A program made the translations under genes and the position numbers. A stretch of 63,937 bases of DNA, counting the filler. It is 8 parts of 8 records of this genome, joined end to end, with 100 filler letters (N's around TTAATTAATTAA, not from the genome) between each part and the next. Parts side by side here need not be neighbours in the genome. Positions count along the whole stretch, not along the records: positions 1 to 11,947 come from SRR31147125_23387; 7 more parts are not named here. One strand, given 5' to 3'. Numbering within the stretch: position 1 is the stretch's first letter; every line of letters begins with the position of its first letter. The notes beneath the pieces are model-generated. The model did not search any database and was not told the DNA's origin. It was given only the letters and a program-made list of their open reading frames with translations. Shown in pieces: positions 1 to 63,937 of this stretch.

Positions 1-36
1 AAAAAAGGTTCAGGCTGAGTTGCCTGAATCCTTTAA
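1..36 (-). terminator. Hairpin with adjacent A-tract, resembling an intrinsic terminator; paralogous to 3743-3780
   Basis: AAAAAAGGTTCAGGC-TGAGTT-GCCTGAATCCTTT stem-loop; the U-tract is on the minus strand. Confidence 0.55.
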
Positions 37-38
37 AA

Positions 39-67
39 TTGACTTTCATGAAAAAATTTCCTACATT
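39..67 (+). promoter_or_regulatory. sigma70-like promoter of the vapBC operon
   Basis: TTGACT (39-44), 17 nt, TACATT (62-67); palindrome TTTCATGAAA overlaps it and ATCG-N5-CGAT follows it, both possible operators. Confidence 0.5.
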
Positions 68-98
68 GATCTCATCGATATGCGATAAGGAGAATATT

Positions 99-305
99 AT
101 GCAGACAACAATATCAAGCAAATATCAAGTGGTCATCCCCAAACCGGTCAGAGAGCATCTAAACCTCAAGCCAAAGCAAAAGCTGACCGTCATCGAGAAG
201 GACCGCATGCTTATCCTTATTCCCCAGGTTTCTCTTGATGAACTGCGAGGTATCGCCAAAGGTGCCAGGATTGATGATTGCCGGGACAAAAAGGACCGCT
301 TCTGA
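99..305 (+). CDS. vapB: AbrB/MazE/SpoVT-family antitoxin
   Basis: TISSKYQVVIPKPVREHLNLKP swapped-hairpin motif; AAGGAG SD before ATG at 99; TGATG overlap with the toxin gene. Confidence 0.85.
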   Translation: MQTTISSKYQVVIPKPVREHLNLKPKQKLTVIEKDRMLILIPQVSLDELRGIAKGARIDDCRDKKDRF

Positions 306-694
306 TGGTTATTGTTGACTCTTGTGGTTGGCTGGAATGGTTTACGGATGGAGAACTGGCCGACAAGTATAAGAATTATCTTGCAAAACAGGATAAGCTC
401 CTGATACCTGCAATCATTGTCTACGAAGTCTTTAAGGTGCTTAAAAGAGAGGCTGGCGAAGAAAAGGCGTTGCTCGCCACCGGATACATGAAAAACTCTT
501 CGATAATCCCCCTTGATGAAACCCTCGCTATTGCTGCTGCCGATATCGCCCTGGCGGAAAAATTAGCCATGGCCGACGCCATCATTGTGGTTGTATCACG
601 TGCCCATAATTGTAGAATTATTTCTTCGGATGCAGACCTGAAAGGTCAGTCCAATGTGACGTACATTCCGAAAAAAAGCTGCGGACAGAGATAA
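305..694 (+). CDS. vapC: PIN-domain toxin
   Basis: IVDSCGWLE...YEV...MADAII...SSDAD acidic PIN residues; ATG at 305 is coupled to the antitoxin stop. Confidence 0.88.
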   Translation: MVIVDSCGWLEWFTDGELADKYKNYLAKQDKLLIPAIIVYEVFKVLKREAGEEKALLATGYMKNSSIIPLDETLAIAAADIALAEKLAMADAIIVVVSRAHNCRIISSDADLKGQSNVTYIPKKSCGQR

Positions 695-802
695 ACAGCT
701 ATTGGGCAGATAATATTGGTATTATGTACCTGGTTTTATAAATTGCAATCTTTCCATGCCTGACCCTTCGTCCCACTACACTCCGTCCCACACTGATTCG
801 GG

Positions 803-3583
803 CTAACTCTGGTTTTCCCTGTCTTTCAATATTTCGCTAACCGCTATGGCCAGCTCCTTTCGATCGACCGGTTTAAGGAAAAACCGGTTCACACCCAGCT
901 CTTTTTGTAACTCCTCGGTAATCATATCATTATAACCGGTACAAAGGATGGTGGGCAGGTCGGGCCGGAGCTTTTTTAATTCCGCAATCAGCTTTGCCCC
1001 TGTCATTTTCGGCATGGCCATATCGGAGATCACCATATCGAAGCTGTCCGGTTGTTCTTTGATTTTTTTCAAGGCTTCGAGGGGGTTTGTTTCAACCTCA
1101 ACCGTATATCCCAAACGGGTGAGCACCTCGCGGCCAACGCTTGCAAGCGCGATTTCGTCGTCCACCCACAATACTTTTCCGCTGCCCTTCTGCAGGACGG
1201 CATTCTTTTCTTCATGTTTCCCTTCCGTCAGTTCCACCGCCGGGAAAAATATTTCAAAAGTCGTGCAGCCCGGCTTGCTACTCATCCTTATCTTGCCACG
1301 GTGGCGGGTGACAATGCCGTGGACAATGGAAAGTCCGATGCCGGAGCCTTTGCCGGCCTCTTTGGTGGTAAAATAGGGCTCAAAAATCCGACTCATGTGT
1401 GCCGGATCGATTCCAGTTCCTGTGTCGGAAATAGACAGCATGAGATGATCCCCGGGGGGAAGGTCAAGCTCAGGGTCTGAAATCAGGGACGTTCGAGGGC
1501 GGTTTTCCAGGGTGACGCGTATCTCGCCTCCGTCGTTCGTCATGGCGTGGGCCGCATTGGAGCAAAGGTTGATGATGACCTGGTGAATCTGAGTTGCATC
1601 CGCAAGAATATTGAAAGGTTTTTCCGGGAAGCTCTGTTTAAACTCAATGGTGGAGGGGAGTGTCGATTGAAGGAGGCTGATCGCTTCTTTCACCACCGGA
1701 ACGATATTGATGGGGTCGTAGTTTTCTTCAACCCTGCGGCTGAAACTGAGAAGCTGTTGAACCACCCCCTTGGCCCGCAAACTGGCGGTTTTGATTTCTT
1801 TTACAAAAGCCTTGGTCGGATTCTCCTCTGCGAGGTCCTCACAGGCGAGCTCCGCATTGCCGATAATGATGCTGAGAATGTTGTTGAAATCATGAGCGAT
1901 TCCCCCAGAGAGCGTACCAAGAGCTTCCATTTTCTGAACGTGGCGGAGCTGTTCTTCGAGTTTTTTCTGGGCCGAAATATCCAGAAAACTTTCAATAATC
2001 AGGGCTTCCCCGCTGATATTAGCCATTTTACACGCTTTGAGGATGGGAACTCTGGTGCCGTCAACTTTAACTAGGGCACACTCACGTTGCGCGACTCCGA
2101 GGCCAAGACTGGTAATGGGACAGGGAGCATTTCCAGCGGTATCCAGAAACTCCTGGCAGGAGCGTCCGATAATTTTCTCTTCGGGGGCGCCAAGCATATG
2201 GAGGGCGGCCTGGTTGGCGTCTGTGATGGCATGGGTTTCAGGGTTAATAACTAGAATCCCCGGATTCACCGAATCGAGTATGCTCTTGAGACGTTGTTGG
2301 CTCTCCCGAAGGGCTTTGTCCGCCTGGTTGCGTTCTTCGATCATGTGGTTGGCGGACTTGGCAAGCCCTGAGAATTCAGAGAAATTCAGGGAATCTTCGT
2401 TGATTTTGGCCATCTTGGATGAAGCTTCTGCAAAGAAAGCGGTGAACGAATTGAAGTTCCTTTTGATTCTGTCCGCAACGATTTTGTTCAGGATAAGAAC
2501 CAACAGTGCGAGAGTCAGAAGGATCAGGCAGATTTTCAGAACATGCCCTTCGATCCGCTTGCGGAGTTTCTGCTGTTTTGCGGCAAGGACGGTTTCAATT
2601 TCATCGATATAGACTCCTGAGCCGATATACCACTCCCAGTCCTTGATCCCCGTGGCAAAACTGATTTTGCGTCCCCCTCTGTTTCCGTCAAACTCAGGGA
2701 GAACATATTCGACATATCCACCCCCTTTTTGAGCTGCCCGGATGAGCTCCTGAACGATTTTCAGGCCGTTGCTATCGGTAATGTCGTACACATTTTTGCC
2801 TTTATGGGGTCCGGTCAAGGAAGTTCCGTCCCATTGGGCGGCGAACAGATACCCGTCTTTTCCAAAGCGGATTTTTTCGACACGGTCAATCACTTCTTCC
2901 TGAATGTCTTTTTCCACATCGTCCAGGTATTCACCGGTGCCGATGACCCAGCCGAGGGGTTGGATAAGTTTGACAAAGGCGATTTTGGGGAAGAACCCCT
3001 TGGTGTCGGGCTTGGTCCAGGTGTATGTGTAAAATCCCTCCCCCTGTTTCTTGACCAGATTCAGCATGTCCGGGACCACGCGTTCACCCTTGGCTCCGGT
3101 CACCGAATGCATATTTTTGCCTTCCATTTCCGGTCGTACCGGAAAAAGGGTTTCAACTCCCTCCAGGTTGAAGGCAAAGAAATAACCGCGGCCATGGTTG
3201 TAGCGGATTGGACGCAGGGCGTCCTTGACGATTTGTTTGATTTCAGCCAGGGATTTATACTTGTGGTGCTGCTGAAAAAGATTCATGGCGATGGAGTGGG
3301 CCTCATAAACCCTTTCCCTGATCGATTCCTTCAAGCGAAGTTCGGTCTGGGATTTTTTATATTCAATATATTCGAGCGTGCGAAGGACTTCGTTCCTGAT
3401 CAGTTCTTTCTGGTTATTGATGTAATCCTGACGCAATTTTTCCGTCTCGAGTTTGAAAAGCTCAAGGTCCGATGAAATCCAGAAATAACCGGTGGCCAAT
3501 ATGGACAGGCTGCTGATAATCAGCAAGCTCAAGGATACAAATCGGGATATGCTGTTTTTCTTCGGGGATTTAGGTTTCATCAA
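803..3583 (-). CDS. Hybrid sensor histidine kinase (two Cache domains, PAS, HisKA, HATPase, REC)
   Basis: Two TM helices flank Cache-like repeats (GRGYFFAF, GKDGYLFA); GGIAHDFNNIL H-box; FEPYFTTK/GSGIGL; C-terminal receiver with DMAMP. Confidence 0.92.
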   Translation of the reverse strand: MMKPKSPKKNSISRFVSLSLLIISSLSILATGYFWISSDLELFKLETEKLRQDYINNQKELIRNEVLRTLEYIEYKKSQTELRLKESIRERVYEAHSIAMNLFQQHHKYKSLAEIKQIVKDALRPIRYNHGRGYFFAFNLEGVETLFPVRPEMEGKNMHSVTGAKGERVVPDMLNLVKKQGEGFYTYTWTKPDTKGFFPKIAFVKLIQPLGWVIGTGEYLDDVEKDIQEEVIDRVEKIRFGKDGYLFAAQWDGTSLTGPHKGKNVYDITDSNGLKIVQELIRAAQKGGGYVEYVLPEFDGNRGGRKISFATGIKDWEWYIGSGVYIDEIETVLAAKQQKLRKRIEGHVLKICLILLTLALLVLILNKIVADRIKRNFNSFTAFFAEASSKMAKINEDSLNFSEFSGLAKSANHMIEERNQADKALRESQQRLKSILDSVNPGILVINPETHAITDANQAALHMLGAPEEKIIGRSCQEFLDTAGNAPCPITSLGLGVAQRECALVKVDGTRVPILKACKMANISGEALIIESFLDISAQKKLEEQLRHVQKMEALGTLSGGIAHDFNNILSIIIGNAELACEDLAEENPTKAFVKEIKTASLRAKGVVQQLLSFSRRVEENYDPINIVPVVKEAISLLQSTLPSTIEFKQSFPEKPFNILADATQIHQVIINLCSNAAHAMTNDGGEIRVTLENRPRTSLISDPELDLPPGDHLMLSISDTGTGIDPAHMSRIFEPYFTTKEAGKGSGIGLSIVHGIVTRHRGKIRMSSKPGCTTFEIFFPAVELTEGKHEEKNAVLQKGSGKVLWVDDEIALASVGREVLTRLGYTVEVETNPLEALKKIKEQPDSFDMVISDMAMPKMTGAKLIAELKKLRPDLPTILCTGYNDMITEELQKELGVNRFFLKPVDRKELAIAVSEILKDRENQS

Positions 3584-3742
3584 TCGTTTTTACTTCGATG
3601 TGGGGAAAAAGTATTGGGTGTAAAAAGTTAAGCGGTTTTTCAAGACAAAACGTCATGTTATTGTCGGAAGTTGAAGTTTTGCAAATATTGTGCAATTTAA
3701 GATTATGCATAATGGTGGCAACTAAGCAACATGAGAAAGTAT

Positions 3743-3780
3743 AAAAAAAGGGTTCAGACTGGTTTGTCTGAACCCTTTAA
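3743..3780 (-). terminator. Intrinsic terminator downstream of the tRNA-Leu 3' end
   Basis: AAAGGGTTCAGAC-N6-GTCTGAACCCTTT stem with A7 tract, immediately 3' of CCA on the minus strand. Confidence 0.7.
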
Positions 3781-3784
3781 AGTT

Positions 3785-3840
3785 TGGTGCCGAAGGTCGG
3801 AGTCGAACCGACACACTCTAAGAGCAACGGTGTTTGAGTC
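3785..3840 (-). pseudogene. 3' half of tRNA-Leu(CAA), the displaced att site of an integrated element
   Basis: Minus strand reads CTCAAAC-ACCGT, long variable arm, GTCGGTTCGACTCCGAC T-arm, CTTCGGCACCA; the D-arm and 5' acceptor strand are absent. Confidence 0.85.
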
Positions 3841-3955
3841 CTGAAAAGACAAAAACCCACAAAAGATGACAACACAAAAAGGGTATTAATTATAAATAGA
3901 TAGGTGTTTTTGAGTGTTGGGGGTTGTTGCGAATTTTTGCTAAAATTTGTGGCTT

Positions 3956-3975
3956 AGTGTACCACCAGTGTACCA
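3956..3975. repeat. Tandem 9-bp direct repeat, candidate integrase arm-type binding sites
   Basis: AGTGTACCA at 3956-3964 and 3967-3975, about 115 bp inside the att core. Confidence 0.5.
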
Positions 3976-3983
3976 AGGAACTC

Positions 3984-4220
3984 TCAACCAATTTGGTCAA
4001 TAAGTGCCCTGATATCTTCGACTCGCCAAGCTGTAGTTCGAGGCCCAAGTTTAACTGGTTTGGGAAAGCGCCCTGTTTTCACACCATTCCACCAGGTGGA
4101 TCTTGAAACGGGAATTATGGGAGGTGTTGGCGGAATCCCTTTTTCTGGATCACCTTTAGTGCCGATGATCTGAGGAAGCCGAACAAACCCAGTTTCGGGA
4201 AGAGGGTAATATGTTTTCAT
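3984..4220 (-). CDS. AlpA-family transcriptional regulator/excisionase
   Basis: GFVRLPQIIG...PVSRSTWWNGVKTGRFPKPVKLGPRTTAWRVEDI, typical AlpA motif. Confidence 0.9.
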   Translation of the reverse strand: MKTYYPLPETGFVRLPQIIGTKGDPEKGIPPTPPIIPVSRSTWWNGVKTGRFPKPVKLGPRTTAWRVEDIRALIDQIG

Positions 4221-4439
4221 AACAGCATGCTTTTATAAGAAATTTATTGGAGGTTGTAGTTGATTCAGCAAAATTTTGCTTGTATGTCGAAACTTTGGGG
4301 AAAGAAAATAAGTTTCAAGTAGTCTTAAATAATGATATTTCCTAGAATTTCTGCAGTGTGGAATGTGCTAGGAACATGAGAGCGATATTCCGCCTTTTTT
4401 TGCATAGAAGCCCAATGCTAAGGTAATTATTTAAAAAGT

Positions 4440-5869
4440 CTATCTGCCAAGAACTTTTGGAATTTCAGTATTTATGACTATTACTTTTTCTGGGAGTTCA
4501 CCTGCTTCACGCTTTCTTCTGTAAGAATATTCTTCTAATTGCCCTACTGCAAGCCGCAATCTTTGTTGCAAACTTCTCCTATTGACAGTTTTTATTTCGA
4601 AAAGAGCCTCTGGTTTTGATTCAAATTTTACTAGCAAATCAACTGAATCTCTGTCTTCGTAAACTTGAGCTCCTTTATCCTTAAAAAAAACAGCAAGTTC
4701 TTTAACAATGGAATCATGCAAAAGTGTTTTTGCTTTTCTTTTTACATTACCTTGCTGAAAGTTTTGCCATGCTTGTTCAATGTCCGCTTGGTTAAAAGGA
4801 TATTCCTCTGACTTTATAGTGCTCGGTTGACCAGATTCCGGCTTGTTAGAAATTGATGATAAGTTTACAGTTGGTGCGTGCGAATCATAACCATAAAATT
4901 GGGTTTCAAACTCCTCTTCAAATCCAGAAACATAATTTATTTGCTTATATTCTTCTGTGATTTCATTTAATGGCATCATTAACTGCATATCGAACGGTAT
5001 TTCCCCAAAAAATGAGAACCAAGATTCTTTGTCAATTGGATCAAAGGTTTTTGGGAACCAAAACCTTTCTTCCTTCCCTCCGTCCTCACATATTGACTGG
5101 AGATATCTAGTTAAATTAAATGCATGTGGAGATAAAGCCAAACCATTTGCCGTGATGTAGAAGAGATCAGTTTTATCTAAAAATTTGAACCAATCTTGCA
5201 CATTTCGCCTGACATTTTTATTTCTAAGGGATTTTACGGCATCATTTTTTCTATCGTTCATTAATTCCGAATAAGCTAATTCCCAATCGCTATTCCTTTT
5301 CAAAGGAACGAGATGGTTTCCACATTCATCAACGGTGATGTATGCCACACCAGTTTTATTTTCATTTCCAAAAGAAGACGAAGGATAAGGAGCCCTGGTT
5401 TTATAAGGACGCCTTTTGCGCTCATAAGTTCTATTAAATTTGAGGGAACTGAAATATGATTACTTTCTAATTCTTGTTTTAGCCTAGATTGAATTGTTGC
5501 CTTTTGGCCGTTTGGATATTGGTAACGAAGCGCCTGTATTGTCATTAGCTCAGAGAAGCCAATATCGCTTGCTAAAAACATTTCTCCGACTGTTGTTAGC
5601 TTAAGTTTCCGATGCACCAGGGTTGAATATATGAGCCCGGCCTCTGCTAAAATTTGCTGATAGTCCCTCCATGCGTCGACTTCACCATTTCTTATGTTAT
5701 TAGTAAGCAAACCATTTTCAACAATCATTTGATTGATGATTTCCCCTGGCTTTGTCTTCCCTTGAGCAAGTGCGGCGCACGCTAATAAGCCATATAGGGT
5801 TTTAGGTTGAAACCCAATAGCATGTTGGGTGAAATACCAAGAATAGCCTGGAAAAGGTAGGCTGGTCAT
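4440..5869 (-). CDS. Putative restriction endonuclease, about 476 aa, split by one frameshift into ORFs 5300-5869 and 4440-5348
   Basis: N-terminal LRYQYPN motif (AlwI-like recognition region) and C-terminal D-x-EIK...RLAVGQLEEY PD-(D/E)xK domain; restoring one A near 5360 (ATG AAA AAT AAA ACT GGT GTG GCA) joins the frames; lies directly downstream of the MTase. Confidence 0.7.
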
Positions 5870-5870
5870 A

Positions 5871-6923
5871 TCAACTCCGTTTAAGCGCCAAAGAGATACT
5901 ATTTGCTAAAGCACGAGCCAATAATGGAGGTACAGCGTTTCCAACTTGTCGATATTGTGCAGTTGGACCACCGTAAAAAATCCACCAATCAGGAAAAGAT
6001 TGAAGTCGAGCTGCTTCTCTGACAGTTATGTGTCGATGCTCGAATGGATGAATAAACGGCCTTCCGCCGCCATTGCCAGAGCCAACAAGAACAGTGCCCG
6101 ATGGTTTTTCTGGATGAATACGATCAGTGTGATCCACCTTGTCTCGAGAACCAGGAACAATCTTGCTATATCTCGTAGAAACTCTCTCGGAGTGTATCCT
6201 CAAGACGTGATTTGGTAGCCCTTGGACATTTTCCAATGCCATCCAAGAAGGCCTAAATTTTTTTAAACCTAATAGAATATTCTCTTCTTCAGAATATTGG
6301 GGACTTGGCCACTTGAATTCAACTTTGTCACGAAAACCTAATAAAAAAACCCTCTCTCTAAGCTGGGGGGCGCCAAACATTGCAGAATTTATTTTGGTCC
6401 AACGCAAATCAAACCCAGTCTCTTCCTTAAAGTATTCTATTAAATGAGCCCAATCCTCTCCTTTATTCACAGTTAAAATACCTGGTACATTTTCAAATAA
6501 AAATAAAGCTGGGTTAGTTTCACGGATAAAATGCGCATACTCATAAACAAGCTTTCCTCTAGGATCGTTTATTGAACTACGATTTCCTAAAATACTAAAC
6601 GTTTGGCAAGGTGGCCCACCAATAACAACATCAAATGAACCAACCTTGTCTCTTACATAAGCCCCATTAAGGTTGGTCATATCATGAGGTTCAACTAAAT
6701 GGTTAGCTAAGTTTTTTTTGATTGTTTCACAATATGTTTCTTCTAAATCCGTTGAAAAAACAGGTTCAAATCCTGCGAGTGCAAAACCCAAATCTAGCCC
6801 ACCACCTCCTGAGTAAAGTGAAACGTATTTTAAACTATTTGTTTTTTGAGGTAGATTAAGTTTGCTAAGTTCGGCCAAATAATCGTTTTTCATATTCCCA
6901 TTATGTAATTTGAATGCTTCCAT
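5871..6923 (-). CDS. dcm: DNA (cytosine-5)-methyltransferase
   Basis: Motif I LYSGGGGLDLG, IV GGPPCQ, VI ENVPG, VIII PQLRER, IX/X REAARLQSFPD...QVGNAVPP. Confidence 0.95.
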   Translation of the reverse strand: MEAFKLHNGNMKNDYLAELSKLNLPQKTNSLKYVSLYSGGGGLDLGFALAGFEPVFSTDLEETYCETIKKNLANHLVEPHDMTNLNGAYVRDKVGSFDVVIGGPPCQTFSILGNRSSINDPRGKLVYEYAHFIRETNPALFLFENVPGILTVNKGEDWAHLIEYFKEETGFDLRWTKINSAMFGAPQLRERVFLLGFRDKVEFKWPSPQYSEEENILLGLKKFRPSWMALENVQGLPNHVLRIHSERVSTRYSKIVPGSRDKVDHTDRIHPEKPSGTVLVGSGNGGGRPFIHPFEHRHITVREAARLQSFPDWWIFYGGPTAQYRQVGNAVPPLLARALANSISLALKRS

Positions 6924-6941
6924 TTTAATAAATTTTGGTTT

Positions 6942-7346
6942 TTACCCTTCAAGGAAATTTTTTAATTTTTCATATAAGTTATCGCTGTTTATTTCACACT
7001 CCCAAATAACCAGCACTTTCCAACCTTCACTTTCAAGCAAACTGATGTTTTGGATATCATTCTCCTTATTTTTGTACAATTTGGGTTTCCAGTAATCTAA
7101 ATTTGATTTTGGTAAGCGGGCTTTAGCACAATTGTCATGTAAATGCCAAAAACACCCATGAATAAAAATAATTTTTTTTGATTTGCGAAAAGTGAGATCT
7201 GGGTGGCCGGGAAGATCTTTACAGTGTAACCGGTAACGGTACCCCATTGAGTAAACTAAGCGCCGTACCGTCATTTCAGGCTTTGAACTCTTCGACCTGA
7301 TTTTTGACATCCTCTCGCTTCGTTGTTGAGGGGATAAAATATCCAT
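6942..7346 (-). CDS. vsr: Very short patch repair endonuclease
   Basis: MDILSPQQRSERMSKIRSK-SKPE, LPGHPD, FIHGCFWH, VIWECE; probable start is ATG at 7346. Confidence 0.95.
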   Translation of the reverse strand: MDILSPQQRSERMSKIRSKSSKPEMTVRRLVYSMGYRYRLHCKDLPGHPDLTFRKSKKIIFIHGCFWHLHDNCAKARLPKSNLDYWKPKLYKNKENDIQNISLLESEGWKVLVIWECEINSDNLYEKLKNFLEG

Positions 7347-7605
7347 ATTCTTTTTCCCCGTTAAAGTACCTGGGGAGTTGAAAATAAATCTTCCTTTATT
7401 CTCAACCAACATTAACCTTTTTCCCGCTATTTGACAATATCCACTAACGTGTGATTATCCAAATGGGGAAATTACCCCCTAAAAAAGAAACTGGTCTAAA
7501 ATAAGCAAAAAAAGGTAGAAAAGATATCAAGGAAATTTATATTTTTCTTTTTTTGTTACCAAGGATCCTCGGTCTTAATCATTCTATTGAATCAAGGATT
7601 TTGCC

Positions 7606-8508
7606 ATGGAAAACTTCCAAGAATGGGCAAACGGTCGCAACCCATTTTTAGCTGTTTGGTGCCACATTGCTGCAACAAATTTCGGACCGACATATGGCCT
7701 TTTAAAGGTTGTCCAAAACGATAGTATTTTTTCTAAAGAATTCCCCCTTCCTCCTCTAAAAACCTGGTTAAAGCTGTATAGAAGGCATCGGCCGGTCCTT
7801 AATAGTTTTTGGGGCAAATTTATTGACCCTACAGGTTTTTGGAATTTCTCTAGCCAAGATATATGGCAATTAGAATGGAGTCCTGATTTCGATTCAGAAA
7901 AGGAAGTCATCTCAAAGGAAGCCGAACAATATTTTAAGGAAATTTTTAACCAGGATGATGGAGAAAAGCTTCTTGAAAATTATCTGGACGCTTTAGAATT
8001 TAATCCCGACGAAACGGAAAAACAAAAATATGGAGGGTATTTCCTTGAAATTTTTCAATCCCCAGAATTCTTATTTCTTGCCAGAATTTACTACCCATGT
8101 TGGCTCTTGTACAAAGAAACCCCTGCAAGCTTACTCCGGAAAGCCCGTCAAGGAAATATTCAAAGCTTAGAAAACCTATTGCGGCTTGATTCTTCAACTA
8201 TTTTTGACCCAAAAATCTCTCAATTGGTTCATAGGTTTCGCTATGAAAAGAAAAGCCACTTTGAAAAAATAATCTCCTGCCTTTTGAGCCCACCTAAAAC
8301 AAAGATTTCTCGTCAAAAAGTTAAGGCTTTTTGGGCAGGATTTATTTTGATCGTTTCTTTTGCTTTTGGAGAAAGATTAACCGAGCCAGAAATCCGTGGC
8401 TTGTTTGATGCCATTGCCAAAGATGAAAACCGAGGCGAAATTGATACTGACCTTCCAGAAAGCCCTCATGCCTTTTATGTGGCCATAAGACGCGAAATTG
8501 ATTTTTGA
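7606..8508 (+). CDS. Hypothetical protein of the element core (300 aa)
   Basis: Long ORF co-oriented with and just upstream of rep; no recognisable catalytic motif. Confidence 0.7.
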   Translation: MENFQEWANGRNPFLAVWCHIAATNFGPTYGLLKVVQNDSIFSKEFPLPPLKTWLKLYRRHRPVLNSFWGKFIDPTGFWNFSSQDIWQLEWSPDFDSEKEVISKEAEQYFKEIFNQDDGEKLLENYLDALEFNPDETEKQKYGGYFLEIFQSPEFLFLARIYYPCWLLYKETPASLLRKARQGNIQSLENLLRLDSSTIFDPKISQLVHRFRYEKKSHFEKIISCLLSPPKTKISRQKVKAFWAGFILIVSFAFGERLTEPEIRGLFDAIAKDENRGEIDTDLPESPHAFYVAIRREIDF

Positions 8509-8586
8509 AATTCTGCTAGCTAGTCTCACAAAAAATAATTTTCTTTTGTGAGGGTAGGCTGTTCCTACTCATGAGATTCTTCCTGC

Positions 8587-9978
8587 ATGAAACAGCAGGA
8601 AGCGACAACTCAAAACCAAAACCAACCCCACAACGAAAAAGGTCCTCCTTTTCCTCCTGCTGATTCTTCGCGCATAATTAACCCCCCGTGTAGTAACACG
8701 GGGGTAGGTTCTGCATCCAATACAAGTGAAAAAGAAGGTTTTTCCTTTAAAGATCAAATACTTATTGATTGGCTGGAATTTACTCTTTTTATAAATTTAA
8801 TTCCTGAAAATATTCCGGCCTTGTTGGGTATTCCTGATGTGTTGCTTGAGGAGTGTCCACGTGGTTTGAACGGTTATCGAAAACAGTTAGTGGCGGGATC
8901 GATTCGGATTCTGTTTGATGGTAATGAGGATATGGGAACTCACGTCATCATTCCAGGTGAAGCCCTCAAAGATTTTAAAATCAATCCAATTCGGATTATT
9001 CAAATCCTGGATCATATTAATTCGGATCGTTCTGCATATGCTTTCAAGTCGTATGAGCGGACTAAAAAAGCCGTATTAAGAGAAATTACAATTGAGCCCA
9101 AAGGGGACCAGGCGGAACGGTCGAAAATTACCCGGATTGATGTAGCCATCGATGATTTCAAAGGAAAGCTCAAGCTAAAGAAATTAAAAAGTGCGATTCG
9201 CCGGGGAGCGTGTGTCTCCCGATGCCGGAACTGGGGAAGTATTGAAGAGGGTAAAATCATTGACGGTTCACTTCAGGGAGAAACTTTGTATGTCGGAAGG
9301 CGTGAAAGTAATTTTATGATCCGCTTTTATGACAAACTGAAGGAGCGAATAAAAGCCGGGTTTCCTCCTGAAAACCTCCCCGAAATTTGGAACCGCTGCG
9401 AGATGGAAATTAAACACGAATCGGCAATAAAACTCGCGAAATTATTAGCTGGGGAAAATGGCCCTGAAATACTTGGGAAATATGCACGGGGAATTTTAAA
9501 TAACTACTTCTCCGTCCGGGTTAAATCCAATGATCAAACCCGCTCCCGCTGGAAAAAAGCTGACTGGTGGGTTGAATATGTTGACACTTTTGAAAAAGTA
9601 AAAATTGGGAGGGATATTTTAAAAAAAACGTTACAACAACAAAGGCAATGGTTTGATAAACAAATGGGCACGGTACTGGCCGGATTAAAGATAGCCTTTG
9701 GATCGCAAGAACTTCAACGTATTGAGGATTCAGGAATGCGTCGCCTTCACCAAGGAAGGTATCGGAAAAAACGCCAGGAAATTTCCAAAATCCGGCAGGA
9801 ACGTTTGCAAAAAGAACAGAAATTAAATGAAAAAACTGAAAAGCGATTTTCACAAGATTTAGATTGCCGCTCAATTTGGGACAAACGAACAGGCGAATTT
9901 GTTGCAAAAGTTCCAACCGAAAATGCGGAAAAAGCCGAGCGTGAACTTTTGTATGATCCTGAATATATTGCAGATTAA
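8587..9978 (+). CDS. Rep_trans-family rolling-circle replication initiator / MOBT (NicK-like) relaxase
   Basis: IDWLEFT, ITRIDVAIDD, GETLYVG (catalytic Tyr), IRFYDK and WNRCEMEIK motifs. Confidence 0.9.
   Translation: MKQQEATTQNQNQPHNEKGPPFPPADSSRIINPPCSNTGVGSASNTSEKEGFSFKDQILIDWLEFTLFINLIPENIPALLGIPDVLLEECPRGLNGYRKQLVAGSIRILFDGNEDMGTHVIIPGEALKDFKINPIRIIQILDHINSDRSAYAFKSYERTKKAVLREITIEPKGDQAERSKITRIDVAIDDFKGKLKLKKLKSAIRRGACVSRCRNWGSIEEGKIIDGSLQGETLYVGRRESNFMIRFYDKLKERIKAGFPPENLPEIWNRCEMEIKHESAIKLAKLLAGENGPEILGKYARGILNNYFSVRVKSNDQTRSRWKKADWWVEYVDTFEKVKIGRDILKKTLQQQRQWFDKQMGTVLAGLKIAFGSQELQRIEDSGMRRLHQGRYRKKRQEISKIRQERLQKEQKLNEKTEKRFSQDLDCRSIWDKRTGEFVAKVPTENAEKAERELLYDPEYIAD
8683..8704 (+). 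promoter_or_regulatory. Putative nick site (dso/oriT) hairpin inside the rep gene
   Basis: CCCCCGTGT-AGTA-ACACGGGGG perfect 9-bp stem, encoding PPCSNTG. Confidence 0.7.
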
Positions 9979-10068
9979 ATACCTAAAAATAACCAAAATT
10001 ATTGCAGCGGATTTTTAGAAAAATTTATCCCATTTTGTCATTAAAAATAAAAAAATCGGAGGAAAAAA

Positions 10069-10287
10069 ATGGAAAAAGATAACTTTAAAACTGAAGAAAA
10101 AACCCGTCTTATTCCTGTCACTAATTGGAATGAATACCACTGTTGGCCCCCTATTGGAGGCTTAAGACATCTGATTTTTTACGAAAAAACTAACGGATTT
10201 TGCCAATGTGTAAAACGGATCGGAAGACGAGTTCTAATTGATGAAAAAAAGTTTTTCGAATGGGTAGATAACCAAAAAGGGAATTAG
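10069..10287 (+). CDS. Small excisionase-like DNA-binding protein
   Basis: GGAGG SD; C-terminal VKRIGRRVLIDEKKFFEWVD winged-helix motif typical of Xis-like proteins. Confidence 0.7.
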   Translation: MEKDNFKTEEKTRLIPVTNWNEYHCWPPIGGLRHLIFYEKTNGFCQCVKRIGRRVLIDEKKFFEWVDNQKGN

Positions 10288-10449
10288 AAATGCACTCTTC
10301 TGTTTGAAGGAAGTTCAATTTTTTGCGGTTTTAATTGCTGGAAATATCCCATTTATTCTAAGGGTATGCAGGGGGATTTTGAGATGATTTAGGAAAGTTT
10401 TTTCTATTAAGATTTAGATGAAATATAAGGGATGAGTTAAGTTAGTAAA

Positions 10450-11409
10450 CTAGGAAAATTGAAAATCATATTTTAAGAAAAGAGATTTGGCAAAATAAAT
10501 AATGGCTTCCTCAATTAGAAAATAAGCTAAAGCTTTGGGAAATAATGTAAACGCAACTCGTCTAACAAAAATAATCGACCATCTGTATCTTTTATAAAGT
10601 AAATAAATATTTTTCGCTAATTCATGACTTGATTTAACAGTAGAAGCAATGTCAATAAGTATAAACCAAGAATTAACTTTGTTAAAATATTTTTTGTCAA
10701 AATTTGTATGTTTTAAATTTTTCATTTTAATATTTTTTAAATTGATTGAAATTATTTCTTTTTCTGTAATATGATATCTAATTGGGAATTCTTTTTCTCT
10801 ATGGAAAAATGAAATTGAGTAATCATTTTTTTTGAATCCTGTTTCTAATAAAAATTTTTCAAAATTAAATTTAAAAACTCCTTTTTTGTTTGTCTTTGCT
10901 GTTATGAAAAAATTATTATTTTTTGATTCAATTACAATATTGATTATTCTGTCAATTTCAGGTAATTCTTGAGTTGAGATAATTTCTTTTGCAATTTTGG
11001 TCGATAAAATATCGAACTTTCCATCTTTGAAAATATTGCTCTCAATTTTAGGATTGCTATAACTTCTTATTTCACGATCAATTGAGTCAAATAAAAGGAG
11101 AGGGTTGAATGGATAGTAAAGCATGTAGAATGGATTATCAATTATGTTAAGCAAAGGTTCTGTGGCTTTTTTAAAGTCAATTTCTCTATTTCTTAAAAAT
11201 TCTTCTTCAATTTTTCTGACTTTTTTGTGGTCCACTCTCATTGAACAGCCTTCAAACATTGCCCCTTGATTCTTTTTGCTAACATTAAAAATAAATTCGG
11301 ATGGGAGTGCTTCATATGATGTTACTATTCGTCGGTGAGGGCCAGTTGTGCAACCCGATACCAAAGCTAAAAAGATTAAAAAGTCTCTCCTGGAACAACC
11401 GTCCCTCAT
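10450..11409 (-). CDS. Hypothetical AT-rich lipoprotein with a twin-arginine-like signal
   Basis: SRRDFL followed by a hydrophobic stretch and lipobox VSGC; GAGGTGAGG SD; hydrophobic C-terminus. Confidence 0.6.
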   Translation of the reverse strand: MRDGCSRRDFLIFLALVSGCTTGPHRRIVTSYEALPSEFIFNVSKKNQGAMFEGCSMRVDHKKVRKIEEEFLRNREIDFKKATEPLLNIIDNPFYMLYYPFNPLLLFDSIDREIRSYSNPKIESNIFKDGKFDILSTKIAKEIISTQELPEIDRIINIVIESKNNNFFITAKTNKKGVFKFNFEKFLLETGFKKNDYSISFFHREKEFPIRYHITEKEIISINLKNIKMKNLKHTNFDKKYFNKVNSWFILIDIASTVKSSHELAKNIYLLYKRYRWSIIFVRRVAFTLFPKALAYFLIEEAIIYFAKSLFLKYDFQFS

Positions 11410-11737
11410 CTAATCCCTCACCTCAATCATATTTTCTTAAAATGGATTAGAGCCAATGGCTGTGACAAATCCTGAAAGGCGAAACTCATAAAAGAGCCAA
11501 CATTTTGTAGAGCCTTGTAAAGTCCAATTTAGCTGAAAAGTTTTTAAAATCAACTTGGTTGACAAAGCAAGTCAAATGGTCCGCCCTCTGGAAGGTTTTT
11601 TCTGTTCAGTTAAATCGAAGTGGTACTAATGGCCAGATTTTTTCAAGCTGACGTAATTGAAACGATATTTAGCTGGAGATATTTGAAATGTTACCTTGGT
11701 CTGCCCAGGCTATCTGCTTATAGGGGATTTAAATGTT

Positions 11738-11947
11738 TTATTCGCTAAAAATTTTTGCATTCATTCGTTCAACAACACTTGCAGTGTGAGCTTCTGAAAG
11801 ATGGGCATAGCGTTTTACCATTTGCAATGTTTTATGGCCTAAAACCTCCGCGATTTCTGCAAGGGTGGCCCCATTCATGGCAAGGTAAGATGCCGCTGTA
11901 TGGCGCAAGTCATGAAAGCGGAAATCCTCTATTTTGGCTTTTTCAAG
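11738..11947 (-). CDS. int: Tyrosine recombinase/integrase, C-terminal 69 aa (5' end lost at contig break; not in the ORF track)
   Basis: Minus-strand translation LEKAKIEDFRFHDLRHTAASYLAMNGATLAEIAEVLGHKTLQMVKRYAHLSEAH contains HxxR, LGH and the catalytic Tyr. Confidence 0.93.
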   Translation of the reverse strand, partial: LEKAKIEDFRFHDLRHTAASYLAMNGATLAEIAEVLGHKTLQMVKRYAHLSEAHTASVVERMNAKIFSE

Positions 11948-12047
11948 NNNNNNNNNNNNNNNNNNNNNNNNNNNNNNNNNNNNNNNNNNNNTTAATTAAT
12001 TAANNNNNNNNNNNNNNNNNNNNNNNNNNNNNNNNNNNNNNNNNNNN
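11948..12047. other. Artificial contig-joining spacer (also at 20077-20176, 30348-30447, 37149-37248, 43157-43256, 51109-51208 and 57508-57607)
   Basis: Identical 100-nt N-run/TTAATTAATTAA/N-run linker with stops in all six frames; composition and taxon signature change across each one. Confidence 0.98.
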
Positions 12048-13174
12048 CCACCGGCACCAACTACAGTAATTACCTGTTCGTTGCGGGTTCTTATTTCAGA
12101 AATTGCCGACAAAACATTTTTCAATGCATCGGGCGTGTGCGCATAATCTACAATCGCATATTTCCCGTCGAGGCTGCGAATGGTTTCAAATCGCCCCTGA
12201 ACAGGATGCAAGTCGCTAATTATGGCCAAGACCTCGGTTTTATCCTGCCCTAATTGAATGGCGGTTGCATAAACAGCCAGCAAATTCGAAGCATTAAACA
12301 AACCAACAAAGCGCGTCCAGGTTTCTTGTCCATCAATATTCAACAACATTCCATCGAAATGACTTTCGAGCACCTTACAACGATAGTCGGCCATTGCCCG
12401 ATTGGAATAAGTCAATTTTTCGGCCTTGGTATTTTGCAGCATTACCAAACCATTTTTATCGTCGAGATTGGCAATGGCAAAAGCTTGTTCCGACAATTCG
12501 TCGAAAAATCCCTTTTTAGCTTTTATATATTCAGCAAAGGTTTTGTGATAATCCAGGTGGTCGTGTGTAATATTTGTAAAAACACCACCGGCAAATTCAA
12601 TTCCTGCAATTCGTTTCTGGTGTGCAGCGTGCGAGCTCACTTCCATAAAACAGAATTCGCAACCTTCGTCTACCATTTCTGCCAACAACTCCTGAATTTT
12701 CACTGCATCGGGAGTTGTATGCGAGGCGGTTTCTTCGCGCTCGTTTATTTTATATGATATGGTTGAAATAAGTCCAACATTATAGCCTTGCCTGCGAAAC
12801 AAATTATGCAGCAAAGTGGCAATACTAGTTTTTCCGTTTGTTCCGGTAATACCAACTACCTTCATTTTTTTCGAAGGAGAATCGTAATAAGCCGAAGCAA
12901 GTTTCCCCAACACGGCATTAGAGTCGGCAACTTTTATGAAGTAGACATTTGCAGGCAGTTCTTCCGGCAATTTTTCGCAAACAATTACCGAAGCGCCCTT
13001 TTTAATCGCCTTATTAACAAACTTGTGCCCATCGACATGAACACCGCGTTGAGCAATAAAAACAGAGCCTTCTTTTACCTTACGGGAATCAAACTCAACA
13101 CCCGAAACGTTATCACCGGCCTCGCCAACAAGCTCAACTACCTCAATATTTCTTATTAGCTGTTCTAACTTCAT
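12048..13174 (-). CDS. murE: UDP-MurNAc-tripeptide synthetase, 3' partial
   Basis: GITGTNGKTS, MEVSSH, HDHLDYH, VDYAHTPDA; dcw context. Confidence 0.95.
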
Positions 13175-13175
13175 C

Positions 13176-15274
13176 TTAATTCAATGCTAAATAAACCGTT
13201 TGCCCACGACGGAATTTTGTTCCACCCTTCAACGATTGTTGTTTAACTTTTCCAACTCCTCGAATCTTAACTTTCAATCCTGCATCTTCCATCACAAAAA
13301 CAGCGTTACTCGCTCCCATACCAATTACATTAGGCACAAGATCCTGCGGCATTTGATTGTCGCTTAACAAAACTCTATTTTCATTTATTTTGACTGATGC
13401 AATGGGCGTTGTTGGAGCACCTTCAATATTTTCAATTTCCAACACATTCGCCACTTCAAGAATATCTTCGGTCTGTCCTTTCTTTATTGAAGGAGCAGCA
13501 CCTTCTTCACTTTCTTCAATATTTGCTGATGCTAAAATCCGACTAGCATATACTTTTTCTGATATTTCTTTAAAAACAGGTCCGGCAACGGCCGCCCCGT
13601 ATATTGAATTTTTAGGTCGTTTAAAGGTTACAATTAAAGAATACTGAGGTTCGTCGGCGGGAAAGTAGCCCACGAACGAAGCGTAATAAGCTCCGGGTAT
13701 ATATCCGGCACCATCTTCTTTTGCCACTCTTGCTGTTCCTGTTTTTCCGGCCACTTGAAAGTATTTTCCCTGCACGCCTCGTCCGGTACCATTCTGACAG
13801 ACACCTTTTAGCATGGCCTGTGCTTTTGCAATAGTTTGGCGCGATGCGATTCTTGGATTTAAAGTTTTCACATCGAATACAGTATATGGCGAACCATTGT
13901 CACGAATTTCTTTTACAAAATGAGGTTTTACCATAACTCCATCGTTCGCAACCGCATTATAAAAATTCAATACTTGCAGTGGAGTCATTTCTAAATCGTA
14001 ACCATACGACATACGACCGAGGGTTGTTCCCCACCAATCGGCGTTACCGGGGTACTTAATTTTGGAACACCTTCGCCTTCCAGTTCAAGTCCTAGAGGTT
14101 TATGAATACCAAATGAATAAATGCGGTCTACATAATCGCGAGGTCTGTCTTTGTAATTCGACAAAATAACTTTGGCTGTTCCTATGTTAGAAGATTGCTC
14201 TAAAATCTGCTTCACATTAATAGCTCCGCAATGATGATCGTCGTAAATATTTTCTGCTGCCCAATATCCATTCCCGGTATCAAAAACATCCGAAGTATCT
14301 ACAACTCCATCTTCAATAGCCACCATTAACGACACCAATTTGAATGTAGATCCCGGCTCGTAACGGCTACGATGCCCCAAAGCATAGTTATCTTTTTCGT
14401 AGTATTCTCCATCGCTTCCTTTTCCAAGATTGGCAATGGCTTTTACCTCACCGGTTTCAACCTCCATTAAAACGGCCGTGGCCCATTCGGGTTGCGAAAT
14501 ATTTGCCTGGCGCAACAAAGCACTCTCTGCAATATCCTGATATTTGGCATTTAAGGTGGTTATTACATCCATTCCGTTTTGAGGCTCAACTGTAGTTCTT
14601 GTAATCCAACGTCCCGAAATATTTTCGCGATAACCAACGCCGTTTCTTCCTCTCAATTCGTTTTCGTATGCATTTTCCAAACCATTGTAACCGGTTGGTA
14701 CAGTAATCTCATCGTAAACACCTTTATTTAACCGACCAATAGTACGGCGTGCCAACATGCCAAGCGGAGCTACACGTTTATTTTCCTGGGTAACTATTAA
14801 TCCACCACCAAAACGCCCGCGCCTTAAAATCGGGAATTGCTTCATTTCCTGAAGCTGCATGTAATCTATTTTTTCAGGAGTAAGCTTAAAACCACGGTCA
14901 TGTCCGTTATACGCAGCTTGCAATTTTCTTTTCCAATAATTTTTAGAGGTTCCTTCGTAGAAATTAGCCAAATAAAAAGCAAGCGAATCACTTTCCTTGG
15001 CAAATACCTTTTGCACTCCCTCCGAATATAAATCGATACTAACAAAATAACCGGGCACAGAAGTTGCCAGCACACTTCCATCTTCGTCGCAAATATTACC
15101 ACGAATTGGAGCCACCTCCACCTTATTCCTCTTCATGTTTTGCCCAATCTTTTGCCAGCGACTTTTTTGTAAGTTCTGAATGACAAAGATTTTACCAATC
15201 ACCACAACTACAAACAAGAAGAGCAAAAAGTAAATTAATGCAAAACGCGACAATATGGTTTTTCTCATCCCCAT
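13176..15274 (-). CDS. ftsI: Cell division transpeptidase PBP3 with PASTA domain, split by a frameshift near 14060
   Basis: EPGSTFK, SSN and GKTGTA motifs across two ORFs; one missing A in CCA AAA ATT joins them. Confidence 0.9.
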
Positions 15275-15278
15275 TTAT

Positions 15279-15629
15279 CTAATCTTCCTTTTTTATGGTT
15301 AATTTCTGCGGTGGACTAACAGGCTCGATTAAGCCAATTCCTGCTTCTTCCACCTTTTTTACAACTTCCGAAGGACGACTTGCATCCATTAGCTTTGCCG
15401 AAACGGTTGAATATTCTGCACGAAGCCCTTCTATTTCTTTTTCCAGTATTCCTATTTGGCGGATTGTTCTCTCCGACCAGTTTCTGTTCATAATCAGCGC
15501 AAAACCAAACATCACCAACATCAAAACAAAATTTGTATGTTTTGTAACCCGGCTATCGGTAAGAATAGAACCTCCAATAACAGATTTCATTCCGGGCAGT
15601 TTGCGCGATTTTTTATTTCGTTCTGCCAT
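15279..15629 (-). CDS. ftsL: FtsL-like cell division protein
   Basis: Single TM helix plus coiled coil between rsmH and ftsI. Confidence 0.8.
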   Translation of the reverse strand: MAERNKKSRKLPGMKSVIGGSILTDSRVTKHTNFVLMLVMFGFALIMNRNWSERTIRQIGILEKEIEGLRAEYSTVSAKLMDASRPSEVVKKVEEAGIGLIEPVSPPQKLTIKKED

Positions 15630-15630
15630 A

Positions 15631-16533
15631 TTAAATCCTTTCTGCAATTCGAAGTTTTGCACTGCGCGAACGAGTATTCAACTTCAATTCTTCTGGCGTT
15701 GGAACAATCACCTTTCTGTTTATCAGTTTAAATGGCGACTGCACATTTCCATAAAAGTCTTTCTCAACTTTGCCCTCAAAATTTCCGGCTCTCATAAAAT
15801 TCTTACACAGCCTGTCTTCTAAACTGTGATAAGTAATAATTACCAGTCTGCCTCCGGATTTTAACAAATCGAGCGAAGCCATCAGAAAGTCTTCCAAAAC
15901 TTCCATTTCTTCATTCACCTCAATCCGAAGCGCTTGAAAAACCTGCGCCAGGTATTTATTTTCGATTGCCCGGGGAGCACAAACCGCTGCAATATCTTTA
16001 AGCTGAGTAGTAGTTTTAATTTTTTTCGTATTGCGGGCTTTTACAATTTCGCCCACCAATCGTCCGGTATTTTTAATTTCGCCGAACATTCTGAAAATTT
16101 TAAACAGCTGCTCTTCCGAATATTCATTTACCACAGTTGCGGCATCGATTTGCGCATTGCGATTCATTCGCATATCCAAATCGCCATCGAAACGAAACGA
16201 GAAACCACGCTCGGGAACATCAAAGTCGTGAGAAGAAACACCAAGATCTGCAAAAACAGAATCTACTTTTTCCACGCCGTAAAAGCGAAGAAAGTTTTTT
16301 GCGTAACGAAAATTATGTCTGATAAAAAAAAGCCGGTCATCCTCAATGGCATTCCCGGCAGCGTCTTCGTCCTGATCGAAAGCAAAAAGCCGCCCCTCGT
16401 TTAAACAATCGAGAATTAAGCGCGAGTGACCACCTCCTCCATAAGTGGCGTCAATAATATCGTGCCCGGGTTTTATATTCAGGCCTTCGATACTTTCTTG
16501 TGCCAAAACCGGTATATGATATGCTTCTCCCAT
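15631..16533 (-). CDS. rsmH: 16S rRNA m4C1402 methyltransferase
   Basis: HIPVL, DATYGGGGHS, DLGVSS, FQALRIEVN, YHSLEDR, RSAKLR. Confidence 0.97.
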   Translation of the reverse strand: MGEAYHIPVLAQESIEGLNIKPGHDIIDATYGGGGHSRLILDCLNEGRLFAFDQDEDAAGNAIEDDRLFFIRHNFRYAKNFLRFYGVEKVDSVFADLGVSSHDFDVPERGFSFRFDGDLDMRMNRNAQIDAATVVNEYSEEQLFKIFRMFGEIKNTGRLVGEIVKARNTKKIKTTTQLKDIAAVCAPRAIENKYLAQVFQALRIEVNEEMEVLEDFLMASLDLLKSGGRLVIITYHSLEDRLCKNFMRAGNFEGKVEKDFYGNVQSPFKLINRKVIVPTPEELKLNTRSRSAKLRIAERI

Positions 16534-16538
16534 ATTTT

Positions 16539-16994
16539 CTATTCTCCTCCCTCATTAAGCATGTCAAGCATTTTCAAGTATTCCTCGTCAGACACCTGTA
16601 GGTTGTCGTAACTTTCGGCAGCAGTTAAACGAATGAAACTGTGCGAACCAATAAAGGTTACACTACTTTCCAATTCGGCATATTCCAAAAAATGATTGGG
16701 AATATTAATTCTTCCATTCGCAGCAACTGTTGCAGTAACAAAATTCTGAAAGTAAAGGGTTAACAGCTTATCATGAATCGGCTTGGTTTGCGACTTAAGC
16801 TTTGCCTTGAATTCCCTTACTTCCTTCGCCCAATTTTTCACAGTGTGAATATCAAGACATTTACTCCGGCGGTTTCGCTCAAGCACAACCGAATTGAGCT
16901 CCATTTCGCTCAACGCCTTCTTAAAGGCCGACGGAAGAACTACCCTTCCTTTGTCGTCGATAGTTGCATTGTATTGCCCAGCAAAAATTGCCAT
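16539..16994 (-). CDS. mraZ: Division/cell wall cluster repressor
   Basis: IDDKGRVVLPS and ANGRINIP duplicated AbrB-like motifs; first gene of the dcw cluster. Confidence 0.9.
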   Translation of the reverse strand: MAIFAGQYNATIDDKGRVVLPSAFKKALSEMELNSVVLERNRRSKCLDIHTVKNWAKEVREFKAKLKSQTKPIHDKLLTLYFQNFVTATVAANGRINIPNHFLEYAELESSVTFIGSHSFIRLTAAESYDNLQVSDEEYLKMLDMLNEGGE

Positions 16995-17040
16995 AATTGA
17001 GAATTGTCTATTATTCAACTGTAAAAATACAATTTTTTAT

Positions 17041-17075
17041 TCCACAACCTGCCATTTTGTGACAATTCGTGCCAC
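17041..17075 (-). promoter_or_regulatory. Candidate MraZ operator (10-bp periodic GTGG boxes)
   Basis: CCAC/CCAT at 17042, 17052 and 17072, with a degenerate copy near 17061, upstream of mraZ. Confidence 0.55.
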
Positions 17076-17373
17076 TTTCAACAAATTACAATTGTTAATA
17101 ACACTACCAACTACTGTTAGTAACATGTTAATACCTTTTTACAACCACATCTAACTCTCAGATTTTCAACAAAATTAAAAACATCCGCAACACAATCAAC
17201 ACTCGTTAATAACTATAAACATACACCTAGCCCTAAATCGCCCAACACACTAAGCTTCAATAAAAATCGATTTAAAATTATTCTGATGTAAAAGCAACAT
17301 TGATTTAATATTTGTCGTAAAGTTTTTACGTTTTGTTTGTTTTTTACTTAATTGCCAGCTTTATAAAACCACA

Positions 17374-18219
17374 ATGACAGAGGAACAAAATACAAAGCCT
17401 TACAAACCGCTTAACATCAGGGAAGTTTTTTCTGAAAAAAGCCCGCGTCTGGCTAAATTTATACCCGGTTTTGTTTACCGGTACTTTCATAGAATTATAC
17501 ATGTCGACTTTATTAATACTGTTTTAAAACGTTACGGGCATTTAAAAGGAACCGTATTTGTAGACAAAATTGTAAACGAATTTAATGTAACCAGGCATGT
17601 ACACGGGACTGAAAACATTCCAAAAAAAGGAAAATTTATTTTTGCCAGCAATCACCCGCTTGGCGGATTTGATGGAATGCTTCTTATGAAAACCGTTAAC
17701 GAACAGCTGGGTGAATTTAAATTTCTGGCCAACGATATCCTACTAAACATTCCTCAACTAAAATCGGTGTTCGTTCCGGTTAACAAACACGGAGGTCATG
17801 CACGCGAGGCAGCCCGAATTTTATCGGGGGTTTACGACTCAGATTGCCAAATACTCATTTTCCCTTCAGGACTGGCATCGAGAAAAATTAAAGGCAAAAT
17901 TGTTGATTTGGAATGGAAAAAACATTTCATATCGAAATCGATAAAACACAAACGCGATATTATACCAGTGTTCATTAGCGGACGAAACACAAACCGCTTT
18001 TACCGAATAGCAAAAATCAGAAAATTTCTACATTTAAAATGGAATCTCGAAATGTTTTTCCTACCAGACGAAACGATGCGACATAAAAATACGGATGTCC
18101 ACCTACACTTTGGGAAACCTATTCCGTACACAAATTTCGACAAGACAAAAAAACATAAAGAATGGGCAGAATGGGTAAAACAGCAGGTTTACAAACTGCC
18201 TTTAATACAAACAGATTAA
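17374..18219 (+). CDS. PlsC-like acyltransferase (GlsA-type O-acyltransferase candidate)
   Basis: ASNHPLGGFDG (HxxxxD) and IFPSG motifs. Confidence 0.85.
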   Translation: MTEEQNTKPYKPLNIREVFSEKSPRLAKFIPGFVYRYFHRIIHVDFINTVLKRYGHLKGTVFVDKIVNEFNVTRHVHGTENIPKKGKFIFASNHPLGGFDGMLLMKTVNEQLGEFKFLANDILLNIPQLKSVFVPVNKHGGHAREAARILSGVYDSDCQILIFPSGLASRKIKGKIVDLEWKKHFISKSIKHKRDIIPVFISGRNTNRFYRIAKIRKFLHLKWNLEMFFLPDETMRHKNTDVHLHFGKPIPYTNFDKTKKHKEWAEWVKQQVYKLPLIQTD

Positions 18220-18357
18220 ATTAAAAGCAAGGAAAAGAATCAGCTTAGCTGTATTTTTTTAATTTTGTAGTCCATTTTTCTAATAAATGAGCCAATGCAA
18301 CAAGGTATTCAATCTTGCATAGTTGGCATTGGCACCAGAAAAATAAAGATTAATCAC

Positions 18358-19317
18358 ATGAAAGAGATTATAGCACCTTTAGCAAAGGAAAAGATTATTG
18401 CCGAACTTACTCCTGAAAAATTAATGAGGAGGACCAACAAAGGCGGCAACGAAATATACATTACAACGGCTCACGATTCGCCTGCGATTATGCATGAACT
18501 TGGACGCCTTCGTGAAATTACATTCAGAGACGCAGGTGGTGGAACAGGAAAAGAAACCGACATTGACAATTACGATACTCAAGAAAATCCGTACAAACAA
18601 CTAATTGTTTGGGATCCGGATGCACAAGAAATTCTTGGAGGTTACCGTTATATGCTTTGCGGCGAAGCACCTGTCGACGAAAATGGCGAAGTAAAAATGG
18701 CTACTTCACGAGTATTTCATTTTTCGAAAGACTTTGTTGACAACCACTTACCTTACACATTAGAACTGGGACGTTCTTTTGTACAGCCTGCCTACCAATC
18801 GAGCAAAGCAGGAGCCAAAGCTCTTTTTGCACTCGATAATTTATGGGACGGACTTGGTGCACTAACTGTCGATCATCCTGAAATAAAATACTTTTTCGGA
18901 AAAATTACAATGTACCAGCATTTCCACAACGAGGCACGTAACCTGATTCAGTATTTCTTTAAAAAATATTTCAGAGATAAAGACAATCTTGCATATCCGA
19001 AAACTCCGGTTGAATTCGACATTGATGTACCGGAAATGGAAAAACTTTTTATTGGCAAGGACTACAAGGAAGACTACAAAATTCTGGTACAGGCCGTGCG
19101 TAAATTTGGAGAGAACATTCCTCCGCTGATTAATGCATACATGAACTTGTCACCATCGATGAAAACCTTTGGCACCATTACCAACGAAAAATTTGGAAAT
19201 GTTCTTGAAACTGGAATTATTCTTACAATTAAGGATATATACGAAGTTAAAGTAGATCGCCACATTGAAACATATATAAAAGACAAGGAAGACGGAGAAT
19301 GGCCTACTCCAAAATAA
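18358..19317 (+). CDS. GNAT-family N-acyl amino acid synthase (GlsB/OlsB-type, often annotated hemolysin)
   Basis: ELGRLREITFRDAGGGTG, GGYR, LELGRSFVQPAYQ, IPPLINAYM; probable start is ATG at 18358. Confidence 0.85.
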   Translation: MKEIIAPLAKEKIIAELTPEKLMRRTNKGGNEIYITTAHDSPAIMHELGRLREITFRDAGGGTGKETDIDNYDTQENPYKQLIVWDPDAQEILGGYRYMLCGEAPVDENGEVKMATSRVFHFSKDFVDNHLPYTLELGRSFVQPAYQSSKAGAKALFALDNLWDGLGALTVDHPEIKYFFGKITMYQHFHNEARNLIQYFFKKYFRDKDNLAYPKTPVEFDIDVPEMEKLFIGKDYKEDYKILVQAVRKFGENIPPLINAYMNLSPSMKTFGTITNEKFGNVLETGIILTIKDIYEVKVDRHIETYIKDKEDGEWPTPK

Positions 19318-19321
19318 ACTC

Positions 19322-20014
19322 ATGAATTTCTATTCGAAATACGAAAAAATTCGCGTTGCTGTTGACTCCATTATTTTTGGATTTAACGAAAACGAACACG
19401 AGCTAAAACTTCTTTTACTTAAACGTAATTTCGAACCTGCCAAGGGAGAATGGTCATTAATGGGAGGATTTGTAAGCCCGGAAGAAAGCCTTGACAATGC
19501 TGCACAAAGAATTGTTTTGCAACTAACCGGACTAAGCAATGTTTACATGGAGCAGCTTTATGCTTTTGGTGAACTGAATCGCGATCCGGGCGACCGGATA
19601 ATTTCGGTTTCGTATGTTTCGCTCATAAAAATAAATGAACACGACAGAGAACTGGCAAAAGAGAATGGTGCATCATGGTTTTCATTATCCGAAATTCCGG
19701 AGTTAATTTTCGACCACAGCAAAATGGTGCAGAAAGCACTTCGCAAACTGCGTATTAGAGCACGCACCCAGCCAATTGGTTTCGAACTACTCCCCGATAA
19801 ATTTACAATTCCCCAAATTCAGCGGCTTTACGAAGCCATTTATCAGAAGCCTTTCGACAAACGCAATTTCAGACGAAAACTCTTGTCGATGGATTTACTG
19901 GAACGCCTCAACGAAAAAGAAAAAGAGACATCGAAAAAAGGAGCATATTACTACCGCTTCAACAAAATAAAATACGAATCTCTACTTCAAAAAGGAATTA
20001 ATTTCGAATTATAA
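19322..20014 (+). CDS. NrtR-family NUDIX-wHTH transcriptional regulator
   Basis: WSLMGGFV degenerate Nudix box, RDP, LIFDH, DKRNFRRK wHTH. Confidence 0.85.
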   Translation: MNFYSKYEKIRVAVDSIIFGFNENEHELKLLLLKRNFEPAKGEWSLMGGFVSPEESLDNAAQRIVLQLTGLSNVYMEQLYAFGELNRDPGDRIISVSYVSLIKINEHDRELAKENGASWFSLSEIPELIFDHSKMVQKALRKLRIRARTQPIGFELLPDKFTIPQIQRLYEAIYQKPFDKRNFRRKLLSMDLLERLNEKEKETSKKGAYYYRFNKIKYESLLQKGINFEL

Positions 20015-20476
20015 CAAGCACGAAGCTTAACGCCTTCACAATAAAAAAAAAGACCGGTTTTGTATAAATATTTATANNNNNNNNNNNNNNNNNNNNNNNN
20101 NNNNNNNNNNNNNNNNNNNNTTAATTAATTAANNNNNNNNNNNNNNNNNNNNNNNNNNNNNNNNNNNNNNNNNNNNCACCTCGTTGGTTGATGGCCTCGC
20201 ACCGCCCATTCCAAGGGCCGCATGAAGCCATCCTTGGGGCTTGACTGTCGCCATCCAGGCACCAGACACCCTTTCCATGGGCACCGCGAGTCCATTGTGT
20301 TGAACAGTTACGAGGCTTTTTTCTGAAAAAGTCCATTTTTTAAAAATATAAACCCAAAAAGCACAAGATTAAACTATTTTTTGTTGTGGTCCCACTATAG
20401 CCGGACAATGGCTGGTTTGACACCTGCTGTATTTTCGGATTAATATTTCGGAACCATTGTCCCGAACAGGTGTTTT

Positions 20477-21895
20477 ATGAAAAAAATTTTACAATTTCTG
20501 ATCTGTTTAAATATTATTTTTTTTGTGATTTATTCCTTGGGCGGCTGTCAACAGGGGGCCTCCCGGGAGGAATCCGCAACAGCACTTGAGAAGCCTGCGG
20601 TTGAACCGCAAAAAGAACTTCTGAAAACCCAGAAAGCTTTCGTAGATGTTTCCCAGAGGGTTATTCCGGCTGTTGTTAATATTCGGGCCGTGCAAAAAGC
20701 AAAAACCGATAAGTTCGGAATGCTGTTTGATAAGTTTTTCCGGGACATGTTTAAAGATCGGTTCCCACGGCCGGAACGGCAGGAACAGAGCCTCGGGTCC
20801 GGATTCATCATCAGTAAAGAAGGTTTTATTCTGACCAATGCTCACGTTATTCAGGGTGCCGAAGAGATCAAGATCAAGCTGGACAAAGGGAAAATATACA
20901 GCGGAAAAGTGGTTGGCTTCGATACGCGTACCGATGTGGCTGTTCTGAAAATTGAAACGGACGGAAACCTTCCGCTTCCGGTTGCTTTTGGAGATTCTGA
21001 CCGAATACAGGTTGGACAGTGGGCTCTCGCTATCGGCAATCCTTTTGGTTTGGAAGGGACTTTGACCGTTGGCGTTATTTCAGCCACCAAGCGATCCAAT
21101 ATGGGTATCGAGGAATACGAAGATTTCATCCAGACCGATGCATCCATCAATCCCGGCAACTCAGGAGGACCTCTGGTCAATATTTATGGTGAGGTCGTCG
21201 GTATCAATACGGCCATTGTCGCGACCGGACAGGGGATCGGCTTTGCGATTCCCATCAACCTGGCCCGCCTCATAGCGGATCAGCTGATTGCCAACGGGAA
21301 AGTGGAGCGAGGCTGGCTCGGTGTAAGGATTCAGGCACTGAAGTTGGATCTGGCGCGTTCCTTCGGGTTGGAAAACACTCGGGGTGTTCTGATCAGCGGC
21401 ATTCTTCCCGATTCTCCTGCTGAAAAAGGAGAACTGAAAAGGGGAGATATTATTCTTTCCATTGACGATAAACCCGTTGCGGGTGTCGGAGAATTCAAGC
21501 TTCTGGTAGCTAATATTCCTGCGGGGAAAGAGGTTGACCTGGTTCTTTGGCGGCAAAGGGAGAAGAAAACCCTCAATGTGAAAATTTCGAGCCGCGGAGA
21601 GTCCAGTGAGGTGCGGGAGTTATCCTCTCTGAAAAGCTCTCGCCTGGGGATGATTTTAATCCCCAACGAAAAAGGGCCGGGGCTGGTTGTCAAGGAAATC
21701 GACCCCAAAGGGTCCGCGGCTTCTTTCGGTGTTCGCGCTGGAGATATTTTACTTGCTTTGAATAAGAAAAAACTTGAAACAGTAGAGGATCTAGAGAAAA
21801 TCCTTGGAAAAATCGGTGACTCTGATACTATTCTCTTGCTCCTTAGAAGAGGAAGGACCACCCTGTATCTGGCCTTTCCAGCGGGCAAGCCTTAA
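20477..21895 (+). CDS. DegP/DegQ (Do-family) serine protease with two PDZ domains
   Basis: TNAHV, DVAV, IQTDASINPGNSGGPL. Confidence 0.93.
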   Translation: MKKILQFLICLNIIFFVIYSLGGCQQGASREESATALEKPAVEPQKELLKTQKAFVDVSQRVIPAVVNIRAVQKAKTDKFGMLFDKFFRDMFKDRFPRPERQEQSLGSGFIISKEGFILTNAHVIQGAEEIKIKLDKGKIYSGKVVGFDTRTDVAVLKIETDGNLPLPVAFGDSDRIQVGQWALAIGNPFGLEGTLTVGVISATKRSNMGIEEYEDFIQTDASINPGNSGGPLVNIYGEVVGINTAIVATGQGIGFAIPINLARLIADQLIANGKVERGWLGVRIQALKLDLARSFGLENTRGVLISGILPDSPAEKGELKRGDIILSIDDKPVAGVGEFKLLVANIPAGKEVDLVLWRQREKKTLNVKISSRGESSEVRELSSLKSSRLGMILIPNEKGPGLVVKEIDPKGSAASFGVRAGDILLALNKKKLETVEDLEKILGKIGDSDTILLLLRRGRTTLYLAFPAGKP

Positions 21896-21960
21896 TTAAT
21901 CGGTATGTAAATTGAATGGGAAACTGCCATTGTTAAATATCCCATTTTTTTGGAGGTTGT

Positions 21961-22230
21961 ATGGCTAGGCTTGTGAATAACCCTGAACTCGCTTTCCGGT
22001 TGGCGAGAGCGATTGTTTCCGACATTGCCCTTTACAATCAGGATAAAGTGCAGGAAGGGATAAAAAAAGACTGTATCTTTGACCTCTTAAGTGAAGAGCT
22101 GGCGGAAGGCCGTGAGCATTTTTTCAATAGGGTTTCTACTGACATTCCCGACCGTGACCATTTGTACGATCGAGCCATTGTGGATGTAATGATCAAGCAG
22201 GCGGGGATTATTGAGAGTCCTATCTGGTAG
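21961..22230 (+). CDS. Hypothetical protein (89 aa)
   Basis: GGAGG SD; RLARAIVSDIALYN motif. Confidence 0.7.
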   Translation: MARLVNNPELAFRLARAIVSDIALYNQDKVQEGIKKDCIFDLLSEELAEGREHFFNRVSTDIPDRDHLYDRAIVDVMIKQAGIIESPIW

Positions 22231-22233
22231 CGG

Positions 22234-23246
22234 ATGACCCAAAAGTGTCAATTTTTCTTCGAAGTGGGGCGTCTGCCGGAAAGGCTGGATTGCTTTCTTG
22301 CAGACTGTCTTCCGGAAATATCGCGATCACAGATAAAAAACTCATTGAGGACCAACTTGTTCAGATAAATGGACATCCAGCCAAAGCAGGGGAAAAGCTT
22401 AAAGGGGGCGAAAACCTTTTTGTCACCATTCCCGATCCTGTTCCCGCTGTCGCAGTTCCCGAACCCCTTTCTCTTAAAATTCTTTACGAAGACTCGCATC
22501 TAATTGTTATTGACAAACCGGCAGGAATGGTTGTACATCCTGCGCCAGGCCATCAGAGCGGGACTCTTGTCAATGCCCTCCTTTTTCATTGTCATGATCT
22601 GTCAGGCATTGGTGGTGAACTGCGGCCGGGAATCGTCCACCGCTTGGACAAGGATACCTCGGGTGTTCTTGTGGCCACCAAAAATGAAGTGACGCATAAT
22701 GCTCTTGCCCGCCAGTTTAAAGACCATACGGCCAAGAGGCGCTATATTGCGATTGTTCAGGGTTTTTTGCCTGGAAAAACCGGAACGATTGATCAACCGA
22801 TCGGACGTCACCCCAAAGAACGAAAAAAAATGGCCATTCTACCGGTTTCCGGGCGCCGGGCCGTCACCCACTGGGAAACTTTGCAGCTTTTTGAAGAGGA
22901 TCGCCTCTCCCTAGTCGAACTGAGGCTTGAAACAGGCCGAACGCATCAGATCAGGGTTCACCTTGCCAAAATGGGCCATCCCGTGGTTGGTGATCCGGTC
23001 TATGGGAACAGCGGTTGGATAAAGCAGATAGCGGATATTAAATTGCGGGGATTGCTTATGAATTTAAACAGGCAGGCTCTTCACGCCAGAATCCTTGGCT
23101 TTGAGCATCCCTCAAAAAATCAATTTCTGGAGTTTGAAAGTCCTATACCGGTGGATATGATGGCAATTCTGGAGTATCTTTTTAAAAAGCATGAGATGGA
23201 GCCTATCCGGTTTCTGCGTGGAATAAAATCACTGAGTCAATCATGA
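22234..23246 (+). CDS. rluD: RluA/RluD-family pseudouridine synthase; frameshift near 22335, true start ATG at 22234
   Basis: S4 motif RLDCFLADCLPEISRSQIK in the upstream frame; HRLDKDTSG; GRTHQIRVH. Confidence 0.9.
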
Positions 23247-24051
23247 GGTCTGCTGAGATGATATTAGCCCGAGAGGGGAAAATTACCTATCTTAAACCAG
23301 AGTGGGCCGATAAATTATCGCTTTGTGCGGGATTCAGCACCCGCAACGGCGGTGTAAGTCGCCCTCCGTTCAATTCATTGAACCTGGGATTCGGAACCGA
23401 GGATATTCGTCACAATGTTGAAGGGAATCGTTCCACCTTCTGTCGAGCTTTTAACTTGCCTCCTCAGAAGCTTATGACGGTGAACCAGGTTCATGGCACT
23501 GATATCCTGGTTGTCGATGAGCCCAACCCGGACCTAACCCACTTTTTGAGTCTTGAATGCGACGCCATTATCACCAACCAGCCTGGAATAATGCTTGGTA
23601 TTCTGGTTGCTGACTGCTATCCGGTTCTCTTTAGCGATCCCGTAAAAGGCGTCGTTGCAGCCGCCCATGTCGGCTGGCGTGGGGCGGCCGGAGGCATTAT
23701 CGCCAAAGTGATCAAGGCGTTTCTGGAGATATTTGGAAGTCGGCCAGCGGATCTGTTCTGTGCGATTGGGGCAGGTATCTCCGCAAAGTCTTACGAAGTG
23801 GATCGGGTCGTGCGTGATGGTTTTCAGGGAGGTGCGCAAACCTGGAGCAAAATTGCCTCAGAAGCGACTTTCGGCCACTGGAATTTGGATATTGGGAAAA
23901 GTTGCAGCCTTCAGCTGGAGGAAGCAGGGGTTGCACTGGCCAACATCGTGAAAGCTGAGCACTGCACATTTCTGCATCGAGAGCTTTTTTCTCATATCGC
24001 CGCGACGGTGGTAACACGGGTCGGCAGATGGGTTTTATTATGATAAAATAA
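23243..24051 (+). CDS. pgeF: Peptidoglycan editing factor / purine nucleoside phosphorylase (YfiH family); frameshift at the 3' T-run
   Basis: STRNGGVS, SLNLG, QVHG, ADCYPV, HVGWRG; FSYRRDGGNTGRQ appears in the shifted frame. Confidence 0.9.
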
Positions 24052-24058
24052 TATTATT

Positions 24059-24859
24059 ATGAAAAAAATGACAAAAACAGGAAAAATCATAACATTGGGG
24101 AAGCGTTTGCTTCCCCGGTTTAGTTCTGCCCCTGACGCTAAGGTGCAACCTCGGGAAGATGAAACTGTTCCCAAAGGTGATATCTTGGAGCACTTGGCAA
24201 AAAAATCAGATAGGGGAAGATTGCTGGCCGTGGGAGATATTCACGGCTGTCTGGATCAACTAAAATGTCTGATGTCCCGTGTCAGGCCCAGGGAAAAAGA
24301 TCAGTTTGTCTTTTTGGGTGACTATGTCGATCGCGGGCCGGACAGTCGGGGGGTAATCGATTTTCTCATCGATTTTCGCACGCGTTTCCCGTCCACGGTC
24401 TTTTTGAAGGGCAATCATGAACAAATGTTTCTGGACTACCTGGAGGGAAAAAATACGTTATTGTTTATGACTAACGGTGGTTGGGAAACGCTGAAAAGTT
24501 ACGAAACCGAGGCTGGAATCAAAGTTGTGCCGGAACATATGGCTTTTCTTGAAAGTCTCAAGCTTTATTACGAGCAGGAGTCCTTTGTTTTTGTTCATGC
24601 CGGGTTACGCCCGGGAGTTGCTTTGGAGGACCATGATGAACAGGATTTTCTCTGGATACGGGGAGATTTTCTGGATTCTGGTTATGAATTCGAAAAAACA
24701 GTGGTTTTTGGCCATACTCCCCTGCCCAACCCTCTGCTGAAGCAGGGGAAAATAGGCTTGGATACAGGTGCGGTCTACGGTCGCTATCTAACTTGCTGCG
24801 ATGTCCGATGCCGCTATTTCTGGGATTCCAGAGACTGCGAAGAAGAGGAGCTAGTTTGA
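24059..24859 (+). CDS. Metallophosphoesterase (PPP/PrpA-like)
   Basis: GDIHG, GDYVDRG, GNHE, HAG, GHT, DTG. Confidence 0.92.
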   Translation: MKKMTKTGKIITLGKRLLPRFSSAPDAKVQPREDETVPKGDILEHLAKKSDRGRLLAVGDIHGCLDQLKCLMSRVRPREKDQFVFLGDYVDRGPDSRGVIDFLIDFRTRFPSTVFLKGNHEQMFLDYLEGKNTLLFMTNGGWETLKSYETEAGIKVVPEHMAFLESLKLYYEQESFVFVHAGLRPGVALEDHDEQDFLWIRGDFLDSGYEFEKTVVFGHTPLPNPLLKQGKIGLDTGAVYGRYLTCCDVRCRYFWDSRDCEEEELV

Positions 24860-26082
24860 TCTTTTCACTTTTTCCCTGCGTAGCAGATCGCCTGTCCGGA
24901 GGTGAGGGGTCGGTTCAATTTGGACCAGATCGTTGGGTTGGGCTACCTCAAGCAGTTTTCCATCAGGTGTGCGAATCTCGGAAGCCTGAAACGCAGTCCG
25001 TTGCATGCGAGGCGAAACCGTTTCAAGGGTTTCACTCGGGAAAAATCGGTTGCGAACCTGGATAAGGGTCTGGCTCGGTGTGGATTGGACGACAACCCCG
25101 ATAAAATCATGGGTGCGGATATAATTTGAATTTTGTGGCTGAATCTGCTGATTTTCAGTTGAAAACAGAAATCCCGTTCCATAGGGGCGGTGGCTGATTT
25201 TTTCCAGCTCTTTTTCCAGAGCGGGTCGGGGCGGTAATCCTGGGGATCTGAAAAATATATATCCAAGGCATTTCGGTAGACACTGGTGACCACCGCAAGG
25301 TAATAACGGCTTTTCATTCGCCCTTCGATTTTCAGGCTGTCAACTCCGGCGGATATGAGTTCGGGAAGGTGTTCGATCAGGCACAGGTCCCTGCTGTTCA
25401 TAATATAGGTGCCGCTTTCGTCCTCCTCCAGCGGCAAGTATTCTCCAGGGCGGGTTTCTTCAACCAATGCATAATTCCAGCGACATGGCTGGGTACAGGC
25501 CCCCTGGTTGGCGCTACGGCCGGTGAGTGCCGCGGATAGCAGGCAGCGTCCGGAATAAGCGACACACATGGCTCCGTGCACAAAAACTTCCAGTTCGACA
25601 GCGGAAGAGGATCGGATGTGGCGAATTTCATCCAGGCTCAACTCTCTGGCAAGGTTGACCCGGCTGACTCCCACCTTTTGCCAGAAATTAACTGCCGCTG
25701 TATTTGTTGTGTTGGTCTGTGTTGAAAGATGGAGGGGCCGGTCGGGATCACTATCACGGATCAGCTCCAGGATTCCAGGGTCGGAAACAATATAGGCATC
25801 CATATCAAGGGGGATCATATCCCGGAGGAAATGGCGAAAAGCTTCGGTGTCTTCCTGCCGCAGGTAGGCATTCAGGGTCAAATAAAGCTTTTTGTCGTTT
25901 TTACGTGTCACATCCCGGGCTCGGGCCAGGTCTTTCAGGGAGAAGTTTCCGGCTGCGGCGCGAAGGCTGAATTGTTCTCCGCCAACATAAACGGCATCCG
26001 CACCGAAATGAAGGGCGGTATCCAGTTTTTCCAAGTCGCCGGCCGGTGCCAGCAATTCCGGTATTCTTATCATTTTATCCAT
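24851..26082 (-). CDS. U32-family peptidase (TrhP-like); frameshift near 25210
   Basis: PELLAPAG, HGAMCVAYSGRC, NQGACTQPCR, KIEGRMK; ELEKISHRPY continues in the other frame to TAG at 24851. Confidence 0.88.
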
Positions 26083-26438
26083 CGAACTCTGTCGGTTTAA
26101 GAAATTTTCCCAAGGTATACTCGGGCCCAAGGGCGATGAAAAGTCGCCTTGTTGAAAAAAGGATGTTGGTATTTTAATTGCTCTTAAGATTTATGTTAAT
26201 TATGCTAGGAGTCTGTCGGACCTGGAGGCTTTGTAATGATGAATATGGGAAATCAAGGGCAGACTTCTGTAAACTTGAGAGCGAATAGCGGGATTATTGC
26301 TCGAAAGTTTGCGCAGATATGGCCCGATTTACCGGTTCCACAGTAGATTTAATCCTAAGTTTGATAGCTTCCTGAAATTTGACTGAAAATGGAAACGACT
26401 TTTTTGTTTTTTTCTAACCTGTCTGAAGGTAATAATCA

Positions 26439-27134
26439 ATGAGAATTCAGCAGCCCAATAGTGTATTCATTCGATTCATTGTTCTTTTTGGCTTAGGTCT
26501 TGCTTTTTCAGGGTGTGCAGTTCCTCAGTCTTCTCTAGATAAAAGAGGAGCAAGCAGTGATGTTCCCACTTTGCAAAAGAATTTGCAGGAACTTTCAGAG
26601 CAGGTTGAAAAAAACCGGAATAATCTGCTCCTGTTGGAAGCCAGAATACGGGACCATCAGCGGGTCATTGACAGTGTGGTTGCGAAAAAAGTCACCGAAA
26701 CGGCTCCAAAAGGCTTCGCAAGGGTTCTCGGCCGCGATGAACCGGGGGCAGAAGTTACTCCCACGTCGGTATACCTTGAGGCTTTTGGCGATTTTGCCGC
26801 GGGCCAATATGAAAGCGCTATCGGCAAGTTTAATACTTTCCTGGAAAAATTTCCGGATAATGACTACGCTGCCAATGCGCGATTCTGGCTCGGGGAGTGC
26901 TATTTTTCTTTAGAACAATTTGAGAAAGCTCTCGTGGAATTCAACCAGGTTGTCAATCTTTATCCTCGAAATGAAAAGGTACCTGAAGCATTGATGAAGA
27001 CCGTTCAGGTGTACCGAATATTGTACCAGGAAGAAAAAGCGGAAGAGGCTCTTCGTTTCCTTCTGAATCATTACCCGGAGAGTTCCGCGGCCCGGATGAT
27101 AACAGAGGAAAGTCTGAACTCGGATTACCAATAA
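26439..27134 (+). CDS. CpoB/YbgF-like TPR lipoprotein
   Basis: Lipobox FSGC, coiled coil, YAANARFWLGECYF TPR repeats. Confidence 0.82.
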   Translation: MRIQQPNSVFIRFIVLFGLGLAFSGCAVPQSSLDKRGASSDVPTLQKNLQELSEQVEKNRNNLLLLEARIRDHQRVIDSVVAKKVTETAPKGFARVLGRDEPGAEVTPTSVYLEAFGDFAAGQYESAIGKFNTFLEKFPDNDYAANARFWLGECYFSLEQFEKALVEFNQVVNLYPRNEKVPEALMKTVQVYRILYQEEKAEEALRFLLNHYPESSAARMITEESLNSDYQ

Positions 27135-27154
27135 ATGCATAGGATTGGAAGGTT

Positions 27155-28149
27155 ATGACTGCTAAGAGATTGATCGCAATATCGCTGGGTCTGGTGCTGG
27201 TTGGTTCCTGTTTTGCCATCGCAGGAAAAGCTGTTCCAAGAACTTATATCATCAAAAAAGGGGATACGCTCTGGGGCGTGTCGGAACGCTTTCTCAAGGA
27301 TCCGCAATACTGGCCGAACCTCTGGTCCTACAATGAATTTGTAACGAATCCGCATCTGATTTATCCGGGACAGAAAATAACCATTTTTGACGGCAGAAAG
27401 CTGGTTGTCGGCGAACAGAAGGGTGTCCCGGGAAAATCGCTGTATGAAGAAAAAATTGAACCGGGTGTTATTACCCTGAAAACCATGGGCGGTGCCGAAG
27501 GTTTTATCAGTTCAGGCGAACTGGAAACCAGTGGCACTCTGGTCGATGCCACGGATAACCGGATATTCCTGACCAAAGATGACACTGTGTTCCTGAAAAT
27601 GAAGGATATCGCTTCGGTGAAGATCGGAGATAAGTTTTCCATCTTCCGCAAAGGCAAGGAAGTCAAGCATCCTCAGTCCGGAAAAATGATGGGATATCAG
27701 ATCGTTGATGTGGGTGACGTGCAGATCCTTGAAATGAACGAGACGGTTGCGACGGCCCGGATTACCGATGCGACCCAGGAAATAGAACGTGGGGATGCAA
27801 TCGTGGCTCTGCGTTCGAAGGCTTTTGAGGTTGAAATGAAAAAGAGCAGTAAGTCCCTCTCCGGCTATGTCGTTTCTGCTGCCGGGGATCAGATCGCACT
27901 TGGCGATTATGACCTCCTTTACCTGGATATGGGCTCGGAGGATGGTTTGATGGCGGGGAATCTCGTTTATCTCTCTCGCGCAAGAAAAGTTACGGAAAGG
28001 GCTCTCTTAAAGAAGAGCTGCAATTGCCGGATATTCTTTTGGGTAGCGCGGTGGTCCTTGAAACCAGAGCTCACACCTCCTCTGCCTTGGTGTTGAAATC
28101 AAGGGAAAGCATCCACGTAGGAGACAACGTCTTTACCGTGAAGCATTGA
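27155..28149 (+). CDS. LysM peptidoglycan-binding protein; frameshift near 28005
   Basis: YIIKKGDTLWGVS...NPHLIYPGQ LysM; C-terminus continues in another frame to TGA at 28149. Confidence 0.85.
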
Positions 28150-28230
28150 TGAAAACGTAACTTACTATTTTCTGCTGAAAAGGGGTTGGAGAAAATCTTC
28201 AATCCCTTTTCAATTTTTTGGCTTGGTCCG

Positions 28231-29325
28231 ATGACTATCGAAGCGAACAGCGGCTGGTTGAGATTATATCTTTCCCCAGGCTTGGGACGATCCAGCCTCA
28301 TGAAACTCATGTCGGCTTTCGGTACCAGTGAGGCAGCTCTCAACGCCGATCCTGACGAGTGGTATACTCGGGCGGGTCTGCCCGCTTCCCTGAAAAACAA
28401 TCTTATCTCGGGAAAAGAAGCGGTTCTGGTTAATGCTCTGGAGGTTTTGGAAAAGATCGGAGCTGATCTGGTCGCCTTTCCGGACACGGAAAAATATCCT
28501 GCCTGGCTACGGGAAATTCATGATCCGCCGGCTTTACTCTTTGTTCGCGGGACATGCGAGATGCAGGACTGTTTTGCTGTTGTGGGGTCACGGCGTGCCT
28601 CTTCCTCGCTGCTTCGTTTTGCCCGCGAGCTTTGTTGCGACCTGGCCGGAAAAGGGTTGACCATTGTCAGCGGACTGGCCAGGGGAATTGACTCGGCGGC
28701 CCACCAAGGGGCTTTGGCTGCAAAAGGAAAAACCATTGCCGTTCTTGGCTGTGGAATTGACCATGTTTACCCGGCTGAGAACAGGGGCCTTTTTGAGCAG
28801 ATTTCCGAGCAGGGAATGATCATTTCCGAATACCCGCCGGGAGCTTTGCCCCTGGCTCATCATTTCCCGGCCCGCAACCGGATAATCAGCGGCTTAAGTC
28901 GGGGCGCTCTGATTGTCGAGGCCTCGGAGAAAAGCGGATCGCTGATTACGGCTGAATTTGCTTTGGAGCAGGGCCGGGAGGTTTTTGCAGTCCCGGGTTC
29001 TGTCGTTTCTTCCACCAGCCGCGGCGTCAACCACCTGCTTCGCGAGGGGGCGCATCTGGTGTCTGAATCGCGGGATATCCTGGAGGTTCTCTGGCCGGAA
29101 AAGGCGAAAATGGTTGCCGATAGAAAACGTCGTGAACTGCCATCCAATCTCAGTTCTCAGGAGTCGGCCATCCTTGGATTTCTCAATGAACAGCCCTTTA
29201 GTTTGGATGAAGTTGTCCAGAAAAGCGGCTTGACACCTAGTGAGGTTTCCGCTACGTTACTGCACTTGGAACTCGCAGGGTTTGTATCCCGACTTCCCGG
29301 CATGCAGTTTTTCAGAAATCAGTAG
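28231..29325 (+). CDS. dprA: DNA-processing protein A
   Basis: DPPALLFVRG, VVGSR, SGLARGIDSAAH, FPARNRIISGLS, GSLITA, C-terminal wHTH. Confidence 0.95.
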   Translation: MTIEANSGWLRLYLSPGLGRSSLMKLMSAFGTSEAALNADPDEWYTRAGLPASLKNNLISGKEAVLVNALEVLEKIGADLVAFPDTEKYPAWLREIHDPPALLFVRGTCEMQDCFAVVGSRRASSSLLRFARELCCDLAGKGLTIVSGLARGIDSAAHQGALAAKGKTIAVLGCGIDHVYPAENRGLFEQISEQGMIISEYPPGALPLAHHFPARNRIISGLSRGALIVEASEKSGSLITAEFALEQGREVFAVPGSVVSSTSRGVNHLLREGAHLVSESRDILEVLWPEKAKMVADRKRRELPSNLSSQESAILGFLNEQPFSLDEVVQKSGLTPSEVSATLLHLELAGFVSRLPGMQFFRNQ

Positions 29326-29353
29326 TAAGAAATTTGTTCAAATTGGAGGTTGT

Positions 29354-29827
29354 TTGAGAGATCGCGTATTGGCCATTGTGAATATTCTTGCCCAGTATGT
29401 GTTTGAAAAACGCGACCTGCTGAGCGAGGGAAATATCATTCAGGAGCTGTTGGAAACCGGGTTTGACCTGGAAGAAATAAATGCCGCTTTCCACTGGATT
29501 GAAAACCTCTCGATGGAAAATGCACAACCTGGGGAGGACAACCCTGAAACGGGAGAAGGTACAACCAGGGTTTTTACAGCTGGGGAAAAGCGGGCTCTTT
29601 CATTGGATGCTCAGGGGCTGCTGCTAAAAATGCGAACCATGGGAATGCTTTCCTGTGATGAAATGGAAGAAATTATCAGTCAGGTCATTTCTGTGGAGGA
29701 GGAGGGCATATCCTTGCAGGAATTGAAAGCGGTTGTTGCCCTGACCCTTTTTTCTCGCTCGCTGGACCAGTATGGAAGGGAACTTGAGTGTATACTAAGA
29801 GATGAATGGACCTTGCTTTATCATTGA
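29354..29827 (+). CDS. Smg/DUF494-family protein
   Basis: GGAGG SD then TTG; LLETGFDLEEINAAFHWI and RVFTAGE motifs; dprA-smg-topA synteny. Confidence 0.8.
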   Translation: MRDRVLAIVNILAQYVFEKRDLLSEGNIIQELLETGFDLEEINAAFHWIENLSMENAQPGEDNPETGEGTTRVFTAGEKRALSLDAQGLLLKMRTMGMLSCDEMEEIISQVISVEEEGISLQELKAVVALTLFSRSLDQYGRELECILRDEWTLLYH

Positions 29828-29836
29828 GCGGGGGAG

Positions 29837-29863
29837 GGCTGCAGAAGAGACTGCAGCCTTTTT
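29837..29863 (+). terminator. Intrinsic terminator-like hairpin
   Basis: GGCTGCAG-N6-CTGCAGCC followed by a T-run. Confidence 0.55.
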
Positions 29864-29948
29864 CGTTTAGGCTACATGACTCTGTTTTCTCATCAAGGAA
29901 AAACCTTTCGGGTAAAACGGCGAATATTTCTTGAAAAACGAGGTCTAA

Positions 29949-30347
29949 ATGGCAAAATCTCTGGTGATTGTGGAATCGCCCGCTAAGGCGAAAACAATCG
30001 AAAAATTTCTCGGAAAAAACTACAAGGTTCTGGCTTCCTACGGTCATGTCAGGGCTCTGCCGAGCAAAAAAGGCTCGGTAAATGTGGAAAAAGATTTTGA
30101 ACCCCACTATGCAACTCTTTCCAAAAGCAAATCCTACCTGGACAACATTCAGAAAGAAGTCAAAAAGGCGGAAGAGCTGATTCTGGCCACTGACCCCGAC
30201 CGTGAAGGGGAGGCCATTGCCTGGCACCTCTTGGAAGCCATCGGCATAAGCGAGGAAGACCCCAAACTTAAAGTCAAAAGGGTCGCTTTCCATTCTATTA
30301 CCCAAAACGCGGTAACTCAGGCGATGGCGGAAGCTCGCAGGATTTCC
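29949..30347 (+). CDS. topA: DNA topoisomerase I, 5' part
   Basis: LVIVESPAKAKTI, ASYGHVRAL, LATDPDREGEAIAWHL. Confidence 0.95.
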
Positions 30348-30447
30348 NNNNNNNNNNNNNNNNNNNNNNNNNNNNNNNNNNNNNNNNNNNNTTAATTAAT
30401 TAANNNNNNNNNNNNNNNNNNNNNNNNNNNNNNNNNNNNNNNNNNNN

Positions 30448-31810
30448 AGGTAAAACATTGCTTGCAAAGGCAGTTGCTGGTGAAGCAGATGTTCCGTTTT
30501 TCAGTATAAGTGGTTCAGATTTTGTTGAAATGTTTGTTGGTGTTGGTGCGTCTCGTGTACGTGACATGTTTAAAAACGCAAAGAAAAACGCTCCATGTAT
30601 CTTATTCATAGATGAAATTGATGCTGTTGGTAGACATAGGGGCGCTGGTCTTGGTGGTGGTCATGATGAAAGAGAACAAACACTGAATCAACTATTGACT
30701 GAGATGGATGGATTTGAAGTAAATGAAGGAATAATTGTTTTAGCTGCTACAAACAGACGTGATATTTTAGACCCTGCTCTATTAAGACCTGGTAGATTTG
30801 ATAGGCAAGTGGTTGTTAACTACCCTGATGTAAAGGGAAGAGAAGAAATATTTAAAGTACATGCTAAAAACAAGCCTGTGGATGAAGAAATTGACTTTAA
30901 GTCTTTAGCTAGAAGTACTGCTGGCTCTACAGGTGCTGATATTGAAAATGTATTAAACGAAGCTGCAATATTGGCTGCTAGATCTAAACAAACACAAATA
31001 GAAACGCAAAACGTTCAAGATGCTATTTTAAAAGTTATGATTGGTCCAGAAAAGAAATCTAGGCTTGTAACTGAAAAGGATAAAGAGATTACTGCTTATC
31101 ATGAAATAGGACATGCTATTTGTGCAAACAAGCTAGAATACTGTGATGAAGTTCATGAAATCAGCATTATATCTAGAGGTATGGCGGCAGGATATACTCT
31201 TACATTGCCTGACGAAGACATGATGCATATGACAAAATCAAAGCTTCTTGATACGATTGCTATGATGCTTGGTGGTAGAGCTTGTGAAGAGGTTATGATT
31301 GGTGACGTATCAACTGGTGCTAGTTCAGATCTTCAAAGAGCTACAGAAACAGCAAGGAAAATGGTTGTTAACTTTGGAATGAGCAAAAAAATCGGATCTT
31401 TATTTTTAGGTAATGGGCAAGAGGTCTTTTTAGGAAAAGAATATGGTCATGCTAAAAACTATAGTGAAGATTTAGCGGCAAAAGTTGATGAAGAAATAAC
31501 TGTTATTCTTAAAGAAGCTTATCAAAGAGCCGTAGATATACTAGAAGAGAATAAAGAATTAGTAGAAACGTCGACTCGCGCGCTAATTGACAGAGAAAAA
31601 ATCTCTAGAGAAGAGTTTAATATGCTTATTGAGGGTAAGGAATTACCTGAAAAAGTTGTTGTAGTTGAAAGTGATGAAACTAACGACGACACTAAAACTC
31701 CTGAAAGCGAAATTGGTAGTGGATCTGATAGTTTGGAAGAGAAGAACGAAGCTGAAAACTCTGAAGAACAACTTGAGTCGGGAACTGTTTCTGATGATGG
31801 AAAAGAATAG
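30448..31810 (+). CDS. ftsH: ATP-dependent zinc metalloprotease, 5' truncated
   Basis: [36 protein letters not shown]. Confidence 0.96.
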
Positions 31811-31849
31811 AAATTTCCGGATCAGAAATTACTATAATTTTTAACAATT

Positions 31850-31880
31850 ATGGAGCGAATAATATTTTTCGCTCCATTTT
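31850..31880 (+). terminator. Intrinsic terminator after ftsH
   Basis: ATGGAGCGAA...TTCGCTCCATTTT. Confidence 0.6.
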
Positions 31881-31952
31881 GCATATTAAATCTTGCAAAC
31901 CTATGATATTTTGTGATAGATTGTTTTTATATTTAAATTTAGAGGTTTTTCG

Positions 31953-33123
31953 ATGATTCCTTCAAAAAGAATGGATAATTTTGAAACAAGCATATTTTCA
32001 ATTTTATTAGACAAAAAAAGAACTCATAAAAAAAGGTGTAGATGTAATTGACCTTAGTGTAGGCACTCCAAATATTCCGCCGACTGAAAACGTGAAGAGT
32101 GTAATATCAAAGCAAGCTTTGAAAAGCGAAAACTATATTTATTCAATTCAGGAATTACCCGAATTAATAGATACAGTTGTTAACTGGTATGATAAACGGT
32201 ATGGCGTTAAATTGGATGGTCAATCTGAGATTTTATCTGCTTTTGGAAGTCAAGAAGCATTAACAAGTGCTTTTTTGCCTATTATTGATCCAAGAGATTT
32301 AGTAATATTACCACAACCAGCTTATCCAGCTTTTGTTGCTGGAGCGCATATTGCTGGTGCAGAAATTTTTTATTTGCCTCAAAGAGAGGAAAATGGATAT
32401 ATTGTTGATTTGTCAGAAATACCAGATGAAGTTGCTTATAGAGCAAAGGTAATAGTTGTTTCGTATCCAAATAATCCTACAGCGGCTATAGCCCCAGATA
32501 GTTTTTATGAAGAACTCATTAAATTTGCGAAAAAACACGACATTTTTATAATTCATGATAACGCATATAGCGAATTGGTTTTTGATGGTAAAGTGGGAAA
32601 AAGTTTTTTAGCATTTAAAGATGCTAAAGAAGTTGGAGTAGAATTTAATTCTTTGTCAAAAACATATGGTATGGCAGGCGTAAGAGTAGGGTTTTGTATT
32701 GGAAATGCTGAATATATTAAAGTATTAAACGTCATTAAATCTAATACTAACTACGGTCTTTTTTTACCTGTTCAAAGATCTGCAATTGAAGCACTTTCTC
32801 AAGATCAAACTTGTGTTAAAAATACTTGTGCTGCTTACCAGCATAGAAGAGATATAATTGTAAAGTACTTTGGTGAAATCGGCTGGCATATTAAACCGTC
32901 TGCTGGTACAATGTTTGTTTGGACAAAGTTACCAGAAGGATATGATGATTCTTTTAAATTTGCTATGGAGCTATTTGAAAAAACTGGAGTTTTAGTTGTT
33001 CCAGGCATTAGCTTTGGAAAAGCAGGGGAAGGCCACGTTAGAATTGCTCTTGTTGCAGATGATGACAAGATTATAGAAGCTGCAAATAGAATACATAATA
33101 GTGGTATTATAATAGGTGACTGA
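31953..33123 (+). CDS. Class I/II PLP-dependent aminotransferase (LL-DAP aminotransferase-like); frameshift in the A-run near 32015
   Basis: YPNNPT, DNAY, SLSKTYGMAGVRVG; the upstream frame gives MIPSKRMDNF...IDLSVGTP. Confidence 0.85.
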
Positions 33124-33962
33124 TGAAAGCTGATTTACACATACATACAACTGCATCAGATGGGAGCTTTTCTAGCGAGCAAATCGTTGAAAAAGCTATT
33201 AAGAAGTCTGTCGATTTTATTGCAATTGCTGACCACGATACGGTTAGTGGGGTTAGTGCTTTTTTAAAAGCATCTAAGCAACATAATCTAACTGCCATGC
33301 CTGCAATTGAATTTAGTGTAGAATATACTAAACCACTCCATATTTTAGGTTATTTAGTTGATATAGAAAATGATAGTTTAAAACGTAAACTTGCAAAGTT
33401 TGAGCATGATAGGATTGAAAGAGTACATAAAATAATAAACATGCTACAAGGCAAGGGATTAGATATAAATTTTGATGATGTAAAGAATGGTTGTACTTCA
33501 AAATCTTTAGGTAGAGTTCATATAGCAAAAGCTTTATTGGAAAAAGGCTATGTACATGATATATCTGAAGCTTTTGATAGATTCATTTCGGCTGATAAGA
33601 TAAAAGAGATAGAACGTGAAAGGATTGATGCTAAAACTTGTATAGAGCTTATAGCAAATGCAGGTGGTGTTTCAATTTTGGCCCATCCATCTTTTATGTA
33701 TGATGAAGATTTTGAGTACTATGTTAATGAACTTACATCTTATGGACTTAATGGTTTAGAGGTTTATTGCCCAGATAATACTGATGAACAAGCAAAAGTA
33801 TTTGAAAAGATGTGTATTGATAAAGGTCTTATCGCAACATGTGGCAGTGATTTTCATGGCAAAGCAAAGAAACATTTATATGTGGGTTGTGAGAATAGAA
33901 CCAGCGAATATTTAGAATATTGTATTAATTTATTATATAACAAGACAAAAGAGAGGTTTTAG
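33123..33962 (+). CDS. PHP-domain phosphoesterase (TrpH/YciV-like)
   Basis: DLHIHTTASDG, DHDT, GRVHIA, LAHP, GSDFHG. Confidence 0.9.
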   Translation: MKADLHIHTTASDGSFSSEQIVEKAIKKSVDFIAIADHDTVSGVSAFLKASKQHNLTAMPAIEFSVEYTKPLHILGYLVDIENDSLKRKLAKFEHDRIERVHKIINMLQGKGLDINFDDVKNGCTSKSLGRVHIAKALLEKGYVHDISEAFDRFISADKIKEIERERIDAKTCIELIANAGGVSILAHPSFMYDEDFEYYVNELTSYGLNGLEVYCPDNTDEQAKVFEKMCIDKGLIATCGSDFHGKAKKHLYVGCENRTSEYLEYCINLLYNKTKERF

Positions 33963-33963
33963 T

Positions 33964-35148
33964 GTGAGTGGTGTAGCGTTTGCAAAAGGTTTTAAAAGCA
34001 GTGGAGTTTCGTGTGGATTAAAAAAAGATGGTTTAAAGGATTTGGCGCTTGTGGTTTGTGATAAAATGGCTAGTGTTGCTGGTGTTTTTACAAAAAACGT
34101 GGTTAAGGGTCATTCTTTAGAATTATGTAAACAAAATATAAAGGACGGAAAAGCAAAGGCTATTGTTATAAATTCTGGATGCGCTAATGCTTGCTTGGGT
34201 CAAAAAGGATTTGATGATGCAAAGCTTATGGCTGAACATCTTTCTAATAAATTATGCGTAAATGCAAATGATGTTCTAACAGCATCTACAGGCGTAATAG
34301 GTGTTCCACTTGACATGGATAAAATAAGCAAAGGAATCGATGAGGCTTATAATCGCCTTAGCCTTGATGGAGTAGATGCGGCAAAAGCGATTATGACAAC
34401 AGATACGTATGAAAAAATTGCTCAAGTTGAATTTGAATTATTTGGGCAAAAGGTTCGTATTGGCGGTATGGCAAAGGGTTCTGGAATGATTCATCCAAAT
34501 ATGGCTACAATGATAAGCGTTATTACAACGGATATTAGCATAGAATCAGATGTCTTGCAGGATGCGCTTACATCTTGTGTTGATAAAACATATAATAAAA
34601 TTTCTGTAGATGGAGATACTAGCGTTTGTGACAAGGTTTTAGTTATGTCTTCAAACATGACTGAAAATTATTTGGATAAAGGAACAACTGAATATTGTGT
34701 TTTTGTAGAAAAACTAAATGAAGTTTGTGAAGAGCTATCAAAAATGTTGGCATCAGACGGTGAGGGAGCAACAAAGCTTTTAACAATTAAGGTTTTAAAT
34801 GCAAAGTCACAAAAGGATGCTGATTTTATCACGAGTGCAATATCAAAATCTCCGTTATGTAAAACTGCTGCTTTTGGAAATGACGCAAACTGGGGAAGGT
34901 TAATAACTGCTGCTGGGTATTCTGGTGCTGAGTTTGATCAAACTAAGATCGATATTTATATTGGAAGCGTCATGGTTTGTAAAGATGGATGTGGGCTTAT
35001 GTTTGATGAGAAAAAAGCACTTGAGGTGTTGAAAAAACATGAAGTTGAGTACATAATAGACTTAAAAGATGGAAATTTTAACGATGTAATGTGGACGTGT
35101 GATTTAAGCTATGATTACGTAAAAATTAACGGTGATTATAGAACTTAG
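33964..35148 (+). CDS. argJ: Bifunctional glutamate N-acetyltransferase
   Basis: NSGCANA, STGVIG, IMTTDT, AKGSGMIHPNMATM, DGEGATK, INGDYRT. Confidence 0.96.
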   Translation: MSGVAFAKGFKSSGVSCGLKKDGLKDLALVVCDKMASVAGVFTKNVVKGHSLELCKQNIKDGKAKAIVINSGCANACLGQKGFDDAKLMAEHLSNKLCVNANDVLTASTGVIGVPLDMDKISKGIDEAYNRLSLDGVDAAKAIMTTDTYEKIAQVEFELFGQKVRIGGMAKGSGMIHPNMATMISVITTDISIESDVLQDALTSCVDKTYNKISVDGDTSVCDKVLVMSSNMTENYLDKGTTEYCVFVEKLNEVCEELSKMLASDGEGATKLLTIKVLNAKSQKDADFITSAISKSPLCKTAAFGNDANWGRLITAAGYSGAEFDQTKIDIYIGSVMVCKDGCGLMFDEKKALEVLKKHEVEYIIDLKDGNFNDVMWTCDLSYDYVKINGDYRT

Positions 35149-35210
35149 CTTAAAAAACTGCATCATCATATATTGAGTATAAATCAATATATCCGTAAAT
35201 AAATTTAAGG

Positions 35211-35290
35211 TTGATATTTATTTATATGTGTGTTAGTATATAATAAATAGATGTGTTGTTCTAGAGAAGTGGGTTTTTTTCCCGCTTTTT
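35211..35290 (+). promoter_or_regulatory. Promoter and rimP leader hairpin
   Basis: TTGATA, 17 nt, TAGTAT with extended TG; then AAGTGGG-T7-CCCGCTTTTT hairpin resembling the conserved rimP leader. Confidence 0.55.
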
Positions 35291-35378
35291 TATATGTATA
35301 AACAATATATTGTTGGCTCAATATTAACTATTTAAAAGAATATTCGACCAACAAATATAAATAATAAGGAAAATTGAT

Positions 35379-35837
35379 TTGGCGAAAAAGATTGAAACAA
35401 TTGTAAGTGAACTAGCTTCTCATTTGGCACAACAAATGGGTTTTGAATTTGTAGATTGCGAGTATAAAAAGTTTGGGCAAGAGTATACTCTTACACTTTT
35501 TATTGATAAAGAAAATGGCGTTAATCTTGATGACTGTGAAAAGTTCAGTAGAGAGATTGAGCTCAAGCTAGACGAGATGGATCCTATAGATAATGAATAT
35601 ATCTTAAGCGTTTCTTCTCCTGGACTTGATAGAGCTTTAAAAACTGATAAAGACTTCGACAAAAATATTCAAAAGAAGATATATATTAAACTTTATAGAG
35701 CTATTAATAAAAGAAAAGAATTTGTAGTAAAGCTTATAAGTTATGGTGAAAATGATATAACTGTAAACGATGGAAAAGAAGATGTAATATTTGAGAAAAA
35801 GGATATTGCAATAATTAAACAACATATAGATTTTTAG
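35379..35837 (+). CDS. rimP: Ribosome maturation factor
   Basis: GVNLDDCEKFSR, YILSVSSPGLDRAL. Confidence 0.93.
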   Translation: MAKKIETIVSELASHLAQQMGFEFVDCEYKKFGQEYTLTLFIDKENGVNLDDCEKFSREIELKLDEMDPIDNEYILSVSSPGLDRALKTDKDFDKNIQKKIYIKLYRAINKRKEFVVKLISYGENDITVNDGKEDVIFEKKDIAIIKQHIDF

Positions 35838-35895
35838 TAAGCTTGAATTTTGAAAGGAGTAAGGAAGTATAAAAACTTTCTTTAGAAGAAATTTT

Positions 35896-37113
35896 ATGAA
35901 CGAACAATTTATATATGCATTAGAAGAGCTAGAAAAAGAAAAAGGCATCAACAAAGAAATTTTAGTAGAGACTATTCAAATGGCGTTGATTTCTGCATAC
36001 AAAAGAAACTTTGGTAGCAGCGAGAATGTCTATGTTGAGCTTGAAGAAAATACAGGTGATATTAAAGTTTTATGTACAAAAAACGTTGTTGAAGAAGTTA
36101 CTGATAAAAACGAAGAAATATCATTAGAGGATGCTCGTAAGAAGAATCCTGCATATGAAATTGGAGATAGATTAGAAGTTGAAGTTACGCCTTCTTCTTT
36201 TGGTAGATTAGCTGCTCAAACAGCTAAAAATGTTGTAGTGCAAAAAATTAGAGAAGCTGAAAGAGGCGTTATTTTTGATCAATACCTAGAGCGTCAAGGT
36301 GAAGTTTTGACTGGTGTCGTTCATAGAATTGATAAAGGTAAAGTGTTTTTAGAAATTGGCAAAGCAGAAGGGCTTATGATGCCTTCTGAAGTTGTGCGTA
36401 ATGAACGATTAAACATAAACGAAAGAATTAAAGTTTTTATAACTGAAGTTAAAAAGACCAACAAAGGTCCTCAAATTATGGTGTCAAGAACTCATCCAGG
36501 TCTTGTTAAAAGATTATTTGAAATGGAAGTTCCTGAAATAAGTCAGAATGTTGTTGAAATAAAAAATATCGCTCGTGAAGCTGGATATAGATCTAAAATT
36601 GCTGTTAATGCAACCGAAGAAAACATCGATCCAGTTGGTGCATGTGTAGGTCAAAGAGGTTCTAGGATTGAAAAGATTGTTGAAGAACTTAAAGGTGAGA
36701 AAATTGATGTTATACCTTGGAGCGATGATAGTGTTGAATTTATAGCTAATGCAATTAGGCCTGCAAAAGTTATTATGGCTCAAGTTGATGAAGAGTTCAA
36801 GGCAGCTAAAGTAATTGTTCCTGATGATCAGCTTTCATTAGCTATTGGAAGAGAAGGTCAAAATGCAAGACTTGCTGCAAAGCTTACAGGCTGGAAGATT
36901 GATATTAAAAGTCAAACTCAAGCAGAAAATGACTTGTTTAATAACAACAATGATGTTGAAGAAGATGAAATGTTCGAAGATGATGTGATTGAGCAAGATG
37001 AAGAAAATAACGAGCTTGAACAAGATATAGAAAACGAATTAAATGACTCTAATAATATAGAAGATGCAGATTTAGACGAATTATTCGATATTGATTTAGA
37101 TGAAGAAAAATAA
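35896..37113 (+). CDS. nusA: Transcription termination factor
   Basis: FGRLAAQTAK, AREAGYRSK, DPVGACVG, LSLAIGREGQNARLAAKLTGWKIDI. Confidence 0.97.
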   Translation: MNEQFIYALEELEKEKGINKEILVETIQMALISAYKRNFGSSENVYVELEENTGDIKVLCTKNVVEEVTDKNEEISLEDARKKNPAYEIGDRLEVEVTPSSFGRLAAQTAKNVVVQKIREAERGVIFDQYLERQGEVLTGVVHRIDKGKVFLEIGKAEGLMMPSEVVRNERLNINERIKVFITEVKKTNKGPQIMVSRTHPGLVKRLFEMEVPEISQNVVEIKNIAREAGYRSKIAVNATEENIDPVGACVGQRGSRIEKIVEELKGEKIDVIPWSDDSVEFIANAIRPAKVIMAQVDEEFKAAKVIVPDDQLSLAIGREGQNARLAAKLTGWKIDIKSQTQAENDLFNNNNDVEEDEMFEDDVIEQDEENNELEQDIENELNDSNNIEDADLDELFDIDLDEEK

Positions 37114-37258
37114 GATTTTTGGTGAGTAGTATTGAAAACTAAGAAAAANNNNNNNNNNNNNNNNNNNNNNNNNNNNNNNNNNNNNNNNNNNNTTAATTAA
37201 TTAANNNNNNNNNNNNNNNNNNNNNNNNNNNNNNNNNNNNNNNNNNNNGGAGGTTGCT

Positions 37259-38272
37259 ATCCAAATTATTATCAATTCTCCAGGTTCGATTATTAAGCAG
37301 AAAGACGAAATTTTTCGGTTTCAGAATAAGGAAAACAGGCTTGATCTGTCTCCCATGAAAATCGAATCCATCATCATCTCAAATAAGGCCATGGTCACCA
37401 CCCAGGCAATTAATCTTGCCCTGGATCACAATATAGACCTGATATTCCTTGACCCTTACGGCTTTCCCACAGGCCGGGTATGGTTTTCAAAAATGGGCTC
37501 CACCACCCTGATCCGTCGCAGACAGCTTGATGCCGCAATCGGCGATCTGGGCCTTTCCCTTGCCCTTGACATGGTCAGGCAGAAAATAAGCCACCAGCTT
37601 GAGTTTTTAAAAAAACTCAAATACGCAAGGCCTGACAGGCACAGCCTGTTTGACAAACCCCTTGAAACTATTTCGGGGTCATTAAAAGGACTTGACCGGG
37701 AATTCGACGGCCTTGATGAATCCCGCTCAAGCATCATGGGAATCGAAGGCACGGCCGGCCGGGCGTATTTTTCCTGCATATCAAAGCTCATGCCCGAAGC
37801 CTACCGGTTTAAGGCCCGGAGCAAACGCCCGGCCAAAGATCCGTTTAATGCCGTGCTCAATTATTGTTACGGTGTGCTCTACTCCCGGGTTGAAAAATGC
37901 TGCATCATTGCAGGATTGGATCCTTTTATAGGGTTCATGCACACGGATAACTATAATAAAAAATCTATGGTCTTTGATTTGATCGAACCCTTCAGGGTCT
38001 TTGCAGAGCAGTGCGCCGTCTATTTTTTCACAGGAAAAAAGGCAAAACCGGCCTATTTTGAACAAAATGAACATTCCTGCACCCTCAACGACAAGGGCAA
38101 ACCCCTGGTCATTGAATCATTGAACAGACACCTGGAAGAAACGGTCCGGTACAGAAAACGGAATGTCAAAAGAAAGCAGATCATCAGCCATGAAGCCCAC
38201 AGGCTGGCCAATATCCTTATTGATGAAAGCGAATTTAAAAGGCCTGAATGGCTGGAGATAAAGGAGTTCTGA
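37259..38272 (+). CDS. cas1: CRISPR-associated endonuclease Cas1
   Basis: MGIEGTAGRAYF, DPFNAVLNYCYG, GLDPFIGFMH, FDLIEPFR; the frame extends 32 codons upstream of the ORF-track start. Confidence 0.93.
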   Translation: MQIIINSPGSIIKQKDEIFRFQNKENRLDLSPMKIESIIISNKAMVTTQAINLALDHNIDLIFLDPYGFPTGRVWFSKMGSTTLIRRRQLDAAIGDLGLSLALDMVRQKISHQLEFLKKLKYARPDRHSLFDKPLETISGSLKGLDREFDGLDESRSSIMGIEGTAGRAYFSCISKLMPEAYRFKARSKRPAKDPFNAVLNYCYGVLYSRVEKCCIIAGLDPFIGFMHTDNYNKKSMVFDLIEPFRVFAEQCAVYFFTGKKAKPAYFEQNEHSCTLNDKGKPLVIESLNRHLEETVRYRKRNVKRKQIISHEAHRLANILIDESEFKRPEWLEIKEF

Positions 38273-38273
38273 C

Positions 38274-38573
38274 ATGGCTGACATCCTTGCGTGGATCATG
38301 TACGACATCGCCTCCAACAAGATCAGGAATCGGGTGGCCAAAAAATGCAAGAAATACGGCCTGACCCGGGTGCAGAAAAGCATATTTTTAGGCCGCCTCG
38401 ACTACAACCGTTTTGACGAACTGGCGGAGTTCTGCCTTGAAGAGATCGAAGAGGATACGGACAGTGTCTATCTCTTCCCCTTTTGCCAGGACGATTTTCG
38501 AAAAATCAACGTCCTGGGCCAGGGCTTTGATAAGAAACTGGTGAACGATGAAATTCTGTCCAAGTTTTTTTAA
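38274..38573 (+). CDS. cas2: CRISPR-associated endonuclease Cas2
   Basis: IMYDIASNKIRNRVAKKCKKYGLTRVQKSIF, DSVYLFP. Confidence 0.95.
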   Translation: MADILAWIMYDIASNKIRNRVAKKCKKYGLTRVQKSIFLGRLDYNRFDELAEFCLEEIEEDTDSVYLFPFCQDDFRKINVLGQGFDKKLVNDEILSKFF

Positions 38574-38596
38574 TCCATAACTCAACTCAATGAAGT

Positions 38597-39262
38597 ATGA
38601 AAAAAGCCACACTCACTTTTAACAACATTCGGCTGAAGCCATCCCAGACACACAAGCTGAGGGGATATGTTGGAAATGTTTTCAAACAACATGACCTGAT
38701 TCACAACCATGACCCGGTTACCGGGAGGCATATCTATAGGTACCCCCTGATTCAATTTAAGGTTATTGATAAAATTCCGTGCATTATCGCCTTGACCGAG
38801 AGCGCAGTGAGGATTTTTACGGATATTTTTATGACGATGGATGAAATCGTTATTGAAAATAGAGTTATTCGGGTCCATGAAAAAGACTTAAAAGTTGAAA
38901 CCGTTGATTTTGGTTATTCTGAAGAGGTTTTTTTATATGAACTGATAACACCATGGCTGGCGCTAAATCAAAAAAACCATTGCGCATACAAACAGGCGAA
39001 GACACAAAGGTCAAAAGAAAATTTGTTAATAAAGATCCTCACGGGCAATATTTTGTCTATGTCAAAGGATCTCGGGCTTTTTCTTGACAAGGAGCAAAAG
39101 ATATTCTCACGGGTGCAGCTAAAAGAGGCGACCGCTAATCTGAAGGGGCAAAAAATGCTCGGTTTTTCTGGAATGTTTAAAACCAATTTTTTAATACCGG
39201 ATTATGCGGGAATAGGTAAGGCCGTATCCAGAGGCTACGGATCCGTTAGACGATTATTGTAG
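38597..39262 (+). CDS. cas6: CRISPR-associated endoribonuclease Cas6 (Cas6b-like)
   Basis: KLRGY, HNH...YRYPLIQFK, TPWLALNQ, G-rich loop GIGKAVSRGYG. Confidence 0.88.
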   Translation: MKKATLTFNNIRLKPSQTHKLRGYVGNVFKQHDLIHNHDPVTGRHIYRYPLIQFKVIDKIPCIIALTESAVRIFTDIFMTMDEIVIENRVIRVHEKDLKVETVDFGYSEEVFLYELITPWLALNQKNHCAYKQAKTQRSKENLLIKILTGNILSMSKDLGLFLDKEQKIFSRVQLKEATANLKGQKMLGFSGMFKTNFLIPDYAGIGKAVSRGYGSVRRLL

Positions 39263-39287
39263 ATATAAATATTTGCCTTGAAAGGGT

Positions 39288-41297
39288 TTGAAAATGATAA
39301 ATAATTTTAAAACCATTGGGAAATTATTGTTGGAACATGAGGGCATCAATGAAACGGAAGACCCGATTGAGCGGCGGAAAATCCTTCTTGGCCACCAGTC
39401 ATTAAAACCCTATATTAAGAAAAACAAATCCGGTGAGCCTATACTGGACGGAAGAGGCATCTGCCTGAATTTTAATCTGGACAGAGGGCTTTTTCAATTT
39501 GAACTTTCAAGTTCGGAACTTAGCGCGGAAAATAGAAATGATTTTTTTGCATTCCGGCTGGGGGCTCCAAAGGATAAGAAAAAATTTCTGGTAACCAACA
39601 ACATAGATACATTGTTATCCCCTCTTTTTGACCAGTCAATTGACTATATAAGGACCAAGCGTGAAAATAATAAAAGCAAAAAATGGTTTTCGCAAAACAT
39701 CGGGGATGGCTATGACAAGCTGATGCAGCAATTGCTTGATAGTTTTTATATCAAAGATGGAAAAGGTTATATACTTGATTTCTCAAAACTTGTATCGGCA
39801 CAAAGGCAAATATTTGAACAGATAAAAGAGGCGCAGGGCAGCAAGGCAAAACCAAATGAATTGTACAGCCGTTTTCTGAATAAGTATTTCTTTCATTCCG
39901 ATTCCAAGAACACGACCGCGTTTCCCGCCATCAGCATGGTATTGATCAATGATCAGCATATTCTGGATTTTGATGGCCAGCGGTTTAAAAATGATTATAT
40001 CAACCTTTGTTATTACGACCTTCTTGAACGATTTTTCACCGAAGACAAAAAACAGAATAAGCACTGCCATATCTGCAACAGCCAGGGAAATGTCATCCAG
40101 AACATTCCGTTTCCCATGAAATTTTACGGAACAACCAACAACCTTAATTTCGAAAATGCAAAAAAGATCAATGCGTACAAGTCATTCGCCATCTGCAAAA
40201 AATGTTTTCAAAAAACATTAACCGGCATGAAATATGTTGAGCAGTATTTTAGCGACTATCTTTTTGATATGAGTTATTATCTGATTCCCCATGCCGTCAG
40301 CCATCAATCAATGGCTGTTTTTAAAAGGTTGAACCGCCTCTTCAAGGTGCAAAAAAAGTCGTATAATAAAGCTATTCAGGTTATCAAGTCGGAGTTGGTT
40401 AAAGCTAAACGTAAAACCGTCCGGTTTGACCTTTTCTTTTACTTCAGCCCTGCAGGTTCCCAACAGTTTGATGTTTTGCAGGTCATTTCTAATATTGACA
40501 TGGAGAGCTTGCTAACAAAACTTGCTATGTTCGACCAGGCCACGGAAATCTATGAGCTTGGCAAAATAGGGGATTATGGCAGTAGTTTGACCATTTATGA
40601 CCTTAGGTTCTTTTTATTCCCGTCGATGAAAACTCATTCTGCCACACTCGATCCCAAGGTGTACCGCAAGGACCTGTTGCATTTTTTATCATGCTTTTTA
40701 GGGGACCGGCCATTAAATTACAATGAACTTGTGGCACGGTTTGTTGCTATTTATAAAAAAAGGTTGATCCGGGACAATGAAGACCGATTGTCACCATTTA
40801 AAATGATTCTATTTTTATCCATCATGTTGAAACTAAGGAAAATTAAAGGGGGATGCAGTGTGAAAAAAGGCAACTCTATTTCAAAGGTATTAAAGGAAGA
40901 ATACAAAGATTTTTTTTCAGCGCACCAGGAGGTATATGCCAAGGATTTTTTCAGGCAAGGGCTTTTCCTCCTTGGGACGATTATTTCAAAAATCAAAACA
41001 GCACAGTATAAAAAAGGGAAAAAAGCAAATTTTTTGAAGAAACTCAATTTCAATGGTTTCCCTTCAAGACGACTGCCGGGTTTTATCAGCCAGGTAAAAG
41101 AGTATGCCGAAATCTACCAGGTCCATGAGGCGCCCGGCATATGGGGAAACACAATGGACCGTCTCCAGGGGATAGAATCCTCCCGGATGAAGCCGGATGA
41201 AATTATCTTTTATATTCTCAGTGGTATTTCTTTTGAAGACTATCTGGGTATGAAATTCAAGTATGACCAAGACTTGGTAGCAAATAAAAATTCATAA
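39288..41297 (+). CDS. cas8b: Type I-B large subunit Cas8b (TM1802/Csh1-like)
   Basis: CHIC...ICKKC zinc ligands; C-terminal GLFLLG...Q helical domain; located between cas6 and cas7. Confidence 0.85.
   Translation: MKMINNFKTIGKLLLEHEGINETEDPIERRKILLGHQSLKPYIKKNKSGEPILDGRGICLNFNLDRGLFQFELSSSELSAENRNDFFAFRLGAPKDKKKFLVTNNIDTLLSPLFDQSIDYIRTKRENNKSKKWFSQNIGDGYDKLMQQLLDSFYIKDGKGYILDFSKLVSAQRQIFEQIKEAQGSKAKPNELYSRFLNKYFFHSDSKNTTAFPAISMVLINDQHILDFDGQRFKNDYINLCYYDLLERFFTEDKKQNKHCHICNSQGNVIQNIPFPMKFYGTTNNLNFENAKKINAYKSFAICKKCFQKTLTGMKYVEQYFSDYLFDMSYYLIPHAVSHQSMAVFKRLNRLFKVQKKSYNKAIQVIKSELVKAKRKTVRFDLFFYFSPAGSQQFDVLQVISNIDMESLLTKLAMFDQATEIYELGKIGDYGSSLTIYDLRFFLFPSMKTHSATLDPKVYRKDLLHFLSCFLGDRPLNYNELVARFVAIYKKRLIRDNEDRLSPFKMILFLSIMLKLRKIKGGCSVKKGNSISKVLKEEYKDFFSAHQEVYAKDFFRQGLFLLGTIISKIKTAQYKKGKKANFLKKLNFNGFPSRRLPGFISQVKEYAEIYQVHEAPGIWGNTMDRLQGIESSRMKPDEIIFYILSGISFEDYLGMKFKYDQDLVANKNS
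40860..41297 (+). CDS. cas11: Putative internally translated small subunit Cas11b (145 aa)
   Basis: In-frame GTG at 40860 preceded by SD-like AAAGGGGGA at the boundary of the C-terminal domain. Confidence 0.6.
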   Translation: MKKGNSISKVLKEEYKDFFSAHQEVYAKDFFRQGLFLLGTIISKIKTAQYKKGKKANFLKKLNFNGFPSRRLPGFISQVKEYAEIYQVHEAPGIWGNTMDRLQGIESSRMKPDEIIFYILSGISFEDYLGMKFKYDQDLVANKNS

Positions 41298-41308
41298 GGA
41301 GATAAAAT

Positions 41309-42163
41309 ATGACCATTGCAAACAACAGCCAATTGTTATTCATCTACGATGCTAAAATGAGCAATCCCAACGGCGATATGGACAATGAAAATCGGCCGCG
41401 GATGGACTATGACACCAATACCAACCTGGTCAGTGATGTCCGGTTGAAAAGATATCTTCGGGATTATTTTGAAAAAGCATGTGATTTGGAGATCTTTGTT
41501 ACGGAAAACGCTCAGGACGCAAAGGACAGGGGCAAACAATTAAAAAATAATGAAATGACCCATACGGACCTTATTGATGTGAGACTCTTTGGTGCCGTAT
41601 TTGCCAAAGAAGGTGGAAACGATCATTTAACAGGGCCTTTACAGTTCAACTGGGGATACTCTCTGAATCCTGTTGAGATTAATGACAGCTCTACAATAAC
41701 CTCAAGCTTCGCCAAAGGAGAAGGAATTGGGAAGGATTTCAGGGTTAAATATTCCGTCATAGCCTTTGACGGAGGAATCAATGCCTATACTGCAAAATAT
41801 ACCCTACTCACTGATGACGATATTCAATTACTGGATTCAGCTATGATAAATGCCATCCCATTTTGCCGGACACGGTCAAAAACCGGACAGACACCAAGAT
41901 TTTACCTCCGGGTTGAATCCGATGGAAATAAAAACATCTTGAAAGATTTAAGGGAATTCATCTCACTAAACTACAATGTTGATGACGAATTTAATGCAAG
42001 AAGCATCGATGACTTTACCTTGGATATAAAGAAACTTATCCCCTATCTGGCTGGGCAAAAAATCAGCCTGATCAGATATTGGAAAGACAATGAGCTTGAA
42101 ATTGACGGCTGGCAGGACCTCGTAGATCAATTTGACGGTAAAATGTTTCTGGTTGAATCTTAA
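41309..42163 (+). CDS. cas7: Type I-B Cas7/Csh2
   Basis: NPNGDMDNENRPRMD, VSDVRLKRYLRDY, DVRLFG, TGPLQF, TRSK. Confidence 0.93.
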   Translation: MTIANNSQLLFIYDAKMSNPNGDMDNENRPRMDYDTNTNLVSDVRLKRYLRDYFEKACDLEIFVTENAQDAKDRGKQLKNNEMTHTDLIDVRLFGAVFAKEGGNDHLTGPLQFNWGYSLNPVEINDSSTITSSFAKGEGIGKDFRVKYSVIAFDGGINAYTAKYTLLTDDDIQLLDSAMINAIPFCRTRSKTGQTPRFYLRVESDGNKNILKDLREFISLNYNVDDEFNARSIDDFTLDIKKLIPYLAGQKISLIRYWKDNELEIDGWQDLVDQFDGKMFLVES

Positions 42164-42181
42164 ATCCGGCAAGGAGTATGT

Positions 42182-43021
42182 ATGATGTTGGACATTGACA
42201 GATTACTATGTTTTACCCTGAAAGGGAAATTTGCCCATTTTAGGAAATTTTATACCAATTCATCATCCCTGTCATACTTGATACCGCCCAGAACCGTTAT
42301 TGCAGGCCTGATTGCCTCCGTCCTGAGAATTCCAAGAGATCGTTATTATGAGGAACTTGGCCCGGAAAAAATCGGCCTGTCTGTGGCCATCCCCCGTAAT
42401 TGCCCTCTGACCCGTCAGATGCAGTCCCTCAACTATCTGCACGACAGATATTTTAATCTAATAGCAAAGGGGAACGGAACCGTTCAGCATTCCCAGTGCA
42501 AGCTTGAACTTCTTACCGGCCAGAACGGTTCTCCGGTAAAATATAGAATCTGGGTGGGGTTTCAAAATACAAATGAACTCATGAATACCTTTGAAGCATG
42601 TTTATCCGATAATAACCTGGGCTATGGTATATATCTTGGGCAACGCCAGTTTATCGGCCATGTTGAGAATCTTAAAAGTTACGACTCTGATCAATTCGAG
42701 TTTTGTGAATCAGCCAAGGTGCTCGATTCCGTCTGTATAATGGAAAATATCATGGAGTTAATTCCTGGAGATAATGCGGATATCCAAAAGGAAAGAATGG
42801 TATCGGATTTTAAACATCACGAAAATGGCCGGGAAATGACAGGAACTCAATCCGTTGCTTTTGAAAAAAACGGCAACCGCCTGACCGGCCTGTTTAAGGA
42901 CTGCATAAAGGTGGCTGATCAATTCATTTCTTTTATTAAGCTGGGCTGCTATGGTCTCGAAAAAAGAATCAAGTCAGCAGCAAAAGAAAATCGGTATTTG
43001 AAATTTAAAAATATGCATTAA
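42182..43021 (+). CDS. cas5: Type I-B Cas5
   Basis: GKFAHFRKFYTNSSSLSYLIPPRTVIAGLIA, YLGQRQF. Confidence 0.92.
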   Translation: MMLDIDRLLCFTLKGKFAHFRKFYTNSSSLSYLIPPRTVIAGLIASVLRIPRDRYYEELGPEKIGLSVAIPRNCPLTRQMQSLNYLHDRYFNLIAKGNGTVQHSQCKLELLTGQNGSPVKYRIWVGFQNTNELMNTFEACLSDNNLGYGIYLGQRQFIGHVENLKSYDSDQFEFCESAKVLDSVCIMENIMELIPGDNADIQKERMVSDFKHHENGREMTGTQSVAFEKNGNRLTGLFKDCIKVADQFISFIKLGCYGLEKRIKSAAKENRYLKFKNMH

Positions 43022-43044
43022 AATGAGGAATGAAATTTGTCCCA

Positions 43045-43156
43045 TGAGCCTTGAGTTGCTTTCCCACCCGGCAGAAGGAAAGGTCAAAGAAAAGAAACTG
43101 ACGAATCATCTGTACAATGTTGCAAAAAAAATAGAATACGAGATCCGTGAAAAAAA
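43045..43156 (+). CDS. cas3: Probable Cas3 HD-domain N-terminus, truncated
   Basis: LLSHP...LTNHLYNVA directly after cas5. Confidence 0.65.
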
Positions 43157-43256
43157 NNNNNNNNNNNNNNNNNNNNNNNNNNNNNNNNNNNNNNNNNNNN
43201 TTAATTAATTAANNNNNNNNNNNNNNNNNNNNNNNNNNNNNNNNNNNNNNNNNNNN

Positions 43257-43566
43257 GGAATTCTACCAAAGTGTTTATTCGGCAGAAGCAGAACCTTTTA
43301 TCACCAGTGTAAATTGGTTGAGGTTGCGTTCAGCTTCATTAAACTATCGTTTGCCACAATCGTTGTGCCAGCGAATTGGTTTTGTAAAACAAGTAGACCT
43401 TTCTCTTTCGGGAACTAACCTGTTACTATTTACAAATTACAAAGGAGTAGATCCTGAAGTAAGTGCCGGTGGTTCAGGCGTTATTGGAGCCGGATCATCA
43501 GGTATCGATTATTGCGGAGTTCCTTCAACTACAAGTGTTTCATTTGGTTTAAATGTTAAGTTTTAA
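43257..43566 (+). CDS. SusC/RagA TonB-dependent receptor, C-terminal fragment
   Basis: WLRLRSASLNY, GTNLLLFTNYKGVDPE, FGLNVKF terminal beta strand. Confidence 0.85.
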
Positions 43567-43577
43567 AGGATACAACT

Positions 43578-45166
43578 ATGAAAAAGATAACGATAATATT
43601 ATTATTTTTTGTGGGAGCGATTATTTCTTCGTGCTCTTACGATTTGGATATAAACACCTCCCCCAACGCGACCCAGGAATGCGGATCTGACCAGCGTCTT
43701 CCTTATGTTTTATGCGAAACCTTCGACTTTTATGGCAGCTCCGGTACCAGAACAGCTCATTTATGCCAGCAAGCCGGATATGCTTATCTGCCGGGGTACC
43801 GTTACTATTATATGCAAAACTGGCAGTTTACAAACAATGCCGAAGCTTGGGTATGGCAAAGCTGGTATGGTTACGCATGGGTAAACATTGAAGAGATGAT
43901 TGAATCGGCCGAGGAAGAAGGTGCTTATCATTATATGGGTGTTGGTAAAGTTCTGAAAGCATTTGGTTGTGCTGCTTTGGTAGATTACTACGGATACATT
44001 GCTTACGAAGATGGTATTTCCGGTAATATCCAGCCCGATTATGATGATGCAGAGTACGTTTACACACAGCTTCTTCCTCTTTGCGACGAAGCCATTGAAT
44101 ACCTTGAAATGAGCCAAAGCGCCGATGCGCCTACTCTAGCCGAAGGAGATGTAATGTATTATGGCGATGTTGATAAATGGATAAAATTTGCGTACGGTGT
44201 TAAAGCACGTTTAATGAGCCACCTTTCGAAGAAAAGCGAAGGAACAGGCTTGCTTGATTATAATCCGGATGAAATTCTTAGCCTTCTTACAAAATCGTTT
44301 ACTTCGAACGACGACGATGCTGTTTACTGGGGAGAAGATAATGACACTTACTCAAACTGGGCCATCCAGCGCCAGAATATGGGAAGCTACAACAAGCCGG
44401 GGAAAGTATGGAAAGATTACCTTTTTAACACTGTTGAAGGTGAAGGAGAAAGCTGGAACAGTGGCGTGGTTGATCCACGTACCGAAATGCTTGTTCCTAA
44501 AATTCTAACAGAGAACGAAGAAGGAGAAACCATTCTTTCTGAAGATTTTTCGAATGCTGTAGATTTAAAATATGTTGATTCAGAACCATCAACTTCCGAT
44601 TCTACTTATGTAGGATTAAGATCTGGTGATTACAATAAATTGTATTATACACAAAAATCATCGCCTTATTTCCTTTTAAGTTATTCTGAAGTGAAATTTA
44701 TTGAAGCTGAGGTATATTTCCGTCAAGGTAATACATCGAGTGCACTGTCGGCTTATGGGATGCAATTAAAGCAAATATGGACCGATTGGGTGTATCTACC
44801 GGCGAAAGTTCAGACTTTTTAGCCAGCGAGGCAGTTGCTCAAACAGCTGATGCGTTAACTCTAAGTCATATTATGATTCAGAAATACATTGCGCTTACCT
44901 ACAATCCTGAAGTTTGGACCGATATGAGACGTTGCGATTACTGTATTGGAGCCAACGGAACTTACGATGCAGATGCCGGAGTCTACAAAGGTTTTGATCG
45001 TCCTACATTTGTATACGAAACAGCCTTCCCTCAGGATGATGATTACATCCGCAGGTACCAAATGGCGTATTACGAAAGATATTACAACTCGGCTAAAGTA
45101 ACCGATTTGGGAGTATTCGATAACGAATACATGACCGAACCCATTTGGTGGGATATTGAAGAATAG
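43578..45166 (+). CDS. SusD/RagB-family lipoprotein; frameshift near 44757 joins ORFs 43578-44822 and 44777-45166
   Basis: Lipobox SSC, KWIKFAY, SEVKFIEAE, IMIQKYIAL, WTDMRR, PIWWD. Confidence 0.88.
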
Positions 45167-45189
45167 TAGTGTAAATGATAGTAAAATTT

Positions 45190-45224
45190 ACGGTCTGCCT
45201 TATTTTTGGCAGGCCGTTTTTTTT
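45190..45224 (+). terminator. Intrinsic terminator
   Basis: ACGGTCTGCC...GGCAGGCCGT followed by a T-run. Confidence 0.7.
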
Positions 45225-45249
45225 ACAAAAAAATGTTGGCAGTATCGTT

Positions 45250-45939
45250 CTATTTCATACTTAATTGGGTAAGTTTGCTGTAACCGGTAAGCTTGCCCTT
45301 TTTATTATACGTTTCCGAAGCAACCATTCCAACACCATCGGCATACCATTCGGTACTCTTGGTAGTTATGCGCATCATCATTTTTGTAGAAACTTGTTGC
45401 GAAATTTTCAGACATTTAAAAGAACCTGCCGTAGTTTCAACATCTTCATGTGCTTCCATCACCCTATCGGTAATATCAATTGTCATTTTAAACAAATTGG
45501 TTTCACCCTTTTTAATTTGCATACTTAAAGAGCCGTCGTTTAATTTTGTACCTGCCGGTGTATTCATCGATGGCATTTCAAGCGTTGTGGCGTCAACTTC
45601 AATATCCATATCATTATAAGCGCCCATCGATGCTCCGTTTATCATTTGCTGCATATCAAATTCAAATTTCCCGTCTTTACACCAGGCATTAAACGAATTC
45701 GTATACACTTCATTATCTTTATTATCGAACGAAACAGTTTTAATGGTAAACTCTACAGAACTCCCGCTGGTTGTTTTCTCCAACAGCTCGTAGTTCGTTT
45801 TTCCAACTTCTTTTCCTTTTGCCGAGTAGTTGGTAATTTGCCAGGTAGAGCCTTCTGAATAAGGAATTAAAGCTTTACAATCTTGTGCTGATGTTGCTCC
45901 TGCCAATAACACAAAAAGAGCAAGAATTAATATTTTCAT
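45250..45939 (-). CDS. Secreted hypothetical protein (DUF3108/TapB-like)
   Basis: Signal peptide; ETTAGSFKCLKI...WYADGVGMV motif. Confidence 0.65.
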   Translation of the reverse strand: MKILILALFVLLAGATSAQDCKALIPYSEGSTWQITNYSAKGKEVGKTNYELLEKTTSGSSVEFTIKTVSFDNKDNEVYTNSFNAWCKDGKFEFDMQQMINGASMGAYNDMDIEVDATTLEMPSMNTPAGTKLNDGSLSMQIKKGETNLFKMTIDITDRVMEAHEDVETTAGSFKCLKISQQVSTKMMMRITTKSTEWYADGVGMVASETYNKKGKLTGYSKLTQLSMK

Positions 45940-46159
45940 AATTGTATAATTTAGGATTAATATTAAATGTATTTTTTTGAAGAATATAAGTTACGGAATT
46001 ATTGTTTACGTAAATGCATCTAAATTCTTTTTGTACTATTTGAAAAGCTTTTACTAACTTGCTGATAAAATAAGCAAAGGCAACTTGATATAGAAAAACA
46101 ATGAGCAGCATAAGTCACAACTATATTTTCAATTTAACATCTCTAATTTTAAAACGATT

Positions 46160-48424
46160 CTGAAAACAGCCTTTATTTGTTTATTACTATTTGTAACAAC
46201 AAAAATACATGCGCAACAAAAAGATATTTTAGTTCTCCACTCGTACAATAGCGGATTAAGCTGGACAGATGAAATTAACAAAGCAATTTTTGATTCGTTT
46301 AAAGAAGAATACCCTAATAATGTAAATATCAGAACTGAATTTATGGATGCCAAGCATTTTCAGTATGCTGAGTATTTTAGGAATTATAAAACTTACCTGA
46401 AAAACAAATATAAAAATGTAGATATTAATGTAATTATTAGTGTAGACAATGCGGCACTCGATCTTCTTATAGCACACAAAGACTCACTCTTTACCGGTGT
46501 TCCTGTAGTATTTTGCGGCGTAAACGATTACGACTCAATACCTCCGGGATATACCGGAACAATGGAACATTCCGATTTCAAGGAGAACATTGAAACAATG
46601 CTTGATATACATCCGGACTATAACAAGCTATATATTATAAACGACAAATCGTTAACCGGCCTGGCAGTAAAGCAACAACTGGATAATACTATCGAAGAGC
46701 ATTTCCCGTCGCTAAAATACGAATACCTTGTTAATTACTCACTCCAGGGACTTCAGAATAAACTGCTTACATTACAAAAAGATGATATTGTTCTGCTGCT
46801 GCTATTCAATTTTGACAAAGCAGGAAACATGTTCTCTTACGATGTTTTCCTCGACTATTTAAGACCTTATTGCAATGTTCCTATTTACGGTGTATGGAAT
46901 TTCTATCTCGGAAATGGAATTGTGGGAGGCAAAATAGCTACTCCCTACCCACATGGAATATATGCCAGTTTAAAGGCAAAAAAAATATTAAACGGAATCG
47001 ATGTTAATTCAATACCAATAGATACGGCTCCTTTACAATATTATTACGATTATGAGCTGTTAAAAAAGTTTGGAATTAGAAAATCGAAACTCCCGAAATC
47101 AGCAAGAATCATTAATAATCCTTTAAGTTTTATTGCAGAAAATAAAGAATTCTACAGCATAGTTGCTCTAACCGTTCTTTTGCTTGTTTTAAGCATTATA
47201 ATTCTGTTTTTAAGGGTGAAATATATAAAGCAAAATCTTGAAAAAGAGAAAGAATTCTCGAAAGAAATTGAAAACAAAACCGAAGAACTTCAGGAGGCAC
47301 TTCAGGCAGCCGAAGATTCGAACAATCTGAAAAACCAGTTTATTGCAAATATCTCTCACGAAGTTCGCACTCCTCTTAATGGACTAATTGGTTTCTCGAA
47401 ATTGTTGGAAAGGAATATAGATAAAGAAACACAGCAAAAATACATCGACCTTATTCATAGTTGTGGTATTCAACTTACCGGAATTATCGATGATATAATG
47501 ACCATTTCGCTAATAGAATCGAAACAGGTTAAAGTTCATAAAAATGAAGTATCGCTTAATCGACTAATAAATAAACTTCAAATAGAATATACTAAACGAG
47601 CCAATCCTGAACAAAAAATTCACACCTCAGGATTTTGGCTGCCCGAGGGTAACGATCATATTTTAACCGACGAAGCGAAACTTAATCAGATTCTCACTAA
47701 CCTTTTGGATAATGCCTTAAAATTCACACCAAAAGGACAAATTGAATTTGGGTATAATTACAGCGAAAAGCAATTGAAATTCTATGTAAAAGACGATGGT
47801 ATTGGTATTTCACACAAGAACCAGAACATTATTTTCGAACGTTTCAGAAAATTAGAACGACAAAAACTGGAACTTGTAAGCGGCAATGGTCTGGGACTTC
47901 CAATAAGCAAAGCCTATGTAGAACTGTTGGGCGGCCAAATAAGCGTTAAATCGGAAGAGGGCAAAGGCTCTATGTTTCATTTTTCGATACCCATTGAGAG
48001 GAAAATCCTACAGCAAAACACAACTCCAAAAGCAGATAGTACGAATAAATTGGCTGCAATTAACCTACTAATTGTCGACGATGATTATTTGAGTTATTCA
48101 TTCCTGCATGAAGTTCTTAAGGAAAAAGTAGCACAAACTTTTTACGCTACAAACGGATTAGAAGCAATCGATTTTTTTAAAAGCGGTGGCAAAGCAGAGC
48201 TTGTGTTAATGGATTTAAATATGCCGGTATTAGATGGCTACGAAGCCACAAAACAAATTCTCGCATCATATCCCGAGGTTACAATTGTGGCACAAACAGC
48301 TTTTTCATCGCACGACGAGCGACACAAAGCCCTTTCTTTAGGATGCGCTGGATATATTACCAAACCTATTAATATTGATGAACTATTGTATATTATTCAT
48401 TATGTTTTAAAGGATAAAAGCTAA
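46160..48424 (+). CDS. Hybrid sensor kinase with an ABC substrate-binding-like sensor, HisKA, HATPase and REC
   Basis: ANISHEVRTPLN, NLLDNALKFT, GNGLGL, LMDLNMP; the frame is open 61 codons upstream of ATG 46343 and includes a signal peptide. Confidence 0.88.
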   Translation: MKTAFICLLLFVTTKIHAQQKDILVLHSYNSGLSWTDEINKAIFDSFKEEYPNNVNIRTEFMDAKHFQYAEYFRNYKTYLKNKYKNVDINVIISVDNAALDLLIAHKDSLFTGVPVVFCGVNDYDSIPPGYTGTMEHSDFKENIETMLDIHPDYNKLYIINDKSLTGLAVKQQLDNTIEEHFPSLKYEYLVNYSLQGLQNKLLTLQKDDIVLLLLFNFDKAGNMFSYDVFLDYLRPYCNVPIYGVWNFYLGNGIVGGKIATPYPHGIYASLKAKKILNGIDVNSIPIDTAPLQYYYDYELLKKFGIRKSKLPKSARIINNPLSFIAENKEFYSIVALTVLLLVLSIIILFLRVKYIKQNLEKEKEFSKEIENKTEELQEALQAAEDSNNLKNQFIANISHEVRTPLNGLIGFSKLLERNIDKETQQKYIDLIHSCGIQLTGIIDDIMTISLIESKQVKVHKNEVSLNRLINKLQIEYTKRANPEQKIHTSGFWLPEGNDHILTDEAKLNQILTNLLDNALKFTPKGQIEFGYNYSEKQLKFYVKDDGIGISHKNQNIIFERFRKLERQKLELVSGNGLGLPISKAYVELLGGQISVKSEEGKGSMFHFSIPIERKILQQNTTPKADSTNKLAAINLLIVDDDYLSYSFLHEVLKEKVAQTFYATNGLEAIDFFKSGGKAELVLMDLNMPVLDGYEATKQILASYPEVTIVAQTAFSSHDERHKALSLGCAGYITKPINIDELLYIIHYVLKDKS

Positions 48425-48479
48425 AAATTTTCTTATTTATCCTGAATTCAATACTTTCAATTTTCAATTAATAACATTC

Positions 48480-49265
48480 ATGGTAACAATAACCGTATTA
48501 ACCGACAATACAGCAGGTAGTACCTACCTTGCCGAGCACGGACTGTCATATTTAATAGAAACTGGCAATGAGAAAATACTTTTTGATACCGGACATTCAG
48601 ATGTATTTTTAAAAAATGCTGCAAAACTTGGAATCAATATTGAAACAGAAATACAGCAAATTGTGCTCAGCCACGGACACTGGGATCATGGCGACGGATT
48701 ACAATACCTAAACAATAAAAGGCTGCTAACACACCCCGGCTCGTTTATAAAAAGGTACCGAAAACGCGACCATTCGTATATTGGGCTAAAACTTTCGGAA
48801 AAAGAATTGCGCGAAAAATTCGATGTAAAATCGTCAGCATCTCCAGTTGAAATTATAAACAACTTTTGGTTTTTAGGCGAAATACCAAGAGAGAATGATT
48901 TTGAGAGTAAAACTACACCTTTTGAACTTGAAGATTATTCCGACGATTTTATTCCCGACGACACAGCACTGGCAGCCATCGAGAATAACGAATTGGTAAT
49001 TATTACAGGTTGTTCGCACTCTGGAATTTGTAATATTTGTGAATACGCAAAGAAAGTTAGCGGAGTATCGAAAATTAAAGCTGTTATTGGCGGATTTCAT
49101 TTAAAATTACAAAATGAACAAACCCAACGCACAATAGAATATTTTAAGGCAAATAGTATTGAAAATCTTATTCCATCGCACTGTACCGAGTTACCGGCGC
49201 TGGCTGCTTTTTACGACACATTTAAAATTCCGCAGGTACGAACAGGGATGAAATTTGAATTTTAA
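48480..49265 (+). CDS. MBL-fold metallohydrolase
   Basis: AEHGLS, FDTG, SHGHWDHGDG, GCSHSG, GGFHL, HCT. Confidence 0.9.
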   Translation: MVTITVLTDNTAGSTYLAEHGLSYLIETGNEKILFDTGHSDVFLKNAAKLGINIETEIQQIVLSHGHWDHGDGLQYLNNKRLLTHPGSFIKRYRKRDHSYIGLKLSEKELREKFDVKSSASPVEIINNFWFLGEIPRENDFESKTTPFELEDYSDDFIPDDTALAAIENNELVIITGCSHSGICNICEYAKKVSGVSKIKAVIGGFHLKLQNEQTQRTIEYFKANSIENLIPSHCTELPALAAFYDTFKIPQVRTGMKFEF

Positions 49266-49332
49266 CCCGTACTCTGTTCAATACTGAATTCGATTTAAAA
49301 ATTACAGCACAGAATTTTAAGTCTAGTTCAGA

Positions 49333-50698
49333 TTAATAGGCTTGCTGAAAAACGATTTCGCTTATTCCGGCCACCTTTTTATTTGTTGGATCGACATAAA
49401 TGCGTACGGTAAGTTTGCGGTCGTTCACCTTCACTACCTTTTCCGGGGTCCACTTCTGTTGTCCGGCTTCAAGCGAATAAGTTGCGGCTTCTCGCCCTTC
49501 GAAACACACTTTTTGCCACGATTGTTTTTCGATATCGCCCACTTTGGCCCGAATCCTGTAAACACCGTTTTTTGCATTTATTTCGTAATCGTAAAAATCA
49601 TTCGGATTTTGGCACCTGGCCTTAGTCCCTTGAAATAAAATTTTACTCAAGCGCGCATTTGCTCTGTGTTTTTCAAAACATAGTCTACTTTATCGGGTAA
49701 ACACCACTTGCCCAAAAGCCAGCCTTTTCCTGAATACTCCTCAATTGCTGAAATATTTTTCCGGTTACCATTGGCATAGTCGAAATAACCAAAATCAATT
49801 TTCCCCTTCGTAAATACCTTCGAAAGACTATAAGTCTGCTTAAAATACAATTCGAATAATTGCGGAAAAAAATTAACGCAGTTGGAATATCTGTTTTCAT
49901 ACGAAGGAACCGAATCGGATTTAACAACTGCCAACTGCACATGTTCCCACTTTTTATCGCCCCATGCTGTTGCCAACAACTCACCTCGTATCAATTTTTG
50001 ATTGTCCCTAACCAAAATATTTCTTGTATTCAAATAGTCGTACACATAGTAAATCTCAGAATTTGCGGTGCTTTTCAACAAAATACAAGCCTCCTTTTTT
50101 GTTGCTCCCAATTTCTCTTCAATCCAAACTACCGAACTGTTTTCTAATGCAACAATCCAATCTTTCTCTTGTATTCTTACGCCACTCAATCCAATACCTA
50201 TTCCGCTATAAGAACGAAGTTTACCATCATTGTTCTCCCCTGGAAAGAAAACATGTAACTGTCTTCTTCAGCTCCCCATAAAAAACCATTGTTGAAACTT
50301 ATGGGAAAAACATAGCTATTTTGTTCGAGTAAATTTATGGTAATGTCTGAAATGCAAATCAAGGCATCTTTAGTTAAAAGGCCATGAACGGCTGAATCGG
50401 AAGTTAAGTTTTTTACATTCCGGTTATCGGCAACAAATAGCCGTAAGCTCTGAACCGTTACCGGCAAAGTGCGACGACTCACTTTTAATTGAACAGTGTC
50501 CTTTCCTACCCTAATTGTATTGTAATGGTTATAAATATTTAGGAGCTCAATTTCGGTTGAATTGTAAAGCACTTTATCTCCAACATTTAAGTTGAAATAT
50601 GCTGAATTTCCCCACTTAAAATCAGGTATCAAGTCAATTTGTGCCTTCCCATAAAGGCCAATAACTAATAGCGATAATATGAAGAACAGATTTTTCAA
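49333..50698 (-). CDS. Secreted hypothetical protein, about 455 aa, probably one gene split by two frameshifts
   Basis: Three abutting ORFs, each joinable by a single-base insertion; signal peptide only on the first. Confidence 0.55.
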
Positions 50699-50700
50699 TT

Positions 50701-51108
50701 TTATAATTTAAATGCCTCATTGTTTAATTCAAACAAAACATCATCCTCTTTTTCATCTAAAATTTTCTGAAAACCTTCTTTTAAGTCGTCTTCCTTTTTT
50801 GTTAGCTTAGTTAAAGGTTGTTTTTCCAACGGGTCGTTTGCTGTATTAAAAAACCGGCCATCGCGGTACAATTTATACTCGCCGTTTAATACCCAACGAT
50901 TATGCAGTTTTCCCCAATTTCCCCAACGTGGAGAATAATGAACAAAGACTTCATCTTGCACCTTTTCTTTCTCGCCGGTAATTAGTGGCACAAAACTACA
51001 ACCATCGCTTTTAAATTCATTTGGGTCTATTCCGGCAGCATCGCACAGCGTTGGCAACACATCGGCAAACGATATTAATGCTTTTTCAACGCGTTTTCCC
51101 TTCATTTT
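50701..51108 (-). CDS. Sulfatase-like hydrolase, C-terminal fragment
   Basis: LISFADVLPTL, DGCSFVP, YKLY, DPLEK. Confidence 0.75.
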   Translation of the reverse strand, partial: KMKGKRVEKALISFADVLPTLCDAAGIDPNEFKSDGCSFVPLITGEKEKVQDEVFVHYSPRWGNWGKLHNRWVLNGEYKLYRDGRFFNTANDPLEKQPLTKLTKKEDDLKEGFQKILDEKEDDVLFELNNEAFKL

Positions 51109-51208
51109 NNNNNNNNNNNNNNNNNNNNNNNNNNNNNNNNNNNNNNNNNNNNTTAATTAATTAANNNNNNNNNNNNNNNNNNNNNNNNNNNNNNNNNNNN
51201 NNNNNNNN

Positions 51209-51697
51209 CAGCGCCAACAACAAGTGGATTTTTCACCTTTCCTGTCTCCACTGCAACATCAGGGTAAATGTCGTAGACTACGTTCACTAGCTTGGCACCG
51301 TGCATCTTCGCGACAATTGCGCCTAGTAGCGGTCCAACCAAAGGAGGCCCGTATATCAGAACAATATCTTTCCTTTTTACCAGCGCCGCTCCCAATGCGG
51401 TTCCCAAAGCCTGACTCAAATAGACCCCGGCCCTTACCGGAATGGAACGACTCCGGGAAGTCAAATGCCATGTTCGCAAAACTCGATACCCTTCACCATC
51501 GTATACCTTGAACAACTCCTTCTTCCATCCTGTCGGCAAAATGCCATTTGGATGATGGGGTTGCCCGCAAATGACTTCCACATCCCACTCTTTCCTCGAT
51601 AAATACTCAGCAAGTTCTTTGACCATCACAGATGTGGAATGTATTTCTCTGGCGGGAAAACCTGAGTATGTATTAACAATCTAGCCACTTGTTTCAC
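51209..51697 (-). CDS. GT4 glycosyltransferase (WbuB-like), N-terminal part; frameshift near 51645
   Basis: TQVFPPE, CGQPHHP, YGPPL, VYDIYPD. Confidence 0.8.
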
Positions 51698-52856
51698 TTA
51701 CTACCGTTTCATATATTTTCATCAGCTTCCCATAAGCTACCTTCTCTGAGTATCTTCTCTTGTATATTTCGATGCATTCTTTAGACCTACTCGTCCCCCA
51801 TTCTTCAAACTCTTTGCAAACTTTCTCTATCATTAAAGCTAATTTTTCAACTGAGCCGCTGTCGAACAATAGTCCACTAACAGCATCCTCTACAATTTCA
51901 GGGAAAGGTCCATGCTTAGGAACAATTGCTTGAGTACCATTCGATAACGCTTCTAGCACTGCCATTGGCATACCTTCGTAGCACCTCGAAGGCATCAACA
52001 AGGCTACACTGCTTGCCAACTCTTTCTGAACTTCATTCCACTCCAGTCTTCCTCGATACTCTACGCCCTCAGCTGAAGACTCTCTTACGGCCCTCTCCAT
52101 TTCTCCCGATCCGATAAATACTAACTTCCATCCGGGTAGTCTTTTTTTTCGCCAAGCTTCAAGTGCAATGTCAACTCCTTTTTCTCTAGTGAGAGTTCCA
52201 ACATATACGAGTTTCCTTTCCTTTTTTGCACACTGACTGCGACCTGCAACAAAGTTGCTTTTCACATATATTTTATTCTCAGGAAATCCATCTCTTATAA
52301 GTACATTTTTTGCGAACTCGGACAGAACAATTATTCCGTCAACTTTTCTTTCAAACGTTTTTAGCATTTTATGTATGCTTTTTATCGCAGCGATCATCAT
52401 CGCGTTTCTTTTTCGCCCTTTATACTTGCAATCGTTTTTTAGTACTTCCAAAAATATGCAATCTTTTCCAACACACTTTTCACAAATTCCCGTATCGTTC
52501 ATGAGTAAAGCTGTTCCACAAATATACCTATAGTTATGTATTGTGGTCACGATCGGTATTCCCTTCGCTTTGGCGCCCCAAAAAACGCTTGGGCTTAATC
52601 TTGCGAAAGTATTATGTACATGTACTATATCGGGCCTGATCCTTTCGATCTTCTTCTTTACCTTTGTGTATGATCGAACTGACCAGATTGTATTTGCTAT
52701 CTCTGCCAATGAATTTCTCTTTATATTTTTATTTGTAACCATCCATTGTGCGACTTTATGCTTCCTACCTTCCAGCATTGCTTTCTCTTGCTGAATTACC
52801 GTATCCTCACCACCTGTGCCACTTTCATAGGCATTGTGTACTTGTAGTATTCTCAT
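51681..52856 (-). CDS. GT4 glycosyltransferase
   Basis: QVHNAY..GGED, HVHNTF, TIHNYR, EKG, EGMPMAVLEA. Confidence 0.92.
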   Translation of the reverse strand: MRILQVHNAYESGTGGEDTVIQQEKAMLEGRKHKVAQWMVTNKNIKRNSLAEIANTIWSVRSYTKVKKKIERIRPDIVHVHNTFARLSPSVFWGAKAKGIPIVTTIHNYRYICGTALLMNDTGICEKCVGKDCIFLEVLKNDCKYKGRKRNAMMIAAIKSIHKMLKTFERKVDGIIVLSEFAKNVLIRDGFPENKIYVKSNFVAGRSQCAKKERKLVYVGTLTREKGVDIALEAWRKKRLPGWKLVFIGSGEMERAVRESSAEGVEYRGRLEWNEVQKELASSVALLMPSRCYEGMPMAVLEALSNGTQAIVPKHGPFPEIVEDAVSGLLFDSGSVEKLALMIEKVCKEFEEWGTSRSKECIEIYKRRYSEKVAYGKLMKIYETVVSETSG

Positions 52857-53935
52857 TGCTCACAAACGAAATTAAATAGCTCCTGAGGCGGTATACTTTC
52901 AGGAACTTCTACAACTACAACTTGCTTTTCCTTAAATGCATCTCTATATATGGAAGCATCGCTGCCTTCCCTTCTTTTAAATATAGCGCCAGAAAGCCTC
53001 GCCAAGTATTGTGCCTTCTCAATCTTTTCATAGTAGTGACTCAACTCGTTTTTTATGCAAATGTCACATGCTTCTACTGCCTCTTCCATCTCGATCGTTG
53101 TTCTTTTCATTTTTCCTCGTTTTCTCACAAGTATCGCAACTGTATCCACAAAGCTTTCATCCTCCCATCCAGATTTTTCATTTACTTGTTCTGGATTCAA
53201 CTCCACTCTCAACATGTTTTTAGTTAGAGTGTTAACTTTTTTAACTCCCCGTGTTACTTCAGCCTCTGGAGAGTACCGTTCCAGCAATTGATATACTCTG
53301 TCTGTAACTCTTTCGAAAAGAATTGAGGTTCTTCTACTTCTAGTATATTCCTTTTTTAATTTTTCATTCCATTTAACATTGTAATGATATACCCCAATGG
53401 GTTTCCTTATCGGTTCTATTTTTCCTTTTCTGTCAATAATTGCAAGATCATCAGACAAAAGCTTAGCTCCCCGTTTTAGTGCCTCCAGTAGAATATTAGT
53501 CTTTCCTGTCCCTGCCCACGCTGGTAATAAAAATGTCTTGCCCCCATAAACAAAGCTACTCGCATGCAACAGGGTTTTTTCCTCAAGTAGCAGCATTTCT
53601 TGTGTTACTCCATAAATCAAATGGCCCATTGCACTATCAGGATCCATACGTCTGTTAATTTCTACCTTTACATTTACCCCAGTCTCTTTCGGTATTCCGA
53701 TTATTCCACCTACAGGGTCTGAATAATAGAAAGAACCTTCAGACTGACACACGCTGTTGCTAGTCCAAATTGAATGGGACAAGTCTATATTTTTCTCTAC
53801 TATTTCGATTCGCCTCTTAGATTCATCTACCCTATTCCGTTTCGGTTGATTGAACTTCTTTACAATATAATCCCCAAATCTTGTCCCTGTCTTGGCAACA
53901 AGACTTACACTATTTCCAAAAACTACTTTTTCCAT
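52853..53935 (-). CDS. HprK-like P-loop kinase
   Basis: LLHASS...AWAGTGKT...LLSDD motif set. Confidence 0.7.
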   Translation of the reverse strand: MEKVVFGNSVSLVAKTGTRFGDYIVKKFNQPKRNRVDESKRRIEIVEKNIDLSHSIWTSNSVCQSEGSFYYSDPVGGIIGIPKETGVNVKVEINRRMDPDSAMGHLIYGVTQEMLLLEEKTLLHASSFVYGGKTFLLPAWAGTGKTNILLEALKRGAKLLSDDLAIIDRKGKIEPIRKPIGVYHYNVKWNEKLKKEYTRSRRTSILFERVTDRVYQLLERYSPEAEVTRGVKKVNTLTKNMLRVELNPEQVNEKSGWEDESFVDTVAILVRKRGKMKRTTIEMEEAVEACDICIKNELSHYYEKIEKAQYLARLSGAIFKRREGSDASIYRDAFKEKQVVVVEVPESIPPQELFNFVCEQ

Positions 53936-53938
53936 TCA

Positions 53939-54928
53939 CTATTCCTCAACAATTTTCTTTCTCAGACTTTCACTGATTGATCCATTGATTGTTACCTCTC
54001 CACAATCGATACCTTCCAAATCGCCATACTCATCCATCCTCCAATCAGCTTCTATTTTTAGATTCTTTAGAGCAACTGGCCACCTTGACTGCCATGGGAA
54101 ATCTTTCATTGAAGAGTGGATATCAGTAATCTCTCTGACAAATTGTCTTGTGCTGACTCTTCTGTATTTTTCTTTTTTCCCTATTTTTAGAAGCACCATT
54201 TTTTTCAAAGGAACAGGCTGTTTCGTAGTGTTGATTGGCTCATACTGCTTCTTTCCGTGAACCAAGCCTTTTTGAACTTCTTTGTAACCAGCAGGGATCT
54301 CTTCCAAAGGAGAAATCCTCAAGACCTCTTGGAACGGCAATACATTCCCTTTTCTTATTATCACATAATTGTCCGCAAGTATTCCACGCCCAAGATCCAT
54401 ATTTATCTTTTTCGCAGTAGTTGATTTCCCGCATCCGTTATCCCCGGCAAAAACTATTGCTCCGCGTTCCGTCTTTACTGCTGAGCCATGCAACAATGAA
54501 ATTTTTTCCTTCTGGTTCAAAGCCATCAACAACGGATAATGAATTAAATATCTCATGCAAAGCTGATCAAACCCATTTCTAACACTATTCGAAAGACGAT
54601 ACCTAATAAACTGGTGTTTCATCAAACTAAGTGAGCCTCTTATTGCCAGACAAACATTGCTATTCTTTACTGCCAGCTCCATGCAACCATCACGCCACAG
54701 CACCTCACCATTTCTCAAATAAAAATCCGTCCCAAACTTGCTCTCCCAACCGTCGATCCTATAGTCTGAGAAGCACCTGGCTCTACCAATTTCTATTTCC
54801 AGGTCAGCTCTATTTTTTACATTCGATAAGTGTTGCCTAAAATTGGGTAATACAGTTTCGCGCATCATGGTAGGTTCACACGACACCAAGCAACGAATCC
54901 CATGAAAGTCAAATGCTCTGTTCTGCAT
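53939..54928 (-). CDS. HprK-like P-loop kinase (DN variant)
   Basis: LLHGSAV...GDNGCGKST...ILADN. Confidence 0.7.
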   Translation of the reverse strand: MQNRAFDFHGIRCLVSCEPTMMRETVLPNFRQHLSNVKNRADLEIEIGRARCFSDYRIDGWESKFGTDFYLRNGEVLWRDGCMELAVKNSNVCLAIRGSLSLMKHQFIRYRLSNSVRNGFDQLCMRYLIHYPLLMALNQKEKISLLHGSAVKTERGAIVFAGDNGCGKSTTAKKINMDLGRGILADNYVIIRKGNVLPFQEVLRISPLEEIPAGYKEVQKGLVHGKKQYEPINTTKQPVPLKKMVLLKIGKKEKYRRVSTRQFVREITDIHSSMKDFPWQSRWPVALKNLKIEADWRMDEYGDLEGIDCGEVTINGSISESLRKKIVEE

Positions 54929-56317
54929 CTCTGTATTTTCGCCTTTTTGTTACAAACAGCATTGTTACAGCAAACAGGCCAATCTCGATTGCCCAGCCTG
55001 TCGCAACTGCAAGAAACTCTCCCTTCATTAAAGAAGAAAACCTGAAGAGACTAATCGAGTAAATGCCAATAAACAAAACATCACTACTTTGAGATAGAAT
55101 CCTGTCCCCAAACCGTCTTGAAAAAATCCAATGAACAGCATTCCCAAAATGCTACCTACAACGTCCCAGTTCAAATATAATTCTCCAATTACAGAAAAAT
55201 GATATCCAGAACCCATCTTCCACATCCCAGGGTTCAACGCTTTTGTCACAGTTTCTCCCCCACCAGCCAACTTGTTCGGGAAATGCTTCCTAGGCAGGGG
55301 CTGAGTCAATATTGCAAGGTAAGTCATTCCCCATTCCAGCGGTAGTTTTCGATCTTTCCTATAGGCAATCATCTCGGCAAAAGTATCTAACATGCCGAAA
55401 TTGCCTTTATCCATAAGTTTATCCCAAGCATCCTGTCTAAAAACACTCTGAGAGGCGACTGTCCCTAAGTTGTTGACTCCAGTGTTTTCAGATCCCCTGA
55501 AGGCGAATCTATATTGAACAACAACGAGTAAAATAATTACAACTGCAAAAGCCAAGTATCTAAGACTTTTTCTTCTTTTCACTAAAGCAAACGTAATGAA
55601 AATCATTGCAATGAATGAAATGATATTAGTTCTGCTTCCTCCAAATAGGGAAAGCAAAACTGTTGCGACAAGTAACGCTATAGTAATCAATCTGACTTTC
55701 TTTCGCGAAGTCAGATCCTTAACAAGCCAAACATAACTAGATATTTTACAAATGTTCATGCCAGCATATGCATATCCCGCTCCTTCAAAAGTCGTTTTGT
55801 AACTTGATAAAGATTGTATGAAAGAATCAAGACTACCTGATGACAAAACAAAACTTGATATGGATACAATGGATACAGCAAAATATATCAATGTAACCGC
55901 ATACAATCTATGGGTGTGCCAAACAGTTTTGTATAAAAAGACAGTTTTCTTCTCGTGCTTTCTAGTAATAATCGAGTGTCCTAAAATAAAAGCCAATATG
56001 GACCACAAAGCAATAAGCTCGGCCAAAGTAAATTCTTCATCAATCGAGTTTCCTTGTGCCAGCACAACGATGGGCCTAGCGCAGAACAAGAGAAAAAACA
56101 TCGCATGAATAGCAATCTTAGGTTGCAGAAATGACAGATTGGATAATTTGACTGTTACGACTGTATCAACAATCACCACAAAAAGCGCACATAAAACACA
56201 AGCCCAGCATGTTACATTATTGCTGTCCGCAAAAAAGAATAATGGAAGTGTCCAGGAGGACATCACTATTAGTGCTATCGCACGAAGAAATTCCTTAGAA
56301 CTATTAGCAATACTCAT
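54908..56317 (-). CDS. Wzy-type polysaccharide polymerase; frameshift near 55120
   Basis: About 11 TM helices, GGSRT motif, periplasmic loop PLPRKHFPNK, GELYLNW; C-terminus continues in another frame. Confidence 0.75.
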
Positions 56318-56326
56318 TGGAATATT

Positions 56327-57507
56327 TTAGGTATTCACAGAATCGGATATATCTTCTCCGAAATAACGAATAATGTAAACATACTGTACAAGAGGCGGGA
56401 TAAATAGCGCACCCACCAGGAAATATGTGAATTCCAGAAGTTGAAGATTGGCAAAAAGGAACGGTACAATACAGATTGTTATAAAAATGTTCACCATAGA
56501 AAAAAACCACAACCGACCCGCCTTTATGTAGAAAGGAAGCAGGACGTCTCGAAGCGCTCGTGCTAAAGGAAACAACGCCAAAGAAAAAAGTAGCAAAGAA
56601 AGACCCGCATATTTATCTCCGAAAAGTAGAGAAGTAACTTCTGGCATATATTTCATTAAAACATAGAACCCTCCAAAAATAAGCAGGCACGACAGAACCA
56701 GCAGGTTGACACCTAATTTTGCTCTTCTGCTACCAGCTAGTTTATTCGAAAAAGGAATTGCCGCAATACCAACCGGTATTATCATTAGCGGAATATTTAC
56801 CACTCTGAATACGACAGTGAAATCAGCCGCATCACTTGCATCCCAAAACAGACCGACCGCTGGCACCAGTAACCATCCATAGAACACCGAGGAAACGGAC
56901 GTTGGGATGAATTTCTTTACAAAGGAACGCACTTTCATGTCTGTAAAGAGCGAATTTTCGTCATTTGGCGAGTTTTGATTCAAATTGAGATTACTTACAG
57001 ACTTTATCGACCATGAGACACAATACGCGAGATGCAACAAATTCAACGCGACAAGAACAGCATATACAGCGAAGATGTTGGAGGCAAAGAACAACTTCAC
57101 AGCAAAAAACAGCATGAATACTAGAAGTTCACGCGTCAGAACTGTCCGAAAGAAGTAATGACGATAAAGGCCAGCTCCCATAAAAAAGGCATCAATAATA
57201 GACTGAAAGGAAAGAACATTGAACAGAAGTAAGCAAATAACAGCCAAAAGCAAGTAAGATACGGGAAAGTCTGACCACGTAAAATATGAAACAATTATTG
57301 CTAATGCTATTATTGAAAGAACAAGATTAACTATGCCGCGAAATCTCGAAAACGCTCTCAGAATAGAAGATGCATCGTACCTGCCACTAGAAATATAGAA
57401 ATTGACGCCGGTCGGTATCCCTAAGTTAAAGCAAATCAGCATTCCATTTACAACAGCAAAGGAAATTGCGAAGACACTGAAATCAATTTTGGGCAAATCT
57501 CGAGCCA
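56327..57507 (-). CDS. Wzx-type polysaccharide flippase, 5' truncated
   Basis: Polytopic membrane protein with NLGIP and LLFGDKY motifs, next to wzy and GT genes. Confidence 0.7.
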
Positions 57508-57607
57508 NNNNNNNNNNNNNNNNNNNNNNNNNNNNNNNNNNNNNNNNNNNNTTAATTAATTAANNNNNNNNNNNNNNNNNNNNNNNNNNNNNNNNNNNNN
57601 NNNNNNN

Positions 57608-57889
57608 GGTCCTTCAACAGAGATTGCCACCTGTATCTCAGGTGCTGCAGCCGCATCACTTGCCACAATCCTTGCATGGCAGTCAAAACAGGGAAAATGG
57701 CTGATGCTGCTTGCTTATCCCTGTATCGCTCTAGGCTCCAGCGGCGACTTTGAATGGAACATGCATATGCTTTTCGACTCTGACTGGGGCAAGGGGATTC
57801 TCCCACTAGGAGCTGTTATGCTATATTTATGGCTTAGTTTCTTTGCTACCAAAGCCTTAGCATTGACAATTGAGCCAAAAAAAGTATGA
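57608..57889 (+). CDS. C-terminal fragment of a membrane protein
   Basis: Open frame from the contig edge with several hydrophobic segments. Confidence 0.45.
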   Translation, partial: GPSTEIATCISGAAAASLATILAWQSKQGKWLMLLAYPCIALGSSGDFEWNMHMLFDSDWGKGILPLGAVMLYLWLSFFATKALALTIEPKKV

Positions 57890-57942
57890 TTATGAAGATA
57901 ATATCATATAAACTATTAACATAAAAAAAGTGAAAGACAATA

Positions 57943-58200
57943 ATGGACGACGTAGAAAAGATCAAAGAAGATCTCTATAATAATGTTTTAGAGAATGAGA
58001 TAGCAATAAATGAAGAAAGATACAGAAACGATCCTGAATGCACTCTTGAAAGCCTGAGAATTATGCTCGAATTTCAGTACAATCATCAGGACGAAGGCTG
58101 GAGCGGACGAGGTGATGTCCAGCATATCGAAGGACAAGCAAAGGTTGCTGCTCTGGAGATTCTAATCCACAGGCTGGAAAAAGAAGATAATAATAAGTAA
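57943..58200 (+). CDS. Hypothetical acidic protein (85 aa)
   Basis: ORF preceded by TTGACA-N16-TATGAT (57863-57890). Confidence 0.6.
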   Translation: MDDVEKIKEDLYNNVLENEIAINEERYRNDPECTLESLRIMLEFQYNHQDEGWSGRGDVQHIEGQAKVAALEILIHRLEKEDNNK

Positions 58201-58260
58201 ATATTGCTGACTATAAGCTAATTTAATAAAACTATCGTAAAATAATTTTAGGAGAACGGT

Positions 58261-59616
58261 ATGAGTAAAAAGATTTTCCTACCAGACAGTGAGATGATCA
58301 CTCAATGGTACAATGTTGCAAGTGACCTTCCGGGAGGACTCCTTCCTCCGCTCGACCCTCAGACAGGCAAACCCTGTCCGCCTGAGATGCTTGCTCCAAT
58401 CTTCCCTGACCCGATTATCGAACAGGAAATGGCAACTGATCCATGGATTGACATACCTGAAGAGGTAAATAATATCCTGCGCATCTGGCGTCCAAGCCCA
58501 CTTGTACGAGCAGAAAGACTCGAACAGGCAATCGGCACAAAAGCCAAGATATACTTCAAGAATGAGAGTGTTTCTCCAGCCGGCAGCCACAAGCCAAACT
58601 CAGCTGTTGCTCAGGCATACTATAATAAGATTGCTGGCACAAAACGCCTGCTGACAGAAACAGGAGCAGGTCAGTGGGGCAGCTCACTTTCTATGGCTTG
58701 TAACTTCTTTGATCTTGAATGCCTTGTCTATATGGTTCGCTGCTCATACGATCAGAAACCATTCCGCCGTAGCATGATGGAAGCATGGAAAGGCAGCGTT
58801 ATTCCTAGTCCGTCAGATACAACAGACAGCGGTCGAGCAGTCCTTGCAGAGCACCCTGACAGCCCGGGCAGCCTCGGTATTGCAATCTCTGAAGCTGTTG
58901 AAGTTGCGGTAAAAGACCCAGACGCCAAATACGCCCTCGGTTCAGTACTCAACCATGTCCTGCTGCACCAGACAGTTATCGGTCTTGAGACCAAGAAGCA
59001 GCTGGAGCTTGGCGGTGAAGAGCTTCCTGATATCCTTGTAGGCTGCTGTGGTGGCGGTTCAAACTTCGGCGGTTTTGCAGTTCCTTTCCTCCGTGATAAA
59101 CTCGACGGCAAGAAAGACATCAAACTTGTCGGTGTCGAACCTTCAGCCTGCCCAACTCTCAGCCGTGGACATTACGCTTATGATTACGGTGACCTTGCAG
59201 GCCTTACACCACTACTCAAGATGCACACTCTCGGAGCTAAATTTGTTCCACCAGGAATCCATGCCGGTGGTCTGCGTTACCACGGTATGGCACCTATCAT
59301 CTCAGCCCTGCTTCGTGAGGAACTTATGGAATCACTCGCCCTCGGTCAGGTTGAATGCTTCGAAGCAGCAACAATCTTCGCTCGCAGTGAAGGTATTATC
59401 CCTGCTCCAGAAAGCTCACACGCTATCCGTGGTGCTATTATTGAAGCTCAGAAAGAAGAGAATGCTGGCAAGGTTATTGTCTTCAATCTCTCAGGTCATG
59501 GTCACTTCGATATGACAAGCTATGATAAGTACTACGCAGGCGAACTAAACGATATCACCTTCCCGGAAGAAGACCTTGCAGAAGCAGCAAAACACCTTCC
59601 AAAGGTTGACATGTAA
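58261..59616 (+). CDS. trpB2: TrpB2-type PLP-dependent enzyme
   Basis: [52 protein letters not shown]. Confidence 0.93.
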
Positions 59617-59648
59617 GATTCAACAAGTATCATGATTTATGTATTATA

Positions 59649-59682
59649 ACTACAGGGCTGAGAAAAATCTCAGCCCTGTAGT
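59649..59682. terminator. 15-bp perfect hairpin after trpB2
   Basis: ACTACAGGGCTGAGA-AAAA-TCTCAGCCCTGTAGT. Confidence 0.65.
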
Positions 59683-59701
59683 CTATTAAGGTCTACCCCT
59701 A

Positions 59702-60297
59702 CTAGTCATAGCGAGGAGTCCGCAGGACAACGTGGCTATCTCTTGACCACGCCTTTGGCTAAAGGCTGCTTCTGCAGCCTCGCAGACACGTAAGGTGGCT
59801 GCGTTTACACTTATTTTTCCCAAAATAAGTCTCAGGTTTGTCAACAAACCTGAGAATGAAATCATACGAGACATGTTATATTACCAACACATACGCAGCA
59901 CCTCCTTAAACTCCCCAACAAAACTTACACAACAATCACAATCTGTTAACATATCTAGTCATTGCGAGGAGTCCACAGGACAACGTGGCAATCTCTTGAT
60001 CAAACCAATATCCTTAATAAGTGCCTGTAATAACCTTTCAGACTGCTAAGCAAGTCACCTCCGGCGACTTGAAACCTTGTTGCTAGAGTCCACTGGCAAT
60101 ATACCATATCTCGTATGATTTCACTCTTCGGCATTGCTCGTAAACTCGCAATACCTCGACCTATCTTTGAAAAAGATAGAAACCCTTGAACCACACCTTC
60201 CAACTACACAACACCTAATTATTACGAGAAACATAGCAGCCTTTCAACAATTCTATACCTAGTCATTGCGAGGAGCAAAGCGACGTGGCAATCTCTT
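59702..60297 (+). repeat. Three REP-like palindromic units (59702-59746, 59955-59999, 60259-60297)
   Basis: CTAGTCAT(T/A)GCGAGGAG...ACGTGGC(A/T)ATCTCTT consensus. Confidence 0.8.
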
Positions 60298-60329
60298 TCC
60301 AAACTAATGGCAATATCCACACCAATACA

Positions 60330-60360
60330 AAAGCAGCAGCCGGAAACCGGCTGCTGCTTT
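60330..60360 (-). terminator. Intrinsic terminator of the ABC operon
   Basis: AAAGCAGCAGCCGG-AAA-CCGGCTGCTGCTTT. Confidence 0.75.
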
Positions 60361-60391
60361 AAATCATAATTCAACTAAACTACATCAAATC

Positions 60392-61399
60392 TTAATATAC
60401 AGATTCATCAACATAGTATTCTTTAGCATTTTCTTTAGTGATAAGTTCTGCAGCAAGAATAATCTTTGAAGGAATCTTATTCTGATAGAAACCATTGAGA
60501 CGTTCGTTACGCAGACCATAAACACAGAGGCTGACAGCTGTAGCAGCCATTGAAGGTGGATAAGTAACTGTTGACTGTACAAGAGCATCGCCATTCATAA
60601 TCTTCTTGATCATAACTTTAGAACCAGCACCGCCCATCATGATTTTAATATCATCACGACCTGATTCTTCATAAGCCTGCAGAACACCTACAAGAACATC
60701 ATCATCCTGACAGAATACAGCATCAATTTCGTCATACTTCTGCAGGTAGTTTTCCATCAATTCCAAACCCTTCTGAGTAGACCAGTTAGCTGGCTGAAAG
60801 TCAAGAATTTCAATGTCTGGATACTTTGCCATAACAGCTTTGAATGCATCGTTACGTTCTTTATCGATAACGCAAGGGATACCGCCCATAGCAACAATCT
60901 TACCCTTACCGCCAAGAGTATCAGCCATCCACTGCGCACTTACCTTACCAAGACCCGGGTTGTTACCGGCGATATATACATCAGCAATATCTTTTGTAAG
61001 AGCTCTATCGATTACGACAGTATAAATACCCGCATTTTTAGCTTCTTCTACAACAGGAGTAAGAGGAGCAGAGTCATGAGGAAGGATAACCAGACCATCA
61101 ATCTCCTTGATCATGAGGTCTTCAACAGAGCTGACCTGTGAAGCAGGATCAGGAGAAGTAGTAAGATAGAATTCAATATTCTTATCAATGCCTTCCCAGT
61201 CCTCAATAGCCTTCTTGACCCACCAGACAATACCACCTGTCCACCCATGGTCTGCTGTAGGCACAGAGACACCTATCTTGATAGTACCCTTATTGATAAC
61301 ATCATCCGGTGTAGTGGTAGGACTTGGTATGTCAGCAGCCTGAACCATACCTGCGAAAGCAAAAACTGCAACTAAAAGAGTAACTAATAGCTTTTTCAT
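60392..61399 (-). CDS. Sugar ABC transporter substrate-binding protein (RbsB-like)
   Basis: Signal peptide; ADHGW, VVIDR, ANWS, QDDD. Confidence 0.9.
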   Translation of the reverse strand: MKKLLVTLLVAVFAFAGMVQAADIPSPTTTPDDVINKGTIKIGVSVPTADHGWTGGIVWWVKKAIEDWEGIDKNIEFYLTTSPDPASQVSSVEDLMIKEIDGLVILPHDSAPLTPVVEEAKNAGIYTVVIDRALTKDIADVYIAGNNPGLGKVSAQWMADTLGGKGKIVAMGGIPCVIDKERNDAFKAVMAKYPDIEILDFQPANWSTQKGLELMENYLQKYDEIDAVFCQDDDVLVGVLQAYEESGRDDIKIMMGGAGSKVMIKKIMNGDALVQSTVTYPPSMAATAVSLCVYGLRNERLNGFYQNKIPSKIILAAELITKENAKEYYVDESVY

Positions 61400-61525
61400 T
61401 TACTTCTCCTTCACATAAAAACTTAAAAACAAAACAGCTGGAACAAAACAGTTCACAAAATTTTAAATTCATTGATCATTAAAACACATATTTTCAAAAA
61501 CAACAAACTTGTAGTAAACGCTTTA

Positions 61526-62527
61526 CTACTCATCACCATTCTTTTTATACTGCATCAGAACGGCTAAAATAATTACCCCACCCTTGACTGCACCCTGCAG
61601 ATAAGGAGATACCCCGACCATATTCAGCATATTATTGATAATACCGAGTATTATCGCTCCCATCACAGTTCCCCAGATCGTCCCCTTACCACCAGCCATT
61701 GATGTTCCCCCGATCACAACCGCAGCGATCGCATCAAGCTCATATGAGACACCGGCATTTGACGAACTGATAGAATTCAGACGTGAAGAAAGCATGAGCG
61801 CTGTTATACCTACAGTAAGACCAGTAATACAGTAAGTAATAAATTTGATCATATTGACTTTGATCGCAGCGTAACGGGCAACCTGCTGGTTAGACCCGAC
61901 AGCACAGACATATCGCCCGAAGCTGGTATTATTCAATATAACACTCAACACAGCAGCAAGCAGGAGAAAGATTATTACAGGATATGAAATCATCCCGATA
62001 TACTTACCAAGAAGTGGAATATCAGCGACACCTGCAATATCTTTAAGCTTACCTGAACCAATTACTTTATAAACCTCACTCTCCGACCTATACTCTCCAG
62101 CATCAACAATATAGAGAGTAAGCGAGCGGAATATAGTCATCGTACCAAGCGTGGCAATAAATGGTGCAATCTTCGCTTTGGTAATAATCAGACCATTGAT
62201 ACCTCCTGCAATAATCCCGAATACCATTGCAGCAATAACAGCAAGCCAGAGCGCGCCCCACGTTCCACCTGCAGCGTTGAAAGTTAAAACAGCCAAACCT
62301 CCAACAAGAGCAGTCATAGAACCAACAGAGAGATCAATCCCCCTACTGATAATGACAAAAGTCATCCCCAGAGCAATAATGCCGGTATACGACACCTGCC
62401 TCATAATATTCATCAGATTTGCAAATTTAGTAAAATGCTTACTCATCAATGCAGATATAATAAACAATACTATAAGAGCAATAAATGTCATATATTTCGT
62501 TATATCAAATTGTTTTTCTTTTTCCAT
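61526..62527 (-). CDS. Sugar ABC transporter permease (RbsC-like)
   Basis: GIDLSVGS, PFIATLG, YELDAIAAVVIGGTSMAGGKG. Confidence 0.93.
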   Translation of the reverse strand: MEKEKQFDITKYMTFIALIVLFIISALMSKHFTKFANLMNIMRQVSYTGIIALGMTFVIISRGIDLSVGSMTALVGGLAVLTFNAAGGTWGALWLAVIAAMVFGIIAGGINGLIITKAKIAPFIATLGTMTIFRSLTLYIVDAGEYRSESEVYKVIGSGKLKDIAGVADIPLLGKYIGMISYPVIIFLLLAAVLSVILNNTSFGRYVCAVGSNQQVARYAAIKVNMIKFITYCITGLTVGITALMLSSRLNSISSSNAGVSYELDAIAAVVIGGTSMAGGKGTIWGTVMGAIILGIINNMLNMVGVSPYLQGAVKGGVIILAVLMQYKKNGDE

Positions 62528-62534
62528 TATTTAC

Positions 62535-63937
62535 TTATCCCTTTTTCAGACCGGTAGCATACAGCATTATATCTTCCTCACTCCGCTTATCCTGCGGAAG
62601 CTCTCCCTGCAATCTGCCTTCCCTCATTACCAGAATCCGGTGGCAGAGCCCAAGTACTTCTTCCAGCTCAGATGAGATAACAATGCAAGGCATACCCTGA
62701 GCAGCCAGACTATTGATAAATTTATAAATCTCCATCTTGGCGTTGACATCAATTCCGCGGGTAGGCTCATCAAGAATAAGCACCTGCGGATCAGTATCCA
62801 TCCATTTCCCAAGATATACTTTCTGCTGATTGCCACCACTAAGAAAACGCAGATGCGTCTTGAGCGAAGCAGCTTTCACCTTGAAAAGGTCACGGTAAAA
62901 TTCAGCCCTCTTCTCTTCTTCTTTCTTATTTATAAAGATATTTGTATACTTCTTGAGCGAAATCAGAGTAGTATTCTGCGGCAGATCAAAGTTCATAATA
63001 ATGCCCTTGCCCTGCCTGTCTTCAGATAGGTAAGCCAGTCCTGCATCTACCGCTTCACGTGCATTCTTTCCTGCAAGCTCTTTACCATTGAGCTCTACCT
63101 TACCGCTACTGCGCTGACGCAGACCCATAATCGCCTCAGCCAGCTCAGTCCTCCCAGCTCCCATAAGCCCGGCAATACCCAGAATCTCCCCTTTACAGAT
63201 AGAAAAACTGATATTATCCAGCAGCCCCTTTATAGAAAGGTTCTCCACCTTCAAAGCAACTTCATCAGTCGCCGGCTGCATCTCAGGGAATATCTGATTG
63301 AGATCACGCCCAACCATCTTGCTTACCATATCATGCTCAGTAAGCTCCTCAGTAGAAGTAAAATCAATCTGTTCCCCATCCCGCAGCACAAGCACCTTGT
63401 CGCAGATCTCTTTGACCTCCGCCAGCTTGTGCGAGATAAAGATCATACAGACACCCTTACTCTGCAGCTCACGCATAAGCTTGAAGAGCAAGTCAAGCTC
63501 CTCACCCGCAAGCACAGTAGTAGGTTCATCCAGAATAAGCACCTTGGCATTATAGACAAGGGACTTGGCTATCTCTATCATCTGCTTCTCTGCTACCGAG
63601 AGATCACGCACAGGAAAATTAGGATCCAGTTCAGTATGAAGTACCTTGAGATACTCCACAGATTTCTTACGCATAGCCTCTTTATCAAGCAGACCATGTT
63701 TCTTATAGAGCTCATTACCGAGAAAGATATTCTCAAAGACGGTAAGAGTTTCAATAAGATTAAACTCCTGTGGCACCATCGCCACACCATGATTCTTAGC
63801 CACAATAGGATCAGTAAGATCAACCTTCTCGCCTTCGAGAAAGACCTCACCATCTGTAGGTGTATAAATACCACTCAAAATTTTCATCAGAGTAGATTTA
63901 CCAGCACCATTCTCACCGATAAGTCCAAGAATTTCCC
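62535..63937 (-). CDS. Sugar ABC transporter ATPase (RbsA-like), 5' truncated
   Basis: GENGAGKST at the window edge, two LDEPT motifs, LSGGNQQKV. Confidence 0.93.
   Translation of the reverse strand, partial: EILGLIGENGAGKSTLMKILSGIYTPTDGEVFLEGEKVDLTDPIVAKNHGVAMVPQEFNLIETLTVFENIFLGNELYKKHGLLDKEAMRKKSVEYLKVLHTELDPNFPVRDLSVAEKQMIEIAKSLVYNAKVLILDEPTTVLAGEELDLLFKLMRELQSKGVCMIFISHKLAEVKEICDKVLVLRDGEQIDFTSTEELTEHDMVSKMVGRDLNQIFPEMQPATDEVALKVENLSIKGLLDNISFSICKGEILGIAGLMGAGRTELAEAIMGLRQRSSGKVELNGKELAGKNAREAVDAGLAYLSEDRQGKGIIMNFDLPQNTTLISLKKYTNIFINKKEEEKRAEFYRDLFKVKAASLKTHLRFLSGGNQQKVYLGKWMDTDPQVLILDEPTRGIDVNAKMEIYKFINSLAAQGMPCIVISSELEEVLGLCHRILVMREGRLQGELPQDKRSEEDIMLYATGLKKG

Follow-up and report, generated by a model that had tools for sequence, protein, structure and literature searches.

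We analysed a stretch of 63,937 nucleotides (the window) consisting of eight contigs joined by N spacers, in which an integrative element occupies the right end of the first contig (1-11947). Its features, with the hairpin that adjoins it, are:

3747..3778, minus strand: terminator-like hairpin just outside the element, a 13-pair stem followed by a T run
3785..3838, minus strand: 54-nt att repeat, the 3′ part of a tRNA-Leu from the anticodon loop to CCA
3984..4220, minus strand: alpA, 78 aa, winged-helix regulator/excisionase-like
4325..5869, minus strand: putative AlwI-like type II restriction endonuclease (REase), split in the window and a 515-aa ORF in the X1 contig described below, from whose length the coordinate 4325 is computed
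5871..6923, minus strand: C5 cytosine DNA methyltransferase, 350 aa (PF00145)
6942..7412, minus strand: vsr, very-short-patch repair endonuclease, 156 aa (TIGR00632)
7606..8508, plus strand: 300-aa ORF, all-helical, the signature gene of the family
8587..9978, plus strand: Rep, 463 aa, Rep_trans, RepSTK1-like
8683..8704, plus strand: perfect 9-bp GC-rich hairpin, putative double-strand origin and nick site
10069..10287, plus strand: Xis-like ORF, 72 aa, winged-helix, candidate recombination directionality factor
10450..11409, minus strand: orphan ORF, 319 aa, in DNA of 22-35% GC
11738..11947, minus strand: last 69 residues of a tyrosine integrase, truncated at the contig end

The left border is formed by the 54-nt repeat, which contains the anticodon loop CTCAAAC (anticodon CAA), variable arm, T arm, acceptor strand and CCA. 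The minus strand of 3785-3814 supplies the T arm, the acceptor 3′ strand and ACCA, and the last 30 nt of the fragment match the 3′ end of an annotated E. coli tRNA-Leu at 27 of 30 positions. That E. coli tRNA-Leu is itself annotated beside an integrase. ARAGORN found no complete tRNA in the window, nor does the 54-mer recur elsewhere in it. By its sequence the fragment is a displaced tRNA 3′ end that marks the distal end of the element, and the hairpin that comes directly after its CCA is probably the native tRNA-Leu terminator.

To place the right border we compared the window with the contigs and graph of X1, the sole public run holding this DNA. X1 is probably the window's own source sample, and so provides an independent assembly, not an independent sample. 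Its 9151-nt contig, of depth 14, consists of window 3809-11947, a further 978 nt, and window 3785-3814 again, placing a second copy of the 54-mer 978 nt beyond the window's contig break. In the graph the 54-mer (3785-3838) is a separate node of depth 23.7, entered from the host flank (depth 13.7) and from the end of the element contig, and left towards the element and towards a 1965-nt contig of depth 14.6; the two repeats collapse to this single node and are thus identical. Such a graph is compatible with the integrated form and with an excised circle and empty site alike; that the integrated form exists follows from the window's own contig, which joins host flank to element. The element is AT-richer than its left flank (GC 0.22-0.43 versus 0.48-0.53). 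A preliminary description had proposed integration in tRNA-Leu, and the direct repeat from CAA anticodon loop to CCA at both ends bears this out; the tRNA 5′ half would lie beyond the right-hand copy. The position of that copy gives the element a size of about 9.15 kb, and the 978 nt past the break have space only for the remaining integrase. Conjugation or virion genes do not fit there, as expected of the compact element without transfer or virion genes that had been described.

The integrase and alpA assignments were upheld by profile searches. The integrase C-terminus matches PF00589 (1e-13) and the phrog_1 integrase (7.8e-20), and its N-terminus probably lies within the missing 978 nt, giving a whole protein of at most about 396 aa. 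AlpA matches PF05930 (E 1.3e-6, 28.7 bits against a cut-off of 21) as well as PHROGs 2790 and 66 ('excisionase and transcriptional regulator'). The 72-aa ORF matched no family at E<=1. Its AF2 model (pLDDT 75.5; order beta-helix-helix-beta-beta-helix) gave no Foldseek match at E<=0.001, and five of its six best VIA matches are excisionases or excisionase-like DNA-binding proteins, judged partly by entry titles. The VIA Z scores are 6.3 for 2kvv, 5.4 for GIsul2, 5.3 for P2 4lhf (which we take to be Cox-like), 5.2 for RdfS and 5.1 for Tn916 Xis. On this model the protein is a candidate Xis-like directionality factor. Among related loci it has homologues in L008 and L010 only (77-81% identity); the L010 integrase is 84% identical to the window integrase across the 68 comparable C-terminal residues.

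The preliminary description had also named a Rep_trans initiator whose own gene contains a nick-type hairpin, and both parts held up. Rep matches PF02486 at 9.3e-45 (153 bits, cut-off 29.6) and, at its N-terminus, PF18106 at 3.8e-5; a profile of its homologues matches RepSTK1 (4cij) at 5.5e-89. The invariant columns D61, R183, D185, T233, Y235, G237, R246, Y248, K250 and E272 correspond to active-site residues listed in the part of PMC4797284 used here, and Y248 in the motif RFYDK is the predicted catalytic tyrosine. The MOBT label once attached to Rep was not supported: it scores 63 bits against the NCBIfam MobT cut-off of 600 and its N-terminus is PF18106 rather than an HTH. A relaxase role for Rep is therefore unsupported.

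The hairpin at 8683-8704 lies inside the 5′ coding part of rep and reads CCCCCGTGT AGTA ACACGGGGG, with GTAA at the loop (z -2.8 and -3.5). The pT181 origin likewise lies within the coding sequence of rep. Of 13 rep or rep-like 5′ regions, 12 have a hairpin whose loop contains [CG]TA[AT], against 0.13 expected from shuffles, and a G:C pair of the window hairpin is replaced by a compensatory A:T pair in L003. The hairpins of L008 and L010 measure 7 + 12 + 7 nt and that of L015 8 + 12 + 8 nt. The published nic site, as given in the excerpt of PMC9371924 consulted, belongs to a GC-rich hairpin whose loop carries CT'AA; the element has GTAA in place of the canonical CTAA. By position, form and conservation the hairpin is a putative nick site and double-strand origin for Rep.

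The 300-aa protein is encoded directly upstream of rep. Searches of Pfam, PHROGs, NCBIfam and PADLOC gave no hit for it, and fold searches with its AF2 model (pLDDT 85.1) gave no convincing match. It nevertheless belongs to a large family, with 41 homologues collected and 1085 representative clusters at E<=1e-3, 558 of them at <=1e-30. Two MAG homologues bear Deltaproteobacteria names, the sole basis on which the host may be called deltaproteobacterial. Eleven related loci were compared, ten of which have at least 450 nt downstream of the 300-aa homologue; in nine of these ten (the exception is L012) a rep-like gene follows. By hhalign this gene is distantly homologous to Rep_trans (probability 96%, E 4.9e-9); it belongs to a divergent Rep_trans-like clade missed by Pfam. 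Recombinases then follow in L005, L010, L013 and L015, the L015 integrase abutting a tRNA-Arg. Cargo in the relatives includes a retron RT-Toprim (709 bits), two ThsB-TIR (Thoeris) proteins and PDC-M30 A+B. These data support the 300-aa protein and Rep as the core of a large uncharacterised element family with variable, mostly defence, cargo. Of the hypothetical-rep-xis core envisaged at first, the first two genes and the variable cargo thus stand, and the Xis-like gene, present in just two related loci, drops out. We propose that the 300-aa protein may be an accessory factor of the initiator.

The cargo of the element itself includes a restriction-modification cassette. The methyltransferase matches PF00145 (3.4e-66), TIGR00675 (9.8e-60) and PADLOC MTase_II (1.5e-86), with M.HaeIII as its nearest solved structure (1.2e-38), and Vsr matches PF03852 (1e-27) and TIGR00632 (138.7 bits, cut-off 97.85). 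In the window the REase is broken into two overlapping frames, 5300-5869 (189 aa) and 4440-5348 (302 aa), which tblastn places in different frames, and about 40 C-terminal residues are missing relative to homologues. The X1 contig has one extra T at each of 4394, 4454 and 5358, all in T runs, which yields a single 515-aa ORF collinear with 506-aa homologues at 57-61% identity. The claim of a complete restriction-modification system is therefore correct for the X1 contig and incorrect for the letters of the window. Of 39 REase homologues, 36 are 445-516 aa long and one is named an AlwI family REase; the N-terminal part resembles RE_AlwI clusters, and PF09491 is present in just two of the five homologues tested. 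The protein is putatively a type II restriction endonuclease of a distant AlwI-family branch, and the cassette may confer anti-phage defence. The 319-aa ORF matched nothing in Pfam, PHROGs, NCBIfam, PADLOC or Atlas; read by eye, its N-terminus SRRDFL...LVSGC resembles a Tat-like signal with a lipobox-like stretch, suggesting lipoprotein cargo.

Together these data lead us to a model that we regard as probable, in which a tRNA-Leu(CAA) integrative element of about 9.15 kb combines recombination, rolling-circle and defence-cargo modules and moves with the aid of a helper. The tyrosine integrase would insert the element at the anticodon loop, duplicating the 54 nt to CCA. The recombination module would comprise int, the winged-helix Xis-like protein and the AlpA-type regulator, and the replication module the 300-aa signature protein, the RepSTK1-like initiator and its cognate GT'AA-loop hairpin origin within rep; the REase, methyltransferase and Vsr would be carried as cargo on one side and the lipoprotein on the other. 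Int, with the Xis-like protein or AlpA, would excise a circle, and Rep would nick the hairpin loop via Tyr248 to start rolling-circle replication, which would guard the excised form against loss and yield single-stranded copies. Genes for a coupling protein, a T4SS or a capsid and Zot-type genes are all absent from the element, so movement between cells would need a helper. This could be a phage or, as for Rep_trans-type IMEs, a conjugative element able to receive the Rep-ssDNA complex.

We also considered that the locus might be in decay, as a rolling-circle plasmid after integration or a defective small prophage, having lost excision and replication and retained R-M/Vsr. The two frame breaks of the window REase would suit this, as would the lack of a structured single-strand origin in the intergenic regions (z -1.5 to +0.9) and the depth of the element in X1, which at about 14 equals that of the chromosome flanks with no sign of extra copies. 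However, the REase breaks vanish in X1, all other genes are intact ORFs, every Rep active-site column is retained along with the hairpin, the att repeats are identical, and the core is conserved over 1085 clusters, making decay unlikely.

The setting of Rep bears on another origin. Its nearest relatives are found on contigs of 5-9 kb and in small phage-like or plasmid records, a setting compatible with capture from a phage or plasmid as well as with a decayed replicon. RS1 and TLC-phi of Vibrio cholerae are filamentous-phage satellites that rely on a helper inovirus, and the element could similarly be a satellite that kept a phage-type Rep and origin and whose rolling-circle ssDNA is packaged and exported by such a helper. 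One source names the relatives on the 5-9 kb contigs 'phage replication initiation protein', relatives also occur in 5.7-8.1 kb uncultured virus records, PHROG 453 is matched at 1.5e-19, and L001, with a homologous hairpin, has a Zot-domain gene. Yet the hairpin does not indicate phages in particular, since a Tn916-like ICE (L002) has the same type at the same place in its gene. Searches of the element with Pfam and PHROGs revealed no packaging signal and no coat or Zot gene. The 300-aa protein is unmatched in a plasmid collection and in 50,697 phage records, and the one IMG/VR contig that encodes it does so beside host genes. We judge this origin quite improbable.

A PICI- or P4-like satellite of tailed phages, in which AlpA would switch the element on upon helper infection, Rep_trans would stand in for the usual primase-replicase and packaging would be redirected by an unrecognised gene, fits the int and alpA genes, the size of about 9 kb, the tRNA site and the defence cargo, and a Rep_trans homologue (25% identity) occurs in Streptococcus satellite phage Javan276 (12.2 kb), but we consider it the least probable reading, as searches of Pfam, PHROGs and NCBIfam recognised neither terS nor a capsid-redirecting or primase gene, alpA lies at the opposite end from int, and tblastn found no alpA homologue in related loci.

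P4-like and PICI satellites are known defence hotspots, and the element resembles them in being small and tRNA-integrated with int, alpA and variable defence cargo. They replicate with a primase-helicase, whereas the element has a rolling-circle Rep_trans module and no recognisable packaging-hijack genes.

With pT181/pSTK1-type plasmids (RepC, RepD, RepSTK1) the element shares the Rep fold family and active-site residues, as far as the available part of Carr et al. 2016 (PMC4797284) describes them, and a GC-rich hairpin whose loop carries the predicted nick site. It differs in its chromosomal integration with int/att, its GTAA loop, the 300-aa protein as an additional partner and a charged stretch of about 80 aa that extends the C-terminus of Rep; no ICRIII-like repeat was identified in it.

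The nic site of ICEBs1, Tn916 and ICESt3 is given in the part of Laroussi et al. 2022 (PMC9371924) used here as a 7-bp GC-rich inverted repeat with a loop of about 12 nt containing CT'AA. The putative nic site of the element shares the architecture of these oriT modules, and the related loci L008 and L010 have exactly these dimensions, L015 with an 8-nt stem. In contrast to the ICEs of that account, the element is devoid of genes for a T4SS, a coupling protein or HelP (DUF961), and its Rep is without the MOBT-defining HTH domain.

The streptococcal Rep_trans/MobT IMEs, such as IME_Sag2603_tRNAlys and IME_SsuBM407_tRNAleu, provide a further comparison (Guedon et al. 2017, PMC5704250; as described in the portion consulted). 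Like the element, they are small, use a tyrosine recombinase to enter tRNA or other genes at the 3′ end, rely on a Rep_trans-type protein as their sole enzyme for DNA processing, lack mating-pore genes and in some cases carry R-M. Unlike those IMEs, the element is without a TcpA coupling protein, and its RepSTK1-like initiator, which has PF18106 and not an HTH at the N-terminus, fails the MobT model. The IMEs are from Firmicutes, whereas the named homologues come from Deltaproteobacteria MAGs, and the element has a conserved 300-aa partner gene that is not among the IME genes in that portion of the paper.

The element occupies the right two thirds of contig 1 (1-11947) in a window of 63,937 bases, made up of eight contigs joined by N spacers, and comprises the following features:

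3785-3838, minus strand, 3' fragment of tRNA-Leu(CAA), left end of the element
3984-4220, minus strand, alpA
4325-5869, minus strand, putative type II restriction endonuclease (REase)
5871-6923, minus strand, C5-methyltransferase (C5-MTase)
6942-7412, minus strand, vsr
7606-8508, plus strand, 300-aa protein
8587-9978, plus strand, Rep
10069-10287, plus strand, 72-aa Xis-like protein
10450-11409, minus strand, 319-aa lipoprotein-like protein
11738-11947, minus strand, integrase C-terminus, cut by the contig end

GC content across the eight contigs ranges from 0.33 to 0.49, so they need not all derive from a single organism and the bin may mix organisms. Elsewhere in the window, contig 37249-43156 carries a partial type I-B-like cas operon, in which a cas1 truncated at the contig start is accompanied by cas6b, a TM1802/cas8b-like gene, cas7 and an ORF of 285 aa that Pfam did not match.

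The left border was defined from the tRNA fragment. No tRNA was found by ARAGORN in the whole window, and Rfam listed none at E<=10 in the region 3600-4000. Read on the minus strand from 3838 to 3785, the fragment contains an anticodon loop (CTCAAAC), a long variable arm, a T arm (GTCGG TTCGACT CCGAC), the 3' strand of the acceptor, A, and CCA. Over its final 30 nt, 27 positions agree with a tRNA-Leu gene annotated in E. coli, which likewise adjoins an integrase; taken alone, BLAST E-values of 0.1-0.5 would be weak evidence, but seven of the eight matches listed are annotated tRNA-Leu genes. Directly past the CCA end lies a terminator hairpin of 13 pairs (3778-3747), followed in the left flank by a hybrid histidine kinase gene. 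The GC content of the flank is 0.48-0.53, compared with 0.22-0.43 in the element.

To define the right border we used the contig graph of a public sequencing run, X1, the one run in which 98% of sampled words from 3601-11947 were present and which may be the sample behind the window's assembly. A second run, X2, contributed no matching contig. One X1 contig (9151 nt, depth 14) contains window 3809-11947, a further 978 nt past the break, and window 3785-3814 again. The host-flank contig (depth 13.7) stops at 3814, a contig of 1965 nt (depth 14.6) departs from 3809-3838 in the opposite direction, and 3785-3838 forms a separate 54-nt node with a depth of 23.7. The graph is that of a 54-nt direct repeat flanking a unique segment of 9091 nt (9145 nt including one repeat). 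Taken alone it fits both an integrated form and a circle plus an empty site; the window contig itself joins flank to element. The tRNA-Leu attachment site proposed in the preliminary description is thus borne out by a tRNA-Leu(CAA)-like repeat at both ends, the 5' half of the tRNA being presumed. Added to the 210 nt inside the window, the 978 nt past the break have a coding capacity of about 396 residues at most. This is the length of a tyrosine integrase and leaves no space beyond the break for conjugation or virion genes. The element is therefore compact, as had been proposed, with just 978 nt remaining in the X1 graph. The profile searches suggested earlier matched all three families in the element: PF05930 in alpA, PF00589 in the integrase C-terminus, which with the 54-nt repeat provides a site-specific recombinase and its att sites, and PF02486 in Rep.

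Rep scores above the curated cut-off of PF02486 (153.1 bits against 29.6, residues 180-379), and its N-terminus matches PF18106 (Rol_Rep_N, residues 57-129). A profile built from Rep together with 23 homologues matched RepSTK1 (4cij) at 5.5e-89 over 263 positions, but RepDE/RepDN at just about 1e-6. R246-F-Y248-D-K250 of Rep aligns to RFYEK of RepSTK1 (R177, K181), and T233, Y235, G237, D61, D185 and E272 are invariant in the 24 sequences. The active site as described in the available text of Carr et al. 2016 (PMC4797284) combines an R-x-Y-x-K strand bearing the catalytic tyrosine, a T/Y/G strand and acidic metal ligands, and each of these columns is invariant here; Tyr248 is predicted to hold the catalytic position. 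The MOBT label previously attached to Rep was not sustained. The protein scored 63 bits against the NCBIfam MobT cut-off of 600, contains no HTH family in Pfam at E<=0.01, and is accompanied by no coupling protein or type IV secretion system (T4SS). MOBT relaxases such as NicK, Orf20 and RelSt3 have an N-terminal HTH fused to the Rep_trans domain (available text of PMC9371924 and PMC11389934). Given the MobT score and the missing HTH, Rep is a plasmid/phage-type initiator, outside MOBT as those texts define it. A scan of genome contigs with Rep recovered three distant relatives only (28-32% identity), and viral contigs, scanned with the single Rep sequence as well as with the alignment of Rep, returned nothing.

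The first 120 nt of rep contain a hairpin with a perfect stem of 9 bp (8683-8704) and GTAA in its loop. The nic site described in the available text of PMC9371924 is CT'AA in the loop of a GC-rich hairpin, and the rep hairpin agrees with this architecture, marking it as a putative nick site; GTAA takes the place of CTAA in the window and in several relatives. A similar hairpin is found at the same position in three distant homologues, namely L001, a 7.4-kb replicon carrying Zot, L002, a Tn916-like ICE with TcpC, TcpE and a VirB4-like gene, and L003, a 6.1-kb Haploplasma contig whose hairpin differs by a compensatory G:C to A:T pair. To be scored, a hairpin had to fall inside the gene's first 450 nt and combine a perfect stem of >=7 bp, >=4 G/C and a loop containing [CG]TA[AT]. 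By this measure 12 of 13 rep or rep-like genes possess one, against 0.13 expected from 300 mononucleotide shuffles of each; at the hairpin position of L005, a locus found through its 300-aa homologue, the stem is of 5 bp only. About 20 Rep homologues (P0002-P0022) also share an N-terminal peptide, P-x-x-[SG]-N-[TR]-G-x-x-N-T, ahead of Rol_Rep_N, which coincides with the hairpin DNA wherever DNA is available. This peptide probably reflects a DNA-level constraint, and may be the protein-level imprint of an overlapping origin. For a single-strand origin, no unusually stable fold was found in the intergenic regions.

The preliminary description regarded the R-M-Vsr cassette as complete. The C5-MTase (PF00145, 3e-66; closest solved structure M.HaeIII) and Vsr (TIGR00632, above cut-off) are intact, but the REase is broken in the letters of the window, where ORFs 5300-5869 and 4440-5348 represent the N- and C-parts of a single gene. 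By tblastn the two parts lie in different frames, with stops traversed near the end. The X1 contig has one extra T in T runs at 4394, 4454 and 5358, and another in an intergenic run at 7547. With these, the REase becomes a single ORF of 515 aa, collinear with 506-aa homologues at 57-61% identity, and 36 of 39 REase homologues are 445-516 aa long. Given that the X1 sequence restores one collinear ORF, errors in the window's consensus most likely account for the frame breaks, and the organism itself probably carries a complete cassette. The window is one T short in four T runs relative to X1; homopolymer errors elsewhere are possible, and other apparent frameshifts in the window are accordingly suspect. 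One REase homologue is a named AlwI family enzyme and the N-part is similar to RE_AlwI clusters; PF09491 reached its cut-off in two of five homologues tested, so that any AlwI-type identity of the 515-aa ORF would be a distant one. A PDB sequence search with the two REase pieces gave no match.

Upstream of rep, the 300-aa protein belongs to a large family. A word-indexed search found 41 homologues, and a profile search recovered 1085 representative clusters at E<=1e-3 (558 at <=1e-30), counted at 50% identity; the two named members come from Deltaproteobacteria MAGs. The 300-aa, 72-aa and 319-aa products had no match in Pfam, PHROGs, NCBIfam or PADLOC, the 300-aa protein had none among 72,556 plasmid and 50,697 phage records, and the 319-aa putative lipoprotein gave no usable match in the Atlas. 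The AlphaFold model of the 300-aa protein is confident (pLDDT 85.1) and all-helical, with best E-values of 0.27 in Foldseek PDB and 0.36 in BFVD. In VIA wide, its best match was a designed helical repeat (Z 6.8), which we rejected as within noise for helical proteins.

We evaluated the gene context of the family in loci recovered with a smaller alignment, A2, since A1 contained too much diversity for scans of this kind. Ten of the 11 related loci have >=450 nt downstream of the 300-aa homologue, and in nine of these ten a gene of 400-490 aa is directly next, the exception being L012. This gene is unrecognised by Pfam. By profile comparison, it matches the Rep_trans alignment with 96% probability (E 4.9e-9, 226 columns), the R-x-D, RIYDK and RVE motifs are in register, and it also bears the hairpin. 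Between the window Rep and this Rep-like gene there is no BLAST similarity, while the neighbouring 300-aa proteins are 25-48% identical. The initiator has therefore either been replaced or changed to a much greater extent than the 300-aa protein beside it. The core of hypothetical protein, rep and xis proposed earlier thus stands in part: the 300-aa and Rep-like pairing recurs in nine of ten loci with varying cargo, but a homologue of the 72-aa protein was reported in L008 and L010 only.

In L010 the 72-aa homologue is 81% identical and the integrase 84% identical over 68 comparable residues, and between them, in the slot of the window's lipoprotein, lies a retron-type RT-Toprim gene (709 bits). 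In L008, the ORF after the 72-aa homologue (77%) is again lipoprotein-like, but a different one. The 72-aa protein is modelled as a winged helix whose best structural neighbours are excisionases (Z 5.1-6.3, modest but usual for a 60-residue domain); Foldseek returned no match at E<=0.001. That it is inherited together with the integrase favours a putative role in recombination directionality. At 8341-8853 of L010, left of the related element, a gene of the Mg-chelatase/ComM type is represented by its C-terminal portion only, preceded by an HTH gene on the opposite strand, which suggests that comM was disrupted by another insertion.

Other relatives have different recombinases and neighbours. 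L005 has two tyrosine integrases, with two ThsB-like TIR genes upstream, and the terminal tyrosine integrase of L015 abuts tRNA-Arg(ACG), with tadA-like and purA genes next. The recombinase of L013 is a large serine enzyme. Upstream of the core of 300-aa gene and rep in that locus, 879-5773 spans the PDC-M30 A+B genes (DUF5131 and a GMT-like wHTH protein, a candidate defence pair) together with a ResIII helicase of 1009 aa.

These data allow us to consider how the element might move. The full gene inventory and the 978-nt size limit show that it lacks mating-pore genes of its own; neither a coupling protein (TcpA) nor a T4SS was found among the ten ORF products scanned, the unseen part being 978 nt. 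The same products contain no Zot/pI (PF05707) or other virion family, a search that small coat genes could escape. Of the hallmarks of PICI/P4-like satellites, the element has int and alpA; searches gave no family of primase, terS or capsid-redirecting type, with three of its ORFs belonging to no known family. In the most economical reading, the integrated element would excise, the circle would be kept by its own rolling-circle module, and a helper would move it from cell to cell. The element has a nick-type hairpin and a Rep that the mating pore of a helper might accept, and a conjugative route is known for Rep_trans-type IMEs in the available text of PMC5704250. A filamentous-phage helper would also fit the kinship of Rep.

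Small integrative elements with a Rep_trans protein are already known. What is new is the conserved partner protein without a convincing fold match, the Rep_trans-like clade of relatives invisible to Pfam, and the recurring, interchangeable combinations of recombinase and defence cargo around the core, outside Firmicutes according to the two named MAG homologues. We tentatively propose, as a possibility that falls somewhat short of an even chance, that the 300-aa protein, the Rep_trans-like protein and the intragenic nick hairpin form the core of an extensive family, so far undescribed, of minimal integrative elements of rolling-circle type, which are dedicated to carrying defence systems and swap recombinases, and in which the 300-aa protein is a new Rep_trans accessory factor. 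If so, the family would comprise at least 1085 clusters, hosted by Gram-negative environmental bacteria as judged from the two named Deltaproteobacteria MAG homologues only, with tyrosine or serine recombinases and R-M/Vsr, retron, Thoeris-like TIR or PDC-M30 cargo. The 300-aa protein might, for example, recruit a host helicase like HelP in ICEBs1, or alternatively couple the Rep-ssDNA complex to the export machine of the helper. Defence genes, or candidates for them, are present in every relative with readable context, few as these are. It may therefore be that the family serves environmental bacteria as an unrecognised vehicle for the spread of immune systems, and that it could be used in practice as a marker for new ones; the intragenic rep hairpin is a directly testable candidate nick site. 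Among the literature texts available, no paper was found on the 300-aa family or on integrative elements with Rep_trans in hosts other than Firmicutes. According to the available text of PMC9371924 and PMC5704250, work on Rep_trans-driven integrative elements has been almost confined to Firmicutes. The compact element described here shares its predicted enzymology and its nick-site architecture with those elements, and its named relatives come from Deltaproteobacteria MAGs.
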